Origin: Actinomycetes bacterium | Lineage (GTDB): Bacteria > Actinomycetota > Thermoleophilia > BMS3ABIN01 | Assembly (NCBI GenBank): GCA_021790115.1 | Contig: JAJYIM010000001.1 | Span: 23,543 to 87,542, forward strand | Direction: 5' to 3' | Length of the DNA: 64,000 nucleotides | Shown: one piece after another, positions 1 to 64,000 of the stretch | How positions within the stretch are numbered: position 1 is the stretch's first letter | Layout of the letters: every line of letters starts with the position of its first letter | Notes under the pieces: model-generated | What the model saw: the letters and a program-made list of their open reading frames with translations, nothing else | Told to the model about the DNA's origin: nothing | Databases searched by the model: none | Program-made: the position numbers and the translations under genes

Positions 1-512
1 GCGCCGCCTCGGCCTCGGCAAAGTTGTAGCCGAGGCTGATGAGCGCTTCGCGCGCCAGCAGGTAGCCGCCGTTGCCGCTGGGGGCTGCCGGGCCGGCGGC
101 GGCGGCCGCCGGCCCGCCCACCTTGTCTTTCAGTTCCAGCACCAGCCGCTCGGCCGTCTTCTTGCCAATGCCGGAGATGCTTTGAAATAAAGCCACATCA
201 TTGTTAATTACCGCCTTTCGGAGCCCATCGGGAGCGTAAGCGGAAAGGACGGCGATGGCCACCTTTGGCCCCACACCCGCCACGCCCTTGAGGATTTCAA
301 AGAACTCGCGCTCCTCGGCTTCAACGAAGCCGAACAGGCTGAGGGCGTCCTCGCGCACGTGCAGATAGGTATAGACAAACACCTCGTTTGTGGCATTTTC
401 CAGAAAGGAGAGGCTGCGCCCGGACATGCTCAGGCGGTAGCCGACACCGCCGACATCAAGAACGACGCCGTCGGCGTCCCGCGACTGGATATGTCCCCTA
501 AGCGAAGCGATC
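1..512 (-). CDS. ruvA: Holliday junction DNA helicase RuvA (N-terminal part; gene runs past window start)
   Basis: Minus-strand translation from ~512 downward gives MIASLRGHIQSRDADGVVLDVGGVGYRLSMSGRSLSFLENATNEVFVYTYLHVREDALSLFGFVEAEEREFFEILKGVAGVGPKVAIAVLSAY..., a typical RuvA domain I/II. Probable TTG start at ~512, overlapping the ruvC stop. Not in the ORF track because it is cut by the window edge. Confidence 0.8.
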
Positions 513-1061
513 AAGGGTTGCGCCCACGCGCCGGCGGTTGCTAATGATCCTGGAATCTGGTGTAGACTTCATGCTATGGGCGTGGCAGATCGCCACAGCG
601 AGCGCGTCGGCGGCGTGGTCCGGCGCCGGCGCCTGCGGCAGGCCGAGCAGCACTTTCACCATCTGCTGCACCTGCGCCTTGCCGGCGCGCCCGTAGCCGA
701 CAACCGCCTGCTTGATCCTCAGCGGCGTGTAGTCAAAAGGCGCCAGCCCCCGCTCGGCGCAGGCAAGCACGGCCACGCCGCGGGCCTGACCGACAGAGAG
801 CGCGGCCTTCAGGTTCACACCGCCGAAAAGCTCCTCGATGGCAGCCGCCTGGGGCCGAAGGGCGTCGATAACCGCCAGCAGCTCCCGGTAAATTTGAAAA
901 AGGCGCTCATGCGGAACATCCCTTGCCGAAGTCACAATGGCTCCGTGCCCCACCAGCCGCGATTTGCCGTCCCCGTGGTCAATCACGCCCCAGCCGGTCG
1001 CCGCCGTTCCGGGGTCGATGCCCAAAACGCGGATGGTGGATTTCACAGGTTCAAAGTTCAA
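498..1061 (-). CDS. ruvC: crossover junction endodeoxyribonuclease RuvC
   Basis: Track ORF of 187 aa with RVLGIDPGTAATGWGVI and the RuvC catalytic layout. Start is non-ATG, either TTG at 1061 or GTG at ~1046. Sits directly upstream of ruvA in the conserved order. Confidence 0.85.
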   Translation of the reverse strand: MNFEPVKSTIRVLGIDPGTAATGWGVIDHGDGKSRLVGHGAIVTSARDVPHERLFQIYRELLAVIDALRPQAAAIEELFGGVNLKAALSVGQARGVAVLACAERGLAPFDYTPLRIKQAVVGYGRAGKAQVQQMVKVLLGLPQAPAPDHAADALAVAICHAHSMKSTPDSRIISNRRRVGATLDRFA

Positions 1062-1062
1062 G

Positions 1063-1140
1063 GTTCAAAGTTTTTATGGTTTTTGGTTTATCCAAAGTCC
1101 AGCATCCAGAGTCCACCATCCAGCATCCGCTTTTCTACCA
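1063..1140. repeat. heptamer-repeat intergenic element (family 1) copy
   Basis: Begins directly after the yebC stop. The minus strand reads TAG-AAAAGCGGATGCTGGATGGTGGACTCTGGATGCTGGACTTTGGATAAACCAAAAACC, i.e. (GGATGSY)n followed by GGATAAACCAAAAACC. The same architecture is seen at more than 10 other loci in this window. Confidence 0.6.
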
Positions 1141-1881
1141 TCCGCTTTCCAATACTTCTTCGCTGATATCAAAGTTGGCGTGCACTTCCTGGACGTCGTC
1201 ATTGTCTTCCAGTGCGTCCATCAACCGCATCATCTTCTTGGCGTCGCTCTGTCCAAGCTCGACTGTGCTCTTGGGAAGCATAGCAAGCTCGGCGGACGTA
1301 TATTTAATGCCGGCCGCCTCGATAGCCTGCCGCACGCGCATGAAATCGGAGGGATCGGTGACGATCTCGTATGTGCTCTCGTCCTGGTTGACATCCTCGG
1401 CACCGGCCTCGATGGCGGCGGTCATCAGCTCGTCCTCACCAACAGTATTCGCGTCCACCACTATCGACCCTTTGCGCTCAAACAGCCAGGCCACCGAGCC
1501 TGTCTCTCCCAGTTTGCCGCCGGTCTTGCTGAAGATGTTGCGCACGTCCGAGGCGGTGCGGTTGCGGTTGTCGGTCATCGCCTCCACCAGCACGGCGACG
1601 CCCGCCGGCCCGTAGCCTTCATAAGCGATGGTTTCATAAGCGGCGCCTTCGCCGGCGCCGGCGCCCTTGGCGATCGCCCGCTCAATATTGTCCTTGGGCA
1701 TCGAGTTGTCCTTTGCCTTCTGGACGGCGGTTACCAGGGTGGCGTTGCCCGCCGGATCGGGCCCGCCCTCCTTGGCGGCGACGGTGATGGCGCGCGAGAG
1801 CTTGGAAAAAAGCTTGCCGCGCCTGGCGTCGGTTGCCGCCTTCTTGTGCTTGATCGATGACCACTTGGAGTGTCCGGACAT
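1135..1881 (-). CDS. yebC: YebC/PmpR family DNA-binding transcriptional regulator
   Basis: [28 protein letters not shown]... is the conserved YebC N-terminus. ATG at 1881 is internal to the 317-aa track ORF (codon 70), giving a 249-aa protein. Stop is TAG at 1135. Confidence 0.85.
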
Positions 1882-2221
1882 TGCTCCTCCAGGGTTGTAT
1901 TTGTTGCCGCAGGCGTCCTGCCGCCGCGAAAAACCCAGCAGTAATACAGCAATAATATAACAGAGGCCACAGGCGTGCATGCCGGGACATGCAGGCCGGC
2001 ATGAATGAGAATGAACGTTTCTGTTCCGTTCGATACCCGGGTTTTCAATGATTGACTGGAAGAGAGATCTTATGGTAGACTCACCCATTCATCCACACAG
2101 ATGCAAAGGAGGCAAGCCGGGCAAATGTTCGATATCATCAGTTGCTCACTTTTTAAGTGACAAAGCAGCAAACTGCATCAACATTTAGGTTTGTTGTCAA
2201 CTTCACCGGGGAGGAGTTTTA

Positions 2222-4276
2222 ATGAGGAAAACAAGCAAGCTGTTCCCGAAAAAGCCGCTGCTGCTCGCGGCAGCCGCCGCCGTGGCGGTGATCATCCTGG
2301 CTTTCGTCCCCGCGGTGGCAATGGCAACGTCCTACAGCCAGAGCAGCCAAGTAGCGGTAGTGCCGAGCACGACAAATATAGGTCCAGGCTATACGGGCCA
2401 ACTGCCAACGTCGGGCGGCGGTTTTAACGCTTTTACTTTCTCCAGTCTGCCTGAAGCCAATATTAGCGCCGCCAATTTGGCACCGTATGACACCGTTGTC
2501 CTTTACCAGGATTGCGATCTTGGCGCTAATTTGACGCCATCTCAAAAAAGCGACCTGAACAACTGGGTATCCGCCGGCCACAAGCTGATAATTTATGATT
2601 CTGATTCATGCAACCCGACAGATGGCACGACCCCGGACTGGAGCTGGCTGGCCTTCCCGTTTCAAACCAATAATCCGGGCCAGTTGGGTTCCCACAACGG
2701 CTCCCTGAGCGTGGTGGAAAACGATACTCTCGCCAGCGCCGACCCGCCCTCGGCTTACTATATTGACACGGGCAGCATAACAACCAACACCGACGCCGTC
2801 GGCGACGCGAATGTGATGGTAACCCATGACATGAACTGGTACGGAAATATGTCGGCGGTCAACGCAAACGGGGTGCACGGATGGGTGCATACCTACGCCA
2901 CCCTCGGCAGCGGCCTCGTCATTTACAACGGCCTGGACACAGACTTCATGGATACTGATCCGGGCCTGCAGAAAATCTGGCTGCAGGAGCTGCAGCAGCC
3001 CTGGAACCCGGACGGGCTGCCACACCTAAACTCGGCAGCCGCCAAGAATTACTACTGGACCTGGTACGATAACGTCGGCATGCGCAACTGGGTGCTGATG
3101 GCCAACCCGGCCGGGCGCCCCAACTTGAGCTTCAACCTTACTATTGCCGGCAAGCCATACGGCCTGTCGATGGCCGCGGGCAACGCTCCCGGTGTGGTTC
3201 AGGCGGGCAAGACACTGACAGCCATATATCCCGGCATCATTGGCGGCCCGGTGAAAGTGACATCGAAGACGGGGGACAGCGCCGTCGTCAGCCAGAGGAG
3301 CCTGATGGGCAATTCCTTCGAGGAGGTCCTGGGGACGGACGCCGACACACTCTCGAATCATTTCTTCTGGACCTGGTACGATCAGCAAAGCCCCGGCTTT
3401 ACCAACTGGGTGCTGGTCGCCAACCCATCCGCCACCGAGGCAGTGCATGTGGAGATCTCCATTGCCGGCAAACTGATTTCCCAAAACGATATTGCCCCCG
3501 GCCAGAGGTGGACGCCGACGTTCCCCGGCAAGATTGGCGGCCCGGTGGAAGTGAAGGCTTATCTAAAGGGCGGCACCTGGGCGGGAAATCCGCGTGACGT
3601 AATCGCTTCCCAGCGGGTGCTCTCCAACTTCGGCACGGCCTTTAACGAAGTTCCCGGAATTCCGTCCCGCGAGCTGAAGTCCGACTATCTCTGGACGTGG
3701 TACGACAACGCCTCTCCCGGCGCAACTGACTGGGTGCTGATCGCCAATGCCGGCTTCGATCACAGCGGCAATCCTCAAGGGACAGTGACCACCCATGTCA
3801 AGATAGGAAATACCGTCGTCGGGACGTATCACGTCGGCGCGGGTCAAAGGGTAACTCCCACATTCCCGGGCGTGATGGGCGGGCCTGTGGAAGTCTGGAC
3901 AGACTCTGGCGATGTCATTGCCTCGCAGCGCACGACCTGGGGGCCATCGTTTGAAGAGGTCCCCGGCTACGGCAAGGATGCGCTGGCCAGCGATTACAAC
4001 TGGACCTGGTACGACATGCAGAGCCCTGGCGCGGCAAACTGGATCCTGATTGCAAACCCGAATGGCTCACCCGTCACCTACACGATCAAGATAGGCGGGG
4101 TTGTCCCACCCGGGGGCACGGGCATCATCCCGGCTTATGGCCGGGTAACGCCCACTTTCCCCGGCAAGATGAACGGGCCGGTGGAGGTATCCTCCACGGG
4201 CGGCGTTGTCATGGCCTCCCAGCGGGTTACCTGGAACGGCTACTTCAACGAGGTGCTGGGGACAGTGCTGAACTAG
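2222..4276 (+). CDS. secreted repeat protein with 4-5 copies of a ~100-aa repeat (YxWTWYD...NWVLxANP...PTFPGxMGGPVEV...FNEV)
   Basis: 684-aa ORF with a GGGGAGGAG RBS 8 nt upstream. N-terminal signal peptide MRKTSKLFPKKPLLLAAAAAVAVIILAFVPAVAMA. Four clear tandem ~100-aa repeats, each starting [YF]xWTWYD and ending FNEV[LP]G. No named domain that I recognise. Confidence 0.7.
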   Translation: MRKTSKLFPKKPLLLAAAAAVAVIILAFVPAVAMATSYSQSSQVAVVPSTTNIGPGYTGQLPTSGGGFNAFTFSSLPEANISAANLAPYDTVVLYQDCDLGANLTPSQKSDLNNWVSAGHKLIIYDSDSCNPTDGTTPDWSWLAFPFQTNNPGQLGSHNGSLSVVENDTLASADPPSAYYIDTGSITTNTDAVGDANVMVTHDMNWYGNMSAVNANGVHGWVHTYATLGSGLVIYNGLDTDFMDTDPGLQKIWLQELQQPWNPDGLPHLNSAAAKNYYWTWYDNVGMRNWVLMANPAGRPNLSFNLTIAGKPYGLSMAAGNAPGVVQAGKTLTAIYPGIIGGPVKVTSKTGDSAVVSQRSLMGNSFEEVLGTDADTLSNHFFWTWYDQQSPGFTNWVLVANPSATEAVHVEISIAGKLISQNDIAPGQRWTPTFPGKIGGPVEVKAYLKGGTWAGNPRDVIASQRVLSNFGTAFNEVPGIPSRELKSDYLWTWYDNASPGATDWVLIANAGFDHSGNPQGTVTTHVKIGNTVVGTYHVGAGQRVTPTFPGVMGGPVEVWTDSGDVIASQRTTWGPSFEEVPGYGKDALASDYNWTWYDMQSPGAANWILIANPNGSPVTYTIKIGGVVPPGGTGIIPAYGRVTPTFPGKMNGPVEVSSTGGVVMASQRVTWNGYFNEVLGTVLN

Positions 4277-4323
4277 TCAGAAACGAAATCATGCCGGGTG
4301 CGAAGAAAAACCGCGCCCGCGGA

Positions 4324-4352
4324 AAAGGCGCCCTGATCAGGGCGCCTTTTCC
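4324..4352. terminator. bidirectional rho-independent terminator hairpin
   Basis: GGCGCCCTGATCAGGGCGCC is a perfect 8-bp stem, flanked by AAAA on the left and TTTTCC on the right. Lies between convergent genes (plus-strand end at 4276, minus-strand end at 4441). Confidence 0.6.
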
Positions 4353-4440
4353 TTCCGGGCGGCGCCTGGATCAATCTCAAAAGGAATATTCTCTGCGGCC
4401 GCCTGCAGAGGCTTTGAGAGGAACCTGCCTATTTTTCAAA

Positions 4441-4701
4441 TCAGAATAAATCCGCCCGTGAGATATGGGCGACAATTCGATTGATTTCAACGCGGGAAAA
4501 ATCATTTTTATATAGCCTCAAGAAAATTTTTGTACTCAATTGTGCTTCGTCAAGAGTATGGTATTGCTTTTGTAATCCAACCCGCAGCAGGGCCCTGCCC
4601 GTTTCAAACATGTGACTGGCCATTTGCAAACGTTCTTCCGGGCTGCGCGCGGCAATCATTGCAGCGAACTTTTTTTTCATATCTGGTGCCGTGTCATTCA
4701 T
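4441..4701 (-). CDS. small hypothetical protein (86 aa), downstream partner of a nucleotidyltransferase-like gene
   Basis: Track ORF MNDTAPDMKKKFAAMIAARSPEERLQ...EINRIVAHISRADLF. Overlaps the end of the upstream NTase-like ORF by 8 nt, which suggests translational coupling. No recognisable family. Confidence 0.4.
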   Translation of the reverse strand: MNDTAPDMKKKFAAMIAARSPEERLQMASHMFETGRALLRVGLQKQYHTLDEAQLSTKIFLRLYKNDFSRVEINRIVAHISRADLF

Positions 4702-5245
4702 TCGCTTGCGCTTTCCGGAGGAGATCCATCACACCCAGCTCTTCAGACCATTTATCAAGATAATCATTATCGAGGCGGGCCTGCGCCGCCAGTATCTCTT
4801 GCACGTCCCTTAATTGGAGTTCTGAATTTGAGTCTTTTGCCCAAACAAGTTTTGACAGAATGAGATCTTCCGGAGCGACGATCGAAATCGGCATGCCCGC
4901 AACTTCGACCTTTTGCCTGCGGGAAAATTCCAGAGCCCGATATTTCTCTTTCCCTTTGACAATGAAATCAATTTTGATAACGGATTTGTTGTCGATGATG
5001 TTGAACATGCCCCGTTTCTGCACCGCTTGCCGGACACCGGCTTCGTCAATATAGAAATCATGATGGAATAATTCGATGATCTTCCCAACATCATCAACTG
5101 AAACTTGAATGATCATATCGATGTCCCTGGTCATTCTGGGTGTGGCATAGACGGACAGCGCCATCGAACCAGTTAACATATATTCGATTCCGGCCTTTGT
5201 TAGCCGCGACGATACTTCTTTAATCAGGTCAAGTTCTTCAGTCAT
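4694..5245 (-). CDS. nucleotidyltransferase-fold protein (AbiEii/DUF1814-like GS...DID motif), 183 aa
   Basis: YMLTGSMALSVYATPRMTRDIDMII matches the hGGxAL...R.s.DlD nucleotidyltransferase signature seen in the bona fide AbiEii at 55347 (FLGGTALRFLYSIPRFSEDLDFS). Its ATG overlaps the pdxT stop (ATGA). Confidence 0.5.
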   Translation of the reverse strand: MTEELDLIKEVSSRLTKAGIEYMLTGSMALSVYATPRMTRDIDMIIQVSVDDVGKIIELFHHDFYIDEAGVRQAVQKRGMFNIIDNKSVIKIDFIVKGKEKYRALEFSRRQKVEVAGMPISIVAPEDLILSKLVWAKDSNSELQLRDVQEILAAQARLDNDYLDKWSEELGVMDLLRKAQANE

Positions 5246-5910
5246 GATGGTGCCTTTTTTTGAAACCCGGTTGCCTTTTGACCTTCCAGGATTTTGATCT
5301 CGCCGCCAGCGAGCATCTCCAGGAACAACTGGTGCAGCCTGAGGTCGTCCGTAAGCTCCGGGTGGAAGGCGGTGACAAGCAACCGGTCCTGGCGGGCGGC
5401 GACCGGATGGCCTTCGAACTTGGCCAAAATCTCAACCATGGGACCGGCGGACTCAATCCAGGGTGCGCGGATGAAGATGCCGGGGAAAGGCTCGCCGCCC
5501 AGCGCCGGCACTTCAAGCGGCGCCTCGAAGCTTTTTACCTGGCGGCCGAATGCGTTGCGGCGCACCTTGATGTCCATCAGGCCCAGGAGCGGCTGGTCGT
5601 CCTCGATGACCTCGCGCGCCAGCATCACCAGGCCAGCGCAGGTGCCGAAGACCAGCATGCCCGCCGCTGCCAGCTCGCGGACCGGCTGCAGCAAGTGGTA
5701 GCTGACCATCAGCTTGCCAATGGTCGTGCTCTCGCCGCCGGGGATGACGAGCCCGTCGATTCCTTCCAACTCGCTTCGGCGGCGCACCTGGCGGGCGGTG
5801 ACGCCCGCTTTTACCAGCGCCCGGCCGTGCTCGCGGAAGGCGCCCTGAAGGGCGAGGACGCCGATGGTCGGTTTTCTCGAGGATTGCCTCACAAAAAGAT
5901 TATAGGACAA
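5242..5910 (-). CDS. pdxT: pyridoxal 5'-phosphate synthase glutaminase subunit PdxT
   Basis: TIGVLALQGAFREH...GLVIPGGESTT...FGTCAGLVMLA... is a class I glutamine amidotransferase PdxT. The start is non-ATG, either TTG at 5910 or GTG at 5892. Confidence 0.85.
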   Translation of the reverse strand: MSYNLFVRQSSRKPTIGVLALQGAFREHGRALVKAGVTARQVRRRSELEGIDGLVIPGGESTTIGKLMVSYHLLQPVRELAAAGMLVFGTCAGLVMLAREVIEDDQPLLGLMDIKVRRNAFGRQVKSFEAPLEVPALGGEPFPGIFIRAPWIESAGPMVEILAKFEGHPVAARQDRLLVTAFHPELTDDLRLHQLFLEMLAGGEIKILEGQKATGFQKKAPS

Positions 5911-5945
5911 AGAAGGTTCGGAGGCAGGCGGCGCCCGGGTTGCGG

Positions 5946-6695
5946 CTATGCTGCCGGAATCCGGGGCTTGGTTCCTCCAAAGAGCGCCTGTGCCAGTACT
6001 TGGAAATAACAGGCTATGTCAAAAAATCCGGCTTCTGCCAGCCAATCAAGTTGAGCGTCCAGCGGCGCCAGGATATTGGCTTCCCGGTCAGGCCTTGCCA
6101 GCCACTCGCCGGCGACCTCATCCCTGGTCCTGGCGGAACCCTTCCTTTGCTCGAATTCGAAGAGGGAGTCGATAAACAGATTGTCCCAGAGCTCTTCTGT
6201 CCATTCAGGCTGTGGGGTGACGGTATCGAGGTTCAGGAAAAGACCGCCCGGCTTCAACAGGTTAAATATCTCCCGAAACAAGGCCTGTTTTCGTTCATCC
6301 GGCTGGTGGTGAATGGAGTAGCCCGAGACCACCAGATCGAATGGAGCCAAGCCCTTGACAGTGTCGGTCCAGTCAGGGCTGGCGTAGTCGCCGAGGATAA
6401 AGCTGAGTTTGCCGCCCGCCGGCCCGGCTATCTCCCTGGCTGCCTCAATCATCGACGGGGAAAAATCCAACAAAACTCCCACCGACTGAGGGTACATCGC
6501 GTGTATAGCGCGGCCAAGAATGCCGTCACCGCAGCCGAGATCGATGAAACTGCAGTCGCCGGGAACCCGGCTGCGGACTACCCTGAGCATGATGTCGATC
6601 TGCTCGGCCGCCATGGGAATGGCGGAGCGCACATTTTCCAGGAACGCTAGCGCGAGATCCTGTTTTTTCCAAACCTCGTCGGTTCTGTTCATCAT
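5946..6695 (-). CDS. class I SAM-dependent methyltransferase
   Basis: IDLGCGDGILGRAI (motif I) ... LKPGGLFL (post I/II). 249 aa. Inserted between pdxS and pdxT. Confidence 0.75.
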   Translation of the reverse strand: MMNRTDEVWKKQDLALAFLENVRSAIPMAAEQIDIMLRVVRSRVPGDCSFIDLGCGDGILGRAIHAMYPQSVGVLLDFSPSMIEAAREIAGPAGGKLSFILGDYASPDWTDTVKGLAPFDLVVSGYSIHHQPDERKQALFREIFNLLKPGGLFLNLDTVTPQPEWTEELWDNLFIDSLFEFEQRKGSARTRDEVAGEWLARPDREANILAPLDAQLDWLAEAGFFDIACYFQVLAQALFGGTKPRIPAA

Positions 6696-6702
6696 GCCCG
6701 GC

Positions 6703-7584
6703 TTACCAGCCGCGGTACTGAATCAGGTTTTCCTCGCCGATTTCCTTGATGTCGAGACCGGCCATTGCTTCTTTTAGGCCCGTCGACACTTTGGCAAGAA
6801 TCTGCTGGTCGTTAAAATGCGTCGTCGCCTCGACGATGGCCTTGCCGCGCGCGGCCGGATCGGCGCTTTTGAAGATGCCGGAGCCGACGAAAACGCCTTC
6901 GGCGCCCAGCTGCATCATTAGCGCCGCGTCGGCCGGAGTCGCCAGGCCGCCGGCGGAGAAGTTGACCACCGGCAGTTTGCCGTTCTGGGCCACCCACTGC
7001 ACCAGCTCGATGGGAGCGCGCAGTTCCTTGGCGGCCTTGAACAGCTCATCGCCGTCCATGCCGGCCAGCTGCCTGATCTCGCTGGTGATGGTGCGCATAT
7101 GGCGGACTGCCTCGACAACGTTGCCGGTGCCCGCCTCGCCCTTGGTGCGGATCATGGCCGCCCCCTCGGAGATGCGCCGGAGCGCCTCGCCCAGGTTAAT
7201 GGCGCCGCAGACGAACGGAACCTTGAAGTTCCACTTGTTAATGTGGTTTGACTCGTCAGCCGGCGTCAGCACTTCCGACTCATCAATATAGTCAACTTCA
7301 AGCGCTTCCAGGATTTGCGCCTCGACAAAGTGGCCGATGCGGGCTTTTGCCATGACGGGGATGGAAACCGTCTCCTGGATCTCCCTGATCTTCTCCGGAT
7401 CCGCCATGCGGGCCACGCCGCCGGCAGCGCGAATGTCTGATGGCACCCGCTCCAGCGCCATTACCGCGCACGCCCCGGCCTCTTCGGCAATCTTCGCCTG
7501 CTCGGCATTTGTGACGTCCATGATGACGCCGCCCTTGAGCATCTCCGCCAGACCGGTCTTGACTGTCATTGTGCCGATTTTCAT
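6703..7584 (-). CDS. pdxS: pyridoxal 5'-phosphate synthase lyase subunit PdxS
   Basis: [48 protein letters not shown]... is highly conserved PdxS/SNZ. 293 aa. Confidence 0.9.
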
Positions 7585-7689
7585 GCCGCAAAACCTCCTC
7601 GAAATTACATAATCATCCTATCAAAAAACTGACAGCAGATGGATGCTTCCGGTTTCCGGTTTCAAAAAAATGGAGTGATTTTTTCATTT

Positions 7690-7760
7690 ATCAAGTTAAT
7701 TTTTGGTTTTTGGTTTTTATCCAGCATCCAGAATCCAGCATCCACCATCCGCTTTTACGG
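7690..7760. repeat. heptamer-repeat intergenic element (family 1) copy
   Basis: GGTTTTTGGTTTTTATCCAGCATCCAGAATCCAGCATCCACCATCCGCTTTT in the divergent pdxS / IMPDH-like intergenic region. Reverse complement gives (GGATGNT)n-GGATAAAAACCAAAAACC. Confidence 0.55.
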
Positions 7761-7883
7761 TTGACGCTGGTCCGTACAGGTTATAGCATCCGTCTAACCC
7801 GCAAGCGATAACAACAAGTTCAGGTTGTTTTATCTGGAATCTGGCATCCAGAATCCAGAGTGTGCATATGGAGGTTGGCTGGC

Positions 7884-9041
7884 ATGGAAGTAGAGATCGG
7901 ACGCGGCAAGAAAGGGCGGCGCGCCTACGGGCTGGACGATATCGCCATCGTCCCCAGCCGCAGGACCCGTGACATCGAGGACATAGACATCAGCTGGCAG
8001 TTGGGCCCGCACCAGCTGGGCATCCCCTGCCTGGCTTCGGCCATGGATGGCGTCGTTGATCCCAGGTTTGCCGTGACAATGGGCAAGATCGGCGGCATGG
8101 CGGTGCTCAACCTGGAGGGAATCCAGACCCGCTACCAGGATGCCGAGGGAGAATTGAAAAAGATCGCGGCCCTGCCGGTTGACCAGGCCACCCATGGCCT
8201 CCAGGAGATCTATCAGGAGCCGATCAAGGAAGAGCTCATAACACAAAAGATAAAGGAGATCAAGGACGGCGGCGTGCTGGCGGCGGCTTCGCTCACCCCG
8301 CAGAAAGTGACCCAATACTACCAGCTGGCTCTGGACGCCGGCCTGGATGTGCTCATCATCCAGGGGACGGTCGTCAGCGCCGAGCACGTTAGCTCCGTCG
8401 TGGAGCCGCTTAACCTGAAAAAGTTTATCGCCGAAGTGCCCCTGCCGGTAATTGTCGGCGGCTGCGCTTCTTACACCACAGCGCTCCACTTGATGCGCAC
8501 CGGCGCCGTCGGCGTGCTCGTCGGAGTCGGCCCCGGCGCCGCCTGCACCACCCGCGGCGTGCTTGGCATCGGCGTGCCCCAGGCAACAGCAGTGTCCGAC
8601 GCCTCCGCCGCCAGGGTGCAGCATCTGCTGGAGACGGGGCAGTACGTCAATGTCATCGCTGACGGCGGCATGCGCACCGGCGGCGACATCGCCAAGGCCA
8701 TCGCCTGCGGCGCCGACGGCGTCATGATCGGGTCGCCGCTGTCGCGCGCCTATGAAGCGCCCGGGCATGGCTATCACTGGGGCATGGCCACCTTTCACCC
8801 CCAGTTGCCGCGGGGCACGCGCGTGAAGACAAACCAGGTGGCTTCCCTGGAAGAGATCCTGGTCGGCCCGGCGCGCGAGAATGATGGCACCCTCAACCTG
8901 TTTGGCGCCCTTAAGACTTCACTTGCGACTTGTGGTTATGAAAATATCCAGGCTTTCCAGAAGGCGGAGGTAATGGTCGCGCCCTCCCTCCAGACCGAGG
9001 GCAAGAAGCTGCAGCGCGAGCAGGATGTGGGAATGGGGTAG
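7884..9041 (+). CDS. IMP dehydrogenase family protein lacking CBS domains (GuaB3-like)
   Basis: MEVEIGRGKKGRRAYGLDDIAIVPSRRTRD...GIPCLASAMDGV...GGCASYTTALHLMRTGAVGVLVG... is an IMPDH/GMPR TIM-barrel with no CBS pair. ATG at 7884 is internal to the track ORF (codon 9). Preceded by GGAGG. Confidence 0.8.
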   Translation: MEVEIGRGKKGRRAYGLDDIAIVPSRRTRDIEDIDISWQLGPHQLGIPCLASAMDGVVDPRFAVTMGKIGGMAVLNLEGIQTRYQDAEGELKKIAALPVDQATHGLQEIYQEPIKEELITQKIKEIKDGGVLAAASLTPQKVTQYYQLALDAGLDVLIIQGTVVSAEHVSSVVEPLNLKKFIAEVPLPVIVGGCASYTTALHLMRTGAVGVLVGVGPGAACTTRGVLGIGVPQATAVSDASAARVQHLLETGQYVNVIADGGMRTGGDIAKAIACGADGVMIGSPLSRAYEAPGHGYHWGMATFHPQLPRGTRVKTNQVASLEEILVGPARENDGTLNLFGALKTSLATCGYENIQAFQKAEVMVAPSLQTEGKKLQREQDVGMG

Positions 9042-9046
9042 TAAAG

Positions 9047-9080
9047 CGGGTGCTGGATTCTGGATGCTGGATTAAACCAA
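9047..9080. repeat. heptamer-repeat intergenic element (family 1) copy
   Basis: Follows the plus-strand stop directly: GCGGGTGCTGGATTCTGGATGCTGGATTAAACCAAAACC. Confidence 0.55.
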
Positions 9081-9118
9081 AACCAGCTTGACAAACAGCG
9101 GATAATCGATACTCTCTT

Positions 9119-9874
9119 TTAGTTTCCCAAAAACTGCAGGTGGCTGAGCGGCCAGTAAACGATCTCGGCGCGGCCAATAACATTATCGATGGGGACAAAT
9201 CCCCAGCGGTGGCTGTCGTAGCTTTCGTCGCGGTTATCGCCCAGGACAAACAGCTGCCCGGCAGGCACCGTCTCCTGCGGCATGGTGTAATCCGTCTGGC
9301 GGGCATTGGGAACAACAAAGGGCTTGCCGTTCACCAGCACCTGGCCATGCTTGATCTCAACCGTGTCGCCGGGAATGCCGATCACCCGCTTGACAAACGG
9401 CGTGTCCTGATGAAGATCGGCGGGCGGATTAAAGACGATGACATCGCCGCGGTGGATCGAGCGGAAATGGTAAATCAGGCGGTCGGCAAGGATGCGGTCG
9501 TTATCCTGGATGGTAGGCTTCATCGAGCCCGTCGGGATCTGGTAGGGCTTGGCGACGGTAGCCTGGAAGATCATGGCCACGCCAAAGGCGACCGCCAGCG
9601 GGATCACCAGGTCGCGAAGCAGCCAGCGCAGGGGGCTGCGTTTCTTCCTCGGAAGCGCCTCTGCCTCCTGCTCCGCCGGGAAGGCGGCCTCGGCGGGCTC
9701 GGGGCCGGGCTCCTCTGCAGGCCGGTCGTTGTCCCAGCTCCAGTTATCAGGCGGGGGCGTTATCCAGCCGCTGCCTTCGGAAGGCTCGCCAAACCAGTCC
9801 GGCCCGGGCCGCTGCTGGGGAGCAGCCCCAGGGGTTTCATTTCTGTCGCCTGATTCCGGCATGGGCTTTGACAT
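9119..9874 (-). CDS. lepB: signal peptidase I with a ~90-aa Pro/acidic N-terminal extension
   Basis: PTGSMKPTIQDNDRILADRLIY...GDVIVFNPP...VKRVIGIPGDTVE... GDNRDESYDSHRWGFV are the S26 signal peptidase boxes B-E. The N-terminal 90 aa are low-complexity (PGPEPAE...). Confidence 0.8.
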   Translation of the reverse strand: MSKPMPESGDRNETPGAAPQQRPGPDWFGEPSEGSGWITPPPDNWSWDNDRPAEEPGPEPAEAAFPAEQEAEALPRKKRSPLRWLLRDLVIPLAVAFGVAMIFQATVAKPYQIPTGSMKPTIQDNDRILADRLIYHFRSIHRGDVIVFNPPADLHQDTPFVKRVIGIPGDTVEIKHGQVLVNGKPFVVPNARQTDYTMPQETVPAGQLFVLGDNRDESYDSHRWGFVPIDNVIGRAEIVYWPLSHLQFLGN

Positions 9875-9924
9875 TCCTTTCCCGATTAAACGGTCTGCCG
9901 CGCCTGAAGGGCGCTCCGCCGCCC

Positions 9925-9996
9925 TAAAAACCTATCTCAAAAGCATATTCTGCTGCGGCCGGCCTCGCTGCGAACAGCCTTTTGAGATAGATTCTA
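9925..9996. repeat. TIR hairpin element (family 2, MITE-like), copy A, inverted orientation
   Basis: CCTATCTCAAAAGCATATTCTGCTGCGGCCGGCCTCGCTGCGAACAGCCTTTTGAGATAGATTCTA. The termini CTATCTCAAAAG and CTTTTGAGATAG pair perfectly. The reverse complement matches copies at 42876 and 22997. Confidence 0.65.
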
Positions 9997-10067
9997 AAAA
10001 CAAGGCAGCGGCAAATTCTTTATTAAATTAGTCGGTGCACTGCTAAAACCATCTTAGCTTTTTTCCA

Positions 10068-10160
10068 GCAGCGCCACAAAACCCCAAAACCGGATGATGG
10101 ATATTGGGTTGGTTTTGGGTTATCCAATGTCCAAAATCCAGCATCCAGCATCCGCTTTTC
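10068..10160. repeat. heptamer-repeat intergenic element (family 1) copy
   Basis: The minus strand, directly after the stop of the ASKHA gene, reads TAG-AAAAGCGGATGCTGGATGCTGGATTTTGGACATTGGATAACCCAAAACCAACCC... Confidence 0.55.
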
Positions 10161-11407
10161 TATATCTCCATCAGGCGGATAAACTCATCCTGAAACACCT
10201 TGTTTAAAGGCAGGGGGATGTGATGGATTTTGGCCCGCACTTCCTCAAGGTCAAGGCCGGCGCGGCGCTTCTGCGTCAGCATCAGGACGGCGCCCTGGCA
10301 GGCCGCGTCGGCAGCCACCTCGATGCGGTCGTCGGGCAGGTCAGGAAACATCTTCAGTAGGCGCGCATTATCGAGGTTGATATAACTTCCAAACGTGCCG
10401 GTAATCAGCATCCGTCCCAGCTCCTTCGCCCCCAGCTTCTTTTGTAACACCGAGATGGCGGCGTGAACCGAGGCTTTCACCAGCTGAAAGGAACGGATGT
10501 CGCGCTGGCCAACCGTGACCGGGTCTTCCCCGCCGGCAATCACCACCGGACCTTCTTTCAGCAGCCGGCCGCTGTTATCCACCCAGCCATGCCTCCTCAT
10601 CTCTGCAATAATGTCAATGAGGCCTGAGCCGCAGATGCCCTTTGCCTCACCGCCGCCCACGACCTCGTAAACAAACTTTTCCCCGTCAAGCCGGGCCTGG
10701 CAAACGGCGCCAGCCGTCGCCGAGAGCCCGAAAGACATGTGCGCGTCCTCGTAGGCAGGGCCGGCGGGAGTAGAGGCCACCAGTATCTTGCCGCGGCTGC
10801 CCAGCGCGATCTCGCAATTAGTGCCGACGTCCACCGCCAGCTCTGTTTCATCGCTGTGCGCCATCCCCACCATCAGAATATCGGCCAGAGCATCAGAGCC
10901 CACAAACCCAAAAATGGGGCGGGGCACCAGCAGGCTTGCCTTGGGGGCGGCAATGCCGAGCTTGCCAGCGGGGCCGAAGTAGTCCCGGGCGCCCTTAAGA
11001 TTGTAAGGCGAGCCGCAAAGCGGCGCCGGGTCCAGGTCGAGCAAGAAAGCAAACATGGCAGAGTTTCCCACGGCGGCAATATTACAAATATCCGCAACGT
11101 CAATGCCGGCTGCCCGGCTGAGCTGATCTAATGAATCGTTGATAGCATCGATGAGCTGGCGGTGGAGGCGCGTCCTGATGGCAGGCTGCTCGGCGGCCAG
11201 TCCCACGCGGCTGGCGATGTCGGCGCCGTATTCCTGCTGGGGATTAGCGAGCACCCGGGTGCCGAGTGCGCTGCCGTCAGCCAGCCTGACAAGGCGCGAC
11301 CAGATGCTGGAAGTGCCGACATCGATAGCGGCTCCGTAAGCGGAAGCGCCAGCGCCCGCGTCGGGAGTTTTGTTGTTATTTGTGGCATTGGAATCGTGAC
11401 CGTTCAT
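10160..11407 (-). CDS. ASKHA-fold ATPase, DUF4445/RACo C-terminal-like (candidate corrinoid reductive activase)
   Basis: AIDVGTSS (phosphate-1), DVGTNCEIALG (phosphate-2) and ICGSGLIDIIAEM resemble the ASKHA domain of RACo-type activators. ATG at 11407 is internal to the track ORF (codon 68); the upstream 67 codons are unlike any family. No ferredoxin domain. Confidence 0.55.
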   Translation of the reverse strand: MNGHDSNATNNNKTPDAGAGASAYGAAIDVGTSSIWSRLVRLADGSALGTRVLANPQQEYGADIASRVGLAAEQPAIRTRLHRQLIDAINDSLDQLSRAAGIDVADICNIAAVGNSAMFAFLLDLDPAPLCGSPYNLKGARDYFGPAGKLGIAAPKASLLVPRPIFGFVGSDALADILMVGMAHSDETELAVDVGTNCEIALGSRGKILVASTPAGPAYEDAHMSFGLSATAGAVCQARLDGEKFVYEVVGGGEAKGICGSGLIDIIAEMRRHGWVDNSGRLLKEGPVVIAGGEDPVTVGQRDIRSFQLVKASVHAAISVLQKKLGAKELGRMLITGTFGSYINLDNARLLKMFPDLPDDRIEVAADAACQGAVLMLTQKRRAGLDLEEVRAKIHHIPLPLNKVFQDEFIRLMEI

Positions 11408-11477
11408 GAAAACCGGGAAAACGTGGGGAAAAACATCCGCAAAAAACCGGGCCGGCCGGCACACCCTGCGCCTTGTC

Positions 11478-11499
11478 CCAATATACATATTGGGACAGG
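11478..11499. promoter_or_regulatory. perfect 10-bp inverted repeat GTCCCAATAT-AC-ATATTGGGAC (candidate operator)
   Basis: Seen directly in the 415-nt divergent intergenic region between the ASKHA gene (start 11407) and the B12-rSAM gene (start 11822). Confidence 0.4.
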
Positions 11500-11821
11500 C
11501 TCTTAGCGTAGCAGAAATGTGGCAGGCAAACAATCGGGACCGGAGCGCCGGTTTTTGTGGCTGCCGGCGCCCGGAAAAACCGGGCGCTGCCTGACAGCGT
11601 GGAAACAATTACAGCCCTTTGCTACACTTAAATTGAAAAGCGGTGGGAATTTGGTGTGGGGAACTGCAACGTCTCTGGAGGAGCTTTCACTTCCTCTTGC
11701 TTCACTCCTGCGGCATGCTAAGAGCCTGTCCCAGAAAGCTGTTCGTATCGAGGCCGGCCGCAGCAGAATAAGCTTACCGGGATAAGCTCCATGCCCGCAT
11801 CCTGATGAGGAGAAGGCCAGT

Positions 11822-13288
11822 TTGAAATCCATGGTTATCCTGCCGTCCTGGAAGCCCGATGATATTTATCCCTCCCGGGTCGCCAGGTCGGCAGTCAGCT
11901 ACCAGCATCCGCTGGGGCTGCTTTACATTGCTACCTGCATCCAGGCCGCCGGCCATGAAGTCAGGCTGGTGGACGGCGCTTTCTGGACCAATGCGGAGAT
12001 CCTCGGCCGGGTGCGCCGGTTTGAGCCCCGGTTCATTGGCCTTTCCGCCAACGCTTCCATGTGGAGCAAAGCAGTGAAAACCGCCGTTGATATCAAAGCC
12101 ATCAACCCCTCCATTCATGTGACTGCCGCCGGCCCCTACCCGTCTGCCGTGGAGGAGCAGTGCCTGGCGGATTGCCCTGCTCTGGATTCAATAGTCATCG
12201 GCGAGGGCGAAGAGACCGTCCCGGAAATGATTGACAAGTTGACGAATGGCCATAACCTTGAAGGGGTGGCGGGGACCGCCTTCCGCGCCCGGGACGGCGC
12301 CATTGTCAAAAACGATCCCCGGCCGCTGATCGAGGACCTGGACGCCATCCCCATCCCGCGGCGGGAGTTGCTGGGGGATTTTGACAAATACGAGTCGCCG
12401 CCGGGCAGCTACAAGCGCAAGCCGATCGCCATCGTCATGACCTCGCGCGGCTGCAAGGCCCGCTGTATTTACTGTTTCCAGATGAAGGGCGAACACCGTA
12501 TCCGCTTCCGCAGCGTTGATAACGTGGTCGAGGAAGTAGAGGAGCTGATAAACCGCTACGGCTTCCGGGAGATCAGGTTCCTGGATGAGACTTTCACAGC
12601 CGACCGGGAGCGGGCGATGGAGCTGATGCGCCGTTTCCGGGAGCTTCGGCTCGATTTCAGTTTTTATGTATCGTCCCGCGTGAACACTGTTGACTTTGAG
12701 CTGCTCCGTGAGATGAAGAAAGCCGGCTGCTGGGCCATCCTTTTTGGCGCTGAAAGCGGCGTCCAGAAAAACCTGAACACGCTGCGCAAGGGCGTGACGC
12801 TGGACCAGACGCGGGCCGCGGTGGCGGCGGCAAAAAAGGCGGGGCTCAAGGTCTATACGCCCTTTATCATCGGCATCCCCGACGAGACCTATGACGAAGC
12901 TTTAAAAACGGTCGAGTTCGCCATCGAGCTTAATCCGCATTACGCCAACTTTCACACTATGGCGCCATTCCCCGGGACCGAGCTTTACGATAATATTGAC
13001 AAATACGGCACAATGTCAGCAAATACCGATGACTACACATTCGAAGGTGGAGCGTTCGAGCCCTACTCGATGACGCGCGCGCAGATCGAAGACGTGCGCA
13101 CCATCGCCTTCCGCCGCTTTTATTCACGCCCCGGATTTATCGTCAGGCGGCTGCTGGGCGTGCGCAGCATCTATGATTTCAGGACGGTAGTCAAGGGCGC
13201 AGCCAGCTTCTTCTGGCTTTGGGTCAAGCGGGACAGCCTCTCGATGAAGCCGGTCGAACAAGACCATAAAAATCAGCCGGCGGGATGA
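11822..13288 (+). CDS. B12-binding domain radical SAM protein (class B)
   Basis: N-terminal Rossmann-like B12-binding region (LLYIATCIQAAGHEVRLVDG...), then CKARCIYC (CxxxCxxC) and an rSAM core. 488 aa. Confidence 0.8.
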   Translation: MKSMVILPSWKPDDIYPSRVARSAVSYQHPLGLLYIATCIQAAGHEVRLVDGAFWTNAEILGRVRRFEPRFIGLSANASMWSKAVKTAVDIKAINPSIHVTAAGPYPSAVEEQCLADCPALDSIVIGEGEETVPEMIDKLTNGHNLEGVAGTAFRARDGAIVKNDPRPLIEDLDAIPIPRRELLGDFDKYESPPGSYKRKPIAIVMTSRGCKARCIYCFQMKGEHRIRFRSVDNVVEEVEELINRYGFREIRFLDETFTADRERAMELMRRFRELRLDFSFYVSSRVNTVDFELLREMKKAGCWAILFGAESGVQKNLNTLRKGVTLDQTRAAVAAAKKAGLKVYTPFIIGIPDETYDEALKTVEFAIELNPHYANFHTMAPFPGTELYDNIDKYGTMSANTDDYTFEGGAFEPYSMTRAQIEDVRTIAFRRFYSRPGFIVRRLLGVRSIYDFRTVVKGAASFFWLWVKRDSLSMKPVEQDHKNQPAG

Positions 13289-13297
13289 GCGCGCGCG

Positions 13298-14335
13298 ATG
13301 AGCAAACCTGATTCCTCCTCAACGATGGTCTCGGTGGTTATCCCTGTCTACAACAAGGCAGAAACCATCGGCCCTGTCCTCGAAGCAGTCTACAACTCAA
13401 GCTACCGGAATTTTGAGGTGATTGTGGTCAACGACTGCTCCACCGACAACTGCATGGAAGTGCTGCAGGGCTTCACCGGCAAGTACCCCCACCGGCTTGT
13501 CGCCTTAAAAGAAAACATGGGGGTATCCAAGGCGCGCAATACCGGAGCCCAAAAGGCAAAGGGTGAGATCATCCTTTTTATCGACGCTGATTGCATTATC
13601 ATGCCCGACACAATGGCGCGCTGTGTTGAAAGGCTGGGCCAAGGCGGCAGCTGCGTTGGCGGCGCCTACACCAAGGACGCCTGGGACAAGGACTTCTTCA
13701 GCAACTTTCAGTCCCTTTACATCAACTATGTTGAAACCAAAAATGAGCACCCTGACTACATCGCCACCCACTGCATGGCGATCCGCAAGGATCTTTTCCA
13801 GCAATTTGGCGGTTTTGTCGAGAATTCATTTATCGGCCACCAGGCCAGCGTTGAGGATGTCGAGTTCTCGCACCGGCTGGTCGGAGCCGGCCACCAACTG
13901 CTGCGTCCCGCCGACATCCAGGTCCGGCACATGTTTGGCTTCAACTCTGCCAAGTCCATCAGGAATGCCATTAAGAAAAGCAAGTATTGGACCATGTACT
14001 CGTTAAAGAACCGCGATGTGATGCAGGACTCCGGCGCCGCCTCGCATGAGCTGAAAGCCAACGTCGCCACGCAGGTGTTAAATCTGGTCCTGGTGATGCT
14101 GGCGCTGGCGTTTCGGTTTTGGTGGCTGCTTTTGCCCATTCCCTTCTTCTATGGCGTCAACGTCGCCGTCAGCTTCCGGCTGTTTAGGTTGATCAAGCGG
14201 GAGCGCGGCTGGTGGTTTCTGGTCCGCTCGCTGGGCTACTATCAGTTCGTCTATCCCTTTGCCGTCGCTTACGGATCATTTGTTGGCACGCTAAAATATG
14301 TGTGGGAAGTGAAGATTCTGCATCGGTACGCTTGA
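13298..14335 (+). CDS. family 2 glycosyltransferase with C-terminal TM helices (polyprenyl-phosphate sugar synthase-like)
   Basis: VSVVIPVYNKAETIGPVLEAV...VIVVNDCSTDN...IDAD is a GT2 DxD. The C-terminal 90 aa contain 2-3 hydrophobic helices, as in DPM1/GtrB/ArnC-type enzymes. Confidence 0.75.
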   Translation: MSKPDSSSTMVSVVIPVYNKAETIGPVLEAVYNSSYRNFEVIVVNDCSTDNCMEVLQGFTGKYPHRLVALKENMGVSKARNTGAQKAKGEIILFIDADCIIMPDTMARCVERLGQGGSCVGGAYTKDAWDKDFFSNFQSLYINYVETKNEHPDYIATHCMAIRKDLFQQFGGFVENSFIGHQASVEDVEFSHRLVGAGHQLLRPADIQVRHMFGFNSAKSIRNAIKKSKYWTMYSLKNRDVMQDSGAASHELKANVATQVLNLVLVMLALAFRFWWLLLPIPFFYGVNVAVSFRLFRLIKRERGWWFLVRSLGYYQFVYPFAVAYGSFVGTLKYVWEVKILHRYA

Positions 14336-14339
14336 ACAC

Positions 14340-14435
14340 CGGTTTCGGGTTGCGGGTTTCCCTGTTAACTAATACTCAGCCCGGTTCAAAACCTAAACCT
14401 GGTGTGTGAAAACCCGAAACCCGCAACCCGCAACT
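14340..14435. repeat. heptamer-repeat hairpin (GGTTTCG GGTTGCG GGTTTCC ... AAACCCG AAACCCG CAACCCG)
   Basis: Tandem 7-nt units, with an inverted copy 45 nt downstream, between the GT2 stop and the rSAM start. Confidence 0.5.
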
Positions 14436-14453
14436 TTGTATTAAGTTTTAATA

Positions 14454-15539
14454 ATGTACTCACCAATAAAATACATCCCCGCCGTATTCCTGAAGAACAG
14501 GCTGCTGCAGTTTACGTTCTTCATCACCTCGCGCTGCAACGCGCGCTGCCCATTTTGTTTTTACTGGCAGGACCGGCATAGCCGCCGCCGTGAGCTTGAC
14601 CTGGACGAAATTGAGAAAACAAGCCGCTCGCTGGGCGGGCTGCTGTGGCTGCTTTTCTCCGGCGGGGAGGTATTCCTCCGCCAGGACCTGGCTGACATCG
14701 TCGCTGCCTTTTACCGCAATAACCGTCCGGTAATCATCACGCTGCCCACCAATGGGCTGGCGCCGGACCTGATCATTCCCCAGGCTGAAGAAATCGCCGC
14801 CGGCTCGCCCAACAGCGCCGTTGTGATTAAAGTGTCGCTCGACGGCGTCGGCGCGGACCACGACCGCATCCGCAACACCCCCGGCAATTTTGACAAAGCG
14901 ATGGAAACCTGGGAGGGGCTGCGGCCGCTGCGGCGGCGGCACCAAAACCTGCAGATAGGCATCAACACTGTCTTCATGCGGGAAAATCAGGACAACTTGG
15001 ACGAAATAATTGATTTTGTCAACGAGCTGCCGGACTGCGAGACCCACACCATCTCCCTGATTCGCGGCAACCCGGCCGGCGATAACGGCAAAGGCATTGA
15101 CCTGGGAAAGTATCTGCGAACAGTAGAGCGGCTGGAGCAGGACTTGAAAGGCCACCGGCCCAAGATGTACCATTTCACTCTGGCGCGGTTAAAATCCGCC
15201 CAGGATTTGATCCAACGGCAACTGATTTACGAGACCGTCCGCCAGGGAAGGCGGCAGCTTCCCTGCTATGCCGGCCGCATCACAGCCGTGATGAATGAGG
15301 TGGGGGACGTCTTTCCGTGTGAGATTCTCGACTGCCCGATGGGAAACGTGCGCGATAGCGGCTATGATTTAATGAAAGTGTTTAGCTCTGCGGCGGCCGA
15401 CTCCGTCAGGGCGAAAATCAACAGTTCCAGATGCTACTGTTCACACGAGTGCTATTTCGTCACAAACATTCTTTTCAATCCAATGATGTATGGACGGCTG
15501 ATCAAACAGTTCGCGGCGCTGAGGCAGCCGGGCCGGTAA
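14454..15539 (+). CDS. radical SAM/SPASM domain protein
   Basis: CNARCPFC (CxxxCxxC) near the N-terminus and a GGE motif. The C-terminal Cys cluster (LPCYAG...VFPCE...CPMGN...SSRCYCSHECYF) is SPASM/twitch-like. 361 aa. Confidence 0.8.
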   Translation: MYSPIKYIPAVFLKNRLLQFTFFITSRCNARCPFCFYWQDRHSRRRELDLDEIEKTSRSLGGLLWLLFSGGEVFLRQDLADIVAAFYRNNRPVIITLPTNGLAPDLIIPQAEEIAAGSPNSAVVIKVSLDGVGADHDRIRNTPGNFDKAMETWEGLRPLRRRHQNLQIGINTVFMRENQDNLDEIIDFVNELPDCETHTISLIRGNPAGDNGKGIDLGKYLRTVERLEQDLKGHRPKMYHFTLARLKSAQDLIQRQLIYETVRQGRRQLPCYAGRITAVMNEVGDVFPCEILDCPMGNVRDSGYDLMKVFSSAAADSVRAKINSSRCYCSHECYFVTNILFNPMMYGRLIKQFAALRQPGR

Positions 15540-17221
15540 GCACGGAGGAGCCGCCTGCGCCCCGCGTTATCCAGACCGGCGGCCCTTCCCGCAAAGCGCT
15601 TGCCGCCAGCCTCGCCGCCATCTTTCTGCTCGTGCTGGCTGTCGCCATTCCCTTTTTGGGGCAGGCGCTCCACATCGACGACGCGATTTTCTGGGACTTT
15701 GCCAGCAATAACATTTCTCACCCATTTCAGCAGCATCTTTCCAATTACCCGCTGATGGGCCAGGAAGTGGGGGCGTTCCGGGACACGCACCCTCCTTTTG
15801 ATGAGCTTTACATTTCCGTCATTATGCTGGCAGCCGGCACCACCGCGCCGGAGGCTTTTTTCCATGCCGGATTTATAATTTTCCCGCTGATCGCGGGCGT
15901 TTCCATGTTCTTTCTTGCCCGCCGCTTTACCAAAAGTGCCCTGCTGGCAGCCCTGTTGCTGCTGTCCACGCCGGCAGTGATGGTGCTTTCCCATACCTTA
16001 ATGGGAGATCTGCCAATGACTGCCTTTTGGCTGGCGGCGACCGCCGCCTACATCTACGGGGCTGACCGGGGCAGCCGGCCGCTGCTTGCCCTGTCAAGCT
16101 TACTGATTACCCTGGCGGTTTTTACCGGCTACCAGGCTCTGGCCCTGATCTTGCTGCTGCCGGCATACTGGTGGCTAAAAGCAGGCCGGTTGAGATGGAT
16201 GGCAGTCCTGCCTGTTCTTTTGCCGGCGCTTGCTTTTGCTGCCTACATATGGTTTAACCTGGCCAAGTACGGCGCGCTGCCGCGTTTCTCGCATGCGCAG
16301 GGACTTAGCGTTCAGGAAAACAACTTGATCTCGCGCTTCCAGGGGATGTTCCTGGAGTTGGGCGGCGCATCGGTCTTTCCGCCTTTTTTGGCGGCTGGTT
16401 TTATGCTGCGCCGCAAACGGTACCTGGCGCTGCCGGCCGTGGCGGCCGGCGCAGCGCTGCTTGGCTGGCGCCAGCTCTCGCCGGGTTACCCGCCTGCCAG
16501 CGCCGTCCTGCTGGCTATATTTTTCTTCGCGGGCGCCTGCATGATAACCGGGATAGTTTCCGAGGGGCTGATCCAGATAGCAAACCGGTTCAGGCGCCTA
16601 CCGCTGGACCGTGACTTTTTGTTCCTCGCCCTCTGGCTGGGCTCGATTCTGGCGGCCGTCGTCGGCCTTTTGCCGGATGCCACCGTCCGGTACTACCTTC
16701 CCGTCTTCGCCCCGCTGATTATATTGATGTTCCGGGAGGCAGATGCTGCCCTTTCTTCGCGGCGGCTGCTGCAGGGGCTGGCGGTCGCCGCAATCGGGAC
16801 GTCATTTATCACGGGCCTATGGCTGTCGATGGCCGATTACCAGCTGGCCCAGGCATATAAGGATTTTGTCCTGTCGGTCCAGTCCCGTTATCATCCCGGA
16901 GGCGCCGTCTGGTTTGTGGGCGAGTGGGGCTTTCGCCACTATATGGAACTCGAGGGGTACCGGTACCTTACTTCAGACAGCACCGAGCCTCGAAAAGGCG
17001 ATCTGATAATCGAACCCAGTTACATGCAGCGGCCCGTGGCGCCTTCGCTGTGCAAACGCATGCAGCTGGTGGATGCTCCGGCGGCCACATGGGCAGTGCC
17101 GGTGCGGGTCATGAGCGTGGCGGCGGACGCCGGCTTTTACGGCACTTACTGGGGGCGGCTGCCCTTTACCATCACCACGCAGCCGCTGGAGCGTTTTGAC
17201 GTATACGCAGTAAACAGTTAG
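15431..17221 (+). CDS. polytopic membrane protein, GT-C (ArnT/PMT-like, GT39/83) glycosyltransferase candidate; start uncertain
   Basis: More than 10 predicted TM helices, with a first-loop HIDDAIFWDF motif reminiscent of GT-C DxD/ExD enzymes. ATG 15431 overlaps the preceding gene by 109 nt. A GGAGGAG lies at 15544-15550, but no canonical start follows it. Confidence 0.5.
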   Translation: MLLFTRVLFRHKHSFQSNDVWTADQTVRGAEAAGPVSTEEPPAPRVIQTGGPSRKALAASLAAIFLLVLAVAIPFLGQALHIDDAIFWDFASNNISHPFQQHLSNYPLMGQEVGAFRDTHPPFDELYISVIMLAAGTTAPEAFFHAGFIIFPLIAGVSMFFLARRFTKSALLAALLLLSTPAVMVLSHTLMGDLPMTAFWLAATAAYIYGADRGSRPLLALSSLLITLAVFTGYQALALILLLPAYWWLKAGRLRWMAVLPVLLPALAFAAYIWFNLAKYGALPRFSHAQGLSVQENNLISRFQGMFLELGGASVFPPFLAAGFMLRRKRYLALPAVAAGAALLGWRQLSPGYPPASAVLLAIFFFAGACMITGIVSEGLIQIANRFRRLPLDRDFLFLALWLGSILAAVVGLLPDATVRYYLPVFAPLIILMFREADAALSSRRLLQGLAVAAIGTSFITGLWLSMADYQLAQAYKDFVLSVQSRYHPGGAVWFVGEWGFRHYMELEGYRYLTSDSTEPRKGDLIIEPSYMQRPVAPSLCKRMQLVDAPAATWAVPVRVMSVAADAGFYGTYWGRLPFTITTQPLERFDVYAVNS

Positions 17222-17232
17222 CGCCCTGTTGC

Positions 17233-17251
17233 ACAGGCTAAAAGCCTGTGC
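17233..17251. terminator. terminator-like hairpin CACAGGCT-AAAA-GCCTGTG, part of a 27-nt motif shared with 36421-36447
   Basis: Perfect 8-bp stem between convergent gene ends (17221 and 17274). The identical 27-mer TGCACAGGCTAAAAGCCTGTGCCTACC recurs at 36421. Confidence 0.55.
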
Positions 17252-17273
17252 CTACCAGCCTGTGCCTACCGCA

Positions 17274-18716
17274 TTAACGAACCGCCCGCCGCCGAGCCCT
17301 CAACTTCATCCTGTCCGCGGTCAGCCTCACGAACGCCCGCGTCATGCGGGCATAACGCCTCACATCGTCCGGCCCCTCAATGGAAGCAATCATATTGGCA
17401 AACTGCCTGGGCCGGAAAAAGAAGTTGCTAATCGACCGCCTTTGCATAGCTTGGAGATATTCTTCCGTCAGGCCATTGGGCACGAAGCTAAGATCGCCGC
17501 GCGGATAACCTGTACCCAAATCCAGCCCCTTGTTTACCGTTCCATATCGATCCGCGATCTCGCGGGCCTCTGAACCGGGAGCCAGATACATGACGGCCAT
17601 ATTCATGGAATGCAAAGGCAGCGACTTGGCGAAATCAATTGTCTCCTTGATCGTTTCCGGAGTATCCACCAGATGACCCATAATAAAATACCCGCGGATC
17701 TTGATGCCGGCTTCATCCAGCCACCGGGAGACCCGGATGACAGTTTGTTTGTCCACCGGCTTCCTGATGAACTTCAAAACCTCATCGTTCCCGCTCTCAA
17801 TGCCCACAGATACAAGCCAACAGCCTGCATCTTTCATGGCGCGGATAACCTCCGGATCAAGAGTTTTCAGATTCACGGTCGCCGTCCAGATGATGTCCAG
17901 CTTTCTTTCCTTGATCAACGCGCATATCTTCAGAACCCGCTTCTTGTTTAGCGCGAACGTATCTTCATGAAAGCTGATCTCCCTGGCGTTAAACCTGTTG
18001 ACAACATATTCCATCATATCAACGACGTACTTGGCAGAGTTGGCCCGCCACCGCTTGGTCCAGACTGAGTTGCAGAATATGCATGAAAAGGGACAGCCCC
18101 GGCTGGTGACAAGCGTAATCACCGGGCGGCGCCGGTAAACCAGGAGCTGCGGGTTATAGCCGGCAAGATCGTCAATCAGATGAAAGGCGGGGAACGGCAT
18201 CTCGTCAAGGTTGTCAATATACGGCCGCGGCTCATTTTTTAACATCTTGCCATTTTGGCGGTAATGCAGGCCTCTGACGCTTGTCAGCTCGCCCCCGTTT
18301 TCCAGAGTTTGCACGAGCTCAAGCAGGGTCAGCTCCCCTTCTCCGTCCACAAGATAATCAAAGGAATCGAACTGGGCCAGGTCTTCCGGATAGACAATGA
18401 CATGGGGGCCGCCGGCGACAATGGGAATATCAAATTCCTGCTTCAAATGACGGGCGTTTTCGATCGCCGCGTCTGCGCCAATCGAATAGACGGACAGGCC
18501 GATCAGGCCGGGGCCAAATTCCCTCACCTTGGCGCTTAAACTGTTGTGACTGAGCGGGTATCTGACCGAATCAAGGATCTTGACCGTGTGACCCGCCTGC
18601 TCCAGGACGCTCGCCAGGCACATCAGGCCGTAGGGGGGCAGGTAAGCGCCGATGTCATCCAGGTTGCCATACCGGTTTTCGCCGCTGATGGCGCCGCTTA
18701 TCAGGAGGACCCTCAT
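17274..18716 (-). CDS. B12-binding domain radical SAM protein (class B), second copy
   Basis: N-terminal B12-binding region (YLPPYGLMCLASVLEQAGHTVKILD) and CPFSCIFC (CxxxCxxC). 480 aa. Paralog of the 11822 gene. Confidence 0.8.
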   Translation of the reverse strand: MRVLLISGAISGENRYGNLDDIGAYLPPYGLMCLASVLEQAGHTVKILDSVRYPLSHNSLSAKVREFGPGLIGLSVYSIGADAAIENARHLKQEFDIPIVAGGPHVIVYPEDLAQFDSFDYLVDGEGELTLLELVQTLENGGELTSVRGLHYRQNGKMLKNEPRPYIDNLDEMPFPAFHLIDDLAGYNPQLLVYRRRPVITLVTSRGCPFSCIFCNSVWTKRWRANSAKYVVDMMEYVVNRFNAREISFHEDTFALNKKRVLKICALIKERKLDIIWTATVNLKTLDPEVIRAMKDAGCWLVSVGIESGNDEVLKFIRKPVDKQTVIRVSRWLDEAGIKIRGYFIMGHLVDTPETIKETIDFAKSLPLHSMNMAVMYLAPGSEAREIADRYGTVNKGLDLGTGYPRGDLSFVPNGLTEEYLQAMQRRSISNFFFRPRQFANMIASIEGPDDVRRYARMTRAFVRLTADRMKLRARRRAVR

Positions 18717-18974
18717 TCAGGCTCCATTAAATAAAGAGCACCCCAGGGAATGCCCTTGGACAGAAAAATCAATTTCATTTCAAAAAAACAGTTTTTTGGC
18801 AAGAAAAGAAGAGCTGGGAATTTGGCAGCATTTTTTCAAAAAAGAAGACACACCCCATAGCTTGATTCATTTTATGTTTCCTGCGCCGGCTCGCGCTAGC
18901 GTCACGCTTGATATAAAACTATGTTACGTGAAAAGCTACATTTAATTCAACTTTTTTAGAATGCGAGTCACTCC

Positions 18975-19025
18975 TGGTCTGGAATCTGTCTCAAAGGGTC
19001 GTTCGCAGCGAGGCTAGACGAAAGA
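18975..19025. repeat. TIR hairpin element (family 2), degenerate partial copy D
   Basis: CTGGAATCTGTCTCAAAGGGTCGTTCGCAGCGAGGC matches the internal core AAAAGGCTGTTCGCAGCGAGGCC of copies A-C. Confidence 0.4.
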
Positions 19026-19044
19026 GCCATGGACAAGGACGCAG

Positions 19045-19683
19045 TCAAGCGCCGCCCATCAGCTCGCGGCAGGCCGCCAGGGTGCTCTTGACGTCACCGG
19101 CAAAAGCGTCCACGCCCACCTCCCTGGCCAACTCCGGCGAGTGGGCGGCGCCACCGGAGACAACCTTGACCCTGCCGCGCAGGCCGGCCTCACCCAGGGC
19201 GGAAATGACATCCATCAGGGCCTGTTTTGTTGATGTGGTAAAAGCGGAAAGCAGCAGCAGGTCGGCGTTAACCTCCTTGACCTTGGCGACAAACTTTGCT
19301 GCAGAGACATTTACGCCCAGGTCATAAACCCTGTATCCGGCCGCCCTGAGTGCAGAGACAATGATATTTTTACCAATGTTGTGAACATCGCCCCTGACAG
19401 TTCCCATCACCACGACGCCGGCGTGATCGGGCCGCCGCTCGAACAGGTAAGGGTCCAGCACCTGCAGCGCCGCCTCCACTGCCGCGGCTGAGCGCAGCAT
19501 CTCCGGGATGAAATACTCGCCTGTCTCATACTTGGCGCCGACCTCTTCCATCGCTGATGACAAAGCGGCAAGAATCCGGCCGGCGGAATATGTATCCCGG
19601 GCCGCAACTTCGCCGGCAAGGCCGGCGGCCGCCTCAGCGTCGCCGGCTACCAGCGCCTGCTTAAATCTGTCCAGAAGTCCCAA
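19045..19683 (-). CDS. corrinoid (cobalamin-binding) protein, MtbC/MtaC-like
   Basis: N-terminal B12-binding_2 helical cap and a Rossmann B12 domain with the DxHxxG motif (GDVHNIGKNI) plus GVVVMGTV. 212 aa. Confidence 0.8.
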   Translation of the reverse strand: MGLLDRFKQALVAGDAEAAAGLAGEVAARDTYSAGRILAALSSAMEEVGAKYETGEYFIPEMLRSAAAVEAALQVLDPYLFERRPDHAGVVVMGTVRGDVHNIGKNIIVSALRAAGYRVYDLGVNVSAAKFVAKVKEVNADLLLLSAFTTSTKQALMDVISALGEAGLRGRVKVVSGGAAHSPELAREVGVDAFAGDVKSTLAACRELMGGA

Positions 19684-19685
19684 GC

Positions 19686-20696
19686 CTAATACTTTCCGTA
19701 CTTCCTGCCAAACTCGACCAGGGCGGCCACGTTTTCTGCCGGCGCGCTTGAGGGAATCGAGTCTCCCGTGCTTAAAATAAACCGCCCTCCTGCCTTAGCG
19801 GCCTTCATGGCAGTTTCCACCGCCCTCTCCACATCGGCGCGAGACCCTTTCTCCATAACCGAGACAGCATCAATATTCCCTTTGAGGACCACTTTGCCGC
19901 CGACTGCTTGCCGCGCCTGGACAAGATCTACGGGTGAATCAATCTCGAGCACGGCGGCGCCGGTGCGGGCCATTTCCGGCAGGATGGGCAAGCTGTTGCG
20001 GCAAATGTGAAGGATAACCGGGGCCATCTGCTTCAGTTCAGCAACCGCCTCCACTTCTGCCGGGAAGGCAAACTCACGGTAATGGTCCGGCGAAATCATG
20101 CTGGTGGAAGCAAAAGAATCCTTGATGACGATAGCGTCGGCGCCGGCCTGGGCCAAGGCTCTTCCGACCGCCAGCGTCGCCGGCAGGCAAGCCCTGATGA
20201 GGTCACGGGCCAACTGTGGATTCCGGTAAAAATCAGTGAAAAAATCAACCAGCCCGCGCACGGAGGCGGCGTACTCAAACGCCGAGCGCACCGATCCCAA
20301 AATAGCAATGCCGCTGCCCAACTGCCGAGCCAGCCTCCTGACCGGCTCCAGCTTGCCTTCCTGCCAGGGGTCCGGCACAGCAATTTTAGCCAGATCCCCG
20401 GCGTCCTCGATCAGCGTCTCAACCACCAGCGGCACCTGGTTCCCTTTAACCTCAACCCGGCAGCCAAGCAGATTGGGATGCCGCCCCAGGCCCATTTCGG
20501 CCACGGCGCCGTCATAGCCAAACGCCTTTTGCGCCGCCGCCAGCGCCTGGGCCAGGCAGCTATCATCCAACCAGCATTCGTCATTGCCGCGGCCAATAAC
20601 CTTGGGCGCAAAATAACCATCCAGGACCGGAACCACTGGAACCATGTCGGGCGTCTCGCCGGCGAGAACTGCGAAGAAACGCTCGCGGGAATTCAC
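19686..20696 (-). CDS. uroporphyrinogen decarboxylase (URO-D) family methyltransferase, MtaA/MtbA-like (methylcobamide:acceptor MT2)
   Basis: 336 aa. URO-D fold, with a layout like methylcobamide:CoM methyltransferases. Directly upstream of, and co-oriented with, the corrinoid protein (3-nt gap). Confidence 0.7.
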   Translation of the reverse strand: MNSRERFFAVLAGETPDMVPVVPVLDGYFAPKVIGRGNDECWLDDSCLAQALAAAQKAFGYDGAVAEMGLGRHPNLLGCRVEVKGNQVPLVVETLIEDAGDLAKIAVPDPWQEGKLEPVRRLARQLGSGIAILGSVRSAFEYAASVRGLVDFFTDFYRNPQLARDLIRACLPATLAVGRALAQAGADAIVIKDSFASTSMISPDHYREFAFPAEVEAVAELKQMAPVILHICRNSLPILPEMARTGAAVLEIDSPVDLVQARQAVGGKVVLKGNIDAVSVMEKGSRADVERAVETAMKAAKAGGRFILSTGDSIPSSAPAENVAALVEFGRKYGKY

Positions 20697-20715
20697 GGCG
20701 CCACTTCCATCATCA

Positions 20716-20985
20716 TCAAGCCCGGGCTGCTTCCAGCCGGGGAGCGTCTTTCCACAAAACTTCCAAACGGTAAAAATCGCGGGCTTCGGGGGAGAATATA
20801 TGAACTACCACGTTTAAATAATCCATCAAAATCCAGTCGCCGCCGGCCTCGCCTTCCACGCGCAAGGGAGAGCTTCCCGTTTTCTTTATCTGCCTGCGGA
20901 CCTCGTCAGCGATGGCTCTGGACTGACGGGGGTTGCGGCCGGTCAGGATAACAAAGAAATCGGTAAAGGAGCAAACCTCCTTCAT
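20716..20985 (-). CDS. rsfS: ribosome silencing factor RsfS (Iojap); conserved N-terminus continues upstream without a canonical start
   Basis: FTDFFVILTGRNPRQSRAIADEV...MDYLNVVVHIF is RsfS. In-frame upstream sequence (to ~21070) encodes LAKEIAAAAAEKKAAEIVILQ, the usual RsfS N-terminus, but no ATG/GTG/TTG precedes it. Confidence 0.7.
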   Translation of the reverse strand: MKEVCSFTDFFVILTGRNPRQSRAIADEVRRQIKKTGSSPLRVEGEAGGDWILMDYLNVVVHIFSPEARDFYRLEVLWKDAPRLEAARA

Positions 20986-21072
20986 CTGCAGGATGACAAT
21001 CTCCGCCGCTTTTTTTTCGGCGGCTGCCGCGGCAATTTCTTTGGCTAATTTCTCGCTTTTCGTAGCTTGCCC

Positions 21073-22158
21073 CTATTGCTGTTTCCGCAGGTCCTGCAAA
21101 CTGAGGTCACTTCCAATGATAACAATGATTTGCCGTTTTTGAAGTGAATCATCCTTGATGATGGTTCCCTTGCCCAGCAGGTCGTGTATCTGGTTGCTGG
21201 GCCCAAGCGCATCGCTGCCGTACCTGATCTGGGTATAGCCGAAGCCGACCCCGGACTGATCAGATTGCGGCACCATCGTAAAGCGAAGCGGCGCCAGCCG
21301 GGCGGCGAGTGCGTCCGCCAGCGACTGATCGGCAGCGCCCTTGCGGATCCCCAGGGTGAAGGTCGCGTTTACCGGTGAGCCGGACATGAGCGCCTGCAGC
21401 TCGTCGGGCTGGAGATCAAGGTACCATGACTGGCCGCTGCCCGCCCGGCGCACCGGCAGGGGCCAAACCCCAAACGGCTTGCCCGGCGTGGTCATCGCCA
21501 AAAACATGGCGGTAAAATCATCTGCGCTCATGTCGGTTTTTATGCGCCGGTATAACTCCCGGGCCAGGTTGCGGCGGTCCAGCCCGGGCTTGCCCATGAT
21601 GCCATCGCGCAAGCCGCGGTAGAACAGGGCCTGGATCTGCGGGCCGGCGCCGCCGTCATTCACTGAATCATTTAAATAAGCCATCGCCTCATGGGGGCCT
21701 TCCTGGTTGTCGCCTGCCGTGAGGTTAATGGAGCCGTCTTCGCTGCTTAAAGGGCGGTCTGCCTTAAAGTTGACGGTGCCCGCCTGCCCGGCCAGGAATT
21801 CGACCGCGCTTAAATCAAACTCCAGGTGATAGCGGATGGGCACCTTCAACAGGTTGGCCACGGTCTGATCCAGGAGCGGCTGGCCGCCCAGCTCGATAAC
21901 GGTCCCGAGTTGCTGAAACCCGTGGCCGGGCGTGTCGGCTAGAGTGCGGACAGGTAGCGTGTAAACACTGTAGCCGCCCTGGCCATCCGGAGATGCAAGC
22001 AAGATCTGGCTCAGCTTGCCGCTCGCGTCCCTGCCGGTCATGATTACGTTCTGGCTGCCGGCCTCAGCGGGAGGCGGCGCTTCAGCGGTGTTCCTCGATT
22101 TTACCAGCAGTAAAATGACGATGAATGCGGCTGCAGAAACCGCTATCCCTGCAAGCAA
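21073..22158 (-). CDS. LCP family (LytR-CpsA-Psr) cell-envelope phosphotransferase
   Basis: N-terminal TM helix (IAVSAAAFIVILLLV) and an extracellular LCP domain (...FDLSAVEFLAGQAGTVNF...). TTG start at 22158. The frame stays open upstream with an Arg-rich segment overlapping the nadD end. Confidence 0.7.
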   Translation of the reverse strand: MLAGIAVSAAAFIVILLLVKSRNTAEAPPPAEAGSQNVIMTGRDASGKLSQILLASPDGQGGYSVYTLPVRTLADTPGHGFQQLGTVIELGGQPLLDQTVANLLKVPIRYHLEFDLSAVEFLAGQAGTVNFKADRPLSSEDGSINLTAGDNQEGPHEAMAYLNDSVNDGGAGPQIQALFYRGLRDGIMGKPGLDRRNLARELYRRIKTDMSADDFTAMFLAMTTPGKPFGVWPLPVRRAGSGQSWYLDLQPDELQALMSGSPVNATFTLGIRKGAADQSLADALAARLAPLRFTMVPQSDQSGVGFGYTQIRYGSDALGPSNQIHDLLGKGTIIKDDSLQKRQIIVIIGSDLSLQDLRKQQ

Positions 22159-22297
22159 AATATAGAACGCCAGCCGCCGCTGCCTGACCCGGCGCCGTTC
22201 AGCCAGCCTCTCGCTGCGGTACCGCGACTGGCGAAAGACCGGGCCGCCGGGCGGGCCGCCGGCAAAACCGCGCGAACGGGAACGCCTGTGACGCAGG

Positions 22298-22897
22298 TTA
22301 TTCTTGACGGTATAGCCCTTCTTTGTTAATGTACTGCCGGATGCCCTCGGGCACGAGGTACCTGATCGACATTCGCTCTGAGACCCGCCGCCTGATCATC
22401 GTTGATGATACACCTATTCCTGGTATCTCCATGATCTTTACCCTGTTTTCTGTCAGGAACCGGCTCAAAGACCCTGATATCTTGTCCAGCGGGTAGCCGG
22501 GCCGGGTGGCTGCAATCAGCGTCGCCATCATCAGCAGGTCCTGCGGATCTTTCCACTCCAGTATCTCCAGCACGGCATCGGCCCCCGTAATGAAGTAAAG
22601 CTCGGCCTCCGGCATCTGCCGGCGGAAGTGGCGGACGGTATTCACAGTATAGCTGACCTGCTGTTTGTCAATCTCGTAACGGGAGACTTCAAAGCGGGGG
22701 TTGCCGCCGATGGCAAGGACGCACATCCGGTAGCGGTCTTCGGGGCCGGCGCCATTTTGGATCTCCTTGTGGGGCGGCAGGCCGGTTGGCATGAACAGGA
22801 CCCGGTCCAGCCCGTATTGGGAAACCGCCTCCTCGGCGCAGACCAAATGGCCGATATGAACCGGGTTGAAGGTGCCGCCCATGATGGCTAACTTCAT
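22298..22897 (-). CDS. nadD: nicotinate-nucleotide adenylyltransferase NadD
   Basis: MKLAIMGGTFNPVHIGHLV (HxGH motif). 199 aa. Confidence 0.9.
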   Translation of the reverse strand: MKLAIMGGTFNPVHIGHLVCAEEAVSQYGLDRVLFMPTGLPPHKEIQNGAGPEDRYRMCVLAIGGNPRFEVSRYEIDKQQVSYTVNTVRHFRRQMPEAELYFITGADAVLEILEWKDPQDLLMMATLIAATRPGYPLDKISGSLSRFLTENRVKIMEIPGIGVSSTMIRRRVSERMSIRYLVPEGIRQYINKEGLYRQE

Positions 22898-22996
22898 AAA
22901 ACCTCAGTTTCTTGTTTGTGGTTTCTGGTTTCTGGTTCACCCACAAAAAAATCAACTCGAAACTGGAAGCTCGAAACTCGAAACTAAGAGCCTGCT

Positions 22997-23067
22997 GGGA
23001 TAGATTCTTAGAATCTATCCCAAAAGGCTGTTCGCAGCAGAACAGGCGTGCTGAGATAGATTCTAAG
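22997..23067. repeat. TIR hairpin element (family 2), copy C
   Basis: GGGATAGATTCT|TAGAATCTATCCC is a perfect 12+12 palindrome, followed by AAAAGGCTGTTCGCAGCAGAACAGGCGTGCTGAGATAGATTCTAAG. Between nadD and proA. Confidence 0.65.
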
Positions 23068-24346
23068 TTCTAATCTGCCCATCCCCCGTAACCACATATT
23101 TTGTTGTTGTCAATTCGCGCAGACCAACGGGGCCGCGGGCGTGCAGCTTCTGTGTGCTGATGCCAATCTCGGCGCCCATGCCGAACTGCCCCCCGTCCGT
23201 GAACCGGGTCGACGCATTAATATAGACGCAGGCAGCATCAACCCTGTCCACGAAAGTGCGGGCCGCCACCAGGTCTTCGGTTACAATTGCCTCAGAATGC
23301 CCCGTGCCATAGGTGGCAATATGCCCAACAGCTTGATCCAGGCTGTCAACGATCCCCACCGCCATCGTTAAATCGAGGAACTCGGTGGCAAAATGCTCGT
23401 CCGTGGCCTTTTCCATCCCCTTGGCGGCCTCCCCCGCCAGGTGGCTGAACTCCGGGGTCACAAACAGCTTAACGCCACGGCTGGCCAGCTCCCGGGCAAT
23501 GAGAGGCGCAAACGCGGCAGCGATATCCTTATGGATGAGCAGCGTCTCGGCAGCGTTGCATACTCCGGGGCGCTGCACCTTGGAGTTAACGGCGATGGCG
23601 GCCGCCTTTTCCAGATCGGCGCTCGCATCAACATAGACGTGGCAGTTGCCGCCCGCCGCGTAGATCACCGGGATAGTGGAATTCTTGATCAGAAACTCTT
23701 TCAGCGCCTCGCCGCCACGGGGAATGACAAGATCGACGTACTCCTTCATCTGCAGCAGCTTCTTTAAGGGAGCGCGGTCCCGCGATTCAATCAAAAGCAC
23801 TGCATCGGGGGGAAAGCCGGCGTCGATCAGGGCGCCGCTGATCACTCCCGCCAGCATGCGGATGGAATGGAGCGAGGCGCTGCCTCCCCTTAAGATGACG
23901 GCATTGCCGGTCTTGATGCACAGCCCGGCGGCATCCGTGGTTACATTGGGCCTTGCCTCATAAATTACGGCGACAACGCCAAAAGGCGCCCGCACTTTCT
24001 TTAGCTCCAAGCCATTGGGAAGGCGCCTGCCCTCCACCACTTCCCCCACCGGATCAGGCAGCCCGGCCAGCTTGCGCAGTCCCGCCGCCATCTCCTTGAC
24101 CCGGTCCTCGTCCAGCATCAGCCGGTCCATCAGCGCTCCGCTCAAATGGGCGGCCTTGCCTTCCTTGACGTCGTCGTGGTTTTCCCTCAGGATTTCATTT
24201 TTGCGCCGCTCCAGCGCCGCGGCAATCTCCAGCAGGGCGCGGTTCTTCTGCTGGCCGGACATGCCGGCCAGCCGGCGGGAGGCCTGCTGCGCCCGTTTGC
24301 ACAAATCCGTGACTGGCGTCTTGTCTTCCCGTTTAACAGCTGGCAA
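23063..24346 (-). CDS. proA: gamma-glutamyl phosphate reductase ProA
   Basis: 427 aa. Aldehyde dehydrogenase-like ProA with conserved catalytic region. Follows proB with a 4-nt gap. Confidence 0.9.
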   Translation of the reverse strand: MPAVKREDKTPVTDLCKRAQQASRRLAGMSGQQKNRALLEIAAALERRKNEILRENHDDVKEGKAAHLSGALMDRLMLDEDRVKEMAAGLRKLAGLPDPVGEVVEGRRLPNGLELKKVRAPFGVVAVIYEARPNVTTDAAGLCIKTGNAVILRGGSASLHSIRMLAGVISGALIDAGFPPDAVLLIESRDRAPLKKLLQMKEYVDLVIPRGGEALKEFLIKNSTIPVIYAAGGNCHVYVDASADLEKAAAIAVNSKVQRPGVCNAAETLLIHKDIAAAFAPLIARELASRGVKLFVTPEFSHLAGEAAKGMEKATDEHFATEFLDLTMAVGIVDSLDQAVGHIATYGTGHSEAIVTEDLVAARTFVDRVDAACVYINASTRFTDGGQFGMGAEIGISTQKLHARGPVGLRELTTTKYVVTGDGQIRT

Positions 24347-24349
24347 TTT

Positions 24350-25454
24350 TTATCCTTCCATCAAAACGAAATAATCCCGGTGGATGACTTCTTCGCCGCC
24401 ATGTGGCATCAGTTGCACCACTTGACTGCTCTGCATGCCCTTGATCTGCTCAAGTTCCGCAGCGGAATAGGAGCTGAGGCCCTTGCCGATATGCGCCCGG
24501 TCCCCGGCGCGGAAAACTTCCACGGCTTCACCGGCGGCAAAGTTTCCCTCTACGCCGACAATTCCGGCCGCCAGCAGGCTCTTGCCCCGCTTCTGCAAAG
24601 CCGCCGCCGCGCCGGCGTCGACCAGGATGACGCCGCTGCTGGGCCGTCCATACTTTAACCATAGCTTAAAGCTGCTGATGGATGACTTGAGGGGACGAAA
24701 CCTGGTGCCAATTTTTTCACCGGCCGCCGCCGCTATAATCACACCGGGACGGAACCCGTTGGCGATGACGACCTCTATGCCCGCCGATGTCGCCATCTCA
24801 GCGGCCACGATCTTGCTTTTCATGCCGCCGGAGCCGATGCTGCTGGCGGCGGCGCCCGCCTGAATCTGGTCAAGCAGGGACCAGTCGCTAACTTCTTCAA
24901 CTAGCCTGGCATTGGGGTCCACGGCGGGGTTATCAGTATACAACCCTTCCGTATCAGTGAGCAACAACAGCAGGCCGGCCTTGACCAGGATGGCCACCTG
25001 CGCCGCCAGGAAATCGTTATCGCCATAGCGGATCTCTTCCGGGGAAGTGGTGTCGTTTTCATTAATGATGGGAACAATTCCCCACTCCAGCAGCTTCCTG
25101 AGCGTCCCGCGCGCGCTCAAATACTGGCTGCGGGCCTCGATGTCAAAAGAGGTGAGCAGAACCTGGGCCGTGGTGATGCCGGCGCCGGCAAACAGCTGCC
25201 GGTAGCGGTCATAGAGCCGCCCCTGGCCTATGGCCGACGTAGCCTGCAGCTCCACTGTTTCCGTGGGCCGCCGGCCCCCAGGCAGCAGGCCAACCCCGCA
25301 AGAAATCGCCCCCGAGGTGACAACCAGCACCCCGGCGCCGCCATTGACCAGCCTGGCTATCTCATCCACGCGGCGGGACATTTCCTCCGCGCGCAGGCAG
25401 CCCTGCTCGTCAGTGAGGGTATTGCTGCCAAATTTGACAACGAAGACTGTTGCC
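24350..25454 (-). CDS. proB: glutamate 5-kinase ProB (with PUA domain); inferred CTG start
   Basis: The track ORF begins at internal M (MSRRVDEIARLV). The in-frame upstream sequence encodes TVFVVKFGSNTLTDEQG, the conserved amino-acid kinase N-terminus. The only plausible start is CTG at ~25454, preceded by AAGGAA at -9. There is a TAA stop 5 codons further upstream. Confidence 0.8.
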
Positions 25455-25489
25455 AGCGCTACCGTTCCTTAGCCTTGCCGGCGCCGCGC

Positions 25490-26773
25490 CTAAGCCGGGG
25501 TCGCCGACGGAGTACGGTCATTGGTCTGAGCCCGCTGGATATCAGCCCCCAGCGCCTGGAGCTTTTTCTCGAAGTTCTCGTAGCCGCGGTCAATGTGGCC
25601 TATCCGCCTGACCTCGGTTGTGCCCGCCGCCGCCAGGCCGGCCAGAACCAGGGCGGCGCCGGCGCGCAGGTCCGGAGTCTCAACAATGGCTCCCTCGAGC
25701 CGGCAGCCTCCATGCACGACGGCATGATGGCCGCTGGTGCGGATGTCGGCGCCAAGCCTGTTTATCTCATCAACAAATACAAACCGGTTCTCAAAGACGT
25801 TCTCGGTAACAATGCTATGCCCTTGCGCCAGCGACAGCAGCACCATCACCGGCGCCTGCAGGTCGGTGGGAAAACCCGGATGCGGCAGAGTGGCAATGTC
25901 GGCGCTGTGATATTTTTCCCCTCCCCGGCAGCGCACCTTATGGTCAAATTCCTTGATGTCAACACCGATGGCGCGCAGCTTGCTGATGAATATCTCCAGG
26001 TGCAGGGGATTGAAATCTTCAATGACGATGTCCCCGCCGGTGACGGCGGCGGCAGTCATGAAGGTCCCGGCCTCAATGCGGTCGGGCATGACCGTATGGG
26101 CGGCTCCCGCGAGCCCGTCAACCCCGTCAATAACGATCGTGTCAGAGCCGGCGCCGCTGATGCAGGCCCCCATGGAGGTAAGGAATTTGGCCAGGTCGAT
26201 GATCTCCGGCTCGCGGGCGGCCGATTCAATCACCGTGCGGCCCTTGGCCGTTACCGCGGCCATCATCAGGTTTTCAGTCGCGCCCACGCTGGGATATTGA
26301 AGGCAGATGATATCTCCGGTGAGGCCTGCCGCCGCTACGTTGATAAAGCCGTGCTCCACGTTGATGCTTGCCCCCAGCTTTTCCAGCCCGCTTAAGTGGA
26401 AATCAATTTTGCGCGGGCCGATATTGCAGCCGCCGGGCATGGCCACCCGCGCCCGTCCCAGGCGCGCCAGCAGGGGGCCCATCACAATTATTGAGGCGCG
26501 CATCTTGCGCACCAGCTCATAGGGGGCGGTGTGAGAGAGCTCCGCGCCGGGGTCAATTTCAACCCGGCCGTCCTCAAATGCCACCCCAGCTCCCAGTTCC
26601 CTCAGCACTTCCGCCATCGTCAGGACATCCTGAATCCACGGCACGTTGTAAAGCACTGTTTTTTCCTGGGCGAGGAGTGAGGCGGCCATCAGTTTCAGGG
26701 CAGAGTTCTTGGCCCCCGATACACTGACGTTGCCCGCCAGCGGTATGCCGCCATTGATCAAAAAAGATTTCAT
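25490..26773 (-). CDS. murA: UDP-N-acetylglucosamine 1-carboxyvinyltransferase MurA
   Basis: MKSFLINGGIPLAGNVSVSGAKNSALKLMAASLLA... from the internal ATG at ~26772 (codon 23 of the track ORF). The enolpyruvyl transferase fold follows. Confidence 0.9.
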   Translation of the reverse strand: MKSFLINGGIPLAGNVSVSGAKNSALKLMAASLLAQEKTVLYNVPWIQDVLTMAEVLRELGAGVAFEDGRVEIDPGAELSHTAPYELVRKMRASIIVMGPLLARLGRARVAMPGGCNIGPRKIDFHLSGLEKLGASINVEHGFINVAAAGLTGDIICLQYPSVGATENLMMAAVTAKGRTVIESAAREPEIIDLAKFLTSMGACISGAGSDTIVIDGVDGLAGAAHTVMPDRIEAGTFMTAAAVTGGDIVIEDFNPLHLEIFISKLRAIGVDIKEFDHKVRCRGGEKYHSADIATLPHPGFPTDLQAPVMVLLSLAQGHSIVTENVFENRFVFVDEINRLGADIRTSGHHAVVHGGCRLEGAIVETPDLRAGAALVLAGLAAAGTTEVRRIGHIDRGYENFEKKLQALGADIQRAQTNDRTPSATPA

Positions 26774-26774
26774 A

Positions 26775-26888
26775 AAACAGATTCTGGATTCTTGATGCTG
26801 AATGCTAGATAAAATATAACCAAAGTTCAGGACATTCAACCCGAAAGGTGATATCTACCATCTACCATCCGCCATCCACCATCCGCTC
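26775..26888. repeat. heptamer-repeat intergenic element (family 1 variant) between atpC and murA
   Basis: Minus strand after the atpC stop: TAA-GAGCGGATGGTGGATGGCGGATGGTAGATGGTAGAT.... The plus strand carries CTGGATTCTTGATGCTGAATGCT at the other end. Confidence 0.5.
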
Positions 26889-27311
26889 TTATCGTCCGGC
26901 GACCTTGAGCCGGTTAAGCGCCCGCCGGCGGGACTGCTCGGCCCGGTGAACATCCACGCCCACGACCTCATGGGACTTCGCCAGCCAGCGCTCAGCCCGC
27001 TCAACAGCGGCCTGCGCCCGCACCGTGTCGATATCCACTGCCTTCTCAGCCGTATCCACAAGCAGCAGCAGGCGGTCAAACTGCATCTTTACATAGCCGT
27101 TGCCCGCAGCCAAATGTTCCCAATGACCGTCATCGAAGTGTTTGATGCGGGCCTCGCCGATCACCGTCTTGGACACAATCGGCGCATGCCTCGGCAGAAT
27201 GCCCAGCTCACCCATCTCACCCGGCACAACCACCATGGCGACCTCGCCGCTTACCAGCAGCCCTTCCGGCGTCACTATCTCGCATTTGAGCTTAACGCTA
27301 TTTTCTTCCAT
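26889..27311 (-). CDS. atpC: F0F1 ATP synthase subunit epsilon
   Basis: MEENSVKLKCEIVTPEGLLVSGEVAMVVVPGEMGELGILPRHAPI... ATG at 27311; the track ORF begins 4 codons earlier at TTG. Confidence 0.85.
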   Translation of the reverse strand: MEENSVKLKCEIVTPEGLLVSGEVAMVVVPGEMGELGILPRHAPIVSKTVIGEARIKHFDDGHWEHLAAGNGYVKMQFDRLLLLVDTAEKAVDIDTVRAQAAVERAERWLAKSHEVVGVDVHRAEQSRRRALNRLKVAGR

Positions 27312-27338
27312 GCCAGCCTGCAACTTTCCTTCCCGCCG

Positions 27339-28916
<1,578 letters not shown>

Positions 28917-29810
28917 TTACCCCAATGCTTCCGCCCCGGCAACGACTTCGAGAATGTCCTGCGTGATTGCCGCCTGGCGGGCCTTGTTCATCGCCAGGGT
29001 AAGTTTTTCAATCATTTCTTCCGCGTTTTCCGAGGCGTTGCGCATCGCGGTCATGCGGGCCCCGTGCTCGGAAGCGGTGGATTCCAAAAGAGCGCGGTAG
29101 ATAACATTATCGACGTAGCTGGGAAGCAGCCCCTGGAGAATGGCGCTGGCGCTGGGCTCGTAAATAAAGTCGCCCTCAAGCCGCCGTTCCTCCTCGGACA
29201 CTTCGGGCTCGGTGGTGACGACTTCCTCGCCCAGGGGCAGGATCACCTCTTCGGTCACCATCTGTTCCATAGGAGATTTGAAATGGTTGTAAACCAGGTA
29301 GACCCGGTCTACATCGCCGGAGACATATAGTCTAACAATCCGATGGGCAATGTCCTCGGCGTCGGTGAACTTGGGGCGGTCGGTGATGCCGGTAATCGCC
29401 TCTCTCACCTCGAAGCCGCGAAAGCGCATCGTGCCCACCCCTTTCCTGCCGATGGCGGCCCAGACCACGCCCTTGCCTTCCGCCCGCGCCTGATCATGAA
29501 GGCCCAGCGAGTGCCTGATGATGTTGGCGTTAAAAGCGCCGGCCAGGCCGCGGTCGCCGGTCAGCATGATAATGGCGACGGCCTTCTCTTCATCGTGAAC
29601 GTCAAGGAGGGGGTATTGCTCGCCGCCTTCAGTGTGCTTGGCAACTTCCTGCATCAGCTCCATCATCCGCTCAGCATACGGCCTGAGCGCCTCAATCCGC
29701 GCCTGGGCGCGCCTGAGCCGCGCCGCGGCGACCATCTCCATCGCCTTTGTCGTCTTGCGCGTATTTTTGACCGAATTGATTCGGCGTGCTATATCGCGAA
29801 ATGCTGCCAT
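28917..29810 (-). CDS. atpG: F0F1 ATP synthase subunit gamma
   Basis: MAAFRDIARRINSVKNTRKTTKAMEMVAAARLRRAQ... 297 aa. Confidence 0.9.
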   Translation of the reverse strand: MAAFRDIARRINSVKNTRKTTKAMEMVAAARLRRAQARIEALRPYAERMMELMQEVAKHTEGGEQYPLLDVHDEEKAVAIIMLTGDRGLAGAFNANIIRHSLGLHDQARAEGKGVVWAAIGRKGVGTMRFRGFEVREAITGITDRPKFTDAEDIAHRIVRLYVSGDVDRVYLVYNHFKSPMEQMVTEEVILPLGEEVVTTEPEVSEEERRLEGDFIYEPSASAILQGLLPSYVDNVIYRALLESTASEHGARMTAMRNASENAEEMIEKLTLAMNKARQAAITQDILEVVAGAEALG

Positions 29811-29874
29811 AAATCAGATGGTGGCTGCCAGCTGGTAGATGGTTGATTCCATAAGTCTGATTGCGGTCCTTTCT

Positions 29875-31455
29875 TTAAGCCGTTGCCGGTCCGGCTTCGG
29901 CTGCTGCGGCCGCCGGCACATTCAGATCCTCATGGTCGGGCTGGAAGTCTTTCAGGGCTGACTCCAAGGCGGCGCGCAGCTTGGCGTCGGTATCATCAGA
30001 GATGTCCTTTTCATCCCTGATGGCGGTCAGGATCTCCGCATGCTGGCTGCGCAGCCTGGCAATCAGCATCTCGTTGAAGTCGGGCACGCGGTCGACATCG
30101 ATGCTGTCGAGATAACCCTGCGTGGCCGCGAAAATCACCGCCACCTGTTCCTCGACCGGCACCGGAGCGTACTGGCCCTGGTTGAGCGCCACGACCATGC
30201 GTTCGCCGCGAGCGAGCTGAGCCTGTGTCGCAGCATCCAGCTCCGAGCCGAACTGGGCGAAAGCCTTCAGCTCGTTGTACTGGGCCAGGTCGAGCCGGAG
30301 CTTGCCGGCGACCTTCTTCATCGCCTTAATCTGGGCATCACCGCCGACGCGGCTTACCGAGATGCCGACATTGATGGCCGGCCGCACGCCGGAATAGAAC
30401 AGATCGGGCTCGAGGAAGATCTGGCCGTCGGTGATCGAGATGATGTTGGTCGGGATGTACGCCGACACGTCACCGGCCTGCGTCTCAACGACCGGCAGCG
30501 ACGTGATTGAGCCGCCGCCGAGTTCGTCCGACAGCTTCACGCCGCGCTCCAGCAACCGTGAATGCAGGTAGAAGACGTCGCCGGGATAGGCTTCGCGCCC
30601 TGGCGGCCTCCTCAGCAGTAGCGACATCTGGCGATAAGCGTCGGCGTGCTTGGTCAGGTCGTCGTAGACGCACATGGCTTCGCCGCCCTTGTAACAGAAA
30701 TATTCAGCCATGGCGGTGCCCACGTATGGCGCCATAAACTTTAGCGGCGCCCGTTCCGAGGCCGAAGCCATCACAACGATGGTGTAGTCCATGGCGCCTT
30801 TCTCTTCCAGTTTGGCGACGACGCTGGCAACGTTTGATGCCTTCTGGCCGATGGCCACGTAAATGCAGATAACACCCTGGCCCTTCTGATTGATGATCGC
30901 GTCGATGGCGATGGCGGTCTTGCCCGTGCGGCGGTCGCCGATGATCAGTTCGCGCTGGCCGCGGCCGATGGGGATCATCGAGTCGATCGATTTGATACCC
31001 GTCTGCAGCGGCGTACTCACGTGCTGCCGGGCGATGACGCCTGGGGCCTTGAACTCGACCGGCCGGTACTCGGCGGCCTCGATCGGGCCCTTGTCGTCGA
31101 TGGGACGCCCGAGGGCGTTGACCACACGGCCGACCAGTGCTTCTCCGACCGGCACGCTCATGACGCGGCCCGTGCGCTTGACGATGTCGCCCTCGGCGAT
31201 GAGTGTGTCCTCGCCCATCAGCACGACGCCGACGTTATCCTCTTCCAGGTTCAGCGCCAGACCCACGACGTCGTGGGGAAACTCCAGCATCTCCGAGGCC
31301 ATTGCCTTCTCCAGGCCGTGGACGCGGGCGATACCGTCGCCGACCTCGAGAACGCGGCCGACCTCTTCCACTTCGACCTCGGCCTCGTAGTTCTCAATCT
31401 GGCTCTTGAGAACCGCGGTAATTTCTTCAGGGCGCAGTTTCAAAGCTATCCTCAC
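29875..31455 (-). CDS. atpA: F0F1 ATP synthase subunit alpha
   Basis: GDRRTGKT (P-loop). 526 aa with a C-terminal acidic extension. Confidence 0.95.
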
Positions 31456-31503
31456 TCTCCTGTTTGTCCGGGGACATAATTGAAAATGTCCCCCGAAAAA
31501 TAA

Positions 31504-32040
31504 TTACGCCTGCACGAGCCTGGCGCGCAGCTGCGCGAGCTTCGCCTTCAGGCTTCCGTCCACAATCACGTCGCCGATCCTGAGGATCAGCCCGCCGACG
31601 ATGTCCTTGCTGACAGTCGCATTCATCTCAATCTTTTTGCGGGTTGCTTCCTCAATCCGGCGTCTTATCTTTGCCCGGGTCTCCTCCGGCAGCTCCACGG
31701 CCGAGACAATCTCGACCTCTACCACCTTGTTCGCCTCCCGGAGCAGGCGGGCAAACCCCTCCTGGACATCCGGGATTAAATCGGCGTGGCGTTTGTCAAT
31801 CAGCAGGTTGAGCCCGTTGACAAAGATCCGGTCTCCGCCCTCCGTCAGCTCCGCCACGATCTGCTTTTTCTTCAGCGAGCTGATCTTGGGATTATAAAGC
31901 ACCGCCGTCAGGTCGCGGGACCCTCGCATGGCGTCAACAAAAGCGGCCAGGTCGGCGCCGGTGGCGCCGAGCGTGCCGGCATCTTCCGCGGCTGCGAAGA
32001 GGGCCCGGGCGTAAACGTTTGCTATCCGCGAGTCGGCCAA
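31504..32040 (-). CDS. atpH: F0F1 ATP synthase subunit delta
   Basis: MADSRIANVYARALFAAAEDAG... 178 aa, OSCP family. Confidence 0.85.
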   Translation of the reverse strand: MADSRIANVYARALFAAAEDAGTLGATGADLAAFVDAMRGSRDLTAVLYNPKISSLKKKQIVAELTEGGDRIFVNGLNLLIDKRHADLIPDVQEGFARLLREANKVVEVEIVSAVELPEETRAKIRRRIEEATRKKIEMNATVSKDIVGGLILRIGDVIVDGSLKAKLAQLRARLVQA

Positions 32041-32043
32041 GCC

Positions 32044-32565
32044 TTACTTCCCTCCCGCGCCCAACTGGTCGAAATCTACCTCCGCCATCGCCTCATCAAC
32101 AAGGCGAAGATGATCTTCCTTCGTGATCACCTTGCCCGCAACCTTGCCTGCCGCCAGGATGGTCAGATCCGCCACCTGGTCCTTGATTTCCTGGACCGCT
32201 TTGCGGGTCTCGCGCTGGATTTGCTCGCGGGCGCTCTCGACTTCCTTATGCGCGTGGGCTTTTGCCTCGCCGACAATCTCGGCCTTTTGATCATCGCCCA
32301 CCTTGCGGGCGCGGTCGAGAATCTCCTCGGCCTCGTTTTTGGCGTCGGTGATGCTCTGGCGGTATTCGCTCAGCAGCCGGTCGGCCTCATGCCTGGTTTC
32401 CTCTGCCGCCTTGATGCTGGTCTCAATCGCGTTGCGGCGCTCGTCGATGATCTTTTGCAGCGGGCCGAAGGCATACCTCTTCAGAACGTAGAGCAGGACC
32501 CCGAAAGTGATCAGGGTGTATATCATTAGTCCAGGTTGTATAGTCAGCATTGTGCTTGTGGGCAC
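32044..32565 (-). CDS. atpF: F0F1 ATP synthase subunit b
   Basis: N-terminal TM helix, then a long charged coiled-coil (ERRNAIETSIKAAEETRHEADRLL...). Confidence 0.85.
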   Translation of the reverse strand: MPTSTMLTIQPGLMIYTLITFGVLLYVLKRYAFGPLQKIIDERRNAIETSIKAAEETRHEADRLLSEYRQSITDAKNEAEEILDRARKVGDDQKAEIVGEAKAHAHKEVESAREQIQRETRKAVQEIKDQVADLTILAAGKVAGKVITKEDHLRLVDEAMAEVDFDQLGAGGK

Positions 32566-32617
32566 CTCCTAACCGTCAGGGACGGGCGCGCCACTGCGGG
32601 CGCGCCACCGAAAAACT

Positions 32618-32940
<323 letters not shown>

Positions 32941-33768
32941 CTAATGTTCCTGGTGGATTGCTCCACCGATGTAAACCGCCGACAGAATGGCGAAAATGTA
33001 AGCCTGGATCAGGGCTACGAAAATCTCAAAGGCGCTGACCATGAGCACGCCGGCCTCCAGCGGCAATATCAGCACGGCGATGGCGTAGCTCTGGATCATC
33101 AGGATCATGGCGTAAAAAACAAGCAAAACCAGGTGCCCGGCCGCCAGGTTGGCAAAAAGCCGGACTGACAATGAAACCAGGCGGAATACCTCGCTGATTC
33201 CGTGCAGGAAAAAAAGCACCTGCTTCAGCACCGGCGGCGCCGTTGACGGCATCCAGCCCTTAAAGTAGCCGACGATCCCGTTGGCCCGCATGCCGGAAGC
33301 GTGCGTCGCCACAAAAGTAATCCCCGCCAGCGCTATGGTCACATTAATGTTGGCCGTCGCGGCGTAAGTCTTGAACTCAGGGATGTTATGAAAACCGGGC
33401 GCCAGGTTAAACGGCAGCGGGACGAGCCCGATGATATTACTGATCAGGATGAAAAGAAACAGGCTGGCAATGTACGGGAACCAGGCCGCCGCGGCGCCGC
33501 CGGGCATGACCGCGCCCACGAGCACGTCCCGCACATATTCATACAGCCCCTCGAATGCGGTCTGTTTACGGTTCGGGAGCACGCGGGCAGCCTTTGAGAT
33601 GCCGATACAGATCAGCGCCGTCAGCGCCGCCCCAATGAACAGGTAAAGGACCACTTTGTTGATTGACATATCGACCGGGCCGAGGTGAAACTCGAGGTGA
33701 TGGCCGCCGATATCAACCGGCTTCAGCGCATCGGTAAATTCATCAGCCGGATTAAGCTGCGCGCTCAC
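32941..33768 (-). CDS. atpB: F0F1 ATP synthase subunit a
   Basis: 275 aa, polytopic, with the conserved Arg region (...LSVRLFANLAAGHLVL...). Confidence 0.9.
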   Translation of the reverse strand: MSAQLNPADEFTDALKPVDIGGHHLEFHLGPVDMSINKVVLYLFIGAALTALICIGISKAARVLPNRKQTAFEGLYEYVRDVLVGAVMPGGAAAAWFPYIASLFLFILISNIIGLVPLPFNLAPGFHNIPEFKTYAATANINVTIALAGITFVATHASGMRANGIVGYFKGWMPSTAPPVLKQVLFFLHGISEVFRLVSLSVRLFANLAAGHLVLLVFYAMILMIQSYAIAVLILPLEAGVLMVSAFEIFVALIQAYIFAILSAVYIGGAIHQEH

Positions 33769-34138
33769 GCTTCACCTCCCGCTTAAAACCCGTCCGCCCC
33801 CTTAGGCCGACGAAAATCTCCAGCCCAAGAAACGCAGTATAAGCAACGAGGAAGCAAATGGCCGTGGACACGAAATATTGCGGCAGCGCCAGCGCCACCA
33901 GCAGCAGGCCCAGGCCAATCAGTCCAAAACGGAGAAGAAAGCTCAGGACGGCAACCCCTGCTGCGGCGCCGGCACTGACCCGGCCTATCAGGGGCATGAA
34001 CGGCAACGACAGGCCGTAATTGACAGCGAAGATTGCCGCAGCCAGCGCCCAGGGCGCAAACAGCGGCCGGACCACCAGCCCCAGCAGCAGGCCAACCGCA
34101 ATCACCGCCGTCATCATCGTTGCCAATTTTCCTACCAT
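33752..34138 (-). CDS. atpI: ATP synthase protein I-like small membrane protein
   Basis: 128 aa with 4 TM helices. Sits directly upstream of, and overlaps, atpB. Confidence 0.55.
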   Translation of the reverse strand: MVGKLATMMTAVIAVGLLLGLVVRPLFAPWALAAAIFAVNYGLSLPFMPLIGRVSAGAAAGVAVLSFLLRFGLIGLGLLLVALALPQYFVSTAICFLVAYTAFLGLEIFVGLRGRTGFKREVKRERAA

Positions 34139-34283
34139 ATATCAATGATCCTTTTTCATGGCTTTCAAACAGTGTAAATCATAACGCGGGGTTGACTTGC
34201 GCGCGGCCGGTATGGCAACTGCGGCGTTGGCCCCCCGGCGCTGGCTGCCGCCGGTAAAACAACCGGGCCGGGCCGGCGCGGCG

Positions 34284-34496
34284 TTAAAAAACTGTCTTGT
34301 AAATCCCGTAAAGGCCGGCGGCAAATCCGCCAAAGACACCCAGGATTAAAAAAAGCGGCGTGGTGCTCAAAAGATAGTCCAGCCCCAGTCCGCCAATGGC
34401 GCCTAACAGAACCCCTCCCAGCAGGTAGAATGCAATCCATTCCCAGCTGGCAGAGCTGGCCCGGCGACCATTTGGTTTCGCCTTTCTAAGAGGCAA
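34284..34496 (-). CDS. AtpZ/AtpI-family putative F0F1-ATPase-associated small membrane protein (70 aa)
   Basis: MPLRKAKPNGRR... then two TM helices. Sits at the head of the atp operon. Confidence 0.45.
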   Translation of the reverse strand: MPLRKAKPNGRRASSASWEWIAFYLLGGVLLGAIGGLGLDYLLSTTPLFLILGVFGGFAAGLYGIYKTVF

Positions 34497-34562
34497 ATAA
34501 AAAACCGCGTCAGTATACCATGACAGGTAAATCGCTACAAGAGTAACAATCGGAAAATAATA

Positions 34563-35630
34563 TCACCTCGGGCGGGGGCTGCGTCTAGTCCTGATTTTTA
34601 ATATTTCCAATAAGTAAACCAGATAGACACTCACGCCTATGGCCACGCCTGCTAATATCACCGTCACGAAACCGGGTGCGAACCGCATCGAAAGCGCCAG
34701 CGAGCTCATCAGCGTGCACCAGGCGTAGAGGATCAGAACCGCCTTGCGCTGCGTGAAGCCGATGTTGAAAAGCCGGTGGTGCAGGTGGCCCCGGTCCGGC
34801 TTAAAGATCGAGCGCTTGTTCTTGACGCGCCTGAGGATGGCGAACGAGAGGTCAAAAATGGGCACACCCAGGATCAGCAGCGGTATGATCAAGGTGACGG
34901 CGGCAATGCTCTTGAGCACGCCGTGCACCGTGACTGCCGCCAGGAGAAATCCAAGCAGCATCGAGCCCGAATCACCCATAAAGATTTTTGCCGGGAAAAA
35001 GTTATGCCGCAGAAACCCGAGCGTCGTGCCCGCCAGAATCGCGGCCAGGATGCCGGCTCCCGGCCTGCCCATGGAGATGGCGATAACGGCAAATGTGCCG
35101 GCGGCAATGCTGCAGACGCCGGCCGCCAGGCCGTCCATGCCGTCAATGAAGTTGACAATGTTGACCAGGGTGACCACCCAGATTAACGTCAGCAGGATTG
35201 CCAAAGATGAACCAAGGTTGATAAAGCCGACAAGAGGCAGCGTGATGTAATCGATGCGGATGCCGTAACCAACCAGGAAAGCCGCCGCCAGAAACTGCCC
35301 CGCAAATTTCACCATCGGGCCGGTCGGCTTGAAATCATCGACGGCGCCAAAGAGGGTAATGATGGACGCGCCCAGCAGCACGCCTTTCATTTGCGCGGTC
35401 AACTCCAAAAACCAGAGCGCCGGAATGATAAAGCCGAAGAATATTGCCAGCCCGCCCAGGCGGGGCACGGGGTCCTCATGGATCTTGCGGTAATCAGGCT
35501 CGTCCATGGCGCCGACGAAGCGGGCGATGGAGCCAACCGTGGGCGTAACGATAAAAACAATGGCGGCGGCGACCACGAACGCCATCAGGGCAATCCTGGT
35601 TCCTCCCAGGGGATTCTGGATAAAGTCCAT
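34563..35630 (-). CDS. glycosyltransferase family 4, UDP-GlcNAc:undecaprenyl-phosphate GlcNAc-1-phosphate transferase (WecA/TagO-like)
   Basis: MraY/WecA polyprenyl-phosphate transferase family. NIVNFIDGMDGLAAG (DDxxD-like) and multiple TM helices. 355 aa. Confidence 0.8.
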   Translation of the reverse strand: MDFIQNPLGGTRIALMAFVVAAAIVFIVTPTVGSIARFVGAMDEPDYRKIHEDPVPRLGGLAIFFGFIIPALWFLELTAQMKGVLLGASIITLFGAVDDFKPTGPMVKFAGQFLAAAFLVGYGIRIDYITLPLVGFINLGSSLAILLTLIWVVTLVNIVNFIDGMDGLAAGVCSIAAGTFAVIAISMGRPGAGILAAILAGTTLGFLRHNFFPAKIFMGDSGSMLLGFLLAAVTVHGVLKSIAAVTLIIPLLILGVPIFDLSFAILRRVKNKRSIFKPDRGHLHHRLFNIGFTQRKAVLILYAWCTLMSSLALSMRFAPGFVTVILAGVAIGVSVYLVYLLEILKIRTRRSPRPR

Positions 35631-36134
35631 CTAACCGCCCATTCGGTGCAGTTTGACGCCTGCCTCGGCAAAGAACGACGCCGCCAGCTCGTCGGGATAC
35701 CCCTCGTTAAAATAAACTTCCACGATGCCGGCATTGATAATCATCTTGGCGCACAGGGAGCAGGGCTGGTGCGTGCAATAAAGAGCGGCGCCCTCGATCT
35801 TGACGCCATGCAGGGCCGCCTGCGCGATGGCGTTCTGCTCCGCGTGCAGCGCCCGGCATAGCTCGTGCCTCTCTCCCGACGGGACGCCCAGCTCCTCCCT
35901 CAGGCAGCCGGCTTCGGTGCAATGGGTGATGCCGCGGGGGGCGCCGTTATAGCCGGTCGATAATATGCGCTTGTCCTTCACCAGCACGGCCCCCACCTGA
36001 CGCCGCAAGCAGGTAGACCGGGAGGCGACCTGCCCTGCTATCTGGGAAAAGTACTCGTCCCATGATGGACGCGCTAACCGGCGGGGAAGAGGGACAGGAG
36101 AAAGGGGTTCTTTTTTCACTTTCTTTGCGTCCAT
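35631..36134 (-). CDS. deoxycytidylate (dCMP) deaminase, ComEB-like
   Basis: [14 protein letters not shown]...PCSLCAKMI are the CMP/dCMP deaminase zinc-binding motifs H(A)E ... PCxxC. 167 aa. Confidence 0.8.
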
Positions 36135-36299
36135 TTGCCTCTTTGCCTCAGAGCCTGCTGAGACAGGCCCTTATGGACTTTAATGCCCTAGGTTACCCAC
36201 CCCGCCTGCCATTTGCAAGCCGCCCGGCGGCCTGGGCCCGGCTTTTCCCGCATTTTGCCGGCTTTTTCTTCTTCGGGCGCCGCCGGGCTAATCCTTTGT

Positions 36300-36480
36300 A
36301 ATCTTCCCGGGAGATGGCAGGCTTCCTTTACGCGCATGCCCAGTAGATGGCAGGCTTGGTAGATGGCAGGCTTTTAGCCTGCCTTTGGGAGACTTCCTTT
36401 ACGCACAACACGCCCTCATCTGCACAGGCTAAAAGCCTGTGCCTACCGTCGTTTGAAGCGGGCTAAAGCCTGTGCCTGTG
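36300..36480. repeat. complex intergenic repeat block: 3x GATGGCAGGCTT, 2x CTTCCTTTACGC, hairpins GGCAGGCT-TTTA-GCCTGCC and CACAGGCT-AAAA-GCCTGTG
   Basis: Seen directly. Contains the same 27-mer as 17231-17257. Lies between the dCMP deaminase start and the end of the repeat-protein gene. Confidence 0.6.
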
Positions 36481-36481
36481 C

Positions 36482-38680
36482 CTAGTTTAGCACCGTCCCC
36501 AGCACCTCATTAAAGTAGCCGTTGTAAAGGACGCGCTGGGAAGCAATAACGTTGCCGCTGGCGCTTACCTCGACCGGGCCGCCCATCTTGCCGGAGAAGG
36601 TGGGAGTTGCGTTCTTTCCCGGGGCGATTGTGTAGGTGCCTATGGCAGTGCTGCCCAGCTTGATAGTTGCGGTAACTGCAAACGGGTTCGGGTTGGCGAT
36701 AAGCACCCAGTTTTGCATGCCTGGGCTTTGCTGGTCATACCAGGTCCAGTTGTAATCTGAGGTTAGCGCTGAGTAGCCGCCGTCAGTGGAGGCCGCCAGG
36801 CCCGGCACCTCTTCAAAGGAGGGGCCGAAGATCGAGCGCTGGGTGGCGATCACCTTGGCGCCCCCGTCGGTCCAGACTTCCACCGGGCCGCCCATCACGC
36901 CCGGGAAGGTGGGCGTGACATGCTGGCCGGGGCCGATCCGGTAGCTGCCGCGGAGAGCGCCGGCAATCTTGATATGGGCTGTTACCGCGCTTGCATTTGG
37001 ATTGGCGACAAGCACCCAGTCGGTGGCGCCGGCAGAGGCGTTGTCGTACCAGGTCCAGAGGTAATGGTCGGAAAGCTCCGCCGCCGGGATGCCGGGCACC
37101 TCGTTAAAGGCGGAGCCGTAATTGGAGAGGACCCGCTGGGAGGCAAGCACGTCCCCGCCGCTGGCGATAACCTCAACCGGGCCGCCCATCTTGCCGGAGA
37201 AGGTGGGAGTCACTTTTGCTCCCGGGGCGATGGGGCCGCTCCAGACAGGGACGCCGGCAATCTTGACCATGGCCGTTACCGGGCCCTGGGGATTGCCGTT
37301 ATGATCCTGGCCGGGGTTGGCCACAAGCACCCAGTTGGTCATCCCCGGGCTTTGCTGGTCGTACCAGGTCCAGTAGAAATGGCTGGAGAGCCGGCCCGCA
37401 TCGGTGCCGGGCACCTCTTCCATGGAGCTTCCCCCCTTGGGCCAGAGGCTGCGCTGGCTGAGGATGCCGCCGCCGGGCGCCCAGGTGACGGCTTTTACCG
37501 GGCCGTTCATGACCCCCGGAAAGACGGGAGTGATGGAGCGCCCCGGAGCGACAACGCCATTGTTATAGCCGGCGAGGCTCATGGCCCTGCCGCCAATGGA
37601 AAGCTGGGAGGTAACCAGGCTGCCCGGGGCCGAAGCCGGATTGGCGATCAGCACCCAGTTGCTGCCGCCGACATCATCGTACCAGGTCCAGTAAGAAGTG
37701 TTCGTGGTGGCAAGAATGGTGCCGCCATCACCCGCCACCCAGCCATGGCTCTGGTCCACGAAGCTGACGCCTTCAAATTTGTCAGCTGAGCCGCTCGTCT
37801 GGGGGCTCCAGGTAGCGCCGCCGTTTGTGGTGGCAAGAATGGTGCCGCCGCCCGTGCCGCCGCCCATCGCCACCCCGCCCCCAACTGCCCAGCCGTGGTT
37901 TTGGTCAACGAAGCTGACGCCTACAAGCGTATTGGCCGTGCCACTGGTCTGGGGACTCCAGGTAGCGCCGCCGTTTGTGGTGGCAAGAATGGCGCCGTTC
38001 GTACCCACGGCCCAGCCGTGGTTTTGGTCTGTAAAGCTAACGTCAGCAAGCCAGTTTGTCGTGCCGCTTGCCTGGGAGGTCCAGTGGGCGCCGCCGTCGG
38101 TAGTCGCAAGAATGGTGCCTCCGTAGCCCACCGCCCAGCCGTGGTTTTGGTCGAGGAAGAAGACGCGGTAAAGATCATTGGTCGTGCCGCTCGTCTGGAG
38201 GCTCCACCCGGCGCCGCCGTTGTTAGTTACAAGAATGGTGCCGTTAGCACCCACTGCCCAGCCGTGGTTTTGGTCCACGAAGCTGACGCCGTAAAGCAAA
38301 TTGGTGGTGCCGGTTGCCGCAGAGCTCCACCCGGCGCCGCCGTTGTTAGTTACAAGAATGGTGCCGTTAGCACCCACTGCCCAGCCGTGGTTTTGGTTCA
38401 GGAAAAAGACGCGGTAAAGATCATTGGTCGTGCCACTCGTCTGGGGGCTCCAGGTAGCGCCGCCGTTTGTGGTGGCAAGAATGGTGCCGCCGGGCCCCAC
38501 CGCCCAGCCGTGGTTCTGATCCACGAAGCTGATAGAATAAAGATCGCTCGTGGTGCCACTGGTCTGGGGACTCCAGGTAGCCGCCATTGACATTGAAGGA
38601 AAAACTGCCAGCGCCAGAAATGCTGCCGCCATTGCCGGTAGTAAAAACAACATCCGCGGCGTAAAGACTCTCTTCATCAC
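36482..38680 (-). CDS. secreted protein: Ycf48/BNR-like beta-propeller (7 repeats) fused to 4 copies of the ~100-aa WTWYD repeat
   Basis: Signal peptide MMKRVFTPRMLFLLPAMAAAFLALAVFPSMSMA. Seven repeats of the form ATWSPQTSGTTxDLYxVxFxDQNHGWAVGxxGTILxTxNGG (PSII stability/assembly factor-like propeller), then YWTWYD...NWVLIANP...FEEVPG repeats. The C-terminus ends NGYFNEVLGTVLN, identical to the 2222 protein. Confidence 0.7.
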   Translation of the reverse strand: MMKRVFTPRMLFLLPAMAAAFLALAVFPSMSMAATWSPQTSGTTSDLYSISFVDQNHGWAVGPGGTILATTNGGATWSPQTSGTTNDLYRVFFLNQNHGWAVGANGTILVTNNGGAGWSSAATGTTNLLYGVSFVDQNHGWAVGANGTILVTNNGGAGWSLQTSGTTNDLYRVFFLDQNHGWAVGYGGTILATTDGGAHWTSQASGTTNWLADVSFTDQNHGWAVGTNGAILATTNGGATWSPQTSGTANTLVGVSFVDQNHGWAVGGGVAMGGGTGGGTILATTNGGATWSPQTSGSADKFEGVSFVDQSHGWVAGDGGTILATTNTSYWTWYDDVGGSNWVLIANPASAPGSLVTSQLSIGGRAMSLAGYNNGVVAPGRSITPVFPGVMNGPVKAVTWAPGGGILSQRSLWPKGGSSMEEVPGTDAGRLSSHFYWTWYDQQSPGMTNWVLVANPGQDHNGNPQGPVTAMVKIAGVPVWSGPIAPGAKVTPTFSGKMGGPVEVIASGGDVLASQRVLSNYGSAFNEVPGIPAAELSDHYLWTWYDNASAGATDWVLVANPNASAVTAHIKIAGALRGSYRIGPGQHVTPTFPGVMGGPVEVWTDGGAKVIATQRSIFGPSFEEVPGLAASTDGGYSALTSDYNWTWYDQQSPGMQNWVLIANPNPFAVTATIKLGSTAIGTYTIAPGKNATPTFSGKMGGPVEVSASGNVIASQRVLYNGYFNEVLGTVLN

Positions 38681-38857
38681 CTGCTCCTAAAGGTTTGGAT
38701 TGACTTGCCCTTGATCCCGCCACTGCCTTTAAACCACGGGGCAGCAAAACCGACATGGCAGCGGCATAACTTCCAGTCCACTAAAAGTAGCTGCGCCTGC
38801 CCTCCAAGTCAAGTTAGACTGGGGTTAAAGAATGTTGGCAAATATTGAGATTACCCT

Positions 38858-38899
38858 GCGGGGGGGAGATAATTTCTGCAGAAATTATCTCCCCCCCGC
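38858..38899. repeat. 42-nt perfect palindrome GCGGGGGGGAGATAATTTCTG|CAGAAATTATCTCCCCCCCGC
   Basis: Seen directly; a 21-bp perfect stem centred on CTGCAG. Lies 3' of the 38930..40648 gene and 5' of the 36482..38680 gene. Confidence 0.7.
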
Positions 38900-38929
38900 A
38901 CAATTTCCGAAATTCCCGAAACTACTGCT

Positions 38930-40648
38930 CTAGGGCTTGGCGGGGTAGTAGTAAGTGGCACCGTTGCTATCCTGGCAATGGGCGTAAACAGAAGTGTGGA
39001 AAGACTGCACGCTTTGCGGCACATAGTACTGTATCATAAAGGCGTCGCCACCGGACGGCGGCGTATCGATATTGCCGAGCGCTTTTGGCAGCGCAGTCAA
39101 GGCCGTTACGCCGTTAGTGGCGTCAACCCGGTCAATCGATGCCGACAGCGCCTCTTCCTGCCCCTTGTTCATGATCCTGAAATCAACCGACAGCTTACGG
39201 CTGGCGTAGTCAGCCGTGCTGGCCCAGTAAGCGTTTGTCTCAAGCAATTGCATGTCGGGCATCGGCGCCGCCAGTTGGCCCGTGGCAAAGCGGGGCAAAC
39301 CCACAAGCTCGTTGAAACTGGTGCTCATGTACAGCACCCTCTGGCTCGCCAGCAGCACGCCGTTCTGGCTCATGACGTTCACGGGGCCACTCATTACACC
39401 CGGGAACTGGGGCGTTACCCGGCCGCCGCCGCTAATTGCCGTTGCATAAACCGGGCTCGCGGCCGCACCCATGTATACGTTTACTGCCGCGCCGCCCGAT
39501 GAGGGGTCGGGATTGGAAATGAGCTGCCAGTCTTTCATGCCGGGGCTCTGCATGTCGTACCAGCCAAAGTCCATTTCCGTGTCCATGCCGCCCGGCGGCG
39601 TCCCCTGCAACTCTTCAAACGAGTTCTTGTACAACATCCGCTGGCTGACAATCAGTTTCCCGCCGGCGTTGCATCCGGAGGTGCAGACCACCCGCACCGG
39701 CCCGTCCATCAGGCCCGCATAAGTCGGAGTGGCAATCCGGTGCGGGCCAAGCGAGTATGTTCCCCGCGGATTGGGATTGGAACCGATATAGACGCTGGCC
39801 TGCACTGGCGTATTGTTGGGATTGGCAACCAGGACCCAGTTTCCGGCGCTGAAATCCGAGGTCATATCGTACCAGTCGAAATAATAAACGCTGTCCAGAT
39901 GGCTTTCTGGGAAACCCATCGCTTCATTGAAGCTGTTTTTGTAAAGAACGCGCTGGGAGACAAGCAGCTTTTGGCCGCCGGAGCTGACGACATGGACCGG
40001 CCCTCCCATCAGGCCCGGGAACTCGGGGGTCACGAACTGCCCCGGCGCGATATTAAAAGAGCGGCTGGGGACCGTGCTGCTGCCAATGTAAACATTGACT
40101 GCCGCAGCCTGGCTGTCCTCGTTGGCGATCAGGATCCAGTTGCCATTCATGCTGTCCTGAGTGGTAAAGTCGTACCAAGTGAAATAATAGGAGGAGTCGA
40201 GGTTGTCCTGCATGATGGCCGGGACCTCGTTGAAATAGCCATTGTGGAGAACCCGCTGGGTGACAACCAGCGCCTGGCCGCCGGTAGAAATTACTTTAAC
40301 GGGGCCGCCCATTGTGTTGGGCCAGCTGATAACCTGGCGCCCCTGGGCGCCCACGGTGAATGTCTCCCGCGGAGCCGCCTGGTTGCCAAAAAATACCTGC
40401 ACATTGGCGGAGCTGTTTTCCAGATTGCCGATAACGATCCAGTCGCCCTGCATTCCGTCCACCGGCGTAGAGTCATACCAGGTGAAGTAATAAGTCTTGG
40501 GGGCCGGCGTGATCTGCACCGCGCCGGCGCTGGCGGCGGCAAGAGCTACCAGCAAAACTGAAAAAACTGTTAATAACAATAAATTTAAAGTCAGCGTCCG
40601 GGCTCTAACAAGTTTCTTCAAGACAGATACCTCCGTTTTTTTACACAC
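38930..40648 (-). CDS. secreted protein with 4-5 copies of the YYFTWYD...NWVLVANP...FNEV repeat plus a unique C-terminal domain
   Basis: Signal/TM VRARTLTLNLLLLTVFSVLLVALAAASAGA. Repeats such as YYFTWYDSTPVDGMQGDWIVIGN...MGGPVKVIS...VVTQRVLHNGYFNEVPA. Third paralog of the 2222 and 36482 proteins. Confidence 0.7.
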   Translation of the reverse strand: MCKKTEVSVLKKLVRARTLTLNLLLLTVFSVLLVALAAASAGAVQITPAPKTYYFTWYDSTPVDGMQGDWIVIGNLENSSANVQVFFGNQAAPRETFTVGAQGRQVISWPNTMGGPVKVISTGGQALVVTQRVLHNGYFNEVPAIMQDNLDSSYYFTWYDFTTQDSMNGNWILIANEDSQAAAVNVYIGSSTVPSRSFNIAPGQFVTPEFPGLMGGPVHVVSSGGQKLLVSQRVLYKNSFNEAMGFPESHLDSVYYFDWYDMTSDFSAGNWVLVANPNNTPVQASVYIGSNPNPRGTYSLGPHRIATPTYAGLMDGPVRVVCTSGCNAGGKLIVSQRMLYKNSFEELQGTPPGGMDTEMDFGWYDMQSPGMKDWQLISNPDPSSGGAAVNVYMGAAASPVYATAISGGGRVTPQFPGVMSGPVNVMSQNGVLLASQRVLYMSTSFNELVGLPRFATGQLAAPMPDMQLLETNAYWASTADYASRKLSVDFRIMNKGQEEALSASIDRVDATNGVTALTALPKALGNIDTPPSGGDAFMIQYYVPQSVQSFHTSVYAHCQDSNGATYYYPAKP

Positions 40649-40926
40649 AGGAACTCTTTGCCAAATAGCCGCGCAATTGGCAATTCGCCTGTTTATTGCC
40701 TACCGGGAAAGTTCGAGAAGTTCAAAAACCACAGTTTTTCCGCTGCTCATTTATGTCGGTGCAAAGCCGGCCAGCGCAGACTCCCGCCACGGCGCCGCAA
40801 CACGAACTTCCCCCCCCTTACACCCCTGCCCCCTGTGACTCTGAACGTGTGTTTGCTAAGACTGTGCCTATTTTGTGCAAGTAAGTATACACGGCTCCTG
40901 GAAATAATACAAGACCGGTAATTAAG

Positions 40927-42210
40927 CTACAGGTGAGGGTAAAGCGGAAAAGCTGCCAGCAGCTCGTTGACGCGGCGCCGCAGCCGCTTTTTCTCGGCAG
41001 TGGTGACGCGCTGCCCAAGGGCGGCAAGGATGATCGCCGCCACTTCTTCCATCTCCGCCTCCCGGAAGCCGCGGGTGGTGACCGCCGGAGTGCCGATACG
41101 CACGCCGCTGGTGACAGTGGGCGGCAGCGGATCAAAGGGGACAGAGTTTTTATTGACTGTGATGCCTACTTCTTCGAGGCGGTTTTCAGCCTCGATGCCG
41201 GTAATGCCAATGTCGGTCAAATCCGCCAGCATCAGGTGATTATCAGTGCCGCCGGAGACAAGCTGGATGCCCCCCTCCTGGAGGCGGCCGGCGAGCACGG
41301 CGGCGTTGACAACCGTCTGCTTTTGTCTTTGCCGAAACTCTTCCGTGCCCGCAAGTTTAAAGCAGGCGGCCTTGGCGGCAATGATGTGCATCAGCGGACC
41401 CCCCTGCAGGCCGGGGAAAACCGCCTTGTCAACATTCCTGGCAAATTTCTGCTTGCACAAGATGACGCCAGAACGGGGCCCGGCCAGAGTTTTGTGTGTG
41501 GTCGTGGTAACGTAATCGCTGACGGCCACTGGATCGGGATGCAGCCCCGCCGCTACCAGGCCGGCGATATGAGCCATGTCCACCATCAGCCTGGCGCCGA
41601 CGCTGCGGGCAATCCCGGCGAAGCGGGCAAAATCGATACTGCGGGGATAGGCGCTGGCGCCGGCCACAATTAACTGCGGCTGGCGCTCGCGGGCAATCTC
41701 TTCGATATCGTCGTAGTCAAGCCGGCCGGTCTCCTTGTCCAGCCCGTAGCTGTGCACGTGATAAAAACGTCCGGAGAAGTTTACCTTTAACCCGTGAGTG
41801 AGATGGCCGCCATGATCCAGTTTCATCGCCAGGATGGCGTCCCCCATGGCCAGCTCAGCAAAGTAAACCGCCTGATTGGCTGTAGAGCCGCTATGTGGCT
41901 GGACGTTGACATGCTCGGCGCCAAACAGCTGCTGGCAACGATCGATGGCAAGAGTTTCTACTTCGTCAACAAACTCGCAGCCGCCGTAGTAGCGCGCGCC
42001 TGGATAACCTTCCGCATACTTGTTAGTCAGGACTGAAGCCGCCGCTTCCAGCACGGCGCGGCTGGTGAAATTCTCAGAGGCAATCAACTCAATGGTGCCG
42101 CGCTGGCGCGCGAGCTCTTTCTTAAGCAGTCCGGCAAGCTCAGGATCGGCTTCTTTTAGCCGTGACCTGAATTCTGGCTGTGTTTTTGCTTCTACCTTGG
42201 AGCGGGCCAA
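40927..42210 (-). CDS. glyA: serine hydroxymethyltransferase GlyA
   Basis: ...[34 protein letters not shown]...[10 protein letters not shown] (the PLP lysine). Probable TTG start at ~42210 ([29 protein letters not shown]), overlapping the rpiB stop by ~19 nt. The track ORF extends further upstream through non-homologous sequence. Confidence 0.88.
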
Positions 42211-42647
42211 TGCTTCTCCAAATCTGCAATCTGGCTCAGCCGGCGGGCATGGCGGCCGCCTTCGAAATCTGTTTCCAGCCAGGCGTCCAAAATGGCAAAT
42301 GCGGTCTTGTCTTCCAGCAAGCGCTGACCAAGGCAGAGGACGTTGGCATCGTTGTGCCTGCGGCTCATTACAGCGTGCTCCACGCTGCAGGGCCCTACCG
42401 CCCTGACCCCAGCGATCTTGTTGGCCGTGATGCACATTCCCAGGCCGGTGCCGCATACCAAAATACCGCGGTCAACGGAACCGGCGGCGACAGCACCGGC
42501 AACCCGCACAGCATACTCCGGGTAATCAACGCTTTCGCCGGAATCAGTGCCCATATCAATGACCTCGTGGCCGGCCCTCTCCAGCCGCCCGATTGTCATT
42601 TGCTTCAGCTCAAAACCGGCATGGTCGGCAGCCAGCGCCAGCTTCAT
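42192..42647 (-). CDS. rpiB: ribose 5-phosphate isomerase B
   Basis: [16 protein letters not shown]...[16 protein letters not shown] from the internal ATG at 42647 (codon 46 of the track ORF), with GGAGGA at -8. 151 aa. Confidence 0.85.
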
Positions 42648-42875
42648 CAAGCTTCCTCCTTGGGTTTTTCCTCCCGGCCGGAGCCGTCCACGGCCCCGGC
42701 AAGGGCGGGAATGTCTTTCTGAGCGGGACGTTCGACTTTCAGCCGCCGGGGATGAAACATTGCCAGTATATATTATTTTCATGCTGGAGGACTCCCGCTT
42801 CAGCCGGCGGCAGGCGCAGGCCTCCAGGCCTGTGCAGACGCGGATCTCCCCAATTTAGAGTCAGCGGCACAGCCC

Positions 42876-42966
42876 TAAGAATCTATCGCAAAAGGCTGTT
42901 CGCAGCGAGGCCTTTGCAGCCGGCCGCAGCAGAATATGCCTTGAGATAGATTCTAAACGACGCTTC
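42876..42966. repeat. TIR hairpin element (family 2), copy B (longest)
   Basis: TAAGAATCTATCGCAAAAGGCTGTTCGCAGCGAGGCCTTTGCAGCCGGCCGCAGCAGAATATGCCTTGAGATAGATTCTAAAC. The terminal inverted repeats are GAATCTATC...GATAGATTC. Confidence 0.65.
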
Positions 42967-43597
42967 CGATCAACGCCTCGATATCCCCGCGCACTACCGC
43001 GCCCTCTCTCAGAACCCGGGCCGGCTCCCCCTCCGCCAGCGGCCGCAGGTCCACAACTGTGGAGGAAGCACAACCATCGATCGGCCCACTGTCCAGCACG
43101 TATTCACAAGCCTGCTTGAGCTCCTCCGGAATCTCGTTGATGAAGCAGGGGTCAGCGCCGCCGGCCAGGTTGGCGCTGGTCAGCGCCAGCGGCGTGGGCA
43201 ACCGCTGAAATACCGCCGCCTCAGGCAAGGGCAGCACCCGCACGCCAATGCCCCCCTCGAAGGCGGCCGCGGCCCCCTGTTTCCCCGCCGCTGCGGCCGC
43301 CGGCAGGATCAGCGTCACCGCTCCCGGCAGCAGTTCCTCAACAGCATTTAGCACCGCTGCCGGCAGCCGGGTGTATGCATGCACCAGCCGGATGACATCA
43401 TCAAACACCAGCGCCACCGGTTTGCCCGGCGCCCTGCCTTTGGCGGCAAACAGCCGCTGAAGCGCCTCCGGCTCCGGCTTGCAGGCGACGCCATAGACCG
43501 TATCGGCAGGCAGCGCAATCAGCCGGCCGCGCTCCAGCGCCGCGGCCGCGTCCGCCCAGTCGGAGCGGGTCATGGATTTAAGAAGTAGAAGTTTCAC
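42953..43597 (-). CDS. tsaC: L-threonylcarbamoyladenylate synthase, TsaC/YrdC family
   Basis: ...ALPADTVYGVACKPEPEALQRLFAAKGRAPGKPVALVFDD... is the Sua5/YciO/YrdC/YwlC fold. 214 aa, with no Sua5 C-terminal domain. Confidence 0.78.
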   Translation of the reverse strand: MKLLLLKSMTRSDWADAAAALERGRLIALPADTVYGVACKPEPEALQRLFAAKGRAPGKPVALVFDDVIRLVHAYTRLPAAVLNAVEELLPGAVTLILPAAAAAGKQGAAAAFEGGIGVRVLPLPEAAVFQRLPTPLALTSANLAGGADPCFINEIPEELKQACEYVLDSGPIDGCASSTVVDLRPLAEGEPARVLREGAVVRGDIEALIGSVV

Positions 43598-43694
43598 GTT
43601 CCGGGTTTCACGTTCCGGGTTCCGAGTGAAATTATAACGATTATTGACTATTTGTCAGGTTGCCTCTATGAGTTTGGAGTTAACCAGCATCCAG

Positions 43695-43718
43695 AATCCG
43701 CTTGATAGGCGTACGTTC
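43695..43718. promoter_or_regulatory. candidate LexA operator (SOS box): perfect palindrome ATAGGCGTACG-TT-CGTACGCCTAT overlapping a TATAAT -10
   Basis: Seen directly, 50 nt upstream of the lexA start. Core GTAC-N4-GTAC (CGTACGTTCGTACG) resembles the CGAAC-N4-GTTCG / GTAC-N4-GTAC LexA boxes of Gram-positives and Cyanobacteria. TATAAT sits at 43716-43721. Confidence 0.5.
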
Positions 43719-43766
43719 GTACGCCTATAATGTTTTTCCCCACAGGCGGCAAAAACCGCTCTCACT

Positions 43767-44339
43767 ATGGGCATAACGAAATCGCCAAAACATTTCGACA
43801 AGATCGTCGCCTTTTACCGGGCCCACCGGCGCATGCCCAGCCACGCCGAGATCGCCGGGCTGCGCTCCAAGGGAAGCACGTACAAGCTGGTGAACCGGCT
43901 GGTGTCGCTGGGCCTGGTGGAGCGGGACGGAAAGGGGAGGCTGCTGCCCGGGAGCAGGTTCCTGAGCCTGTCGCAACTGGGCACAGTGGAGGCCGGCTGG
44001 CCCTCGCCCGCCGAAGAGGAACTGCCGGACACGATGAGCCTGGAAGAGTTCCTCATCGTGCGGCCGGACAGCACCTTCATCCTCAAGGTGCAGGGCGACT
44101 CGATGGTCGAAGCGGGGATCATGCCGGGCGACATGGTCCTGGTGGAGCGGGGCGTGCGCGAGAAGGACGGCGACATCATCATCGCCGAGGTTGACCGCGA
44201 GTGGACCATGAAGTACTACCGGAGGAAGAACGGCAAAGTCTGGCTGGAGGCAGCCAACAACAAGTACAAACCCATATATCCGCGGCAGGAGCTCCGCATT
44301 GCCGCCGTGGTCAAGGCGGTCATCCGCAAGTACTTGTAG
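43767..44339 (+). CDS. lexA: transcriptional repressor LexA
   Basis: N-terminal wHTH (HAEIAGLRSKGSTYKLVNRLVSLGLVERDG) and the S24 peptidase (GDSMVEAGIMPGDMVLVER...K). 190 aa. Confidence 0.9.
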   Translation: MGITKSPKHFDKIVAFYRAHRRMPSHAEIAGLRSKGSTYKLVNRLVSLGLVERDGKGRLLPGSRFLSLSQLGTVEAGWPSPAEEELPDTMSLEEFLIVRPDSTFILKVQGDSMVEAGIMPGDMVLVERGVREKDGDIIIAEVDREWTMKYYRRKNGKVWLEAANNKYKPIYPRQELRIAAVVKAVIRKYL

Positions 44340-44450
44340 TTTCAGGGACGTACGTTTCCTCCGCAGCAGTACATCCGGGTAATGGATGTTTCGAGGGAGG
44401 TGTCACCGGGAATGCTCCGGCAATGTAATCAGAATTTATGGAGGTGCATC

Positions 44451-44822
44451 ATGGTTTGCGGAATGGAACACGGATTTGGTTACGGTTGCCGGGAACACGG
44501 CGGATATGGAGGCGCGAAAAAAACCCATCATACCTGCCCGGTCTGTGGCATGGCGCATGGCGCCAAGGCCGGATTTGGCGGGATGGAAACCGGCTATGGC
44601 CATCACAAACTTGTAAGAAAAGCAACAAAGAAGCTCCTCGTTGAAAAGATGAAAACAAAGATAGACGAGCGCTGGGGCGACAAGCTTGACGCCATTGCCC
44701 AAGAGCTGGTTGACATGACCGAGGAAAAGATGAAACTGAAAAAAGATATGTGGCAACGGAAAAAAGCAATGAAAGAGCGCATGCACGAGATCTTCGCCGG
44801 GGAGGCGGAGGGAGAAGATTAG
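44451..44822 (+). CDS. small Gly/His/Cys-rich protein with C-terminal charged coiled-coil (123 aa), hypothetical
   Basis: GGAGG sits 6 nt before ATG 44451. MVCGMEHGFGYGCREHGGYGGAKKTHHTCPVCGMAHGAKAGFGGMETGYGHH..., then KK/EE-rich helices. Directly downstream of lexA. A possible second half-site (GACGTACGTTTCC) lies in the spacer. Confidence 0.5.
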   Translation: MVCGMEHGFGYGCREHGGYGGAKKTHHTCPVCGMAHGAKAGFGGMETGYGHHKLVRKATKKLLVEKMKTKIDERWGDKLDAIAQELVDMTEEKMKLKKDMWQRKKAMKERMHEIFAGEAEGED

Positions 44823-44827
44823 GCAGG

Positions 44828-45694
44828 TCAGCCAATCGGGCGGCAGGCGATGGCCACACGGTCATTGCCGGAGTAGTCCTGCCCAATGTCAACCTGCCCG
44901 AACATGCCGGCGCCGGCGAACAGCTGCTGGACCTGGTCGCCTTGCCGGTAGCCGATTTCAACGATCAGGCAGCCGCCCGGCCTTAAAAACTGCGGCGCCT
45001 CCGCTGCCAGGCGGCGGAAACAGTCGAGCCCGTCCTGTCCTCCATACAGTGCCTGACGCGGCTCAAAGTCGCGCACGTCACAAGGCAAGCCCGGCCATTC
45101 CTCAGCAGAAATGTAAGGCGGGTTGGAAATAATGAGGTCAAAAGTCTTCATTGGATCAAGCATCTCAAAAAAGTCTGATAAGACAAACTCAATGCCATCA
45201 TCGAAACCGGTCGTTCTGGCATTCTCTTCCGCCAGCGCCAAGGCTTCCGGGCTCAAGTCAACGGCGGCGAGCTCCGCCTGGGGAAATCCCGCCACAACCG
45301 AGATGGCGATAGCGCCGCTGCCTGTGCCCAAATCCAGTATCCGCGGAGCCCGGTGCCAGTCCCTTTCCATCAGGAAGCGTAGCGCCGCGTCAACCACGTT
45401 TTCGGTCTCCGGCCGGGGTATGAGCACCGACCGGTTCACCTTCAGCGTCAGATTGCGGAAGTACGAGCGGCCCAGGATGTAGGCCACCGGCTCCAGCGCC
45501 GCCCGGCGTTTAACCAACTCACGGAAATGATCAATTTCAGCAGTGTTGAGGGGCTGCTCAAAGTTGGTATAAAGTTCTATCCTGCTTTTGCCCAGCACCT
45601 CCGCCAGCAACAGCTCGGCGTCCAGGCGCGGAGTCGCCGATCCTTTTTCCTTCAGATAGGTCGCAGACGTCTTAAGTAGCTCGGAGATAGTCAT
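44828..45694 (-). CDS. prmC: peptide chain release factor N5-glutamine methyltransferase PrmC (HemK)
   Basis: DLGTGSGAIAIS...ISNPPYISAEEW (NPPY). 288 aa. Downstream of prfA, with the membrane gene between. Confidence 0.85.
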   Translation of the reverse strand: MTISELLKTSATYLKEKGSATPRLDAELLLAEVLGKSRIELYTNFEQPLNTAEIDHFRELVKRRAALEPVAYILGRSYFRNLTLKVNRSVLIPRPETENVVDAALRFLMERDWHRAPRILDLGTGSGAIAISVVAGFPQAELAAVDLSPEALALAEENARTTGFDDGIEFVLSDFFEMLDPMKTFDLIISNPPYISAEEWPGLPCDVRDFEPRQALYGGQDGLDCFRRLAAEAPQFLRPGGCLIVEIGYRQGDQVQQLFAGAGMFGQVDIGQDYSGNDRVAIACRPIG

Positions 45695-45699
45695 AAAAC

Positions 45700-45738
45700 G
45701 GATTCTGGGTTCTGGGTTCTGGGTTCTGGGTTCTGGAT
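45700..45738. repeat. perfect tandem heptamer (GGTTCTG)5 / (CCAGAAC)5
   Basis: GGATTCTGGGTTCTGGGTTCTGGGTTCTGGGTTCTGGATAA, seen directly in the 100-nt spacer. Confidence 0.7.
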
Positions 45739-45797
45739 AATTTTCAATTTAAGAATTATTTGAAACGGCCGGCTCGGCAGTGATTCTTTTTTCCAAA

Positions 45798-47537
45798 TCA
45801 GGGCCGGCCGAAGACTGAAATGGGGGCGCGGCAGCGGTTGCTGGAAGTGTCGAATTCGAAAATCTTATCGGAGGTGTCAGCATAATCCAGCCGGGCATCC
45901 GAAATATCCGTGCCTGCCGGAGCCACCACATAACGAAACCCATAGTAACATAACATTTCGAAGCTCTTGTCTTTAAAATAGTAATAGATTGTCTCATCTT
46001 TGCGGGCAACTGTCATTGGCCGGCGTGATATATAGCCGCCGTAAATGGGATGTCCGTGAATCATCTGGGCAAAAAGCGTTTTCCCGGGCGGCTCCACCCG
46101 GTAGTAGGGGTCATTATAATCGAAGACGGCGCCGGGGGGCAGATTTCTGAGCGCATATGCGTACGCAGGCGGCTGCAGGATATTTCCGTGACGCGAGTTA
46201 AAAGGAAGATACTCAACGGCAATTACCAAAAAGACGGCAGCCAGCGCCAGCTTTGGCCTTTTGATATTTTTCTCTATTTTAGTTAATGAAAGAGCGCAAA
46301 GCATCGCCGCCGCCAGGATCACGACCGCCATCATCCGCTCGGGCACGCCCCCCATGTTGGTCAGCGGCAGTTTTTCAAGCAGCGTGTACGGCATGGGCAG
46401 ACTTATCTTCGTATTCACGATATGAAGAACCGGCCCCAGGCTCAAAAGCAGGAAAACAATCATCACCAGCAGCCAAAAAATAAAAATCCTGCCGCCGGGC
46501 AAATCTTTGCCTGAGTCATTAATGCCGGCAGAAAAATTATTATTGACCTTTTGCTTGCGCCCGCGCCGCAACAACAGGCCCGTCAGGATCAATCCCCAAA
46601 CGCTTAACCCCACAAACCCCTGCCCGCCGCCCTCACCGTATTTCAAGAGTCCGTAAAACCACCGGTTTGCCGGGCCGGGGATGACGAAGGCGAGGAGGCT
46701 GTTCGAATAATTAACCGGGTCATGCATGTCAACAAAGCCGCCGTTTGACGCGCCCTGATACAGATAAAAAAGGAAGGGGCCGACGGCAATGGCGGAAATG
46801 ACACCAAACAGGCCGATCGGTCCCAGGACGCGGCGAGTGAGGAAGGATTCCGCTCCTCTCCGCAATAGCACAGCCATAGCAAAAATGAGCAACAGCAGGC
46901 CTCCGTAAAACGCGTAATAAAGCTCCGAGTAAAAAGTAAGAATGAAGAAAAGCGCCGTCCAGCCTGCAGTTGCATATCTGGGCCTGGTGAGCAGCTTGTG
47001 CCAGAAAAGCAGCAACAGCGGCAGCCACTCCAGCGATATCAGATTAATATGAGTCCTTAAATGTAACATCATGAAACCGGAGAATGCATAGATGAAGCCG
47101 GCCAGAATGCTGGGCCAATAATTGCGGCAGAAGTGCCGGGCAAGAAAAAAAGCGGCGAGCCCGTTGGTTACGACGGCCAGGATTATCATCAGATTGTAGG
47201 CTTGATAAGGAGCGAGAACGCTTTCCAAAATCACGCCGAAGACGGCGTTCACCGGGCTGAGGGTGTGGGCGGCCAGGCTCGTCCCTTCCGGATAGTGGAT
47301 CATCGAAGAAAAATAAGGGTTCGTAAATGAAGTGATTGCCCGGCGCATGTGCCAGATGTTCCAGAGGTTCTGCATCCCGTCGCCCTCATCCCCGTAGAAG
47401 CGGGAGGAGAACTGAGTGATCAGCGGATACGTGGAAACGCAAAAACAAACGAAGTAGCCAAAAAGGGGAAACAGAACAAATTTGAAAGCGCCTGCGGCCG
47501 CCGGTTTCAATCCAGAAACGGCCGGCCGCCGGGTCAT
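45798..47537 (-). CDS. large polytopic membrane protein (579 aa), possible GT-C-like glycosyltransferase; hypothetical
   Basis: More than 12 TM helices. No named family recognised. Overlaps the prfA end by 4 nt (operon prfA-X-prmC). Confidence 0.55.
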   Translation of the reverse strand: MTRRPAVSGLKPAAAGAFKFVLFPLFGYFVCFCVSTYPLITQFSSRFYGDEGDGMQNLWNIWHMRRAITSFTNPYFSSMIHYPEGTSLAAHTLSPVNAVFGVILESVLAPYQAYNLMIILAVVTNGLAAFFLARHFCRNYWPSILAGFIYAFSGFMMLHLRTHINLISLEWLPLLLLFWHKLLTRPRYATAGWTALFFILTFYSELYYAFYGGLLLLIFAMAVLLRRGAESFLTRRVLGPIGLFGVISAIAVGPFLFYLYQGASNGGFVDMHDPVNYSNSLLAFVIPGPANRWFYGLLKYGEGGGQGFVGLSVWGLILTGLLLRRGRKQKVNNNFSAGINDSGKDLPGGRIFIFWLLVMIVFLLLSLGPVLHIVNTKISLPMPYTLLEKLPLTNMGGVPERMMAVVILAAAMLCALSLTKIEKNIKRPKLALAAVFLVIAVEYLPFNSRHGNILQPPAYAYALRNLPPGAVFDYNDPYYRVEPPGKTLFAQMIHGHPIYGGYISRRPMTVARKDETIYYYFKDKSFEMLCYYGFRYVVAPAGTDISDARLDYADTSDKIFEFDTSSNRCRAPISVFGRP

Positions 47538-48604
47538 ACCTTCAGCTGCTCGGCCCGGTCATGGGCCGCCAGCGCCTCGGTGAATTCACCAATGTCACCC
47601 TGAAGGATGGCGTCCAGTTTGTGCAGGGTAAGGCCGACGCGGTGGTCGGTGACCCGCCCCTGGGGAAAGTTATACGTGCGAATTTTCTGGCTGCGGTCGC
47701 CGGTGCCCACCATTGACTTACGCGCATCGGCCAGCTCTTTTTGCTGCTCGGCCAATTTATGCTCATAGAGGCGGGCCCGCAATATCTTCATTGCCTGCTG
47801 CTTGTTTTGCAGTTGCGATTTCTCGTTCTGGCATGATACCACCAGACCGGTGGGGACATGGGTCAGCCGCACAGCCGAGTCGGTCGTGTTCACCGATTGG
47901 CCGCCGGGGCCGGTGGAACGGAAGATATCAACACGAACATCCGCCGGATCAATATCGACCTCAACATCCTCCGCTTCCGGCAGCACCGCGACTGTCGCGG
48001 TAGAAGTATGGATGCGGCCGCCGGACTCGGTCACCGGTATGCGTTGCACCCGGTGCACCCCGCTCTCGTACTTAAAAGCACTATAGGCTCCCTTGCCTTC
48101 CACCTCAACAATAACTTCCTTGAAGCCGCCCATCTCTGTCTCGCTGCTGGAGAGGATCCGCGTCTTGAGCTTCTTTTGCTCAGCATGGCGGGAATACATC
48201 CGCAGCAGGTCGGCGGCAAACAAGGATGCTTCATTGCCGCCGGCGCCGGCACGAACCTCAATAATGACGTCCTTCTCATCATTGGGATCAGGCTCCAGCA
48301 TTGCGACACGGATCTCCTCGGCCAGCTGTTCCATGGCTTCGCGGGATGTAGACATCTCCTCGCGCAGAAACTCGCGCATCTCCGGCTCTACGGCTCCATC
48401 GCCGGCAAGAATCTCCTCCGCCTCGGACAGGCTCCGCTCCGCCTCCCGGTAGCGGCGCACGAGATCATAAGCAGGCTGAAGATCCGCGTGAGCCTTGGCG
48501 GTTTCCGCGTAACGCTGACGGTCATTCATCACTGCGGGATCGCTAAGCTTCCGGTTAAGCCCTTCGTACTTCGCTTCGATTTCATTTATCAGTTCGTCAA
48601 TCAT
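47534..48604 (-). CDS. prfA: peptide chain release factor 1
   Basis: GPGGQSVNTTDSAVRLTHVPTG is the GGQ motif. RF-1 PxT region. 356 aa. Confidence 0.95.
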   Translation of the reverse strand: MIDELINEIEAKYEGLNRKLSDPAVMNDRQRYAETAKAHADLQPAYDLVRRYREAERSLSEAEEILAGDGAVEPEMREFLREEMSTSREAMEQLAEEIRVAMLEPDPNDEKDVIIEVRAGAGGNEASLFAADLLRMYSRHAEQKKLKTRILSSSETEMGGFKEVIVEVEGKGAYSAFKYESGVHRVQRIPVTESGGRIHTSTATVAVLPEAEDVEVDIDPADVRVDIFRSTGPGGQSVNTTDSAVRLTHVPTGLVVSCQNEKSQLQNKQQAMKILRARLYEHKLAEQQKELADARKSMVGTGDRSQKIRTYNFPQGRVTDHRVGLTLHKLDAILQGDIGEFTEALAAHDRAEQLKV

Positions 48605-48789
48605 GTCAAAATGGTTTCCGGTTTCCTGTCTTCAAAAAAATTACGATATTCCGCTAAGGCAAAATTAATTAGGAATCTTCCTCTCACAATTTAAATTGCT
48701 AACCATATAACCCACTCAGGAAGCTCGTGGATGGGGCTGAGCGAAGCGATATCCAACGGCAGTGCCATTCCGGCAGCTAATTCTCAATC

Positions 48790-48850
48790 ATTTTTGGTTT
48801 TCGATGGGTTTATCCACCATCCACGATCTACCATTGTCTGCTTCATGCCA
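48790..48850. repeat. heptamer-repeat intergenic element (family 1) copy
   Basis: Minus strand after the DUF1385 stop: TGA-TGGCATGAAGCAGACAATGGTAGATCGTGGATGGTGGATAAACCCATCGAAAACCAAAAATG. Confidence 0.5.
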
Positions 48851-49769
48851 TCACTTCCACTTCCGCCCTGCCGTCGTGATCCATTTCGATCGGCTCCGCC
48901 GCCGCCACCCCTTCCAAAGCGGCAATCGCAACCTCGATTTGGGAAAGATCGGGCTCACGCGTGGTTAGTTTCTGCAACAGGAGGCCTGGGAACATGACAA
49001 ACCGCATCAACTGGCTGTCCTTGTGCCTGCCTGCATATTTTATCACTTCGTAAGACAGGCCAACAATCAGCGGAATACCTAAAAGGCGAGATAATATCAA
49101 CCAAAGCAACCCCGGCACTCCCACGAATGAGAAGACGGCAATTGCCAGCACCATTACTATCAAAAGAAAGTTAGTTCCACAACGAGGATGAACGGGAGAA
49201 AACTTCTTCACGTTCTCGGGAACAAGCTCCAGCCCGGCTTCCAGCGCGTGGATGGTTTTATGCTCAGCGCCATGGTATTCAAAAACGCGCCGCAGCTGCT
49301 TGATGCGCGAAACTGCCCAAATATAGGCAATCAGGATGAGAATCCGCAGCAGGCCTTCCACCAGGACAAACAAGGATGAGTCTGGCAGCCAGCCGCGAAC
49401 CGACCGCACCACAAATAACGGCAACACCACAAACAAACCAACTGCCAAAATGACGCCGATGGCGATGCTGAGGCCCATCTCTTTCTTGGAGATGTCTTCT
49501 TCTGCCTCCCCCCTCGACTCGTTTGCCGACATCGCCAGTGCCCTCATGCCCAGTGAAAGTGATTCCCAAAGGCCGACAACGCCCCTGACGACTGGCAGCT
49601 TAAAATACCTGTGCCGATCTGCCAACGGATTTAATGGCTCGGAGTGAAGGCCGATGCCGTCATCGGGACGGCGCACTGCCAAGGACCAGTGCCGCTTGCC
49701 CCGCATCATCACGCCCTCAATTACCGCCTGGCCCCCCACCGAAGCCGACACATGCCTCTTTGCGCTCAA
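48843..49769 (-). CDS. DUF1385 (YqhQ-like) membrane protein
   Basis: GGQAVIEGVMMRGKRHWSLAVR is the conserved N-terminus, followed by 5-6 TM helices. 308 aa. Confidence 0.7.
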   Translation of the reverse strand: MSAKRHVSASVGGQAVIEGVMMRGKRHWSLAVRRPDDGIGLHSEPLNPLADRHRYFKLPVVRGVVGLWESLSLGMRALAMSANESRGEAEEDISKKEMGLSIAIGVILAVGLFVVLPLFVVRSVRGWLPDSSLFVLVEGLLRILILIAYIWAVSRIKQLRRVFEYHGAEHKTIHALEAGLELVPENVKKFSPVHPRCGTNFLLIVMVLAIAVFSFVGVPGLLWLILSRLLGIPLIVGLSYEVIKYAGRHKDSQLMRFVMFPGLLLQKLTTREPDLSQIEVAIAALEGVAAAEPIEMDHDGRAEVEVMA

Positions 49770-50533
49770 AGATCTCCCCTGCTGCTGTTCAGGCTCTTTC
49801 CCCAGTATTTTTCCATTTTGTCAACTTCCGCCTGGGTGTATTCCTCACCGCAGTACATTTTCCCCTCGCGGCACTTACGGAAAAGGCAATCCGGACCCGC
49901 CTTACGAAACAGCAGCGGCGCCGCCTCCATCACCAGCGACCGCATCCACCAGGCCAGCCGGTTTATCTCCCATTGGGCACGGCGGCAGCAACGCACCTGA
50001 AAAAAATGGCGCAACTCACGGGCGTTCATGGTTACAACAATCCTCGTCTCGGCCGCATTGGGCAGCACGAACCGGGCGTCCTCCTGGGCAGCCTCCTTGC
50101 CCAGTCCCTGCTCCGCGCCAAGCTCGGCCAGGCGCTCGTAAGCGCTCACGGCGCCGGCTATTGCCTCCTTGAAAATTGCCAGCGCCTTTTCATTTTCGGC
50201 GATCCGGGGTGGAATAATAAATCCTTCTTCATCTGAAAAATGCACATAGCGCTGTGACTGCTGGCTGTAAGAAGCCAGGCGGTGACGGACAAGCTGATGC
50301 GAGCAAGCGCGCGATATGCCATCGATGCCAAAAGTAAACCCGGCGTGCTCAAGCGTGCTTAGATGACCCGAGTTAATCAGGATTTTCAAAAGCCGCGCCA
50401 CCTCGTCTGCGGTCATGCTTTCCTTGAGGCTGGCAGCAGTTAAAGGCGAATAGCAAAGCCTGCCGGCAGCGGCAACCGTCCGCTCCGGGTCCGGGGTGTG
50501 CGAGAGCAGAACGACGTTTAGGCGGGCAGGCAC
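49766..50533 (-). CDS. thyX: FAD-dependent thymidylate synthase ThyX
   Basis: RHRLASYSQQSQRY is the ThyX signature RHRxxSxxxxSxR. 255 aa. Confidence 0.9.
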   Translation of the reverse strand: MPARLNVVLLSHTPDPERTVAAAGRLCYSPLTAASLKESMTADEVARLLKILINSGHLSTLEHAGFTFGIDGISRACSHQLVRHRLASYSQQSQRYVHFSDEEGFIIPPRIAENEKALAIFKEAIAGAVSAYERLAELGAEQGLGKEAAQEDARFVLPNAAETRIVVTMNARELRHFFQVRCCRRAQWEINRLAWWMRSLVMEAAPLLFRKAGPDCLFRKCREGKMYCGEEYTQAEVDKMEKYWGKSLNSSRGDL

Positions 50534-50545
50534 CGGCGGGACCGG

Positions 50546-50758
50546 CTACTTTGGGGTTTGCCTCTTGGCGTACTTGCGTTTGAAGCGCTCCACGCGGCCG
50601 CCGGTGTCAACCAGCTTGCGCTTGCCGGTGTAAAACGGATGACACTTGGCGCAGATTTCAACGTGGATCTCTGGCACCGTCGAGCGGGTTGTAAACTCAT
50701 CCCCGCAGGAACAGCGAACCTTGGTTTCCATATACTTTGGATGGATATCCTTCTTCAT
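50546..50758 (-). CDS. rpmE: 50S ribosomal protein L31
   Basis: [48 protein letters not shown], from the internal ATG (codon 22 of the track ORF). Confidence 0.9.
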
Positions 50759-50922
50759 TTTCCCTCTCAATTTTAAGTGACAAGAAATAATAACAAAAAC
50801 CGGACTCCGGATGCTAGACACTGGATGGCGGATAAACCCAAATCTCCAAATTTCTAATATCTTCCCGTTGAGGCTGAGCCGGCCATCCCACCTTTGTTTG
50901 TTTCTGCTATCCTGAAAATACG

Positions 50923-51522
50923 ATGAAAAAAATGCATATTATGATTATTGCCACGGTTGTCGCGGTGCTGGGGGCAGCATTTTTTGCCCTGGTGCTTATC
51001 CACGGGCACTCCCGCGATCAATCCTGGGCAGAAGGTCTAGTGCAGAACGCTGAGTCCTTGAGGCTCTCGGCGTCAGACAAGCTTAGCAAGGCGGCGCTTG
51101 CCATTGACAAGCTGGTCGAGGGCGCCGCGGCCGGCGATGCCCTGCCGGTAAACCAGACCAAGACAACCGCTGAATCAGCCGTCTCGGACCTGTCATCGGC
51201 CCGCGACGACCTCTCGCAAAGGGCGGCAGACCTGGATGAAGCAACAAAACTTAACCTCAACGGCAACTTCCGGCATTACCTGGCGCTGCTTAAATCAGAC
51301 AATGACAAGCTTGAGGAAGCCATGGCTGCGGCTCAGCAAATTACGGCGCTGCTTCAAACTGAGCAGTATTCGCTGGCGGGTTGGGACCAGGCCCAGGCGC
51401 AAAAGACAGTCGCGCGGGTCCACTCCATGGAAGCCAGCATGGATAAACTGTTTGGCGACTCTGAAGCCCTGTACAACCAGGCAGCACAGCTAAAAAAGGA
51501 CCATCCCGACGATTTTGGCTAG
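50923..51522 (+). CDS. membrane-anchored coiled-coil protein, hypothetical
   Basis: N-terminal TM ([20 protein letters not shown]), then Ala/Leu/Gln-rich helices. 199 aa. Confidence 0.5.
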
Positions 51523-51653
51523 CCAGCGATTCAAATCAAACCCTTGCCCCGCCAAAATGCGGTGTCTAAAATACTGCTAATGTGAGATTTGAAATTATCA
51601 CCTGAACGCTGGATATTGAACGATCCAAAGTCCAATATCCAAACTCGGTTATC

Positions 51654-51731
51654 GGGCGATTAGCTCAGCTGGTTAGAGTGCTGCCCTCACATGGCAGAGG
51701 TCACTGGTTCGAGTCCAGTATCGCCCACCAA
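51654..51731 (+). tRNA. tRNA-Val (anticodon CAC), CCA encoded
   Basis: Manual cloverleaf: GGGCGAT/ATCGCCC acceptor, GCTC-AGCTGGTTA-GAGT D arm, CTGCC-CTCACAT-GGCAG anticodon arm, TTCGAGT T-loop, then ACCA. Confidence 0.88.
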
Positions 51732-51788
51732 ACTCGTCTTATTGGAACTTTTCGAGAGTAGTGGAGTTACCTCGTTTCTGTTGACACT

Positions 51789-52148
51789 TTAGTATTGCCC
51801 AACAGCTTCTACCGGAGCTTCCTCGAGCATTCTTTCATACTCTGCCGGACTCCGGTGTCCCAATGCAGAATGCCGCCTCAGTGGATTGTGGAATCCTTCG
51901 ATATATCTGAACACCGCCAGCCTGGCTTCATCCTTGGTTTTGAAGCGCCTGCGGTGGATGAGTCCGGTCTTGATCGTCCCCATCATCGACTCAGCGGCGG
52001 CGTTGTCACAAGCAACTCCTCGGCTTCCCCTCGAGGCCATGATGCCTGAGCCCTGAAGCGTTTTGCCAAAGACAAGGCTGCGGTATTGGCCGCCCCTGAC
52101 TGAGTGATGAACGTGGCCCGGCCCTGGCTTCCTCATTGTGGCCGCCAT
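51789..52148 (-). pseudogene. IS3-family transposase (OrfB integrase core) 5'-truncated remnant
   Basis: ...HSVRGGQYRSLVFGKTLQGSGIMASRGSRGVACDNAAAESMMGTIKTGLIHRRRFKTKDEARLAVFRYIEGFHNPLRRHSALGHRSPAEYE is the C-terminal half of an rve/DDE integrase. The N-terminal half and OrfA are absent. Confidence 0.7.
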
Positions 52149-52254
52149 TCCCAGGGCGGTTCAACCAGCTATGCGTATGGACAGTTCATCAAGAACGAAT
52201 TCGAGAACTCCGCTTGTGCATCTCAATCAGACTCTTTGCCGCTCAGCTCGAACT

Positions 52255-53403
52255 CTATAGATCATCAAGCAAGCCGGGCAATGCCAGCGCGTATATCTTT
52301 TTCTCAAGCTGAAAGGTCTCTTCACCGGCATGCACGACGTATAGCCGCTGCAGCTTTAAATCTTTAAGAGCGTGGCGCATTGAGGGCGTCACGCGGGGCG
52401 AGCTTGTCAATTTGACTTCATAGCCCATTTTCTTTCTGCCCCTGACTACCAGCAGATCCAGTTCCGCGCCGGCATGCGTCGCCCAGAAAAAACACTCCTC
52501 CCTGGCAAATCCCTGCCGGGAAACAAGCTGCTCGATAACGAACCCCTCCCATGAGGAGCCGATCTTCGGGTGGCGTTCCAGATCGTCGCGGTTTTTTATG
52601 CCAAGCAATGCGTGCAGCAGTCCGCTGTCGGCAATATAAATCTTGGGCGCCTTGACCTGGCGTTTCGATATGTTCTCATGCCAGGGCAGCAGTTGTCTTG
52701 CAACAAGCGCTGAGGACAGTAAATCCAGGTAGTTGCGAACGGTTGTATCGGCTGCCCCAAAAGACCGGCCGAACTCGGAGGCGTTCCATACCTGCCCGTG
52801 ATAATGAGCCAGCATGCTCCAGAACCGGTGCAAGGTAGTTGAGCGAATGGTAATCCCCAACTGCGGCAGGTCCCTTTCGAGAAAGGTGCGGATAAATCCG
52901 CGGCGCCACTCATCGCTTCCCGTATTTGATGAGGCAAGGTATGACCTTGGGAATCCGCCTCTCAGCCACAGCCGCCGGTAGTTCTCAATTCCGACCTCAT
53001 CCAGAGAGAATCCCTTGAGTTCGTGATAAACAATGCGGCCCGCCAGCGATTCGGAGCTCTGGCGAAGAAGTTCGGGAGAAGCGCTGCCCAGCACCAAAAA
53101 GCGCGCCGATGCTCTCGGACTGTCCACAAGCACCCTGAGAACCGGGAAAAGTTCGGGAAGCCTTTGTATCTCATCAATGACCACGAGCCCCTTTAAACCT
53201 TTAAGGGCAAGCATCGGGTCGGCGAGTCGCGCCAGATCCTCCGGGTTCTCCAGGTCAAAATAATTGGCAACGCCGGGTGTTCGTTTTAGGATGGAACGCG
53301 CCAGCGTTGTTTTCCCCACCTGGCGGGCGCCGATGATTCTGACAACTCGGTGGCGTTTCAAGAGCGCAGTAAGCTTATTTAATTCGCGTTGTCTTGCTAT
53401 CAT
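52255..53403 (-). CDS. AAA ATPase with DUF4143 C-terminal domain
   Basis: VVRIIGARQVGKTTL (Walker A). ATPase PF13173 plus DUF4143 architecture. 382 aa. Confidence 0.8.
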   Translation of the reverse strand: MIARQRELNKLTALLKRHRVVRIIGARQVGKTTLARSILKRTPGVANYFDLENPEDLARLADPMLALKGLKGLVVIDEIQRLPELFPVLRVLVDSPRASARFLVLGSASPELLRQSSESLAGRIVYHELKGFSLDEVGIENYRRLWLRGGFPRSYLASSNTGSDEWRRGFIRTFLERDLPQLGITIRSTTLHRFWSMLAHYHGQVWNASEFGRSFGAADTTVRNYLDLLSSALVARQLLPWHENISKRQVKAPKIYIADSGLLHALLGIKNRDDLERHPKIGSSWEGFVIEQLVSRQGFAREECFFWATHAGAELDLLVVRGRKKMGYEVKLTSSPRVTPSMRHALKDLKLQRLYVVHAGEETFQLEKKIYALALPGLLDDL

Positions 53404-53786
53404 TTGGTCAAATATACATTGAAATCTCGGTTATTGTAACAGAAATATCAATGTTTGTGAATGTATCGACGTAAGCGGGACACGCATTGCTTGGGGCACG
53501 AAACAAGAACAGTGAGCTATACTCCATTCTGGTGTATGACACCATCCTGATCAAGCGGTTCACTTGCCGTAAGAGAAAAGGCCCTGGGCCCCGACCACCC
53601 CAATACGGCCCAAAGCCCAAACAACCTGGCGGGGCTGCTTTTAAGAGCAAGGGCGACTACGCCGGCGCCGAGCCCCTCGCCGCCGGGCGCTTGCCATTCT
53701 GGAAAAGAATTTGGGGGAGTTACATCCGGATACGAAAATTGTGAGGCATAAGCTCGAATCCCTAAGGGGCCGACCAAATCTCACAA

Positions 53787-54290
53787 TCAGATTTCATTAA
53801 AATTGCGCAATCCCCATCCGGGCGGCAACCCGGCGGCGTCGAGCGCAAACTTCTCCTCGCGCGGACCGACGAAGTCGATGATCACGCGGATCTCCGTGTA
53901 TTTCCTGATTGCCTGGCGCGCGAATACCAGCAGGCAGGCGAGCGGGCTCATGTTCATGCTCCATTCCTGCCGGGCCAGTCTTTCCATGGCGAAGACGAAC
54001 GCCTCCTGAACCATGTCCTCGGCGCCGGCGTCCTGCGGCTCCCGGGGGCAGTTATCCCTAACGTAACCGAGCAGGGCGTCATGGTATTTGGAGTAGCAGG
54101 ATTCAAACAGGAGCTGGCGCTCGTCAAAATCCAGCTCCTGTCCGCGGCGCAGCTTTGCCAGCGCGCTACGCAACTGATCATTCTTGATACCTGTGAGCGC
54201 TTGCCTCTTCATGCCCTGGATGTGACAATCCCTGAAACCGGGTATCTTCATAAACGTGAGCGGATCCGCTCCAGAATTCCTTTGACCCAT
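53787..54290 (-). CDS. sigma-70 region-2-like protein lacking region 4 (likely truncated ECF sigma)
   Basis: ...YHDALLGYVRDNCPREPQDAGAEDMVQEAFVFAMERLARQEW...LLVFARQAIRKYTEIRV resembles ECF sigma region 2. Confidence 0.4.
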   Translation of the reverse strand: MGQRNSGADPLTFMKIPGFRDCHIQGMKRQALTGIKNDQLRSALAKLRRGQELDFDERQLLFESCYSKYHDALLGYVRDNCPREPQDAGAEDMVQEAFVFAMERLARQEWSMNMSPLACLLVFARQAIRKYTEIRVIIDFVGPREEKFALDAAGLPPGWGLRNFNEI

Positions 54291-54574
54291 TCTTCCTCAT
54301 TGACATAATTATGGTTTTTTGACGTTTGGTACGCTTCCTCGGCCAAGGGCAGCGCTTCCCGTGGCCGGTCCAGCTCATCATTCAGCAATATCGCTTGATT
54401 TGTCAAGGAATAGACCAGGGATTGCGGTATCCCCGGCTCGCGGCAGATGCGCTCCTGTTCCTTGTGGAGGGCCATGGCCCCGTCCAGGTCGCCGCGGTCC
54501 TTGAGGATAAGCCCCTGGCTTCCCTGTTTTTCAATCTTTATTTTCCCCGCGACTGCGATTTCGATGATAAGCAT
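54248..54574 (-). CDS. TPR-repeat fragment
   Basis: ...ALPLAEEAYQTSKNHNYVNEEEW... is short and overlaps the sigma-like ORF. Probably a decayed gene. Confidence 0.3.
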   Translation of the reverse strand: MLIIEIAVAGKIKIEKQGSQGLILKDRGDLDGAMALHKEQERICREPGIPQSLVYSLTNQAILLNDELDRPREALPLAEEAYQTSKNHNYVNEEEWVKGILERIRSRL

Positions 54575-54714
54575 GTGGCCGACATGGCCTACGCGGCGAC
54601 GGCAGACCTGATTGCTGCTGCCCGCGCTGGTTCCGGCTGAAAAGCGGCCGCAGCCATGGGCGGTTCTGCCCAGGATATATTGAAATAATTTATCAGTTAT
54701 GATATTTTATTGCT

Positions 54715-55350
54715 ATGAAATGGGAATCATTACTGGAGATTGCCGGCGACGAACCTGTTTTTTCTTCCGGCCTGCTCCTTTCCGGAAATGAGTCTACCGG
54801 CCAAGTGCGGCTGCAGCTATCGCGCTGGGTACGGGCGGGCCGCCTGATTCAGCTCAGACGCGGCCTCTACGCCCTGGCGCCGGCCTGGCGCAAGATTGAG
54901 CCCCATCCCTTTCTGATCGCCAACCGGCTTCAGCGCGGCTCATACGTGAGTCTGCAATCAGCACTTGCATACCACGGCATCATACCGGAGCATGTGCCGG
55001 TCGCAACCAGCGTTGGGCCGGGCCGTCCCGGGACGCTGAGAAATCCTCTTGGCACTTATCAATTCAGGCACCTGGCTTATGGGATGCTCTTTGGCTATGC
55101 GCGGGTTGAAGTTGCCGCAACCCAATTTGTCTTTATCGCCTCGGCGGAGAAGGCGTTGCTGGACCTGGTATATCTGACGCCGGGCGCGGATTCACCGGAC
55201 TACCTTGGCGAGCTGCGCCTGCGAAATGACGGGGTAATGGATAGGCGTCTGCTCAAGGCGCTGGCGCAACGCAGCGGCAGGCCCAAACTTGTCCGGGCCG
55301 CCCGGACAGTCATGGCGCTCCTGGCGGGAAAGGAAGGAAAACCTTTATGA
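54715..55350 (+). CDS. abiEi: type IV toxin-antitoxin system AbiEi-family antitoxin/transcriptional regulator
   Basis: SGLLLSGNESTGQVRLQLSRWVRAGRLIQLRRGLYA is the AbiEi_4 N-terminal wHTH. 211 aa. Overlaps the next gene by 4 nt. Confidence 0.8.
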   Translation: MKWESLLEIAGDEPVFSSGLLLSGNESTGQVRLQLSRWVRAGRLIQLRRGLYALAPAWRKIEPHPFLIANRLQRGSYVSLQSALAYHGIIPEHVPVATSVGPGRPGTLRNPLGTYQFRHLAYGMLFGYARVEVAATQFVFIASAEKALLDLVYLTPGADSPDYLGELRLRNDGVMDRRLLKALAQRSGRPKLVRAARTVMALLAGKEGKPL

Positions 55351-56159
55351 AAGAGTATCTCCGGCAACTGATGCGACAGGAGGCTGGTGGCCTTATCCGC
55401 GAATATCTTGTGCGTGAATACCTGCAGGCGAGGATACTTGAGTCCCTGCAGGATCATGGGGTCTTCCTGCGGTGGGCCTTCCTTGGGGGAACAGCCCTGC
55501 GTTTCCTGTATTCCATCCCCCGTTTTTCAGAAGACCTTGATTTTTCGCTCATCACTGCCGGTGAGGAAACGCGTTTCGGGGAGGTGATGGCTAAAGTGAA
55601 ACGCACGCTGGAGCGCGAAGGTTACCAACTGGAGATCAAGGTCAGAGGCGGAAAGACGGTCGCCTCGGCAATGGTCGGGTTTACCGGGCTGCTTTATGAG
55701 CTTGGCCTCTCGCCACATGTGCACCAGAAACTTTCCGTCAGGATAGAGGTGGATACAAACCCGCCCGCGGTGGCGGTGCTTGAGACAACCATTGTTCGCC
55801 GCCACGTGACGCTCAACCTTTGCCATTACGACAGAGCCTCTCTGCTGGCGGGAAAGCTGCACGCAGTATTTGGCAGGCCCTGGACAAAAGGCCGTGATCT
55901 TTTCGATCTGGCCTGGTATCTCGCCGAACGGACCTGGCCGGGGCCGAATCTTGCGTTGCTCAATGCGGCCCTGTCACAAACAGGCTGGACCGGGCCGGCC
56001 ATGACGGCGGCCAACTGGCGCCGGCAGGCATGGAAGCGGCTAGCTTCCTTGGACTGGGAGCGGGCCCGTGAGGATGTTCGGCCGTTTCTGGAGCGAGAAC
56101 GCGACCTCGATCTTGTGAGCGCCGAAACGCTTGGCCAGTTGCTGCTTGAGGCAGGATGA
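55347..56159 (+). CDS. abiEii: AbiEii/AbiGii nucleotidyltransferase toxin (DUF1814)
   Basis: FLGGTALRFLYSIPRFSEDLDFS is the canonical DUF1814 NTase motif. 270 aa. Confidence 0.85.
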   Translation: MKEYLRQLMRQEAGGLIREYLVREYLQARILESLQDHGVFLRWAFLGGTALRFLYSIPRFSEDLDFSLITAGEETRFGEVMAKVKRTLEREGYQLEIKVRGGKTVASAMVGFTGLLYELGLSPHVHQKLSVRIEVDTNPPAVAVLETTIVRRHVTLNLCHYDRASLLAGKLHAVFGRPWTKGRDLFDLAWYLAERTWPGPNLALLNAALSQTGWTGPAMTAANWRRQAWKRLASLDWERAREDVRPFLERERDLDLVSAETLGQLLLEAG

Positions 56160-56268
56160 GAATTTTTCTTTCCGACGATGCAATTGGTTTCAACCCGGTT
56201 CAGTTGTACAAATATCTAACTTAGATTTTCTTTCTTTTCCTTTCCTGGTAATTAACTAAAAAACGACG

Positions 56269-56574
56269 TTGACAATTTTAACATTGTGCAGTAAGATTTG
56301 TAAGAATATCTTTACGTCCACGGGTTCGATTTTGGAAAAAGGCAACTGCAAAAAACAAAGGATCGTTTACGGCGTAGTCACCGTCAGCGCTAAGGGTCAA
56401 ATCGCCATCCCCGTGCCGCTCCGCACTGATCTTGACATAAAACAGGGCGACCAGCTGTTTCTGCTTAAACGGAAAGACGAAGCTGGTTTCGTGGCCGTCA
56501 AGCTGGAGGAGATCGACAGCCTTATGCATCAGATCCAGGCAGATGATGATTTTTTAAACAAGGGAAGGAAGTGA
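56269..56574 (+). CDS. AbrB/MazE/SpoVT family DNA-binding protein
   Basis: VTVSAKGQIAIPVPLRTDLDIKQGDQLFLL is a swapped-hairpin AbrB domain. The real start may be TTG at ~56332. Confidence 0.6.
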   Translation: MTILTLCSKICKNIFTSTGSILEKGNCKKQRIVYGVVTVSAKGQIAIPVPLRTDLDIKQGDQLFLLKRKDEAGFVAVKLEEIDSLMHQIQADDDFLNKGRK

Positions 56575-56617
56575 ACCAATAAGCAAAATTAACAGAGAGT
56601 GGCATCTGGCAAACATA

Positions 56618-57256
56618 ATGCCAAAGAATCCCTCCCATGAGCAGCGGATGCAATGGCACGCCGAGCACCTTCGACATTGCCATTGCCATCCGGTTTCCCC
56701 AAAGCTGCAAAAAGAACTGGACGAATTTTTAAATGAACAAAATTCTGCAGCAACTTAACGGCGGCGATTTGAGGTCAGACGGCAAAGCCAATGAGGTCGC
56801 TACGCAGATAATTGAGAGGCCCGAACTGCTTGCTGACCTAATGGAAGGTTTTGATTCAGACAACGAAATGATCAGGATGAGAACCGCCCATGCCGTTGAG
56901 GTTATCTCCAGAAAAAATGGGCAGCTGCTGGAAAGTTCCAAGTCAAAGCTCATTGACCACGCAGGAAATGACCCCCTCCCCGAGACCAGATGGCACCTGG
57001 CCCAGATTTTCGGCAACCTGCCGCTCTCTGACAGGGAAACAGAGACTGTGCTACCGATACTTTACGGCTATCTGAAGGACGGCACGATTTTGGTCAGATC
57101 CTGAACTATTGTGGGACTGGCAAATATCGCCAATCAAAATGCTCGCTTTAGACAGGAAATCCGGCAAAAAATAGCTGAACATGAAGATGACAAAAGCCCG
57201 GCGGTCAGAAACAGGGTGCGGCAGGCTTTGTCCGATCTTAAGTCCAGCGGGTCCTG
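56618..57256 (+). pseudogene. DNA alkylation repair enzyme-like (HEAT-repeat) gene broken into three pieces (frameshift near 56740 and in-frame TGA at 57102)
   Basis: Piece 1, 56618-56758: MPKNPSHEQRMQWHAEHLRHCHCH...LDEFLNEQNSAAT. Piece 2, 56733-57104: MNKILQQLNGG...KDGTILVRS. TGA follows, and the same frame continues: TIVGLANIANQNARFRQEIRQKIAEHEDDKSPAVRNRVRQALSDLKSSGS. Confidence 0.45.
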
Positions 57257-57326
57257 AGCCATAATATTGACCAAAAGATATTAAAGTGTTATTTAGTTAA
57301 AGCAACATTAAGAAAGGAGGTAAAAA

Positions 57327-57464
57327 ATGGCAACATGCAAAGAGTGCAAACATTACCAGCCGGTTGACGAGAGCCAGGGTGACTGTTTTGGTCATCAGGT
57401 GCCGGCGGACCGGGACGTGGGCCAGTGCCCCGCAAGTGCCTTTGAGCCTAAAGAGAGGCCTTAG
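57327..57464 (+). CDS. small Cys-rich peptide (45 aa), CxxC...C...C
   Basis: AAGGAGG lies 8 nt before ATG 57327. MATCKECKHYQPVDESQGDCFGHQVPADRDVGQCPASAFEPKERP. Too short for the ORF track. Confidence 0.45.
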   Translation: MATCKECKHYQPVDESQGDCFGHQVPADRDVGQCPASAFEPKERP

Positions 57465-57484
57465 TTATAATGACCAAAATATAA

Positions 57485-58528
57485 ATGAAGCAAGTTTTCA
57501 AGTCATTTGACAACTGCCCCGCCCTGGACGGATACCATTGCCAGACGAATTCACTGGCCAAGATATTTCATCACGCCGGTCATCCCTTATCAGAGGACAT
57601 GATTCTGGGCCTTGGAGCCGGGATGGGCTTCATTTACTGGCAGATGAAAATTGGCGGGACAGATTCAGTCTTTATCGGCGGCCGGGGCAACACGAAGGAT
57701 TTCTTTGGTGACTTGGGCAAAAGGACGGGCGTAAAGATCGAAACGGTCTCGACCTCGAGCGCCAAAAAGGCAGAGGCAGCCCTGTTGGAGAAGCTGAAAA
57801 ATCAAGAGCCAGTCATGCTTTTTGGCGACATGGGCTTTTTGCCCTGGTTTGAGTTTCCGGTTGAATATCATTTTGGCGGCCACACCTTCGTTGTCTGCGG
57901 TTATGACGGCAAGGACACTGCCTTGGCATCCGATATGGACCAAGCGGCGGCGGGGCTAAAGCAGGGATTCTATTATCCTGTCACCTTGGAACAACTTGCT
58001 AAAGCGCGGGGTTCAACCTTCAAGCCGTTTCCGCCCAAAAACGTGATGCTGGAGTTTGATTTCAGAAGCTTCCATAAGCCGCGCCCGGCAGACATCATTT
58101 CTGCCATAATGCAAACGGCAGAGTCTCAGCTCAACCCTCCCATAAAGAACATTGGCGTCAAGGGGCTCAGGCATACGGCCAAAATGATCGCCAAGTGGCC
58201 CGATTTGTTTGATGATCATACTCTGAGAATGAACCTCTTCCTGCTGTATATATTCTTTGAGATCGGCGGCACCGGCGGCGGCTGTTTCCGCTACATGTAC
58301 GCCAGATTCTTAAAAGAGGCGCAGCGGATAACCGGGAACAAAGAGCTGGGCGAGGCCGCGAAAATATTCTCGGAGTCAGGCAGGAAATTTACCGAAATCG
58401 GGCTGATGTTCAAGGACGCCGAGACCATCAGCGATCCCGCAAAAAAGATACTGGAAGCTTCGCAAGGATTTTCTCTGGTTGCTGACCTGGAAGAGCGAGC
58501 ATATACTTGTCTATTAGAGACTGTTTGA
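57485..58528 (+). CDS. BtrH N-terminal domain (papain/C39-like fold) + DUF4872 protein
   Basis: 347 aa. N-terminal FDNCPALDGYHCQTNSLAKIF... is typical of the BtrH_N family (butirosin acyltransferase-like cysteine hydrolase fold). Confidence 0.65.
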   Translation: MKQVFKSFDNCPALDGYHCQTNSLAKIFHHAGHPLSEDMILGLGAGMGFIYWQMKIGGTDSVFIGGRGNTKDFFGDLGKRTGVKIETVSTSSAKKAEAALLEKLKNQEPVMLFGDMGFLPWFEFPVEYHFGGHTFVVCGYDGKDTALASDMDQAAAGLKQGFYYPVTLEQLAKARGSTFKPFPPKNVMLEFDFRSFHKPRPADIISAIMQTAESQLNPPIKNIGVKGLRHTAKMIAKWPDLFDDHTLRMNLFLLYIFFEIGGTGGGCFRYMYARFLKEAQRITGNKELGEAAKIFSESGRKFTEIGLMFKDAETISDPAKKILEASQGFSLVADLEERAYTCLLETV

Positions 58529-58549
58529 CATAAACACAGGAGCGCTACA

Positions 58550-58687
58550 ATGGTCACTCCCCTGGACCGGTGCGTGCTTTATGTATTTCGCTGCGCCAAT
58601 TATTATGCCGCACACAAGAGGCACGACCCGGAGTTGCTTAAATGGTGGAACTGGAAAGACGAGAAGATGCAAAACGATAAGGACTGA
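58550..58687 (+). CDS. small ORF (45 aa), hypothetical
   Basis: AGGAG lies 7 nt before the ATG. MVTPLDRCVLYVFRCANYYAAHKRHDPELLKWWNWKDEKMQNDKD. Confidence 0.3.
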   Translation: MVTPLDRCVLYVFRCANYYAAHKRHDPELLKWWNWKDEKMQNDKD

Positions 58688-59436
58688 CGCCGTCATCGGC
58701 AGCACCAACAAAAATGCCGCTAAGCGTGGGTGATTTTTATGGTCCCTTTCAACTGATCGAGGCTGTCGAGGGGAAGAAATACTGATTCAGGTTAAAAAAA
58801 CTTCGATTGTTTGATCTGGAGGCCGGCTACCGGTTAGAGCAAAATGGAGAAGATACTCTCCTGAGTTTACTGCTCATATCCTCCAATCCCAACCTAATTC
58901 AGCGCTGCTATTGGCGGCTGGTAAAACCAATTCACAGCGTGTTGGCAGCAAAAACCCTTAAAACAATCAAAGCCGAAGTTGAAAGCTCCATCAACGTTAC
59001 ACATTCCTCGTAAATCTTTTCAACCTCATCATCAATAACGGCGACTTCCACATGCTAGGCGGATTGACCCCGAGAAAGTCAGATGCCGGCTCGATATGCT
59101 GGTTGCTGCCATTGGGAAGCCCCGAGGAGCAGCCCCGAGCCAGGAAGCTGGCCGCGAGACAGCGCATCTTAGAATCTGTCAATGATTCGCCAGGGGCAGG
59201 AGTAATCCCGCCCTTTCTCTGACCGTATCCTTGCTTGCCCGGGTTCTGGGCGCACTTTTTCCTCTGGGGCAAGTGATGACAAATGTAACAGAATAGCAAT
59301 ATTGCGTCAGTCAAATCAAGGCTGTTCTTGAAGCCGGTGAAGGATAAGTGTTGCGCGAAAGCCGGGCGTTAAGTGGTAGAATCACGGTCGTGAGAAGCCC
59401 TGAGACATTGATCCAAAAAACTGACAAGGGGGCGGC

Positions 59437-61989
59437 TTGCGGCAGGTTGACATAGCATCCATCAGCGGCCTTTCCGAGCCGCAGGCAAGGGAGCGCCTCA
59501 GGACTGAAGGCTACAACGAGCTGCCCGCGGCCGGCACCCGCAACATTCTCAGGATTGCCCTTGACGTTGTGTGCGAGCCGATGTTCCTGCTGCTGATCGC
59601 CGCCGGCAGCCTCTACCTTTTTCTTGGCAACCTTGAAGAAGCGCTCCTTTTGTTATTTTTCGTTTTTGTGATCATGAGCATCACTTTCTACCAGGAGCGC
59701 AAAAGCGAGCGCGCCCTGGAGGCGCTCAGGGGGCTGTCCAGTCCGCGGGCGCGCGTCATCCGCGGCGGCAATGTCTGCCGCATCGCCGGGCGGGAAGTGG
59801 TAAGGGGCGACATCCTCATCGTTGATGAAGGTGACCGAGTCCCCGCCGATGCAAAGCTTTCCTTCTGTGACAACCTGTACGTGGACGAGTCGCTGCTAAC
59901 CGGCGAATCAGTTCCAGTGCGCAAGGCCACCGGCGGCGCCCGTCAAGCCAGGCCAGGCGGAGACGGGCAACCGTTTATCTATTCGGGAACGCTTGTTGTC
60001 CGGGGCCGGGGCGTGGCCAAGACAGTTAAAACGGGCAGCGCCACACAGATGGGGCAGATTGGCAAATCCCTCGAGAGGATCGAACCCAAGGATACCGTTC
60101 TTCAGATTCAAACCCGGCGCCTGGTGCGCAACCTGGCTGCTATCGGCATCTCGCTCTGCGTTTTTGTTGCCATCGTTTACGGCGCCACCCGGGGCGGCTG
60201 GCTGGCTGGCCTGCTGGCGGGCATAACACTGGCAATGGCGACCCTGCCGGAGGAGTTCCCTGTCGTTCTCACCGTCTTTCTGGCTTTGGGCGCCTGGAAG
60301 ATATCGCAGAGCCGTGTCCTCACCAGGCGGCTGCCGGCAGTTGAGACTCTGGGCGCGGCGACGGCACTCTGTGTGGACAAGACGGGCACGCTGACCCTCA
60401 ATCAAATGGCGGTTGGCAGGCTCATGGCAAAAGGCAAGGTCTTTGACTTGAATAGCTTAACTGAGATCAAAGGGATTCCGGAAGAATTCCACCCTTTGAT
60501 TGAATATGGCATTCTCGCCAGCCAGCGAGACCCTTTTGACCCGATGGAGAAAGCCATTCGCCGCCTCGGCGAGCACGAGCTGGCGAAAACTGAGCACCTG
60601 CATGATAATTGGCAGCTTGTCCAGTCCTACTCGCTCTCGGAAAAGCTGTTGGCGCTGTCTCATGTCTGGCAATCACCAGGTGGCGACGAATACGTCATCG
60701 CCGCCAAAGGCGCCCCTGAGGCAATTGCCGATTTATGCCATTTTGACGGCGGTCAGCTGCAGGAGATGGACGGGCAAATCAACCAACTGGCGGAGTCAGG
60801 ATTAAGAGTGCTTGGAGTGGCACAAACCCGCTTCCGCAAAACGGCGATCCTGCCATCAAAGCAGCACGATTTCGATTTTGAGTTTGTCGGGCTGCTGGGT
60901 CTTTCGGATCCGTTGAGGCCGGAAGTGCCGGAAGCTATCAGGGAGTGCTACCGCGCCGGCGTGCGGGTAATCATGATCACGGGAGACTACCCTGGCACAG
61001 CAATGAACATAGCGCGGCAGATAGGCCTGCACGGCTGCGAGCGCGTCATCACCGGCCCGGAGCTGGAACAAATGCCGGCGGCAGAGCTGGCCCGCCGCAT
61101 TAGCTCCACCAACATTTTTGCCCGTGTTGTTCCGGAGCAAAAGCTGCGGCTAGTCCAGGCCCTCGGCGCCAATGGCGAAATAGTAGCGATGACGGGCGAT
61201 GGCGTGAATGACTCGCCGGCCCTGAAGGCAGCCAACATTGGCATCGCCATGGGCGGACGCGGGACCGATGTCGCCCGCGAATCAGCGGCGCTGGTGCTGC
61301 TCGACGACGATTTCTCTTCAATCGTAAGGGCAGTCCGGCTGGGTCGGCAGATTTATGATAATATTAAAAAGGCGATGACGTATATCGTCGCCGTTCATGT
61401 GCCGGTTGTCGGCCTGACAATCGTGCCGGTGCTGCTGGGTTGGCCACTAATCCTGCTGCCGGTGCATATAGTCTTCCTTGAATTGATAATTGATCCTGCC
61501 TGTTCCATAGTTTTTGAAGCCGAGCCAGAGGAGGCTGACGTGATGCGGCGCCCTCCCCGCGCGCCGGACGAGCCGCTCTTCGGCCGGCGCTCTCTTTCGC
61601 TCAGCCTGCTCCAGGGGGCCAGCGTCCTGGCAATCGTACTGTTTTTCTTCGCTTTCTTCTATTATCGCGGGCATGGCCTGGGCACAATCCGCGCCATGAC
61701 TTATACAACGCTTATTTTCGCCAACCTGGGGCTGATTTTGACGAACCGATCCTGGTCCAAAACCATATTTCAGACCATCCGCACCAGGAACCGCGCCCTC
61801 TGGCTGCTCTTGGGAAGCGTTCCCGTCTTCCTTGGCCTGGTGCTCTACGTGCCGTTCCTGAAAAGCCTCTTTCTCTTCGAGCAGCTTAGGCCCATTGACC
61901 TGGCAGCCTGTTTTGTGGCTGGTTTTGTCAGCATTGCCTGGTTTGAGGTACTTAAGTTCCTGCAGGCAAGAACTCCAAAGGCGGCTTAG
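59437..61989 (+). CDS. cation-transporting P-type ATPase (type II, Ca2+/Mg2+-like)
   Basis: CVDKTGTLTLNQM (DKTGT), MTGDGVNDSPALKAANIGIAMG and TGES. AAGGGGG lies 6 nt before the TTG start. 850 aa. Confidence 0.9.
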   Translation: MRQVDIASISGLSEPQARERLRTEGYNELPAAGTRNILRIALDVVCEPMFLLLIAAGSLYLFLGNLEEALLLLFFVFVIMSITFYQERKSERALEALRGLSSPRARVIRGGNVCRIAGREVVRGDILIVDEGDRVPADAKLSFCDNLYVDESLLTGESVPVRKATGGARQARPGGDGQPFIYSGTLVVRGRGVAKTVKTGSATQMGQIGKSLERIEPKDTVLQIQTRRLVRNLAAIGISLCVFVAIVYGATRGGWLAGLLAGITLAMATLPEEFPVVLTVFLALGAWKISQSRVLTRRLPAVETLGAATALCVDKTGTLTLNQMAVGRLMAKGKVFDLNSLTEIKGIPEEFHPLIEYGILASQRDPFDPMEKAIRRLGEHELAKTEHLHDNWQLVQSYSLSEKLLALSHVWQSPGGDEYVIAAKGAPEAIADLCHFDGGQLQEMDGQINQLAESGLRVLGVAQTRFRKTAILPSKQHDFDFEFVGLLGLSDPLRPEVPEAIRECYRAGVRVIMITGDYPGTAMNIARQIGLHGCERVITGPELEQMPAAELARRISSTNIFARVVPEQKLRLVQALGANGEIVAMTGDGVNDSPALKAANIGIAMGGRGTDVARESAALVLLDDDFSSIVRAVRLGRQIYDNIKKAMTYIVAVHVPVVGLTIVPVLLGWPLILLPVHIVFLELIIDPACSIVFEAEPEEADVMRRPPRAPDEPLFGRRSLSLSLLQGASVLAIVLFFFAFFYYRGHGLGTIRAMTYTTLIFANLGLILTNRSWSKTIFQTIRTRNRALWLLLGSVPVFLGLVLYVPFLKSLFLFEQLRPIDLAACFVAGFVSIAWFEVLKFLQARTPKAA

Positions 61990-62142
61990 AACCGGGTCAG
62001 TTTTGCCGTTGGTGCTGATGATTGGTCAACCATCTCCTTTCAGGAAGGATCAGCGGTAACGAAGATTCCCTCCCGCTTTCAGGGAGAGGATCAGAGTGAC
62101 GGGTTTAAAGCCCGCCGATAGAGTTCAAAATAACGTCAAACA

Positions 62143-62472
62143 ATGTTCGGACGGAAGCTATTGACCAATGTAGATTACAACCGCGATTCTTATAATGCCT
62201 GCCTCTGTGGCGGCTGCCCGGTGATCCGCAGCAGCGCCTGCATCCACAGTCAGGAAGAGGCGCTGGCGCCCAGGACGGAGGCTGTTGAAAGAGAAGGACT
62301 GATGCCGCCGCCGGAAATTATGCCGGGCATTTACTGCGCCATCGGCAAGTCTGCTTGTGAAGATTTAAGCAGCAGGAAAAAATGCCTCTGCCCGGCATGC
62401 CCGGTGCAAATCGAGGCCGACCTCAGTAAAAGTTATTATTGCCGCTTGGGCAGCGCGGCCGAGGTGAGCTGA
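62143..62472 (+). CDS. DUF2769 domain protein (two CxCxxCP...YYCxxGS modules)
   Basis: ACLCGGCPVIRSSAC... and KCLCPACPVQIEADLSKSYYCRLGSA. 109 aa. Confidence 0.7.
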   Translation: MFGRKLLTNVDYNRDSYNACLCGGCPVIRSSACIHSQEEALAPRTEAVEREGLMPPPEIMPGIYCAIGKSACEDLSSRKKCLCPACPVQIEADLSKSYYCRLGSAAEVS

Positions 62473-62864
62473 TTTTGGCTAGAATCAAGCTGAACATCAG
62501 CAATTATGGAAAGTGCCTGTGCCCGGTTTGCCCCGTTCAGCTGAAAAGCCCGTGCATCGCCGCAAAAAATGAAAACTGGCGCGAGCAGAGGAAGGCCATT
62601 GGGGAGATCCTCAAGGAATATCCTGATCATCCCGAAGCATATCAAATGGACATGGAAGAACTGGAAAAAAGCGGCGTCGGGATCAGGCATCACTTTTCTC
62701 AGCCCCGCCCGGATGAGATGCAGGAGCTCTACTGTTCAGAAGCGGTTGGCAAGTCAAACTGCGATGACCTGGATGAAGAAAAAATGTGCCAGTGCCAGGA
62801 CTGCGCGGTCTGGCAGCAAAACAGGCTGGGCCGGACTTACTTCTGCCTCAGCGGCAGCGCCTGA
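62439..62864 (+). CDS. DUF2769 domain protein (two modules); start TTG 62439 or TTG 62475
   Basis: KCLCPVCPVQLKSPCIAAKN... and MCQCQDCAVWQQNRLGRTYFCLSGSA. Confidence 0.7.
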   Translation: MPLGQRGRGELILARIKLNISNYGKCLCPVCPVQLKSPCIAAKNENWREQRKAIGEILKEYPDHPEAYQMDMEELEKSGVGIRHHFSQPRPDEMQELYCSEAVGKSNCDDLDEEKMCQCQDCAVWQQNRLGRTYFCLSGSA

Positions 62865-62925
62865 GAGAACTTTTTGTTCGAGAGGTTTTGGCCCATAGCC
62901 GAAAGTTTTTAGGGGATTTCCCTGA

Positions 62926-62954
62926 TTGAATTTTAATTTGACTGGTCCTATAAT
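62926..62954 (+). promoter_or_regulatory. near-consensus sigma-70 promoter TTGAAT-17-TATAAT
   Basis: TTGAAT at 62926-62931, a 17-nt spacer, then TATAAT at 62949-62954. Lies ~45 nt upstream of the small peptide gene. Confidence 0.5.
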
Positions 62955-62998
62955 GATTAGGTTTGCTATTTGATCAATCCTACGAAGGGGGTGCGGCG

Positions 62999-63124
62999 GT
63001 GAGTGACAGCATGATTTACGCGCGGCCGGAGCTGAACAAGCTGGGTAATGTCATTGACGTAACTTTTGACGACAGTGGCTGGAGCTGCAGCAATTCGGGT
63101 GACAGTTGCGATAACGATGACTGA
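62999..63124 (+). CDS. small acidic Cys-containing peptide (41 aa from GTG; 37 aa from ATG 63011)
   Basis: AAGGGGG lies 7 nt before GTG 62999. (M)SDSMIYARPELNKLGNVIDVTFDDSGWSCSNSGDSCDNDD. A strong promoter precedes it and a strong terminator follows. Not in the ORF track (<60 aa). Confidence 0.5.
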   Translation: MSDSMIYARPELNKLGNVIDVTFDDSGWSCSNSGDSCDNDD

Positions 63125-63158
63125 GAACAGGAAACGACCTGCGTAAATACAAGAATTT

Positions 63159-63186
63159 CGCGGCCTCTTCGGAGGCCGCTTTTTTG
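63159..63186 (+). terminator. rho-independent terminator
   Basis: GCGGCCTC-TTCG-GAGGCCGC, then TTTTTTG. Confidence 0.75.
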
Positions 63187-63331
63187 TATTTGTTTCATTT
63201 TGTTTAAGCCGGGTGGTTTTCCGTACTTTGGTTTGACCTGGGAAGCTTCTTCTCCTATTATTTTTCTTCGCGGGAGACTGACTGGTTTGCTTTCCCTTCG
63301 GGGCAGTCTTTCGTACAATTGAGTCTGGCGC

Positions 63332-63409
63332 GGGGGCGTAGTTCAGTCGGTTCAGAACGCCGGCCTGTCACGCCGGAGGTCGCGGGTTCGAGTCCCGTCG
63401 CTCCCGCCA
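63332..63409 (+). tRNA. tRNA-Asp (anticodon GTC), CCA encoded
   Basis: Manual cloverleaf: GGGGGCG/CGCTCCC acceptor (one G-U), GTTC-AGTCGGTTCA-GAAC D arm, CCGGC-CTGTCAC-GCCGG anticodon arm, GCGGG-TTCGAGT-CCCGT T arm, then G-CCA. Confidence 0.88.
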
Positions 63410-63620
63410 GCCAATGCCCTTGCCAGCACAAGGGGGTTCTGGCTGCCCTATTTAATCCTTCTCCTTTTTCCAAAAAGCCATCATTTGCCCAGACCAAAAG
63501 CCTGCGCCTGCCGACTTGTTTTTCTCTGTTTCGGTTCTTTCAGGAGGCGGCGCGTTTACGCCTTGCCGGCAAGGGTAAGATTTCGCTGGCACAAAAAAAC
63601 TGATCCGGAGGGCAACCATC

Positions 63621-63830
63621 ATGCCAGTCCCCAATTCACAAGAAAACATGTCCAGATGCGTTTGCGGCTCCTGCCCGTCATACCTTGAGGGGGACAGCGG
63701 ATTTTTCTGCTCCCTCGGCAAGAGCCAGAAAAGCCTGGAGAAAAAAGGTTGTATCTGCAACACTTGCGGCAACTGGGAAGAGGTTGGCTTAAGCGCTGGT
63801 TACTACTGCGCTGAGGGCAGGGCAGAATAG
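63621..63830 (+). CDS. DUF2769 domain protein
   Basis: GGAG lies 10 nt before the ATG. RCVCGSCPSYLEGDSGFFCSLGKS and GCICNTCGNWEEVGLSAGYYCAEGRA. 69 aa. Confidence 0.7.
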   Translation: MPVPNSQENMSRCVCGSCPSYLEGDSGFFCSLGKSQKSLEKKGCICNTCGNWEEVGLSAGYYCAEGRAE

Positions 63831-64000
63831 TGAAGGCATCCGACATAGCTTCCGGCCACGGGGTAGTCGGCGAGATCAACGGCAGGCCGGTAGCCGTCTA
63901 CAATGCCGGCGATCGGCTGGTGGTGCTGGAGAATATTTGCACCCATATGGGTTGTCAGACTGACTGGAATGACTCCGGCGATAGCTGGGACTGTCCCTGC
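63830..64000 (+). CDS. Rieske [2Fe-2S] domain protein (N-terminal part; continues past window end)
   Basis: GTG overlaps the preceding stop. VKASDIASGHGVVGEINGRPVAVYNAGDRLVVLENICTHMGCQTDWNDSGDSWDCPC. CTHMGC (CxHxGC box 1) and CPC (start of the CPCHGS box 2). Confidence 0.6.
   Translation, partial: MKASDIASGHGVVGEINGRPVAVYNAGDRLVVLENICTHMGCQTDWNDSGDSWDCPC

Follow-up and report, generated by a model that had tools for sequence, protein, structure and literature searches.

A four-repeat beta-sandwich module in secreted proteins of Thermoleophilia-like actinobacteria as a candidate cell-wall glycan-binding unit

INTRODUCTION

In Firmicutes, fused domains are held at the envelope by SLH or CWB2 repeats, the former being helical and the latter having a toprim-like alpha/beta fold. 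In both systems (PF00395 for SLH; PF04122, the Cwp family of C. difficile, for CWB2), a small fixed number of tandem repeats makes up one pseudo-symmetric unit, which is placed at one end of varied secreted proteins (wall hydrolases, proteases and proteins with adhesin-like domains), and there are many paralogs per genome. The proteins described here share these features.

A second point of comparison is the ASRAH superfamily, represented in this work by ASRT (Anabaena sensory rhodopsin transducer; PDB 2II7), TM1070 of T. maritima (PDB 1NC7) and Pfam PF07100/DUF1362. The ASRAH fold is a sandwich of eight strands in which strand 1 opens with a conserved W and strand 2 ends with a conserved N; free-standing proteins of this type assemble into homotetramers, and a ligand cleft lies where the subunits meet (PMC2739507). 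Outside the cell, ASRAH domains come in twos (dyads) or in fours (tetrads), the tetrads being fused to N-acetylmuramoyl-L-alanine amidase in the Chloroflexi Roseiflexus, Chloroflexus and Herpetosiphon. For these extracellular versions, sugars or peptidoglycan were the predicted ligands (De Souza, Iyer & Aravind 2009, PMC2739507).

RESULTS

Two adjoining genes, A and B, were analyzed in a 64,000-nucleotide stretch of DNA from an actinobacterial MAG (the window), together with gene C, a third paralog located 32 kb from the pair (Table 1). Both open reading frames of the pair were confirmed, on the minus strand. Signal peptides were present in all three proteins; that of gene A (MMKRVFTPRMLFLLPAMAAAFLALAVFPSMSMA/ATW) was read from the sequence, and an AGGAG ribosome-binding site was located 5' of the GTG/ATG start of this gene. 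The palindrome between B and A begins 31 nt past the gene B stop codon and is likely to be a terminator hairpin that keeps the two transcripts apart.

TABLE 1 Positions of genes A, B and C and of their parts in the window
Feature	Position	Strand	Basis
Gene C, 684 aa: signal peptide, ~240-aa unannotated N-domain, four repeats (3038..4273)	2222..4276	+	Repeat alignments
Gene A, 732 aa: propeller of seven blades between a signal peptide and the four-repeat module	36482..38680	-	ORF list
WTWYD module of gene A (four repeats, aa 325-732), with the NGYFNEVLGTVLN end	36485..37708	-	Repeat alignments, AlphaFold2, Foldseek
Propeller of gene A (aa 34-325), with seven blades of 41 aa and of the BNR/PSII_BNR type	37706..38581	-	Pfam PF14870, NCBIfam score, HGW blades, DNA period
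Perfect 42-nt palindrome between B and A	38858..38899	-	Read directly: GCGGGGGGGAGATAATTTCTG / CAGAAATTATCTCCCCCCCGC
Gene B, 572 aa: four divergent repeats between a signal peptide or membrane anchor and the C-terminal domain	38930..40648	-	ORF list
Gene B C-terminal domain, aa 456-572, 117 aa, function unknown	38933..39283	-	Pfam search empty
Gene B four-repeat module, aa 49-455	39284..40504	-	Repeat alignments, repeat HMM

The sequence-only reading had described gene A as seven GW-type repeats followed by four WTWYD repeats, and both parts were recovered. The first part consists of seven 41-aa HGW blades (aa 41 to 325), the seventh being closed by an N-terminal ATWSPQT strand, and is visible in the DNA as a 123-bp period (5.7 copies, 76% identity); the WTWYD repeats follow at aa 325 to 732. 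A domain search matched the propeller to Pfam PSII_BNR (PF14870; E=2.6e-37, 129 bits, cut-off of 27), as had been anticipated. The photosystem II assembly factor Ycf48/HCF136 is a seven-bladed propeller of the same Pfam family. However, orthology to Ycf48 was rejected at a score of 133 bits, far under the cut-off of 326 of the NCBIfam equivalog (NF010237), and gene A also differs in its actinobacterial host and in having unusually uniform 41-aa blades fused to the four-repeat module. The propeller is probably a ligand-binding domain and not a photosystem factor. The same joining of propeller and four-repeat module was detected elsewhere in the family (P0006 and P0052; 5 of 44 representatives), and orthologues of gene A were present in synteny in L001, L002 and L009.

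Gene B had been credited with five repeats and a unique C-terminal domain, neither of which was borne out. Four [FY]xWYD motifs were present, and the repeat HMM gave four domains (aa 49 to 455) that were 26 to 48% identical to the repeats of A and C. The C-terminal domain had no match at E<=10 in a Pfam search but is shared by orthologues: P0004 and P0106 have a Cys-containing end like that of gene B (QCQDS.G..YYYP), and the L002 orthologue, which occupies the same position, has a YYYP end. Identities to the L002 orthologues were 70% for A and 79% for B, compared to 91 to 95% for glyA, the dCMP deaminase gene, wecA and atpB, and hence A and B diverge faster than their neighbors, in keeping with the rapid evolution that had been proposed. 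Gene C had no Pfam or NCBIfam match. Its protein agrees with the database protein P0005 in all of the first 35 and last 16 residues; P0005 is encoded on ENA contig k141_1216499, where the neighboring genes are also the same.

The repeats greatly exceed what chance would produce: exactly four copies were detected by the repeat HMM in 113 of the 123 proteins tested (A, B and C together with 120 hits from the database). Among 120 diverse representatives, there were four copies in 112, eight in 7 and seven in 1, and copy number is thus quantised at 4 or 8. Repeats at the same position of A and C were 47% identical for A1-C1 and 66 to 68% identical for A2-C2, A3-C3 and A4-C4, exceeding the match of each repeat to other positions of the other paralog (38 to 57%), and each of the four positions has its own family-wide consensus. 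These results indicated that the unit is the tetrad. A search of a 1.84-billion-protein library with the repeat HMM yielded 1,383 clusters at 50% identity, mostly from MAGs of Thermoleophilia/Actinomycetota; the four-repeat block is widespread in uncultured Thermoleophilia-like actinobacteria. At least 12 family loci were present in one MAG and about 9 in others, compared to three in the window. The tandem arrangement recurred in other genomes, with three adjoining paralogs in L013 and two each in L014, L015 and L002. A signal peptide was detected by a crude pattern test in 134 of 218 members starting with M. The block was mostly C-terminal, and in 18 of the 120 representatives it was N-terminal or internal, and whole.

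AlphaFold2 modeling of the gene A tetrad (411 aa) gave a pLDDT of 95.6 and a pTM of 0.92, and the tetrad is predicted to fold as one rigid body. The single repeat was modeled as a beta-sandwich of ~100 aa with eight strands (pLDDT of 97.5). The sequence-only reading had allowed that the repeats might map to a known domain; no sequence match was found in Pfam, NCBIfam or PDB, and the nearest fold was that of TM1070. The top three Foldseek matches in PDB were all chains of 1NC7 (probability of 1.00, TM of 0.62/0.57), at an E-value of 6.5e-3 for a beta-sandwich likeness that can be convergent, and these were followed by Ena fibres, the FimH and LecB lectins and carbohydrate-binding modules, with TM values of <=0.47. 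Each repeat has a conserved set of residues, consisting of W-Y-D in strand 1, an invariant W and N in strand 2, Q-R in strand 7 and E in strand 8; an invariant W9 follows T8, and the invariant N is N25, which closes strand 2.

Like ASRAH domains, the repeat is an eight-stranded sandwich that carries a W where strand 1 starts and an N where strand 2 ends. The strand 2 signatures differ (SHEshChhN in ASRT, x[ND]W[VI]L[VI][AS]N in the repeats), the ASRT profile PF07100 had no Pfam match to the repeats, and hhalign comparison of the repeat with two ASRT alignments gave a probability of 1.9 to 2.8% (E of 0.016 to 0.027), a profile-profile similarity that is not significant. We infer that the repeat is homologous to ASRAH domains. 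The homotetramer formed by free ASRAH domains would correspond to the rigid four-repeat body of the predicted tetrad, and extracellular ASRAH domains resemble the present family in being secreted and in forming tetrads, some family members also being fused to N-acetylmuramoyl-L-alanine amidase. Compared by their published description (PMC2739507), the Chloroflexi tetrads differ from this family, which comes mainly from Thermoleophilia-like MAGs and has dozens of fused domain types, not amidases alone. DUF5719 (PF18986), an actinobacterial domain of unknown function, may provide a weak sequence bridge: it had a borderline match to the strand 1-2 region of P0022 (26.7 bits, cut-off of 26.2) and scored 20.9 bits with P0009, while 3 of 69 single repeats matched (E>=0.013). 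About 40 residues match and no more, and A, B and C had no match.

The domain shuffling previously suggested was evident from the many different Pfam domain types fused to the same block. These include the peptidoglycan enzymes SLT, M23, glucosaminidase, Amidase_2 and SpoIID as well as CAP, M4, S8 and M14 proteases, cytochrome c, PD40, BNR propellers, Ig-like domains and, most commonly, a NosD/pectate-lyase-like beta-helix. This repertoire is that of a wall-targeting module. No conserved partner gene adjoined family members, as expected of a self-sufficient binding module, and in IMG/VR there was no relative and no phage endolysin carrying the module. One member, P0123, has its own PEP-CTERM signal, indicating that the tetrad is not the sole localization device in every host.

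DISCUSSION

The reading that we favor, with confidence that is about evenly balanced, is that the tetrad is an ASRAH-like pseudo-tetramer that binds cell-wall glycan and keeps its cargo on the envelope. The secreted proteins A, B and C have the fixed tetrad as their common part, and its four repeats would pack against each other as ASRT/TM1070-like (ASRAH-type) domains, making a pseudo-tetramer within one chain. The polar and aromatic residues conserved in each repeat could then form up to four glycan-binding sites for a cell-wall polymer of repeating units, which would be peptidoglycan or a secondary wall glycopolymer, and the tetrad would hold or target the fused domain at the envelope of these single-membrane actinobacteria. 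The cargo would be the seven-bladed BNR/PSII_BNR propeller in gene A and a small C-terminal domain of unknown function in gene B.

It is unlikely, although conceivable, that the sugars bound are not those of the cell's own wall. The tetrad would then work as a carbohydrate-binding module on polysaccharides that are secreted or come from the environment, bringing enzymes to substrates without anchoring them, or a small-sugar sensor like intracellular ASRT. Lectins and carbohydrate-binding modules are the next fold neighbors after TM1070, the ASRAH literature predicts general sugar binding (PMC2739507), the commonest partner could act on polysaccharides and the module can be N-terminal or internal. 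However, no glycoside-hydrolase catalytic domain was present among the partners in the Pfam lists returned, carbohydrate-binding modules are rarely a strictly fixed four-unit block, and retention on the cell's own wall better suits partners that include many peptidoglycan hydrolases, proteases and cytochrome c.

The very rigid predicted body, the many paralogs per genome with a different head on each, the existence of eight-repeat proteins and weak fold and Pfam echoes of the self-assembling Ena endospore-appendage subunits would suit a protein-protein scaffold, such as an S-layer-like lattice or an oligomerization platform, that shows fused domains without binding glycan. We regard this as rather improbable, as W, Y, D, N, Q, R and E are conserved in all four repeats, which suits ligand binding over a variable lattice interface; in addition, the nearest fold has a ligand cleft, and no dominant stand-alone "S-layer" member was seen.

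The end of gene A is indeed identical to that of gene C, encoded at position 2222 (NGYFNEVLGTVLN), and this shared 13-aa C-terminus had been put forward as a possible sorting or anchoring signal; as such it would be a separate tag with a dedicated enzyme to read it. Conservation of the tail extends through the family, distant homologues included (after the last FNEV, it is of a six-residue LGTVLx type in 102 of 197 proteins and of a three-residue WGQ type in 39), and in most members the end of the module coincides exactly with the C-terminus. Nevertheless, every repeat, internal ones included, has an [FY][NE]EVxG end with which the peptide aligns, and the peptide is the closing strand of repeat 4 together with its tail, with YFNEVL modeled as a beta-strand (pLDDT of ~95). 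Neither an LPXTG nor a PEP motif is present in it, and a hydrophobic segment and a basic tail are both lacking. Genes resembling those for sortase or exosortase were not among the conserved neighbors, and the block is away from the C-terminus in the 18 representatives noted above. Such a signal is thus very doubtful, and anchoring, if there is any, would be done by the whole four-repeat block and not by the tail. Of the surface-protein family that had been envisaged, a secreted paralogous family is supported, association with the surface is probable and the sorting tag is not upheld.

Recent segmental duplication within the genome, with nothing functional in the shared end and repeats, was suggested by the presence of three paralogs within 64 kb, two of them adjoining, but was refuted and has a negligible probability, since the A and C modules are just 57% identical in protein and patchily identical in DNA (77 to 88%, with four synonymous differences among the final 39 coding nucleotides), B and A are also found in synteny in another MAG and the family is so large.

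For the cell-wall reading of the tetrad, we propose SLH and CWB2 as a functional analogy. The fold and sequence are unrelated, the tetrad being a beta-sandwich with four repeats instead of three, and A, B and C had no Pfam match to SLH or CWB2. We infer that the tetrad binds glycan and is retained at the wall, and the unannotated block most likely sticks many different enzymes to cell-wall sugars.

Organization of genes A, B and C

The two adjacent open reading frames that the sequence-only reading had proposed were both real and lay on the minus strand; a third paralog, gene C, was located 32 kb away (see the table). All three contain a block of four WTWYD repeats. Each gene A repeat began with xYxWTWYD and ended with [FY][NE]EVxG in the repeat alignment, and the motifs of gene B were, in order, YYFTWYD, YYFTWYD, YYFDWYD and MDFGWYD. 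The earlier count of four repeats in gene A was upheld, while the count of five in gene B was corrected to four.

Features of the three paralogs and their flanking DNA
Feature	Position	Strand	Description
Gene C	2222..4276	plus	684 aa; third paralog; ~240-aa unannotated N-domain, then four repeats; C terminus NGYFNEVLGTVLN as in A
Gene C N-domain	2327..3037		aa 36-272, ~240 aa
16-bp unit GTAGATGGCAGGCTTG	36343..36373		1.9 exact copies, within the 347 nt that separate gene A from the dCMP deaminase gene
Gene A	36482..38680	minus	732 aa; signal peptide, seven-bladed propeller, four ~100-aa repeats
Propeller DNA tandem repeat	37884..38581		123-bp period, 5.7 copies, 76% matches
Perfect 42-nt palindrome, GCGGGGGGGAGATAATTTCTG/CAGAAATTATCTCCCCCCCGC	38858..38899		31 nt past the gene B stop codon
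Gene B C-terminal domain	38933..39283		aa 456-572, 117 aa; unannotated; end is HCQDSNGATYYYPAKP
Gene B	38930..40648	minus	572 aa; signal or anchor sequence, four divergent repeats, 117-aa C-terminal domain

Gene A started with a signal peptide of typical form (MMKRVF...PSMSMA/ATW) and had an AGGAG ribosome-binding site of its own. The palindrome 3' of gene B is likely a terminator hairpin; it lacks a T-run and was therefore missed by a consensus terminator scan. Genes A and B are probably transcribed separately. An Rfam scan detected no riboswitch upstream of either gene, the sole matches being two tRNAs elsewhere in the window. B-type proteins had no N-terminal cargo domain, and the C-terminal domain of gene B had no Pfam or NCBIfam match; a Cys-containing end resembling that of gene B was present in two B-type orthologues from the databases (P0004 and P0106), and the orthologue at L002, a compared locus in another MAG, had a YYYP end. 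A "class F sortase" match on the signal-peptide region of gene B was dismissed as noise. The N-domain of gene C matched nothing in Pfam, NCBIfam or PDB sequences and was partly common to at least one other family protein, the stretch NDLNNWVSAGHKLIIYDSDSCN being found in P0008.

Residues 41 to 325 of gene A comprised seven very regular 41-aa blades (SGTTxDLYxVxFxDQNHGWAVGxxGTILxTxNGGxxW), the last of which was closed by an N-terminal ATWSPQT strand. The PSII_BNR type assigned to this propeller from the sequence was borne out by the Pfam search (E = 2.6e-37; 129 bits, cut-off 27). The score against the NCBIfam Ycf48 equivalog NF010237 was 133 bits, below the cut-off of 326, indicating a Ycf48-type propeller and not a Ycf48 orthologue; none of the ORFs read, covering part of the window, stood out as a photosystem II gene. 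The blades of gene A were so alike that they were visible as a 123-bp period in the DNA, which suggests blade amplification or homogenisation. Seven HGW blades were also present in the L002 orthologue, and five were found by the same motif scan in the more irregular L001 orthologue. The combination of propeller and four-repeat block recurred in P0006 and P0052 and in 5 of 44 representatives.

The gene order glyA - B - A - dCMP deaminase gene - wecA - atpI - atpB was kept in Thermoleophilia MAG B_ACT_02 (L002), and an A-type gene was kept upstream of the dCMP deaminase gene, wecA and atp in L001 and in L009, a Gaiellales MAG. Identity to L002 was 70% for A and 79% for B, compared to 91 to 95% for glyA, the dCMP deaminase gene, wecA and atpB. 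These results indicated that the A/B pair is stable in position and architecture and evolves faster than its housekeeping neighbours, in agreement with the rapid evolution proposed earlier; such a difference is usual among surface proteins. Neighbour clustering of 39 loci detected orthologous synteny and beta-helix paralogs only, with no conserved non-family neighbour, for instance a gene for a sortase, a glycosyltransferase or secretion. The A/B site (32941..43597) lies near wecA, encoding the GlcNAc-1-P transferase that starts synthesis of the wall-polymer linkage unit, a closeness that may be a coincidence.

A large family joined to diverse extracytoplasmic domains

A profile of the 12 window repeats was used to search 1.84 billion representative proteins, and 1,383 clusters were recovered at E ≤ 1e-3, 936 at E ≤ 1e-10 and 592 at E ≤ 1e-30. 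With a repeat HMM, exactly four copies were detected in 113 of 123 proteins, the exceptions being mostly fragments. Among 120 of the listed representatives, 112 had four copies, 7 had eight and 1 had seven; the eight-repeat proteins consisted of two tetrads, in some cases with a spacer between them. The block was C-terminal in 102 of these 120, N-terminal in 11 and internal in 7. Scans of A, B, C and single repeats against Pfam and NCBIfam gave no model for the repeat; mapping to a known domain, which the sequence-only reading had named as evidence against it, was not observed. Abundant proteins of this family are consequently annotated by their cargo domain only or as hypothetical. A weak PLipase_C_C match was set aside as noise. 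Known wall-binding repeats (SLH, CWB2, choline-binding, LysM, SH3b and LGFP) likewise gave no Pfam match to A, B, C or single repeats at E ≤ 10.

Nearly all named matches were MAGs labelled Thermoleophilia, Actinomycetota/Actinomycetes or Gaiellales. The window also matched ENA metagenome contig k141_1216499, on which a protein with the N- and C-terminal sequence of gene C had the same neighbours. A pattern-limited scan of species-representative genomes counted at least 12 family loci in a single MAG and about 9 in each of two more, and two or three family genes stood in tandem at several loci. No relative was present among IMG/VR viral contigs, and hence no phage endolysin with the module. 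A search of the literature on WTWYD, on DUF5719 and on wall binding in Thermoleophilia brought up no relevant work.

The domains fused to the tetrad were very diverse and all of extracytoplasmic type, which fits the domain-shuffled surface-protein family that had been proposed. NosD/beta-helix was the commonest partner. Peptidoglycan enzymes (SLT and SpoIID lytic transglycosylases, M23, glucosaminidase and Amidase_2) and proteases (M4, S8, M14 and kumamolisin) were found, together with CAP, FG-GAP, PD40, BNR/Sortilin and PSII_BNR propellers, cytochrome c and many Ig-like domains. The cluster of P0121, a homologue with two tetrads, included a Thermoleophilia amidase/SpoIID protein of 1,770 aa. 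In P0010 and P0015 the tetrad was joined to cytochrome c domains (PF13442/PF00034), a hint that these anaerobic actinobacterial MAGs may encode extracellular redox proteins tethered to the wall.

Predicted structure and comparison with the ASRAH superfamily

An AlphaFold2 model of the gene A module (411 aa, 97-sequence alignment) was all-beta, with a mean pLDDT of 95.6 and a pTM of 0.92; a pTM of this level over four domains indicated fixed packing rather than beads on a string. A Foldseek search with the entire tetrad yielded generic macroglobulin-domain arrays only (e.g., complement C3, TM about 0.15), confirming tandem beta-sandwiches in the model and being otherwise uninformative. A single repeat (69-sequence alignment) was modelled with eight strands and a pLDDT of 97.5, and its top three Foldseek matches in the PDB were chains of 1NC7, the TM1070 protein of T. 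maritima (probability 1.00, TM 0.62/0.57, E = 6.5e-3).

TM1070 and the sensory rhodopsin transducer of Anabaena (ASRT; PDB 2II7) belong to the ASRAH superfamily defined by De Souza, Iyer and Aravind in 2009 (PMC2739507), whose domain folds as a sandwich of eight strands in which strand 1 opens with a conserved Trp preceded by a polar residue and strand 2 is closed by a near-invariant Asn (PMC2739507). The strand count and the 1NC7 match of the modelled WTWYD repeat are consistent with this fold. Both residues were present as well: W9 (after T8) and N25 did not vary among the 12 repeats of the window and were conserved to 90% or more in a set of 69 repeats, and N25 directly followed strand 2 (residues 18 to 24) in the single-repeat model. 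The free ASRAH protein is a homotetramer with a ligand cleft bounded by strand 2 and the dimer interface, and extracellular ASRAH families invariably form dyads or tetrads (PMC2739507). The four-repeat count and the rigid packing predicted for the module would agree with this architecture. From the register of residue positions, we infer that the family-invariant W20 lies on the strand-2 face that bears the ligand-contacting His and Cys in ASRT.

Similarity was not detected at the sequence level. The ASRT/DUF1362 model PF07100 gave no match at E ≤ 10, and PDB sequence searches with module and repeat profiles gave no meaningful match and did not recover 1NC7 or 2II7. Alignment of the repeat profile to two ASRT alignments by hhalign covered the expected region (strands 2 to 5, Asn to Asn) with nonsignificant probabilities of 1.9% and 2.8%; the ASRT query was 100% identical to PDB 2II7, and the TM1070 sequence was retrieved by that same PDB search. 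A forced global alignment of the repeat to ASRT was meaningless. DUF5719 (PF18986) matched the strand 1-2 part of repeat 3 in P0022 (26.7 bits; gathering threshold 26.2) and, below threshold, in P0009 (20.9 bits). This borderline match is the only sequence bridge toward ASRAH and could lead to actinomycete ASRAH-dyad lipoproteins. Overall, the likeness to ASRAH held for fold and architecture but not for sequence.

ASRAH tetrads are joined to N-acetylmuramoyl-L-alanine amidase in Roseiflexus, Chloroflexus and Herpetosiphon, and these amidase-fused tetrads were predicted to bind sugars or peptidoglycan elements (PMC2739507); binding of sugars or small molecules in the strand-2 cleft is a prediction even for the founding ASRAH members (PMC2739507). 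The WTWYD family, large and so far without annotation, is best regarded as a branch of the extracellular ASRAH tetrads or a relative of them, the Chloroflexi tetrads being compared by description only, and its cargo repertoire is far wider than that described for ASRAH tetrads.

Proposed role of the tetrad and alternative explanations

The role with the best support is one in which the tetrad would be an ASRAH-like single-chain pseudo-tetramer that binds a repeating envelope glycan and thereby keeps or targets varied secreted domains at the cell wall. Gene A would present a BNR-type propeller, and gene B would present its small C-terminal domain. By analogy, the tetrad would be a functional equivalent of SLH and CWB2 modules, which differ in fold. 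The full mechanism, from pseudo-tetramer through glycan binding to wall retention of the cargo, is in our judgement about evenly balanced between right and wrong.

Below 1NC7, the Foldseek matches of the single repeat included Ena3A, the lectins FimH, FmlH and LecB, PirA and several carbohydrate-binding modules, all with a TM of 0.47 or less, and no glycoside-hydrolase catalytic domain was present in the Pfam lists returned for tetrad partners. A carbohydrate-binding module for polysaccharides other than those of the cell's own wall is an unlikely alternative; a protein-protein or lattice module, for which the fixed packing of the four domains may also be considered, is slightly less probable again.

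The C terminus shared by A and C had been put forward as a possible sorting or anchoring signal. In an alignment of all 12 window repeats, NGYFNEVLGTVLN at the end of A and C aligned with NGYFNEVPAIMQDN in B1, SAFNEVPGIPAAE in A2 and others, and the shared "tag" is the end of repeat 4. YFNEVL was modelled as a beta-strand, and the tail that follows was ordered (pLDDT about 95). The C termini of A and C (...FNEVLGTVLN) lacked a hydrophobic or basic tail as well as any LPXTG or PEP motif, and features of LPXTG/sortase, PEP-CTERM and T9SS CTD signals were absent from them. Among 240 homologues, 197 ended within 10 residues of the last FNEV motif, with a six-residue LGTVLx-type tail in 102 of the 197 and a three-residue WGQ-type tail in 39, and a family-wide pattern scan found one weak sortase-like case only (P0029). 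A short C-terminal peptide acting as a sorting signal is thus improbable. As a separate observation, P0123 (JGI metagenome, 1,194 aa) had eight repeats followed by a distinct textbook PEP-CTERM signal, PEPTTVLLFGIGLFGIFTMLLRKKRR, indicating that the tetrad is also present in an organism that apparently uses exosortase sorting; this host probably does not belong to the Thermoleophilia-type MAGs that make up most of the named matches.

Recent segmental duplication, which the sequence-only reading had named as an outcome that would count against it, was refuted, and a duplication without function retains practically no credibility, since the A and C modules had 57% protein identity, their DNA was 77 to 88% identical in patches only, and all four differences in the last 39 coding nt were synonymous. 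Repeats at the same position were 47% identical for A1-C1 and 66 to 68% identical for A2-C2, A3-C3 and A4-C4, each value exceeding the matches of that repeat to other positions in the other paralog (38 to 57%), and each repeat position had its own consensus across 97 aligned proteins. The four-repeat block is an ancient, fixed unit.

Implications for the family and its hosts

With a model of the tetrad, over 1,000 protein clusters would gain an annotation, and the surface proteome would be marked out in an actinobacterial class about which little is known. If the modelled pseudo-tetramer is correct, the family would be a clean case of the passage from a homotetramer to a single-chain pseudo-tetramer. 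If wall binding is true, the tetrad would add a new module for anchoring that could serve in surface display and in predicting where proteins localise, and would give a concrete, testable function to the ASRT/ASRAH fold, the biology of which has not been clear since 2009. More tentatively, and with somewhat less than an even chance, the tetrad may be a so far unrecognised, lineage-wide system by which uncultured Thermoleophilia-type actinobacteria display proteins on the cell surface; it would copy the ASRT homotetramer in a single chain with four sugar sites, dock on a specific wall glycopolymer and organise the exoproteome. Such a system would extend to dozens of loci in each genome and, over the family as a whole, to hundreds of different cargo architectures, including wall hydrolases, proteases, cytochromes and propellers, and would provide the first physiological role for the ASRAH fold beyond the disputed rhodopsin-transducer story.

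Follow-up and report, generated by a model that had tools for sequence, protein, structure and literature searches.

The short hairpin repeat scattered through the window (the whole 64,000-nucleotide stretch of DNA that we analysed, positions 23557-87556 of the 118,695-bp metagenome contig k141_1216499, ENA ERZ27233565) is very probably a family of MITEs, each copy being the two termini of an IS5-family insertion sequence (of the IS427-like type, ~950 bp, with a -1 frameshift linking two overlapping ORFs) whose transposase gene has been deleted. The family is new but of a known kind, the IS5-derived MITE, and it shows all of the defining features that can be tested. As a MITE it is small and non-coding, has terminal inverted repeats (TIRs) and a target-site duplication, and occurs in dispersed copies that are present or absent at orthologous sites (between species). 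As an IS5 derivative it has ends that match an IS5-family IS, and a duplication whose length and sequence are those of the parent IS type. The preliminary description had left the choice between a non-autonomous mobile element and a structured regulatory RNA; the duplications, the empty sites, a reciprocal copy and the IS5-type ends bear out the mobile element, and the regulatory RNA was not upheld.

Copies of the element and their flanks

The part of the contig that could be read, about 80 kb (the window, 7.8 kb to its left and 8 kb to its right), holds eleven MITE copies or remnants, of which five are intact (A, B, C, I and J), one is diverged and full-length (E) and five are fragments; none lies in the right-hand 8 kb. 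Three full and two degenerate copies had been listed before, and all five are present at the places given for them. However, E is a diverged full copy, and the list overlooked F, G, Bx and H in the window as well as I and J to its left. Counting matches to parts of the element, and allowing up to one mismatch, TAGAATCTATC occurs seven times in the window where chance would give 0.31; the 22-nt left core is present twice (0.00 by chance) and the 18-nt right core three times (0.19 by chance). The more decayed copies came from scanning all 18-mers of the window with a nine-arm profile and then with IS tips.

All limits are stated without the 3-bp flanks. Copy C (42879-42953, plus strand) is an intact long-form MITE of 75 nt, with TAA at 42876-42878 and 42954-42956. 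Copy A (9928-9994, minus strand) is also intact and of the long form, 67 nt and inverted, with TAA at 9925-9927 and 9995-9997, and sits in the spacer of two minus-strand genes, a RACo-like one and lepB. Copy B (23011-23063, plus) is a short-form MITE of 53 nt and is abutted by a solo arm, Bx (22988-23007, minus; GAGCCTGCTGGGATAGATTC), which matches the tip of the insertion sequence ISAzo38 at 15 of 18 positions. Bx and B have the TTA at 23008-23010 in common, and the composite of the two has TAA on either side, at 22985-22987 and 23064-23066. The junction of Bx with B also accounts for a palindrome of 25 nt (12+1+12) at 22997-23021, which had been described as a perfect 24-nt palindrome and misplaced to the copy at 42876. 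To the left of the window lie copy I (L032, 45-97), which is intact, of the short form and 53 nt long, with flanks TAA/TAA, and copy J (L032, 6381-6564), which is intact and 184 nt long, with flanks TTA/TTA and a perfect 17-bp inverted repeat, GAGCCTATTTCGATAGG.

Copy E (11722-11789, plus) is diverged, full-length and representative of a sub-family, with arms GAGCCTGTCCCAG and GAGCTTATCCCGG, a left flank of TAA and a right flank of CAT; it lies between divergent genes, RACo-like (minus) and radical SAM (plus). Copy G (approximately 11472-11502, minus) is a mini-hairpin remnant (…CTTGTCCCAATATACATATTGGGACAGGCTC) followed by TTA. In copy D (18982-19043, plus) the left arm, 18982-19014, is well kept and the right half decayed, the copy ending just short of the stop codon of a corrinoid-protein gene (19045-19047). 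H (36151-36170, minus) is a solo arm (GAGCCTGCTGAGACAGGCCC) followed by TTA, a remnant of the Bx kind, and copy F (approximately 4368-4423, minus) is strongly diverged, a weak profile match (E 0.83) downstream of a 684-aa gene. The statement that all copies are intergenic and between same-strand genes needs qualifying, as E and G lie between divergent genes and the flanks of B and C overlap the stop codons of the upstream genes (proA and tsaC).

A direct 3-bp duplication is found at every single intact copy except B, reading TAA/TAA at A, C and I and TTA/TTA at J. B on its own has TTA/TAA flanks, and only the composite of Bx and B has direct TAA/TAA; in E and the fragments the duplication has been lost. 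Flanks that merely continued the inverted repeat would be TTA...TAA. Those observed are instead identical; were each flank TAA or TTA at random, identity in the four single intact copies and the composite would have a chance of 1 in 32. The target-site duplications that the preliminary description had left to be sought therefore exist, as direct 3-bp ones, at A, C, I and J.

Some other features of the window may be recorded here. The stretch 51654-59300 contains a tRNA gene (51654-51727), an rve-type integrase fragment (51789-52148, minus), an AAA_14/DUF4143 ATPase, an AbiEi/AbiEii toxin-antitoxin pair and small ORFs, and looks like a tRNA-adjacent integrated island; no MITE copy of the window lies inside it or to its right. 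Three large paralogous genes (2222-4276, plus; 36482-38680 and 38930-40648, minus) have internal repeats with a period of ~300 nt, those on opposite strands being 70-80% identical over stretches of ~40-150 nt, and a 123-nt tandem array occupies 37884-38581 in the region of these genes. The 684-aa product and its counterpart in L019 have no Pfam match on record.

Anatomy and folding

Intact copies are 53-184 nt long, consist almost entirely of two inverted arms (GAATCTATCNCAAAAGG... or GAGCCTRT...) and have no coding capacity. The left arm reads GAATCTATCNCAAAAGGCTGTTCGCAGC(GAGGCC) and the right arm (GGCCGCAGC)AGAATATGCNTTGAGATAGATTC; tips of the GAGCC type are those of E, G, H, Bx and J. In the short form (B and I) the stretch between the two GCAGC repeats is absent, while C has nine additional loop bases and J ~110 nt of unrelated middle sequence. 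The inverted repeats are perfect or near-perfect over 13-17 bp, with imperfect pairing out to ~22 bp.

Intact copies fold on either strand at approximately -30 to -35 kcal/mol, with z of -3.7 to -6.4 relative to shuffles: C at -32.5 and -34.8 kcal/mol on its two strands (z -3.7 and -4.9), A at -32.3 kcal/mol (z -4.6) and B at -30.1 kcal/mol (z -6.4). The folding of copy F is no better than that of its shuffles. Of the 22 pairs in the consensus structure, five are preserved by substitutions in both partners, and these all come from copy E (compensatory relative to A, B and C).

Two other kinds of repeat were seen in the spacers. A second hairpin repeat, CACAGGC-TAAAA-GCCTGTG, unrelated to the MITE, lies downstream of genes at 17222-17253, 36413-36477 (twice, in tandem) and 63478-63509, and also at 36343-36390. 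Many spacers contain arrays with a 7-nt period (1042-1128, 7647-7750, 9053-9073, 10136-10153, 14410-14434, 22907-22985, 26853-26886, 28848-28913, 32872-32934, 43591-43624, 45703-45736 and 48812-48834), many of them forming a pair of arms that are more or less complementary (for instance GATGGTG x4.4 immediately before ATCCAGC x4.6), and several with CGCTTTT after them. In relatives, arrays of this kind lie downstream of orthologous genes and are built from other heptamers (L017, 11285-11350; L021, 10650-10700). The arrays look like terminator hairpins made of heptad repeats, and we know of no described family like them.

Relationship to IS5-type insertion sequences

At the start of the contig of one syntenic relative, L024 (GCA_021790075.1), lies a truncated insertion sequence of which the 3' part is present. 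Its two overlapping ORFs, when joined at GGCAAAAAGGGG, give a protein that matches NCBIfam NF033580 transpos_IS5_3 at 192 bits (cut-off 110) and the Pfam domains DUF4096 and DDE_Tnp_1. Its end, ...GCAGCAGCCTACCGGGATAGGTCC followed by TAA (at greater length, ...CTTGCAGCAGCCTACCGGGATAGGTCC followed by TAA), is strikingly like copy E, GCAGCAGAATAAGCTTACCGGGATAAGCTC. A complete IS of the same 90% protein cluster, 949 bp long, is present in L027, with tips GGACGTATCCCGCTAGG and GGACCTATCCCGTTAG and TTA on both sides, and two further independent insertions with TTA/TTA were found, in L028/L029 and in L030. The full-length ISs of this cluster thus have tips of the form GGAC(G/C)TAT(C/A)CCG.TAGG and TTA/TTA at three independent sites. 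ISAzo38 of Aromatoleum aromaticum, the nearest annotated relative on a plasmid, begins with TAA and GAACCTATCCCGGTAGG and ends with GGAATAGGTTC and TAA (right end also as CCTACTGGAATAGGTTC followed by TAA). Like the MITE, these four full-length ISs have G(A/G)ANCTATCCC tips and a TTA/TAA duplication. Members of the IS427 group of IS5 are described as 830-950 bp long, with short duplications and with a programmed frameshift between two ORFs that overlap (PMC3281130).

In most MITE arms, 13-15 of the first 18 nt are those of the IS tips, ungapped and in register from the duplication, the best match being the right arm of E (15 of 18). A match of at least 13 of 18 is reached by 27 of the 128,000 18-mers of the window (2.1e-4), and ten of these 27 are MITE arms, each preceded by TAA or TTA, or by ATG in the case of the right arm of E. 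More broadly, the IS427-like elements (transpos_IS5_3; ISAzo38 and the 949-bp IS of L027, L028 and L030) have a common tip, G(A/G)ANCTATCCC..., inverted repeats of 17-20 bp and a 3-bp TAA/TTA duplication, and their likeness to the MITE extends into the sub-terminal GCAGC(A/C)G. They differ from it in being ~950 bp long with a transposase, whereas the MITE is 53-184 nt without one. Since the tips are only ~70-85% identical over 18 nt, the known ISs are relatives of the source and not the source itself, and the true parent of the MITE would be a different, unseen IS member.

No IS5-type transposase was found by tblastn in the window and the fetched loci of this genome (80 kb), nor did these 80 kb contain an IS with the exact tips of the MITE (GAATCTATC or GAGCCTAT). 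The earlier observation that the window has no transposase thus stands for the IS5 type, with the reservation that one rve-type ORF fragment of an unrelated family is present at 51789-52148. As far as these 80 kb go, the autonomous partner may lie unseen, may have been lost, or may be a diverged IS that works on more than one sub-family. TIRs of the IS5 type, GAGACCTTTGCAAAA among them, are documented as sources of bacterial MITEs (PMC4596501).

Empty sites in related genomes

Syntenic contigs of related uncultured bacteria were reached via homologues of ProA, the RACo-like protein and TsaC. The closest relative is L017 (GCA_027331575.1), with a ProA 87% identical, and L024, with 80%, is more distant; relatives at roughly 60-73% protein identity are MAGs named by NCBI 'Thermoleophilia bacterium' or 'Actinomycetota bacterium'. 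At the proA-nadD site the window reads ...AGAACTTA[83 nt]GTTTCGAG and L017 ...AGGACATAGTTCAAAG, so that after proA L017 has ...AGGACA TAG TTCAAAG... and the window ...AGAACT TA[G...83 nt...TTA]G TTTCGAG.... Taking out the 83-nt insert and one TTA leaves an alignment with L017 that is free of gaps. In L024 the proA-nadD spacer is only 9 nt long and the element is absent.

At the other sites the comparison gives absence only. C is absent behind the tsaC stop codon in L021 and L022, the RACo-lepB spacer of L019 aligns as far as the insertion point of A and has no element, and A, D, E, F and G are absent from the matching spacers of L017 and L019 (D from L017, F from L019). The relatives' spacers are too diverged for the junctions of A, C, D, E and F to be placed, and the empty site can therefore be read base for base only at proA-nadD. 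The preliminary description had reasoned that an ancestral regulatory element would be carried by the homologous spacers of relatives; there are relatives without the element at every copy site of the window, which favours mobility.

The reciprocal case was also seen. L017 has a degenerate MITE at 9926-9988 (GAGACTGTTGCAAAAGGCTGCTCG... / GAGACTGTTGCAAAAGGCTGCTCGTAGCGCGGCCGCTACGTTGAGATGTGTTTAAG), within the last codons of proB, where the site in the window is empty. ProB of the window ends in ...VLMEG (stop) and that of L024 in ...VLAEG (stop), followed by unrelated sequence, while the end of ProB in L017 is encoded by the MITE, ...VLETVAKGCS (stop), with the former GGAAGGATAA end stranded downstream. 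This copy has lost its duplication. In a second sample, L014 (SRR13170411), copies B and D are at the same places, and those copies would thus be fixed in the species. The mobility of the MITE is deduced from comparison between species; L014 showed no polymorphism within the species.

Three other differences between these loci were noted. Between tsaC and rpiB, L022 (10663-11205) and L023 have a low-molecular-weight phosphatase gene that is absent from L021 and from the window (42648-42952), where a non-coding spacer of ~300 nt stands instead, that of the window containing copy C. The contig of L021 (ERZ27233565 k141_1803185, 229,504 bp) shows a mirrored gene order at ~14740, tsaC-rpiB-glyA-562 aa / 562 aa-glyA-rpiB-tsaC, an apparent assembly artefact in the form of an inverted duplication. 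The proB-proA spacer of L024 (4377-4449) carries a different insert of ~60 nt, bracketed by GAAGGTTAG and GAAGGTTAAG and with an internal hairpin (ACTGACGGAAAGTCAG), and is possibly a further small mobile element, one that duplicates ~9 bp.

Alternative explanations

Another way to view the repeat is as a conserved structured RNA, that is, a cis-regulatory hairpin, attenuator, terminator or small RNA between the genes of operons. Such an RNA would be expected to sit, as the copies do, between co-transcribed genes, to form hairpins whose stability greatly exceeds that of shuffles (z -3.7 to -6.4), and to keep its pairing through two-sided changes, as E does in 5 of 22 pairs. However, a hairpin with co-varying arms is typical of any inverted-repeat element, and the copies follow no single orientation with respect to their neighbouring genes (sense for A and I, antisense for B, C, D and J), bear 3-bp duplications and are absent from the same spacers of relatives whose genes are 74-87% identical. 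An Rfam search, put forward earlier as a check, returned two tRNAs as the only hits in the window; the element reached E-values of 0.5-7 against miRNA-precursor, sRNA and snoRNA models, far below the gathering thresholds, and no family reached threshold for it at either gathering or permissive settings. Neither a U-tract terminator (a G+C-rich hairpin with a T-run) nor a promoter was found in or beside A, B and C on either strand. We consider this explanation extremely improbable.

Two other kinds of mobile repeat have to be weighed. The presence of TA in every flank would also fit a MITE of a TA-duplicating superfamily (IS630/Tc1-mariner, like Correia or RUP) in which the third base belongs to the element, and Correia-like elements are likewise intergenic and fold into hairpins. 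A 2-bp duplication, however, puts the arms of A and C off by one base, whereas a 3-bp duplication brings them into line from the very first position. In four complete IS5-type ISs whose tips match, the duplication is clearly one of 3 bp (TTA/TAA), and no DDE_3/IS630-type gene was seen, all of which makes an IS630-type origin very unlikely. It is scarcely credible that the repeat is a palindrome of the REP/BIME type moved by a RAYT (IS200/IS605-like Y1) transposase, even though it is short, extragenic, palindromic and densely distributed, some of its copies lying end to end (Bx and B). The arms match the ends of DDE-type IS5 elements and not those of IS200/IS605, and 3-bp direct flanks are, to our knowledge, not a feature of REPs. 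REPs are given as 20-40 nt long with a GTAG or CGTC head (PMC3733652), whereas the present elements, at 53-184 nt and with G(A/G)A tips (GAATC / GAGCC), have neither the head nor the size.

Proposed mechanism and insertion at stop codons

For a MITE derived from an IS5-type element, we propose that a DDE transposase of the IS5_3 type, acting in trans (from a gene elsewhere in the genome, or from one since lost), would bind the arms and cut at the tips, and that the element would be inserted at T-W-A with duplication of the three bases. This genome being G+C-rich, such TWA sites would be concentrated at stop codons and in spacers, and this concentration would explain both the intergenic copies and the three sites at stop codons. 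These are the TAG of proA (copy B), the TAG of tsaC (copy C) and the TAA of a peptidase C14 gene beside copy I. The tsaC stop codon (42955-42953, minus) consists of two bases of the duplication and the terminal G of copy C, and that of proA (23065-23063, minus) of two flank bases and the terminal G of copy B. As the element starts with G, insertion at T-TA-G would rebuild TAG and leave the gene intact; the C-terminus of ProA, ...GDGQIRT, is unchanged, and the three stop codons are preserved by the terminal G or by the duplication itself. This stop-preserving geometry of insertion is the sole mildly unusual point of the MITE.

Once inserted, a copy would be transcribed within the operon RNA as a hairpin of about -30 kcal/mol, with any effect on the host being a side-effect and not a designed function, and copies would later decay to solo arms and mini-hairpins. 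We regard it as doubtful that copies have been co-opted in the manner of Correia or REP, the T-TA-G/TAA preference giving placement at stop codons and the intercistronic hairpins setting mRNA stability or polarity (in tsaC-rpiB-glyA and proB-proA-nadD) in this uncultured anaerobic actinobacterial lineage.

Comparison with known elements

Tourist MITEs of eukaryotes (PIF-Harbinger) share the 3-bp TWA duplication and short TIRs, and their transposase is distantly related to that of IS5; the likeness would be one of analogy only, with no relationship in sequence. Correia elements (Neisseria), ERIC and REP are likewise small palindromic intergenic repeats that are co-transcribed as hairpins, but they differ from the MITE in their ends, their duplications (TA or none) and the enzymes that mobilise them. 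Closer in kind are ATR of Neisseria (with ISNme1-like ends) and BrickBuilt / MITE239 of Porphyromonas gingivalis, which are non-autonomous and intergenic, have IS5-type TIRs and number roughly 10-20 copies per genome (PMC4596501). The IS5-type MITE TIR GAGACCTTTGCAAAA from the same source resembles GAGACTGTTGCAAAA of the L017 copy. ATR and BrickBuilt differ from the present MITE in host phylum and internal sequence, and BrickBuilt has an internal minisatellite and irregular duplications (PMC4596501) where this MITE has a regular 3-bp TWA duplication.

Exact-match scans of 185,579 species genomes (18-mer core), JGI metagenomes (21-mer) and IMG/VR (TIR and core) gave chance singletons in coding sequence or nothing, so that the MITE family is not in those collections in recognisable form. 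Comparison of copy A by blastn with 72,556 plasmids gave partial matches at chance level, with a best E-value of 0.2.

Implications

The MITE family opens no long-standing question, and matters mainly for annotation and for the correct reading of these genomes, in which it inflates spacers, misleads gene callers and can rewrite the ends of proteins (as for ProB of L017). The call for the RACo-like gene in the window (10160-11488, minus), for instance, gives 442 aa, compared with 395-413 aa in most relatives, and runs through remnant G; it probably extends ~30-40 residues too far upstream, an annotation artefact caused by the MITE. Beyond this, the element serves as a marker of recent divergence among uncultured Actinomycetota populations that are close relatives and occur together in a single sample, and it points to present or past activity, in this lineage, of IS5-type elements that make TWA duplications.

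Follow-up and report, generated by a model that had tools for sequence, protein, structure and literature searches.

A stand-alone gene beside tRNA-Asp in uncultured Actinomycetota encodes a small acidic peptide whose N-terminal half resembles lasso leaders

The window analysed here, a 64,000-nucleotide stretch of an actinobacterial contig, contains a genuine stand-alone small protein-coding gene, as a sequence-only reading of the same DNA had proposed: its family has five members in one reading frame, and synonymous substitutions occur at invariant residues. The 41-residue product joins an N-terminal half that resembles the leaders of actinobacterial lasso precursors to a variable and strongly acidic C-terminal half containing Cys. 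The peptide may be a precursor of RiPP type that depends on enzymes encoded elsewhere, a tentative reading that is weighed below against several alternatives.

The gene and its signals all lie on the + strand. A sigma-70-type promoter (62926-62954) consists of a -35 element TTGAAT at 62926-62931, a 17-nt spacer and a -10 element TATAAT at 62949-62954, matching the consensus at 10 of 12 positions; between positions 60000 and 64000, five promoter-like sites were observed against 1.5 +/- 1.2 in shuffled sequences. The Shine-Dalgarno sequence AAGGGGG (62985-62991) is followed 7 nt further on by a GTG start, from which the gene (62999-63124) runs for 41 codons, encoding (M)SDSMIYARPELNKLGNVIDVTFDDSGWSCSNSGDSCDNDD, to a TGA stop at 63122-63124. 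An in-frame ATG at 63011 would give a 37-residue product. The GTG at 62999 is the likelier start because the ATG is 19 nt from the ribosome-binding site whereas the 7-nt spacing of the GTG fits, because the relatives begin upstream of the position equivalent to the ATG, and because public gene callers picked the GTG. An intrinsic terminator (63160-63185) follows, with the sequence GCGGCCTC-TTCG-GAGGCCGC and then TTTTTT; its 8-bp stem (63160-63179), which includes 7 G-C pairs, dominates the predicted fold of the region. An Rfam search matched two tRNAs and no other family. Near-consensus promoter, ribosome-binding site, reading frame and strong terminator were each located where the sequence-only reading had put them. 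Its remark that the gene is invisible in the track of open reading frames of at least 60 residues holds, but annotation in general does not miss the gene, as the NCBI and ENA gene calls contain the identical 41-residue protein (P0001). The gene is already public though unnamed and, as far as the search tools can tell, the family is apparently undescribed.

The five members are the window peptide P0001, P0007 (48 residues) and P0008 (55 residues), the latter two from an exhaustive HMMER scan of 1.84 billion representatives, and two open reading frames never called as genes, in loci L007 and L008, which came from a profile scan of GTDB species genomes. The remaining matches of the exhaustive scan, to long proteins of repetitive sequence in which many stretches aligned, were attributed to composition. 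A word-index search of 5.8 billion protein clusters with the window peptide as query matched only the peptide itself, and word-index protein searches with the peptide and with a three-sequence profile recovered just the three called members. No match came from a GTDB genome scan with the 53-residue open reading frame as query, nor from JGI metagenomes by profile or by a 57-nt degenerate pattern of the invariant codons; no member was found in viral contigs, nor in plasmids by tblastn. A profile search of the PDB gave a single chance match (10.6 bits), and none of the five members matched any Pfam family at E <= 10. The hosts of all members are uncultured Actinomycetota known as metagenome-assembled genomes, and the label Thermoleophilia is carried by orthologues of one neighbouring gene.

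Comparison of the five genes indicates that this is a protein-coding gene with purifying selection acting on the protein, because the codons for invariant residues vary synonymously from gene to gene. Such variation occurs at the invariant Pro, Glu, Leu, Gly, Asn, Thr and Phe, and most changes fall at third codon positions. Within a conserved block of 22 codons, 5-10 of the differing codons in each pair are synonymous, including codons for invariant residues, and all five genomes, which represent at least three sub-lineages, keep the reading frame open. The sequence-only reading would have given way to a small RNA if relatives lacked homologues with a conserved frame; the relatives were searched and four such homologues were found.

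The signals around the gene are conserved as well. The -10 element TATAAT, a Shine-Dalgarno sequence (G-rich in the relatives) and a start codon are present at all five loci, as is, when read by eye, a spacer of the form CTGAC(T/C)...CC upstream of TATAAT. Three loci have a full near-consensus promoter: the window, L008 (TTGACA-17-TATAAT, 12/12 positions) and L005 (TTGACT-17-TATAAT, 11/12 positions). A canonical intrinsic terminator is found in the window, L005, L007 and L008, and in L006 a GC hairpin without a T-run follows the peptide gene. Expression of the gene is likely in view of these sequence elements, namely the -10 elements, the near-consensus promoters and the canonical terminators.

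Alignment of the five members gives Y-x2-P-E-L-x2-L-G-N-[VI]-[VI]-x-[VI]-T-F-x4-W followed by a variable tail of Asp, Ser, Gly and Cys. In the window peptide, the leader-like segment comprises Y7-F23 (YARPELNKLGNVIDVTF; 63017-63067, + strand) and the core-like segment D24-D41 (DDSGWSCSNSGDSCDNDD; 63068-63121, + strand), which differs in both length and sequence among members. The core-like segment carries an invariant Trp (63080-63082, + strand), followed after 2-5 residues in every member by a Cys (63086-63088, + strand, in the window). After this Cys there is a short acid-free run of small residues and then the Asp-rich tail, which is likewise not fixed in its length or sequence and contains a second Cys (63107-63109, + strand) in four of the five members. 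The tail holds 8-10 acidic residues and Cys, with His in two members; four members end in Asp-Asp, and the net charge after the Thr-Phe pair is -5 to -7. Peptide identity is 60% and 51%, compared with 81-90% and 69-80% for neighbouring orthologues, and this divergence is concentrated in the tail, so that a conserved leader is joined to a hypervariable tail. AlphaFold2, run on an alignment of three sequences, predicted no autonomous fold (pLDDT 61, pTM 0.15).

The N-terminal half closely resembles lasso leaders. Gly at -8 belongs to the lasso leader motif. In lasso precursors, YxxPxL spans positions -17 to -12 and Thr occupies -2 (PMC10368454); YxxPxL is a hallmark of actinobacterial lasso leaders, to which the PqqD-like recognition element B1 binds (PMC6784204). 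Counted from the end of the Thr-Phe pair, all five members have Tyr, Pro, Leu, Gly and Thr at -17, -14, -12, -8 and -2, with Phe at -1 equally invariant. YxxPxL thus occupies -17 to -12 throughout, and Thr, 15 residues past Tyr, stands at -2 in all five provided that cleavage follows Thr-Phe. Among the 18,950 NCBIfam models, NF033521 (lasso_leader_L3, "lasso RiPP family leader peptide-containing protein") is the only one matched by several members. Its positions 1-16 align to the Tyr-to-Thr segment of three relatives, with the invariant Thr at model position 16; the scores of 13.7, 13.9 and 15.4 bits are all below the curated cutoff of 19 bits, and the window peptide and P0007 gave no match to this model at E <= 10. 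The full leader motif has no occurrence outside the family in the 615,716 six-frame residues of the DNA analysed. The exhaustive HMMER search with the peptide retrieved no known lasso precursor. The division into a leader-like N-half and a modifiable C-half, suggested in the sequence-only reading, was strengthened by the lasso-type motif and the sub-threshold NF033521 matches on one side and by the hypervariability of the C-half on the other.

The core-like segment does not follow the lasso rule. In the canonical register, where the core begins after Thr-Phe, core residue 1 differs among members (D, D, V, S and H), and the acidic positions of the five members are 1, 2, 12 and beyond; 1, 2, 13 and beyond; 12 and beyond; 13 and beyond; and 4, 11 and beyond. 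None of the five has Asp or Glu at positions 7-9, and the class-defining lasso macrolactam cannot form in this register. If the core is counted from the invariant Trp instead, the first Asp falls at position 8, 9, 8, 9 and 7, and in four members one Cys would lie inside the ring and the second in the tail. This choice shifts Thr to -6, and the residue then found at -2 varies among the members (S, V, P, A or P). Since about 40% of the tail is acidic, an acid at 7-9 from Trp is expected by chance in about 30% of five-member sets by our own estimate, and the fit is therefore weak evidence in these sequences, a lead only.

Lasso precursors usually cluster with their enzymes. On the source contig, from -63 to +20 kb around the gene, there is no RRE/PqqD protein, transglutaminase-type peptidase, Asn-synthetase-type cyclase or RRE-bearing radical SAM enzyme. 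PqqD, Transglut_core and Asn_synthase likewise had no matches among the called genes of L005, L006/L011, L007/L012 and L008, a survey reaching 10-20 kb in these four other genomes and shortest in L005, where it extended 6.8 kb to the contig end. Contig walking anchored on the syntenic adenine deaminase revealed no maturases, and two more distant 'Thermoleophilia' contigs, which end short of the tRNA-Asp region, added no members. The co-occurrence of radical SAM or peptidase genes with homologues, raised in the sequence-only reading, was checked in the five loci and none was found. Two candidates within the window were rejected. The radical SAM cluster at 11.8-18.7 kb is HpnJ-like, lacks an RRE, lies about 45 kb away and is absent from the other loci examined. 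The BtrH_N/DUF4872 gene 5 kb upstream, considered as a peptidase, is DarH-like, a type from dialkylresorcinol and xanthomonadin pigment clusters, and is not conserved near other members. Within the surveyed regions, the peptide gene is an orphan.

The surroundings of the gene are conserved only in part. Housekeeping genes are common to the loci in patches (FixABCX/ETF, STAS, ferredoxin, adenine deaminase, PGI and Nuo), which shows a common lineage with rearranged surroundings. The only neighbour conserved at all five loci is tRNA-Asp(GTC), on the same strand and 183-762 nt downstream: the distance is 183-271 nt in four loci and 762 nt in L006, where a gene of 213 residues on the opposite strand intervenes. 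In the window, the tRNA gene lies at 63332-63409 (+ strand) and has a separate promoter, TTGACC-17-TATTAT, at 63233-63261 (+ strand), which is also found in L005, L007 and L008. The tRNA had been named just in passing in the sequence-only reading and turned out to be the sole constant neighbour. The Cys-rich DUF2769 genes, to which that reading had linked the peptide, fared differently. Three of them flank the gene in the window (62143-62472, about 62475-62864 and 63621-63830); the window and L007, its closest relative, are the only loci where they adjoin the peptide together with a Rieske protein and a P-type ATPase, and the loci of P0007, P0008 and L008 have no DUF2769 gene. The DUF2769 and metal-gene context was rejected as a functional clue, being not conserved. 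An attenuator model was rejected on the folding results: no pairing of the terminator with the Asp codons as an alternative is conserved, and the hairpin is free-standing in the minimum-free-energy folds of four loci. The tRNA's own conserved promoter and the protein-level conservation of the N-terminus also argue against a link of attenuator type. Tight ancestral linkage is the simplest account of the tRNA-Asp adjacency, though not of its coincidence with an Asp-rich tail.

The explanation that we tentatively favour, while holding it to be somewhat less than probable, is that the gene encodes a RiPP-type precursor with PqqD-type recognition and a non-canonical core, processed by enzymes encoded elsewhere. 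The product would be a small, intrinsically unstructured peptide made from its own transcription unit under a strong promoter. The N-half Y-x2-P-E-L-x2-L-G-N-x4-T-F would serve as the leader and be bound as a strand by a PqqD-type RRE, as lasso leaders are, and the Thr-Phe pair would mark the site of a leader peptidase. Enzymes located elsewhere in the genome would then act on the C-terminal 18 residues, whose modification and release would yield a small and strongly acidic product, and the core chemistry would be other than lasso cyclisation in the canonical register. One candidate, if four further residues were removed, is a macrolactam that joins Trp-1 to the first Asp, together with a disulfide between ring and tail; another is a Trp/Cys cross-link. 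We infer RRE binding, cleavage, modification and the trans-encoded enzymes. Sequence comparison speaks for such a precursor in that the gene is a coding gene under purifying selection with five members in one frame, in that the lasso leader register appears in Actinomycetota hosts, in that NF033521 is the sole NCBIfam model matched by several members and the motif has no background occurrences, and in that a conserved leader precedes a hypervariable tail; the lack of an autonomous fold in the AlphaFold2 prediction and the likely expression of the gene are consistent with it. Against it are the missing maturases nearby, the missing Asp or Glu at core positions 7-9 and the sub-cutoff NF033521 scores, and the private promoter and terminator with the fixed position beside the tRNA give the gene more the look of a housekeeping microprotein. 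A more far-reaching version, which we consider quite unlikely, would make this a new RiPP type with a lasso-style leader, a PqqD-type RRE, a cut after Thr-Phe, a non-lasso core, trans-encoded maturases and an unprecedented Trp/Cys modification. The maturases of these anaerobes may then be radical SAM enzymes producing, for example, a bacterial Trp-Cys cross-link or an oversized macrolactam and thereby a small polyanionic product, and the tRNA-Asp linkage might even mirror Asp-tRNA-dependent chemistry on the Asp-rich tail.

Other explanations have to be weighed against a processed precursor. The main rival is that the peptide could be an unmodified acidic microprotein, a 41-mer working as translated, in which the likeness to lasso leaders is convergent or vestigial; we regard this as possible but doubtful. 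Cations or metals could be bound by the Asp/Cys(/His) tail, or the conserved, beta-strand-like N-half could dock onto a partner protein. The housekeeping look conferred by a strong promoter and terminator of its own and by tRNA-Asp adjacency at all five loci fits a microprotein, as do the lack of a nearby maturase in the surveyed regions of all five genomes, the composition of the tail (8-10 acidic residues and Cys, with His in two members) and the metal-related neighbours at some loci (P-type ATPase, DUF2769 genes, cupredoxin and multicopper oxidase). These neighbours are, however, not conserved over the five loci, no fold is predicted, and the tail is variable and lacks the second Cys in one member, so that there is no fixed metal site. 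An exact match of five residues to the lasso register, with zero background occurrences, is also hard to obtain by convergence. The same match leads in the opposite direction to a canonical lasso precursor that lies apart from its B1/B2/C cluster, with which the weak NF033521 matches, the first Asp at 7, 8 or 9 from Trp in all five members and the class III-like Cys in four would agree. This is nevertheless improbable: the canonical register has no Asp or Glu at 7-9, the Trp register places Thr at -6, against the published Thr(-2) rule, and would show its acid by chance in about 30% of sets as estimated above, and no cluster exists in the surveyed 83 kb.

The constant tRNA neighbour could also reflect a functional coupling to tRNA-Asp, with the Asp-codon-rich reading frame as a translation-sensing attenuator that adjusts read-through into the tRNA or the peptide as an Asp-tRNA-dependent scaffold or substrate. 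The same-strand tRNA-Asp(GTC) persists at all five loci although the outer genes differ, the tail is rich in Asp and ends in Asp-Asp in four of five members, and the terminator sits between reading frame and tRNA. Yet this terminator stands free, without a conserved alternative pairing to the Asp-codon region, and the tRNA has its own conserved promoter in four loci and is separated from the peptide gene by the 213-residue opposite-strand gene in L006. An attenuator, moreover, has no need of protein-level conservation over 17 N-terminal residues, and no enzyme using aminoacyl-tRNA is encoded nearby. Rearrangements have little room to strike within about 200 nt, and linkage alone is therefore weak evidence; we consider a coupling of this kind very improbable. 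That the gene makes no functional peptide, being a small RNA with a chance reading frame or the decaying relic of a lost cluster, is hardly credible. What would suit this view is that the gene is a tiny orphan, for which 5.8 billion protein clusters and the scanned DNA collections yielded no more than five members, but at least three sub-lineages, with five genomes between them, retain an intact frame, synonymous codon changes occur even at invariant residues, the Shine-Dalgarno sequence and start codon are conserved, and Rfam has no matching family.

The significance of the gene depends on whether a precursor is in fact processed. Genome mining for lasso peptides and for most other RiPPs starts from enzymes and seeks precursors alongside. 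Because mining begins in this way, stand-alone precursor-like genes are systematically missed. If the peptide is processed, either lasso recognition and cleavage machinery would be reused for a different chemistry or the lasso core rules would be wider than assumed, and a gene with a strong promoter would be the source of a small, polyanionic Trp/Cys peptide in an anaerobic, uncultured actinobacterial lineage. Without processing, the leader motif alone would be unreliable for predicting RiPP precursors, and precursor-centric mining would gain a helpful negative control in this family.

Among known systems, the actinobacterial LasA-type lasso precursors (for example the lariatin, fusilassin and siamycin families) are likewise short ribosomal peptides of Actinomycetota hosts, with the same leader register and the same layout of conserved leader and variable core as in the present family. 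Unlike them, the present family has no Asp or Glu at core positions 7-9, no conserved core residue 1 and only sub-cutoff NF033521 scores; it lacks B1/B2/C/D genes within tens of kilobases, and Trp is invariant at +5 in its unusually acidic core. In class III lasso peptides (BI-32169 type), one disulfide joins ring and tail (PMC6784204). A core starting at Trp would resemble them in four of five members, with one Cys in a 7-9-residue ring and one in the tail, whereas the present family would need a cut four residues after Thr-Phe and includes a member with a single Cys; the likeness is one of sequence pattern. PqqA, whose recognition by a PqqD-type domain is the RRE archetype, is also very short, with an aromatic-x-x-Pro start and a Gly...Val-Thr segment. 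Its internal spacing differs from that of the present family, in which the residues after Thr are Phe-x4-Trp rather than x-Tyr and the Glu-x3-Tyr cross-link pair is missing; no Pfam or NCBIfam model of PqqA matched the family at E <= 10, and no pqqBCDE genes lie near the window peptide gene. A solitary position of this kind has parallels elsewhere. The ProcA precursors of prochlorosins are scattered over the genome and are served by one ProcM. Unclustered RiPP components are documented for lanthipeptides (PMC8960859). Although the present family has a different leader type and prochlorosins and lanthipeptides belong to a different RiPP class, these trans-encoded precursors resemble it in that a gene of precursor type sits at a distance from every modifying enzyme.

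In the peptide-gene promoter, the spacer (62932-62948 in the window, with its counterparts in the relatives' loci L005 to L008) is conserved immediately 5' of the TATAAT box in all five loci as ..CTGAC[T/C]GG[T/C]CC-TATAAT, whereas the -35 boxes diverge, which makes the spacer a candidate operator or extended promoter element. The region upstream of tRNA-Asp (window 63233-63331; L005 7873-7967; L007 10228-10330; L008 10277-10409) carries a conserved promoter, TTGACC-17-TATTAT, which precedes the mature 5' end by about 70-105 nt. Another conserved box, GTACAAT, is located about 14 nt 5' of tRNA-Asp in the window, L005 and L008, and together with the promoter it suggests either tandem promoters or a processed leader.

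Three DUF2769 paralogues on one strand surround the peptide gene and tRNA-Asp (window 62143-63830, together with L010 2252-2530), two of them back-to-back upstream and one downstream, with a Rieske protein directly after the downstream copy. This arrangement is kept only in L007/L012. On L005, the contig of family member P0007, tRNA-Asp is directly followed by the HsdM/HsdS genes of a type I restriction-modification system and by a Kiwa defence pair, KwaA/KwaB (8236-12602), which would fit the insertion of a defence island at the tRNA gene. L005 is contig k141_1145740 of ENA ERZ27233565, in which the window contig is k141_1216499, so this one metagenome sample yields two family members, P0007 and that of the window. 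The two belong to different sub-lineages. In both its flanks and its tRNA promoter, P0007 matches L008 and not the window. Related peptide-bearing populations therefore share one habitat.

Elsewhere in the window, the stretch 3' of tRNA-Val (51654-51730), as far as 58700, looks like an integrated island. Positions 51654-58700 contain an AbiEi/AbiEii toxin-antitoxin pair (54715-56159), together with a fragment of an rve integrase, an ATPase of the AAA_14/DUF4143 type and a gene resembling AbrB/MazE.

A cluster at 11822-18716 combines genes for radical SAM proteins, namely two HpnJ-like B12-binding enzymes and a SPASM-like protein of 361 aa, with those for a GT2 glycosyltransferase and a 529-aa protein without a family. 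Every NCBIfam match across it scores far under the cutoff, and no pathway is therefore assigned to the cluster. At 57327-58687 there may be a module of small peptides and a papain-fold enzyme, in which a 45-aa Cys-rich ORF (MATCKECKHYQPVDESQGDCFGHQVPADRDVGQCPASAFEPKERP; 57327-57464) ends 20 nt before the gene for a BtrH_N + DUF4872 protein (57485-58528), followed by a second called ORF of 45 aa with a Pfam Cdd1 match (58550-58687). The BtrH_N + DUF4872 protein has a weak Peptidase_C39_2 match and, against the DarH-like acyltransferase model, scores 137.7 bits for a cutoff of 300.
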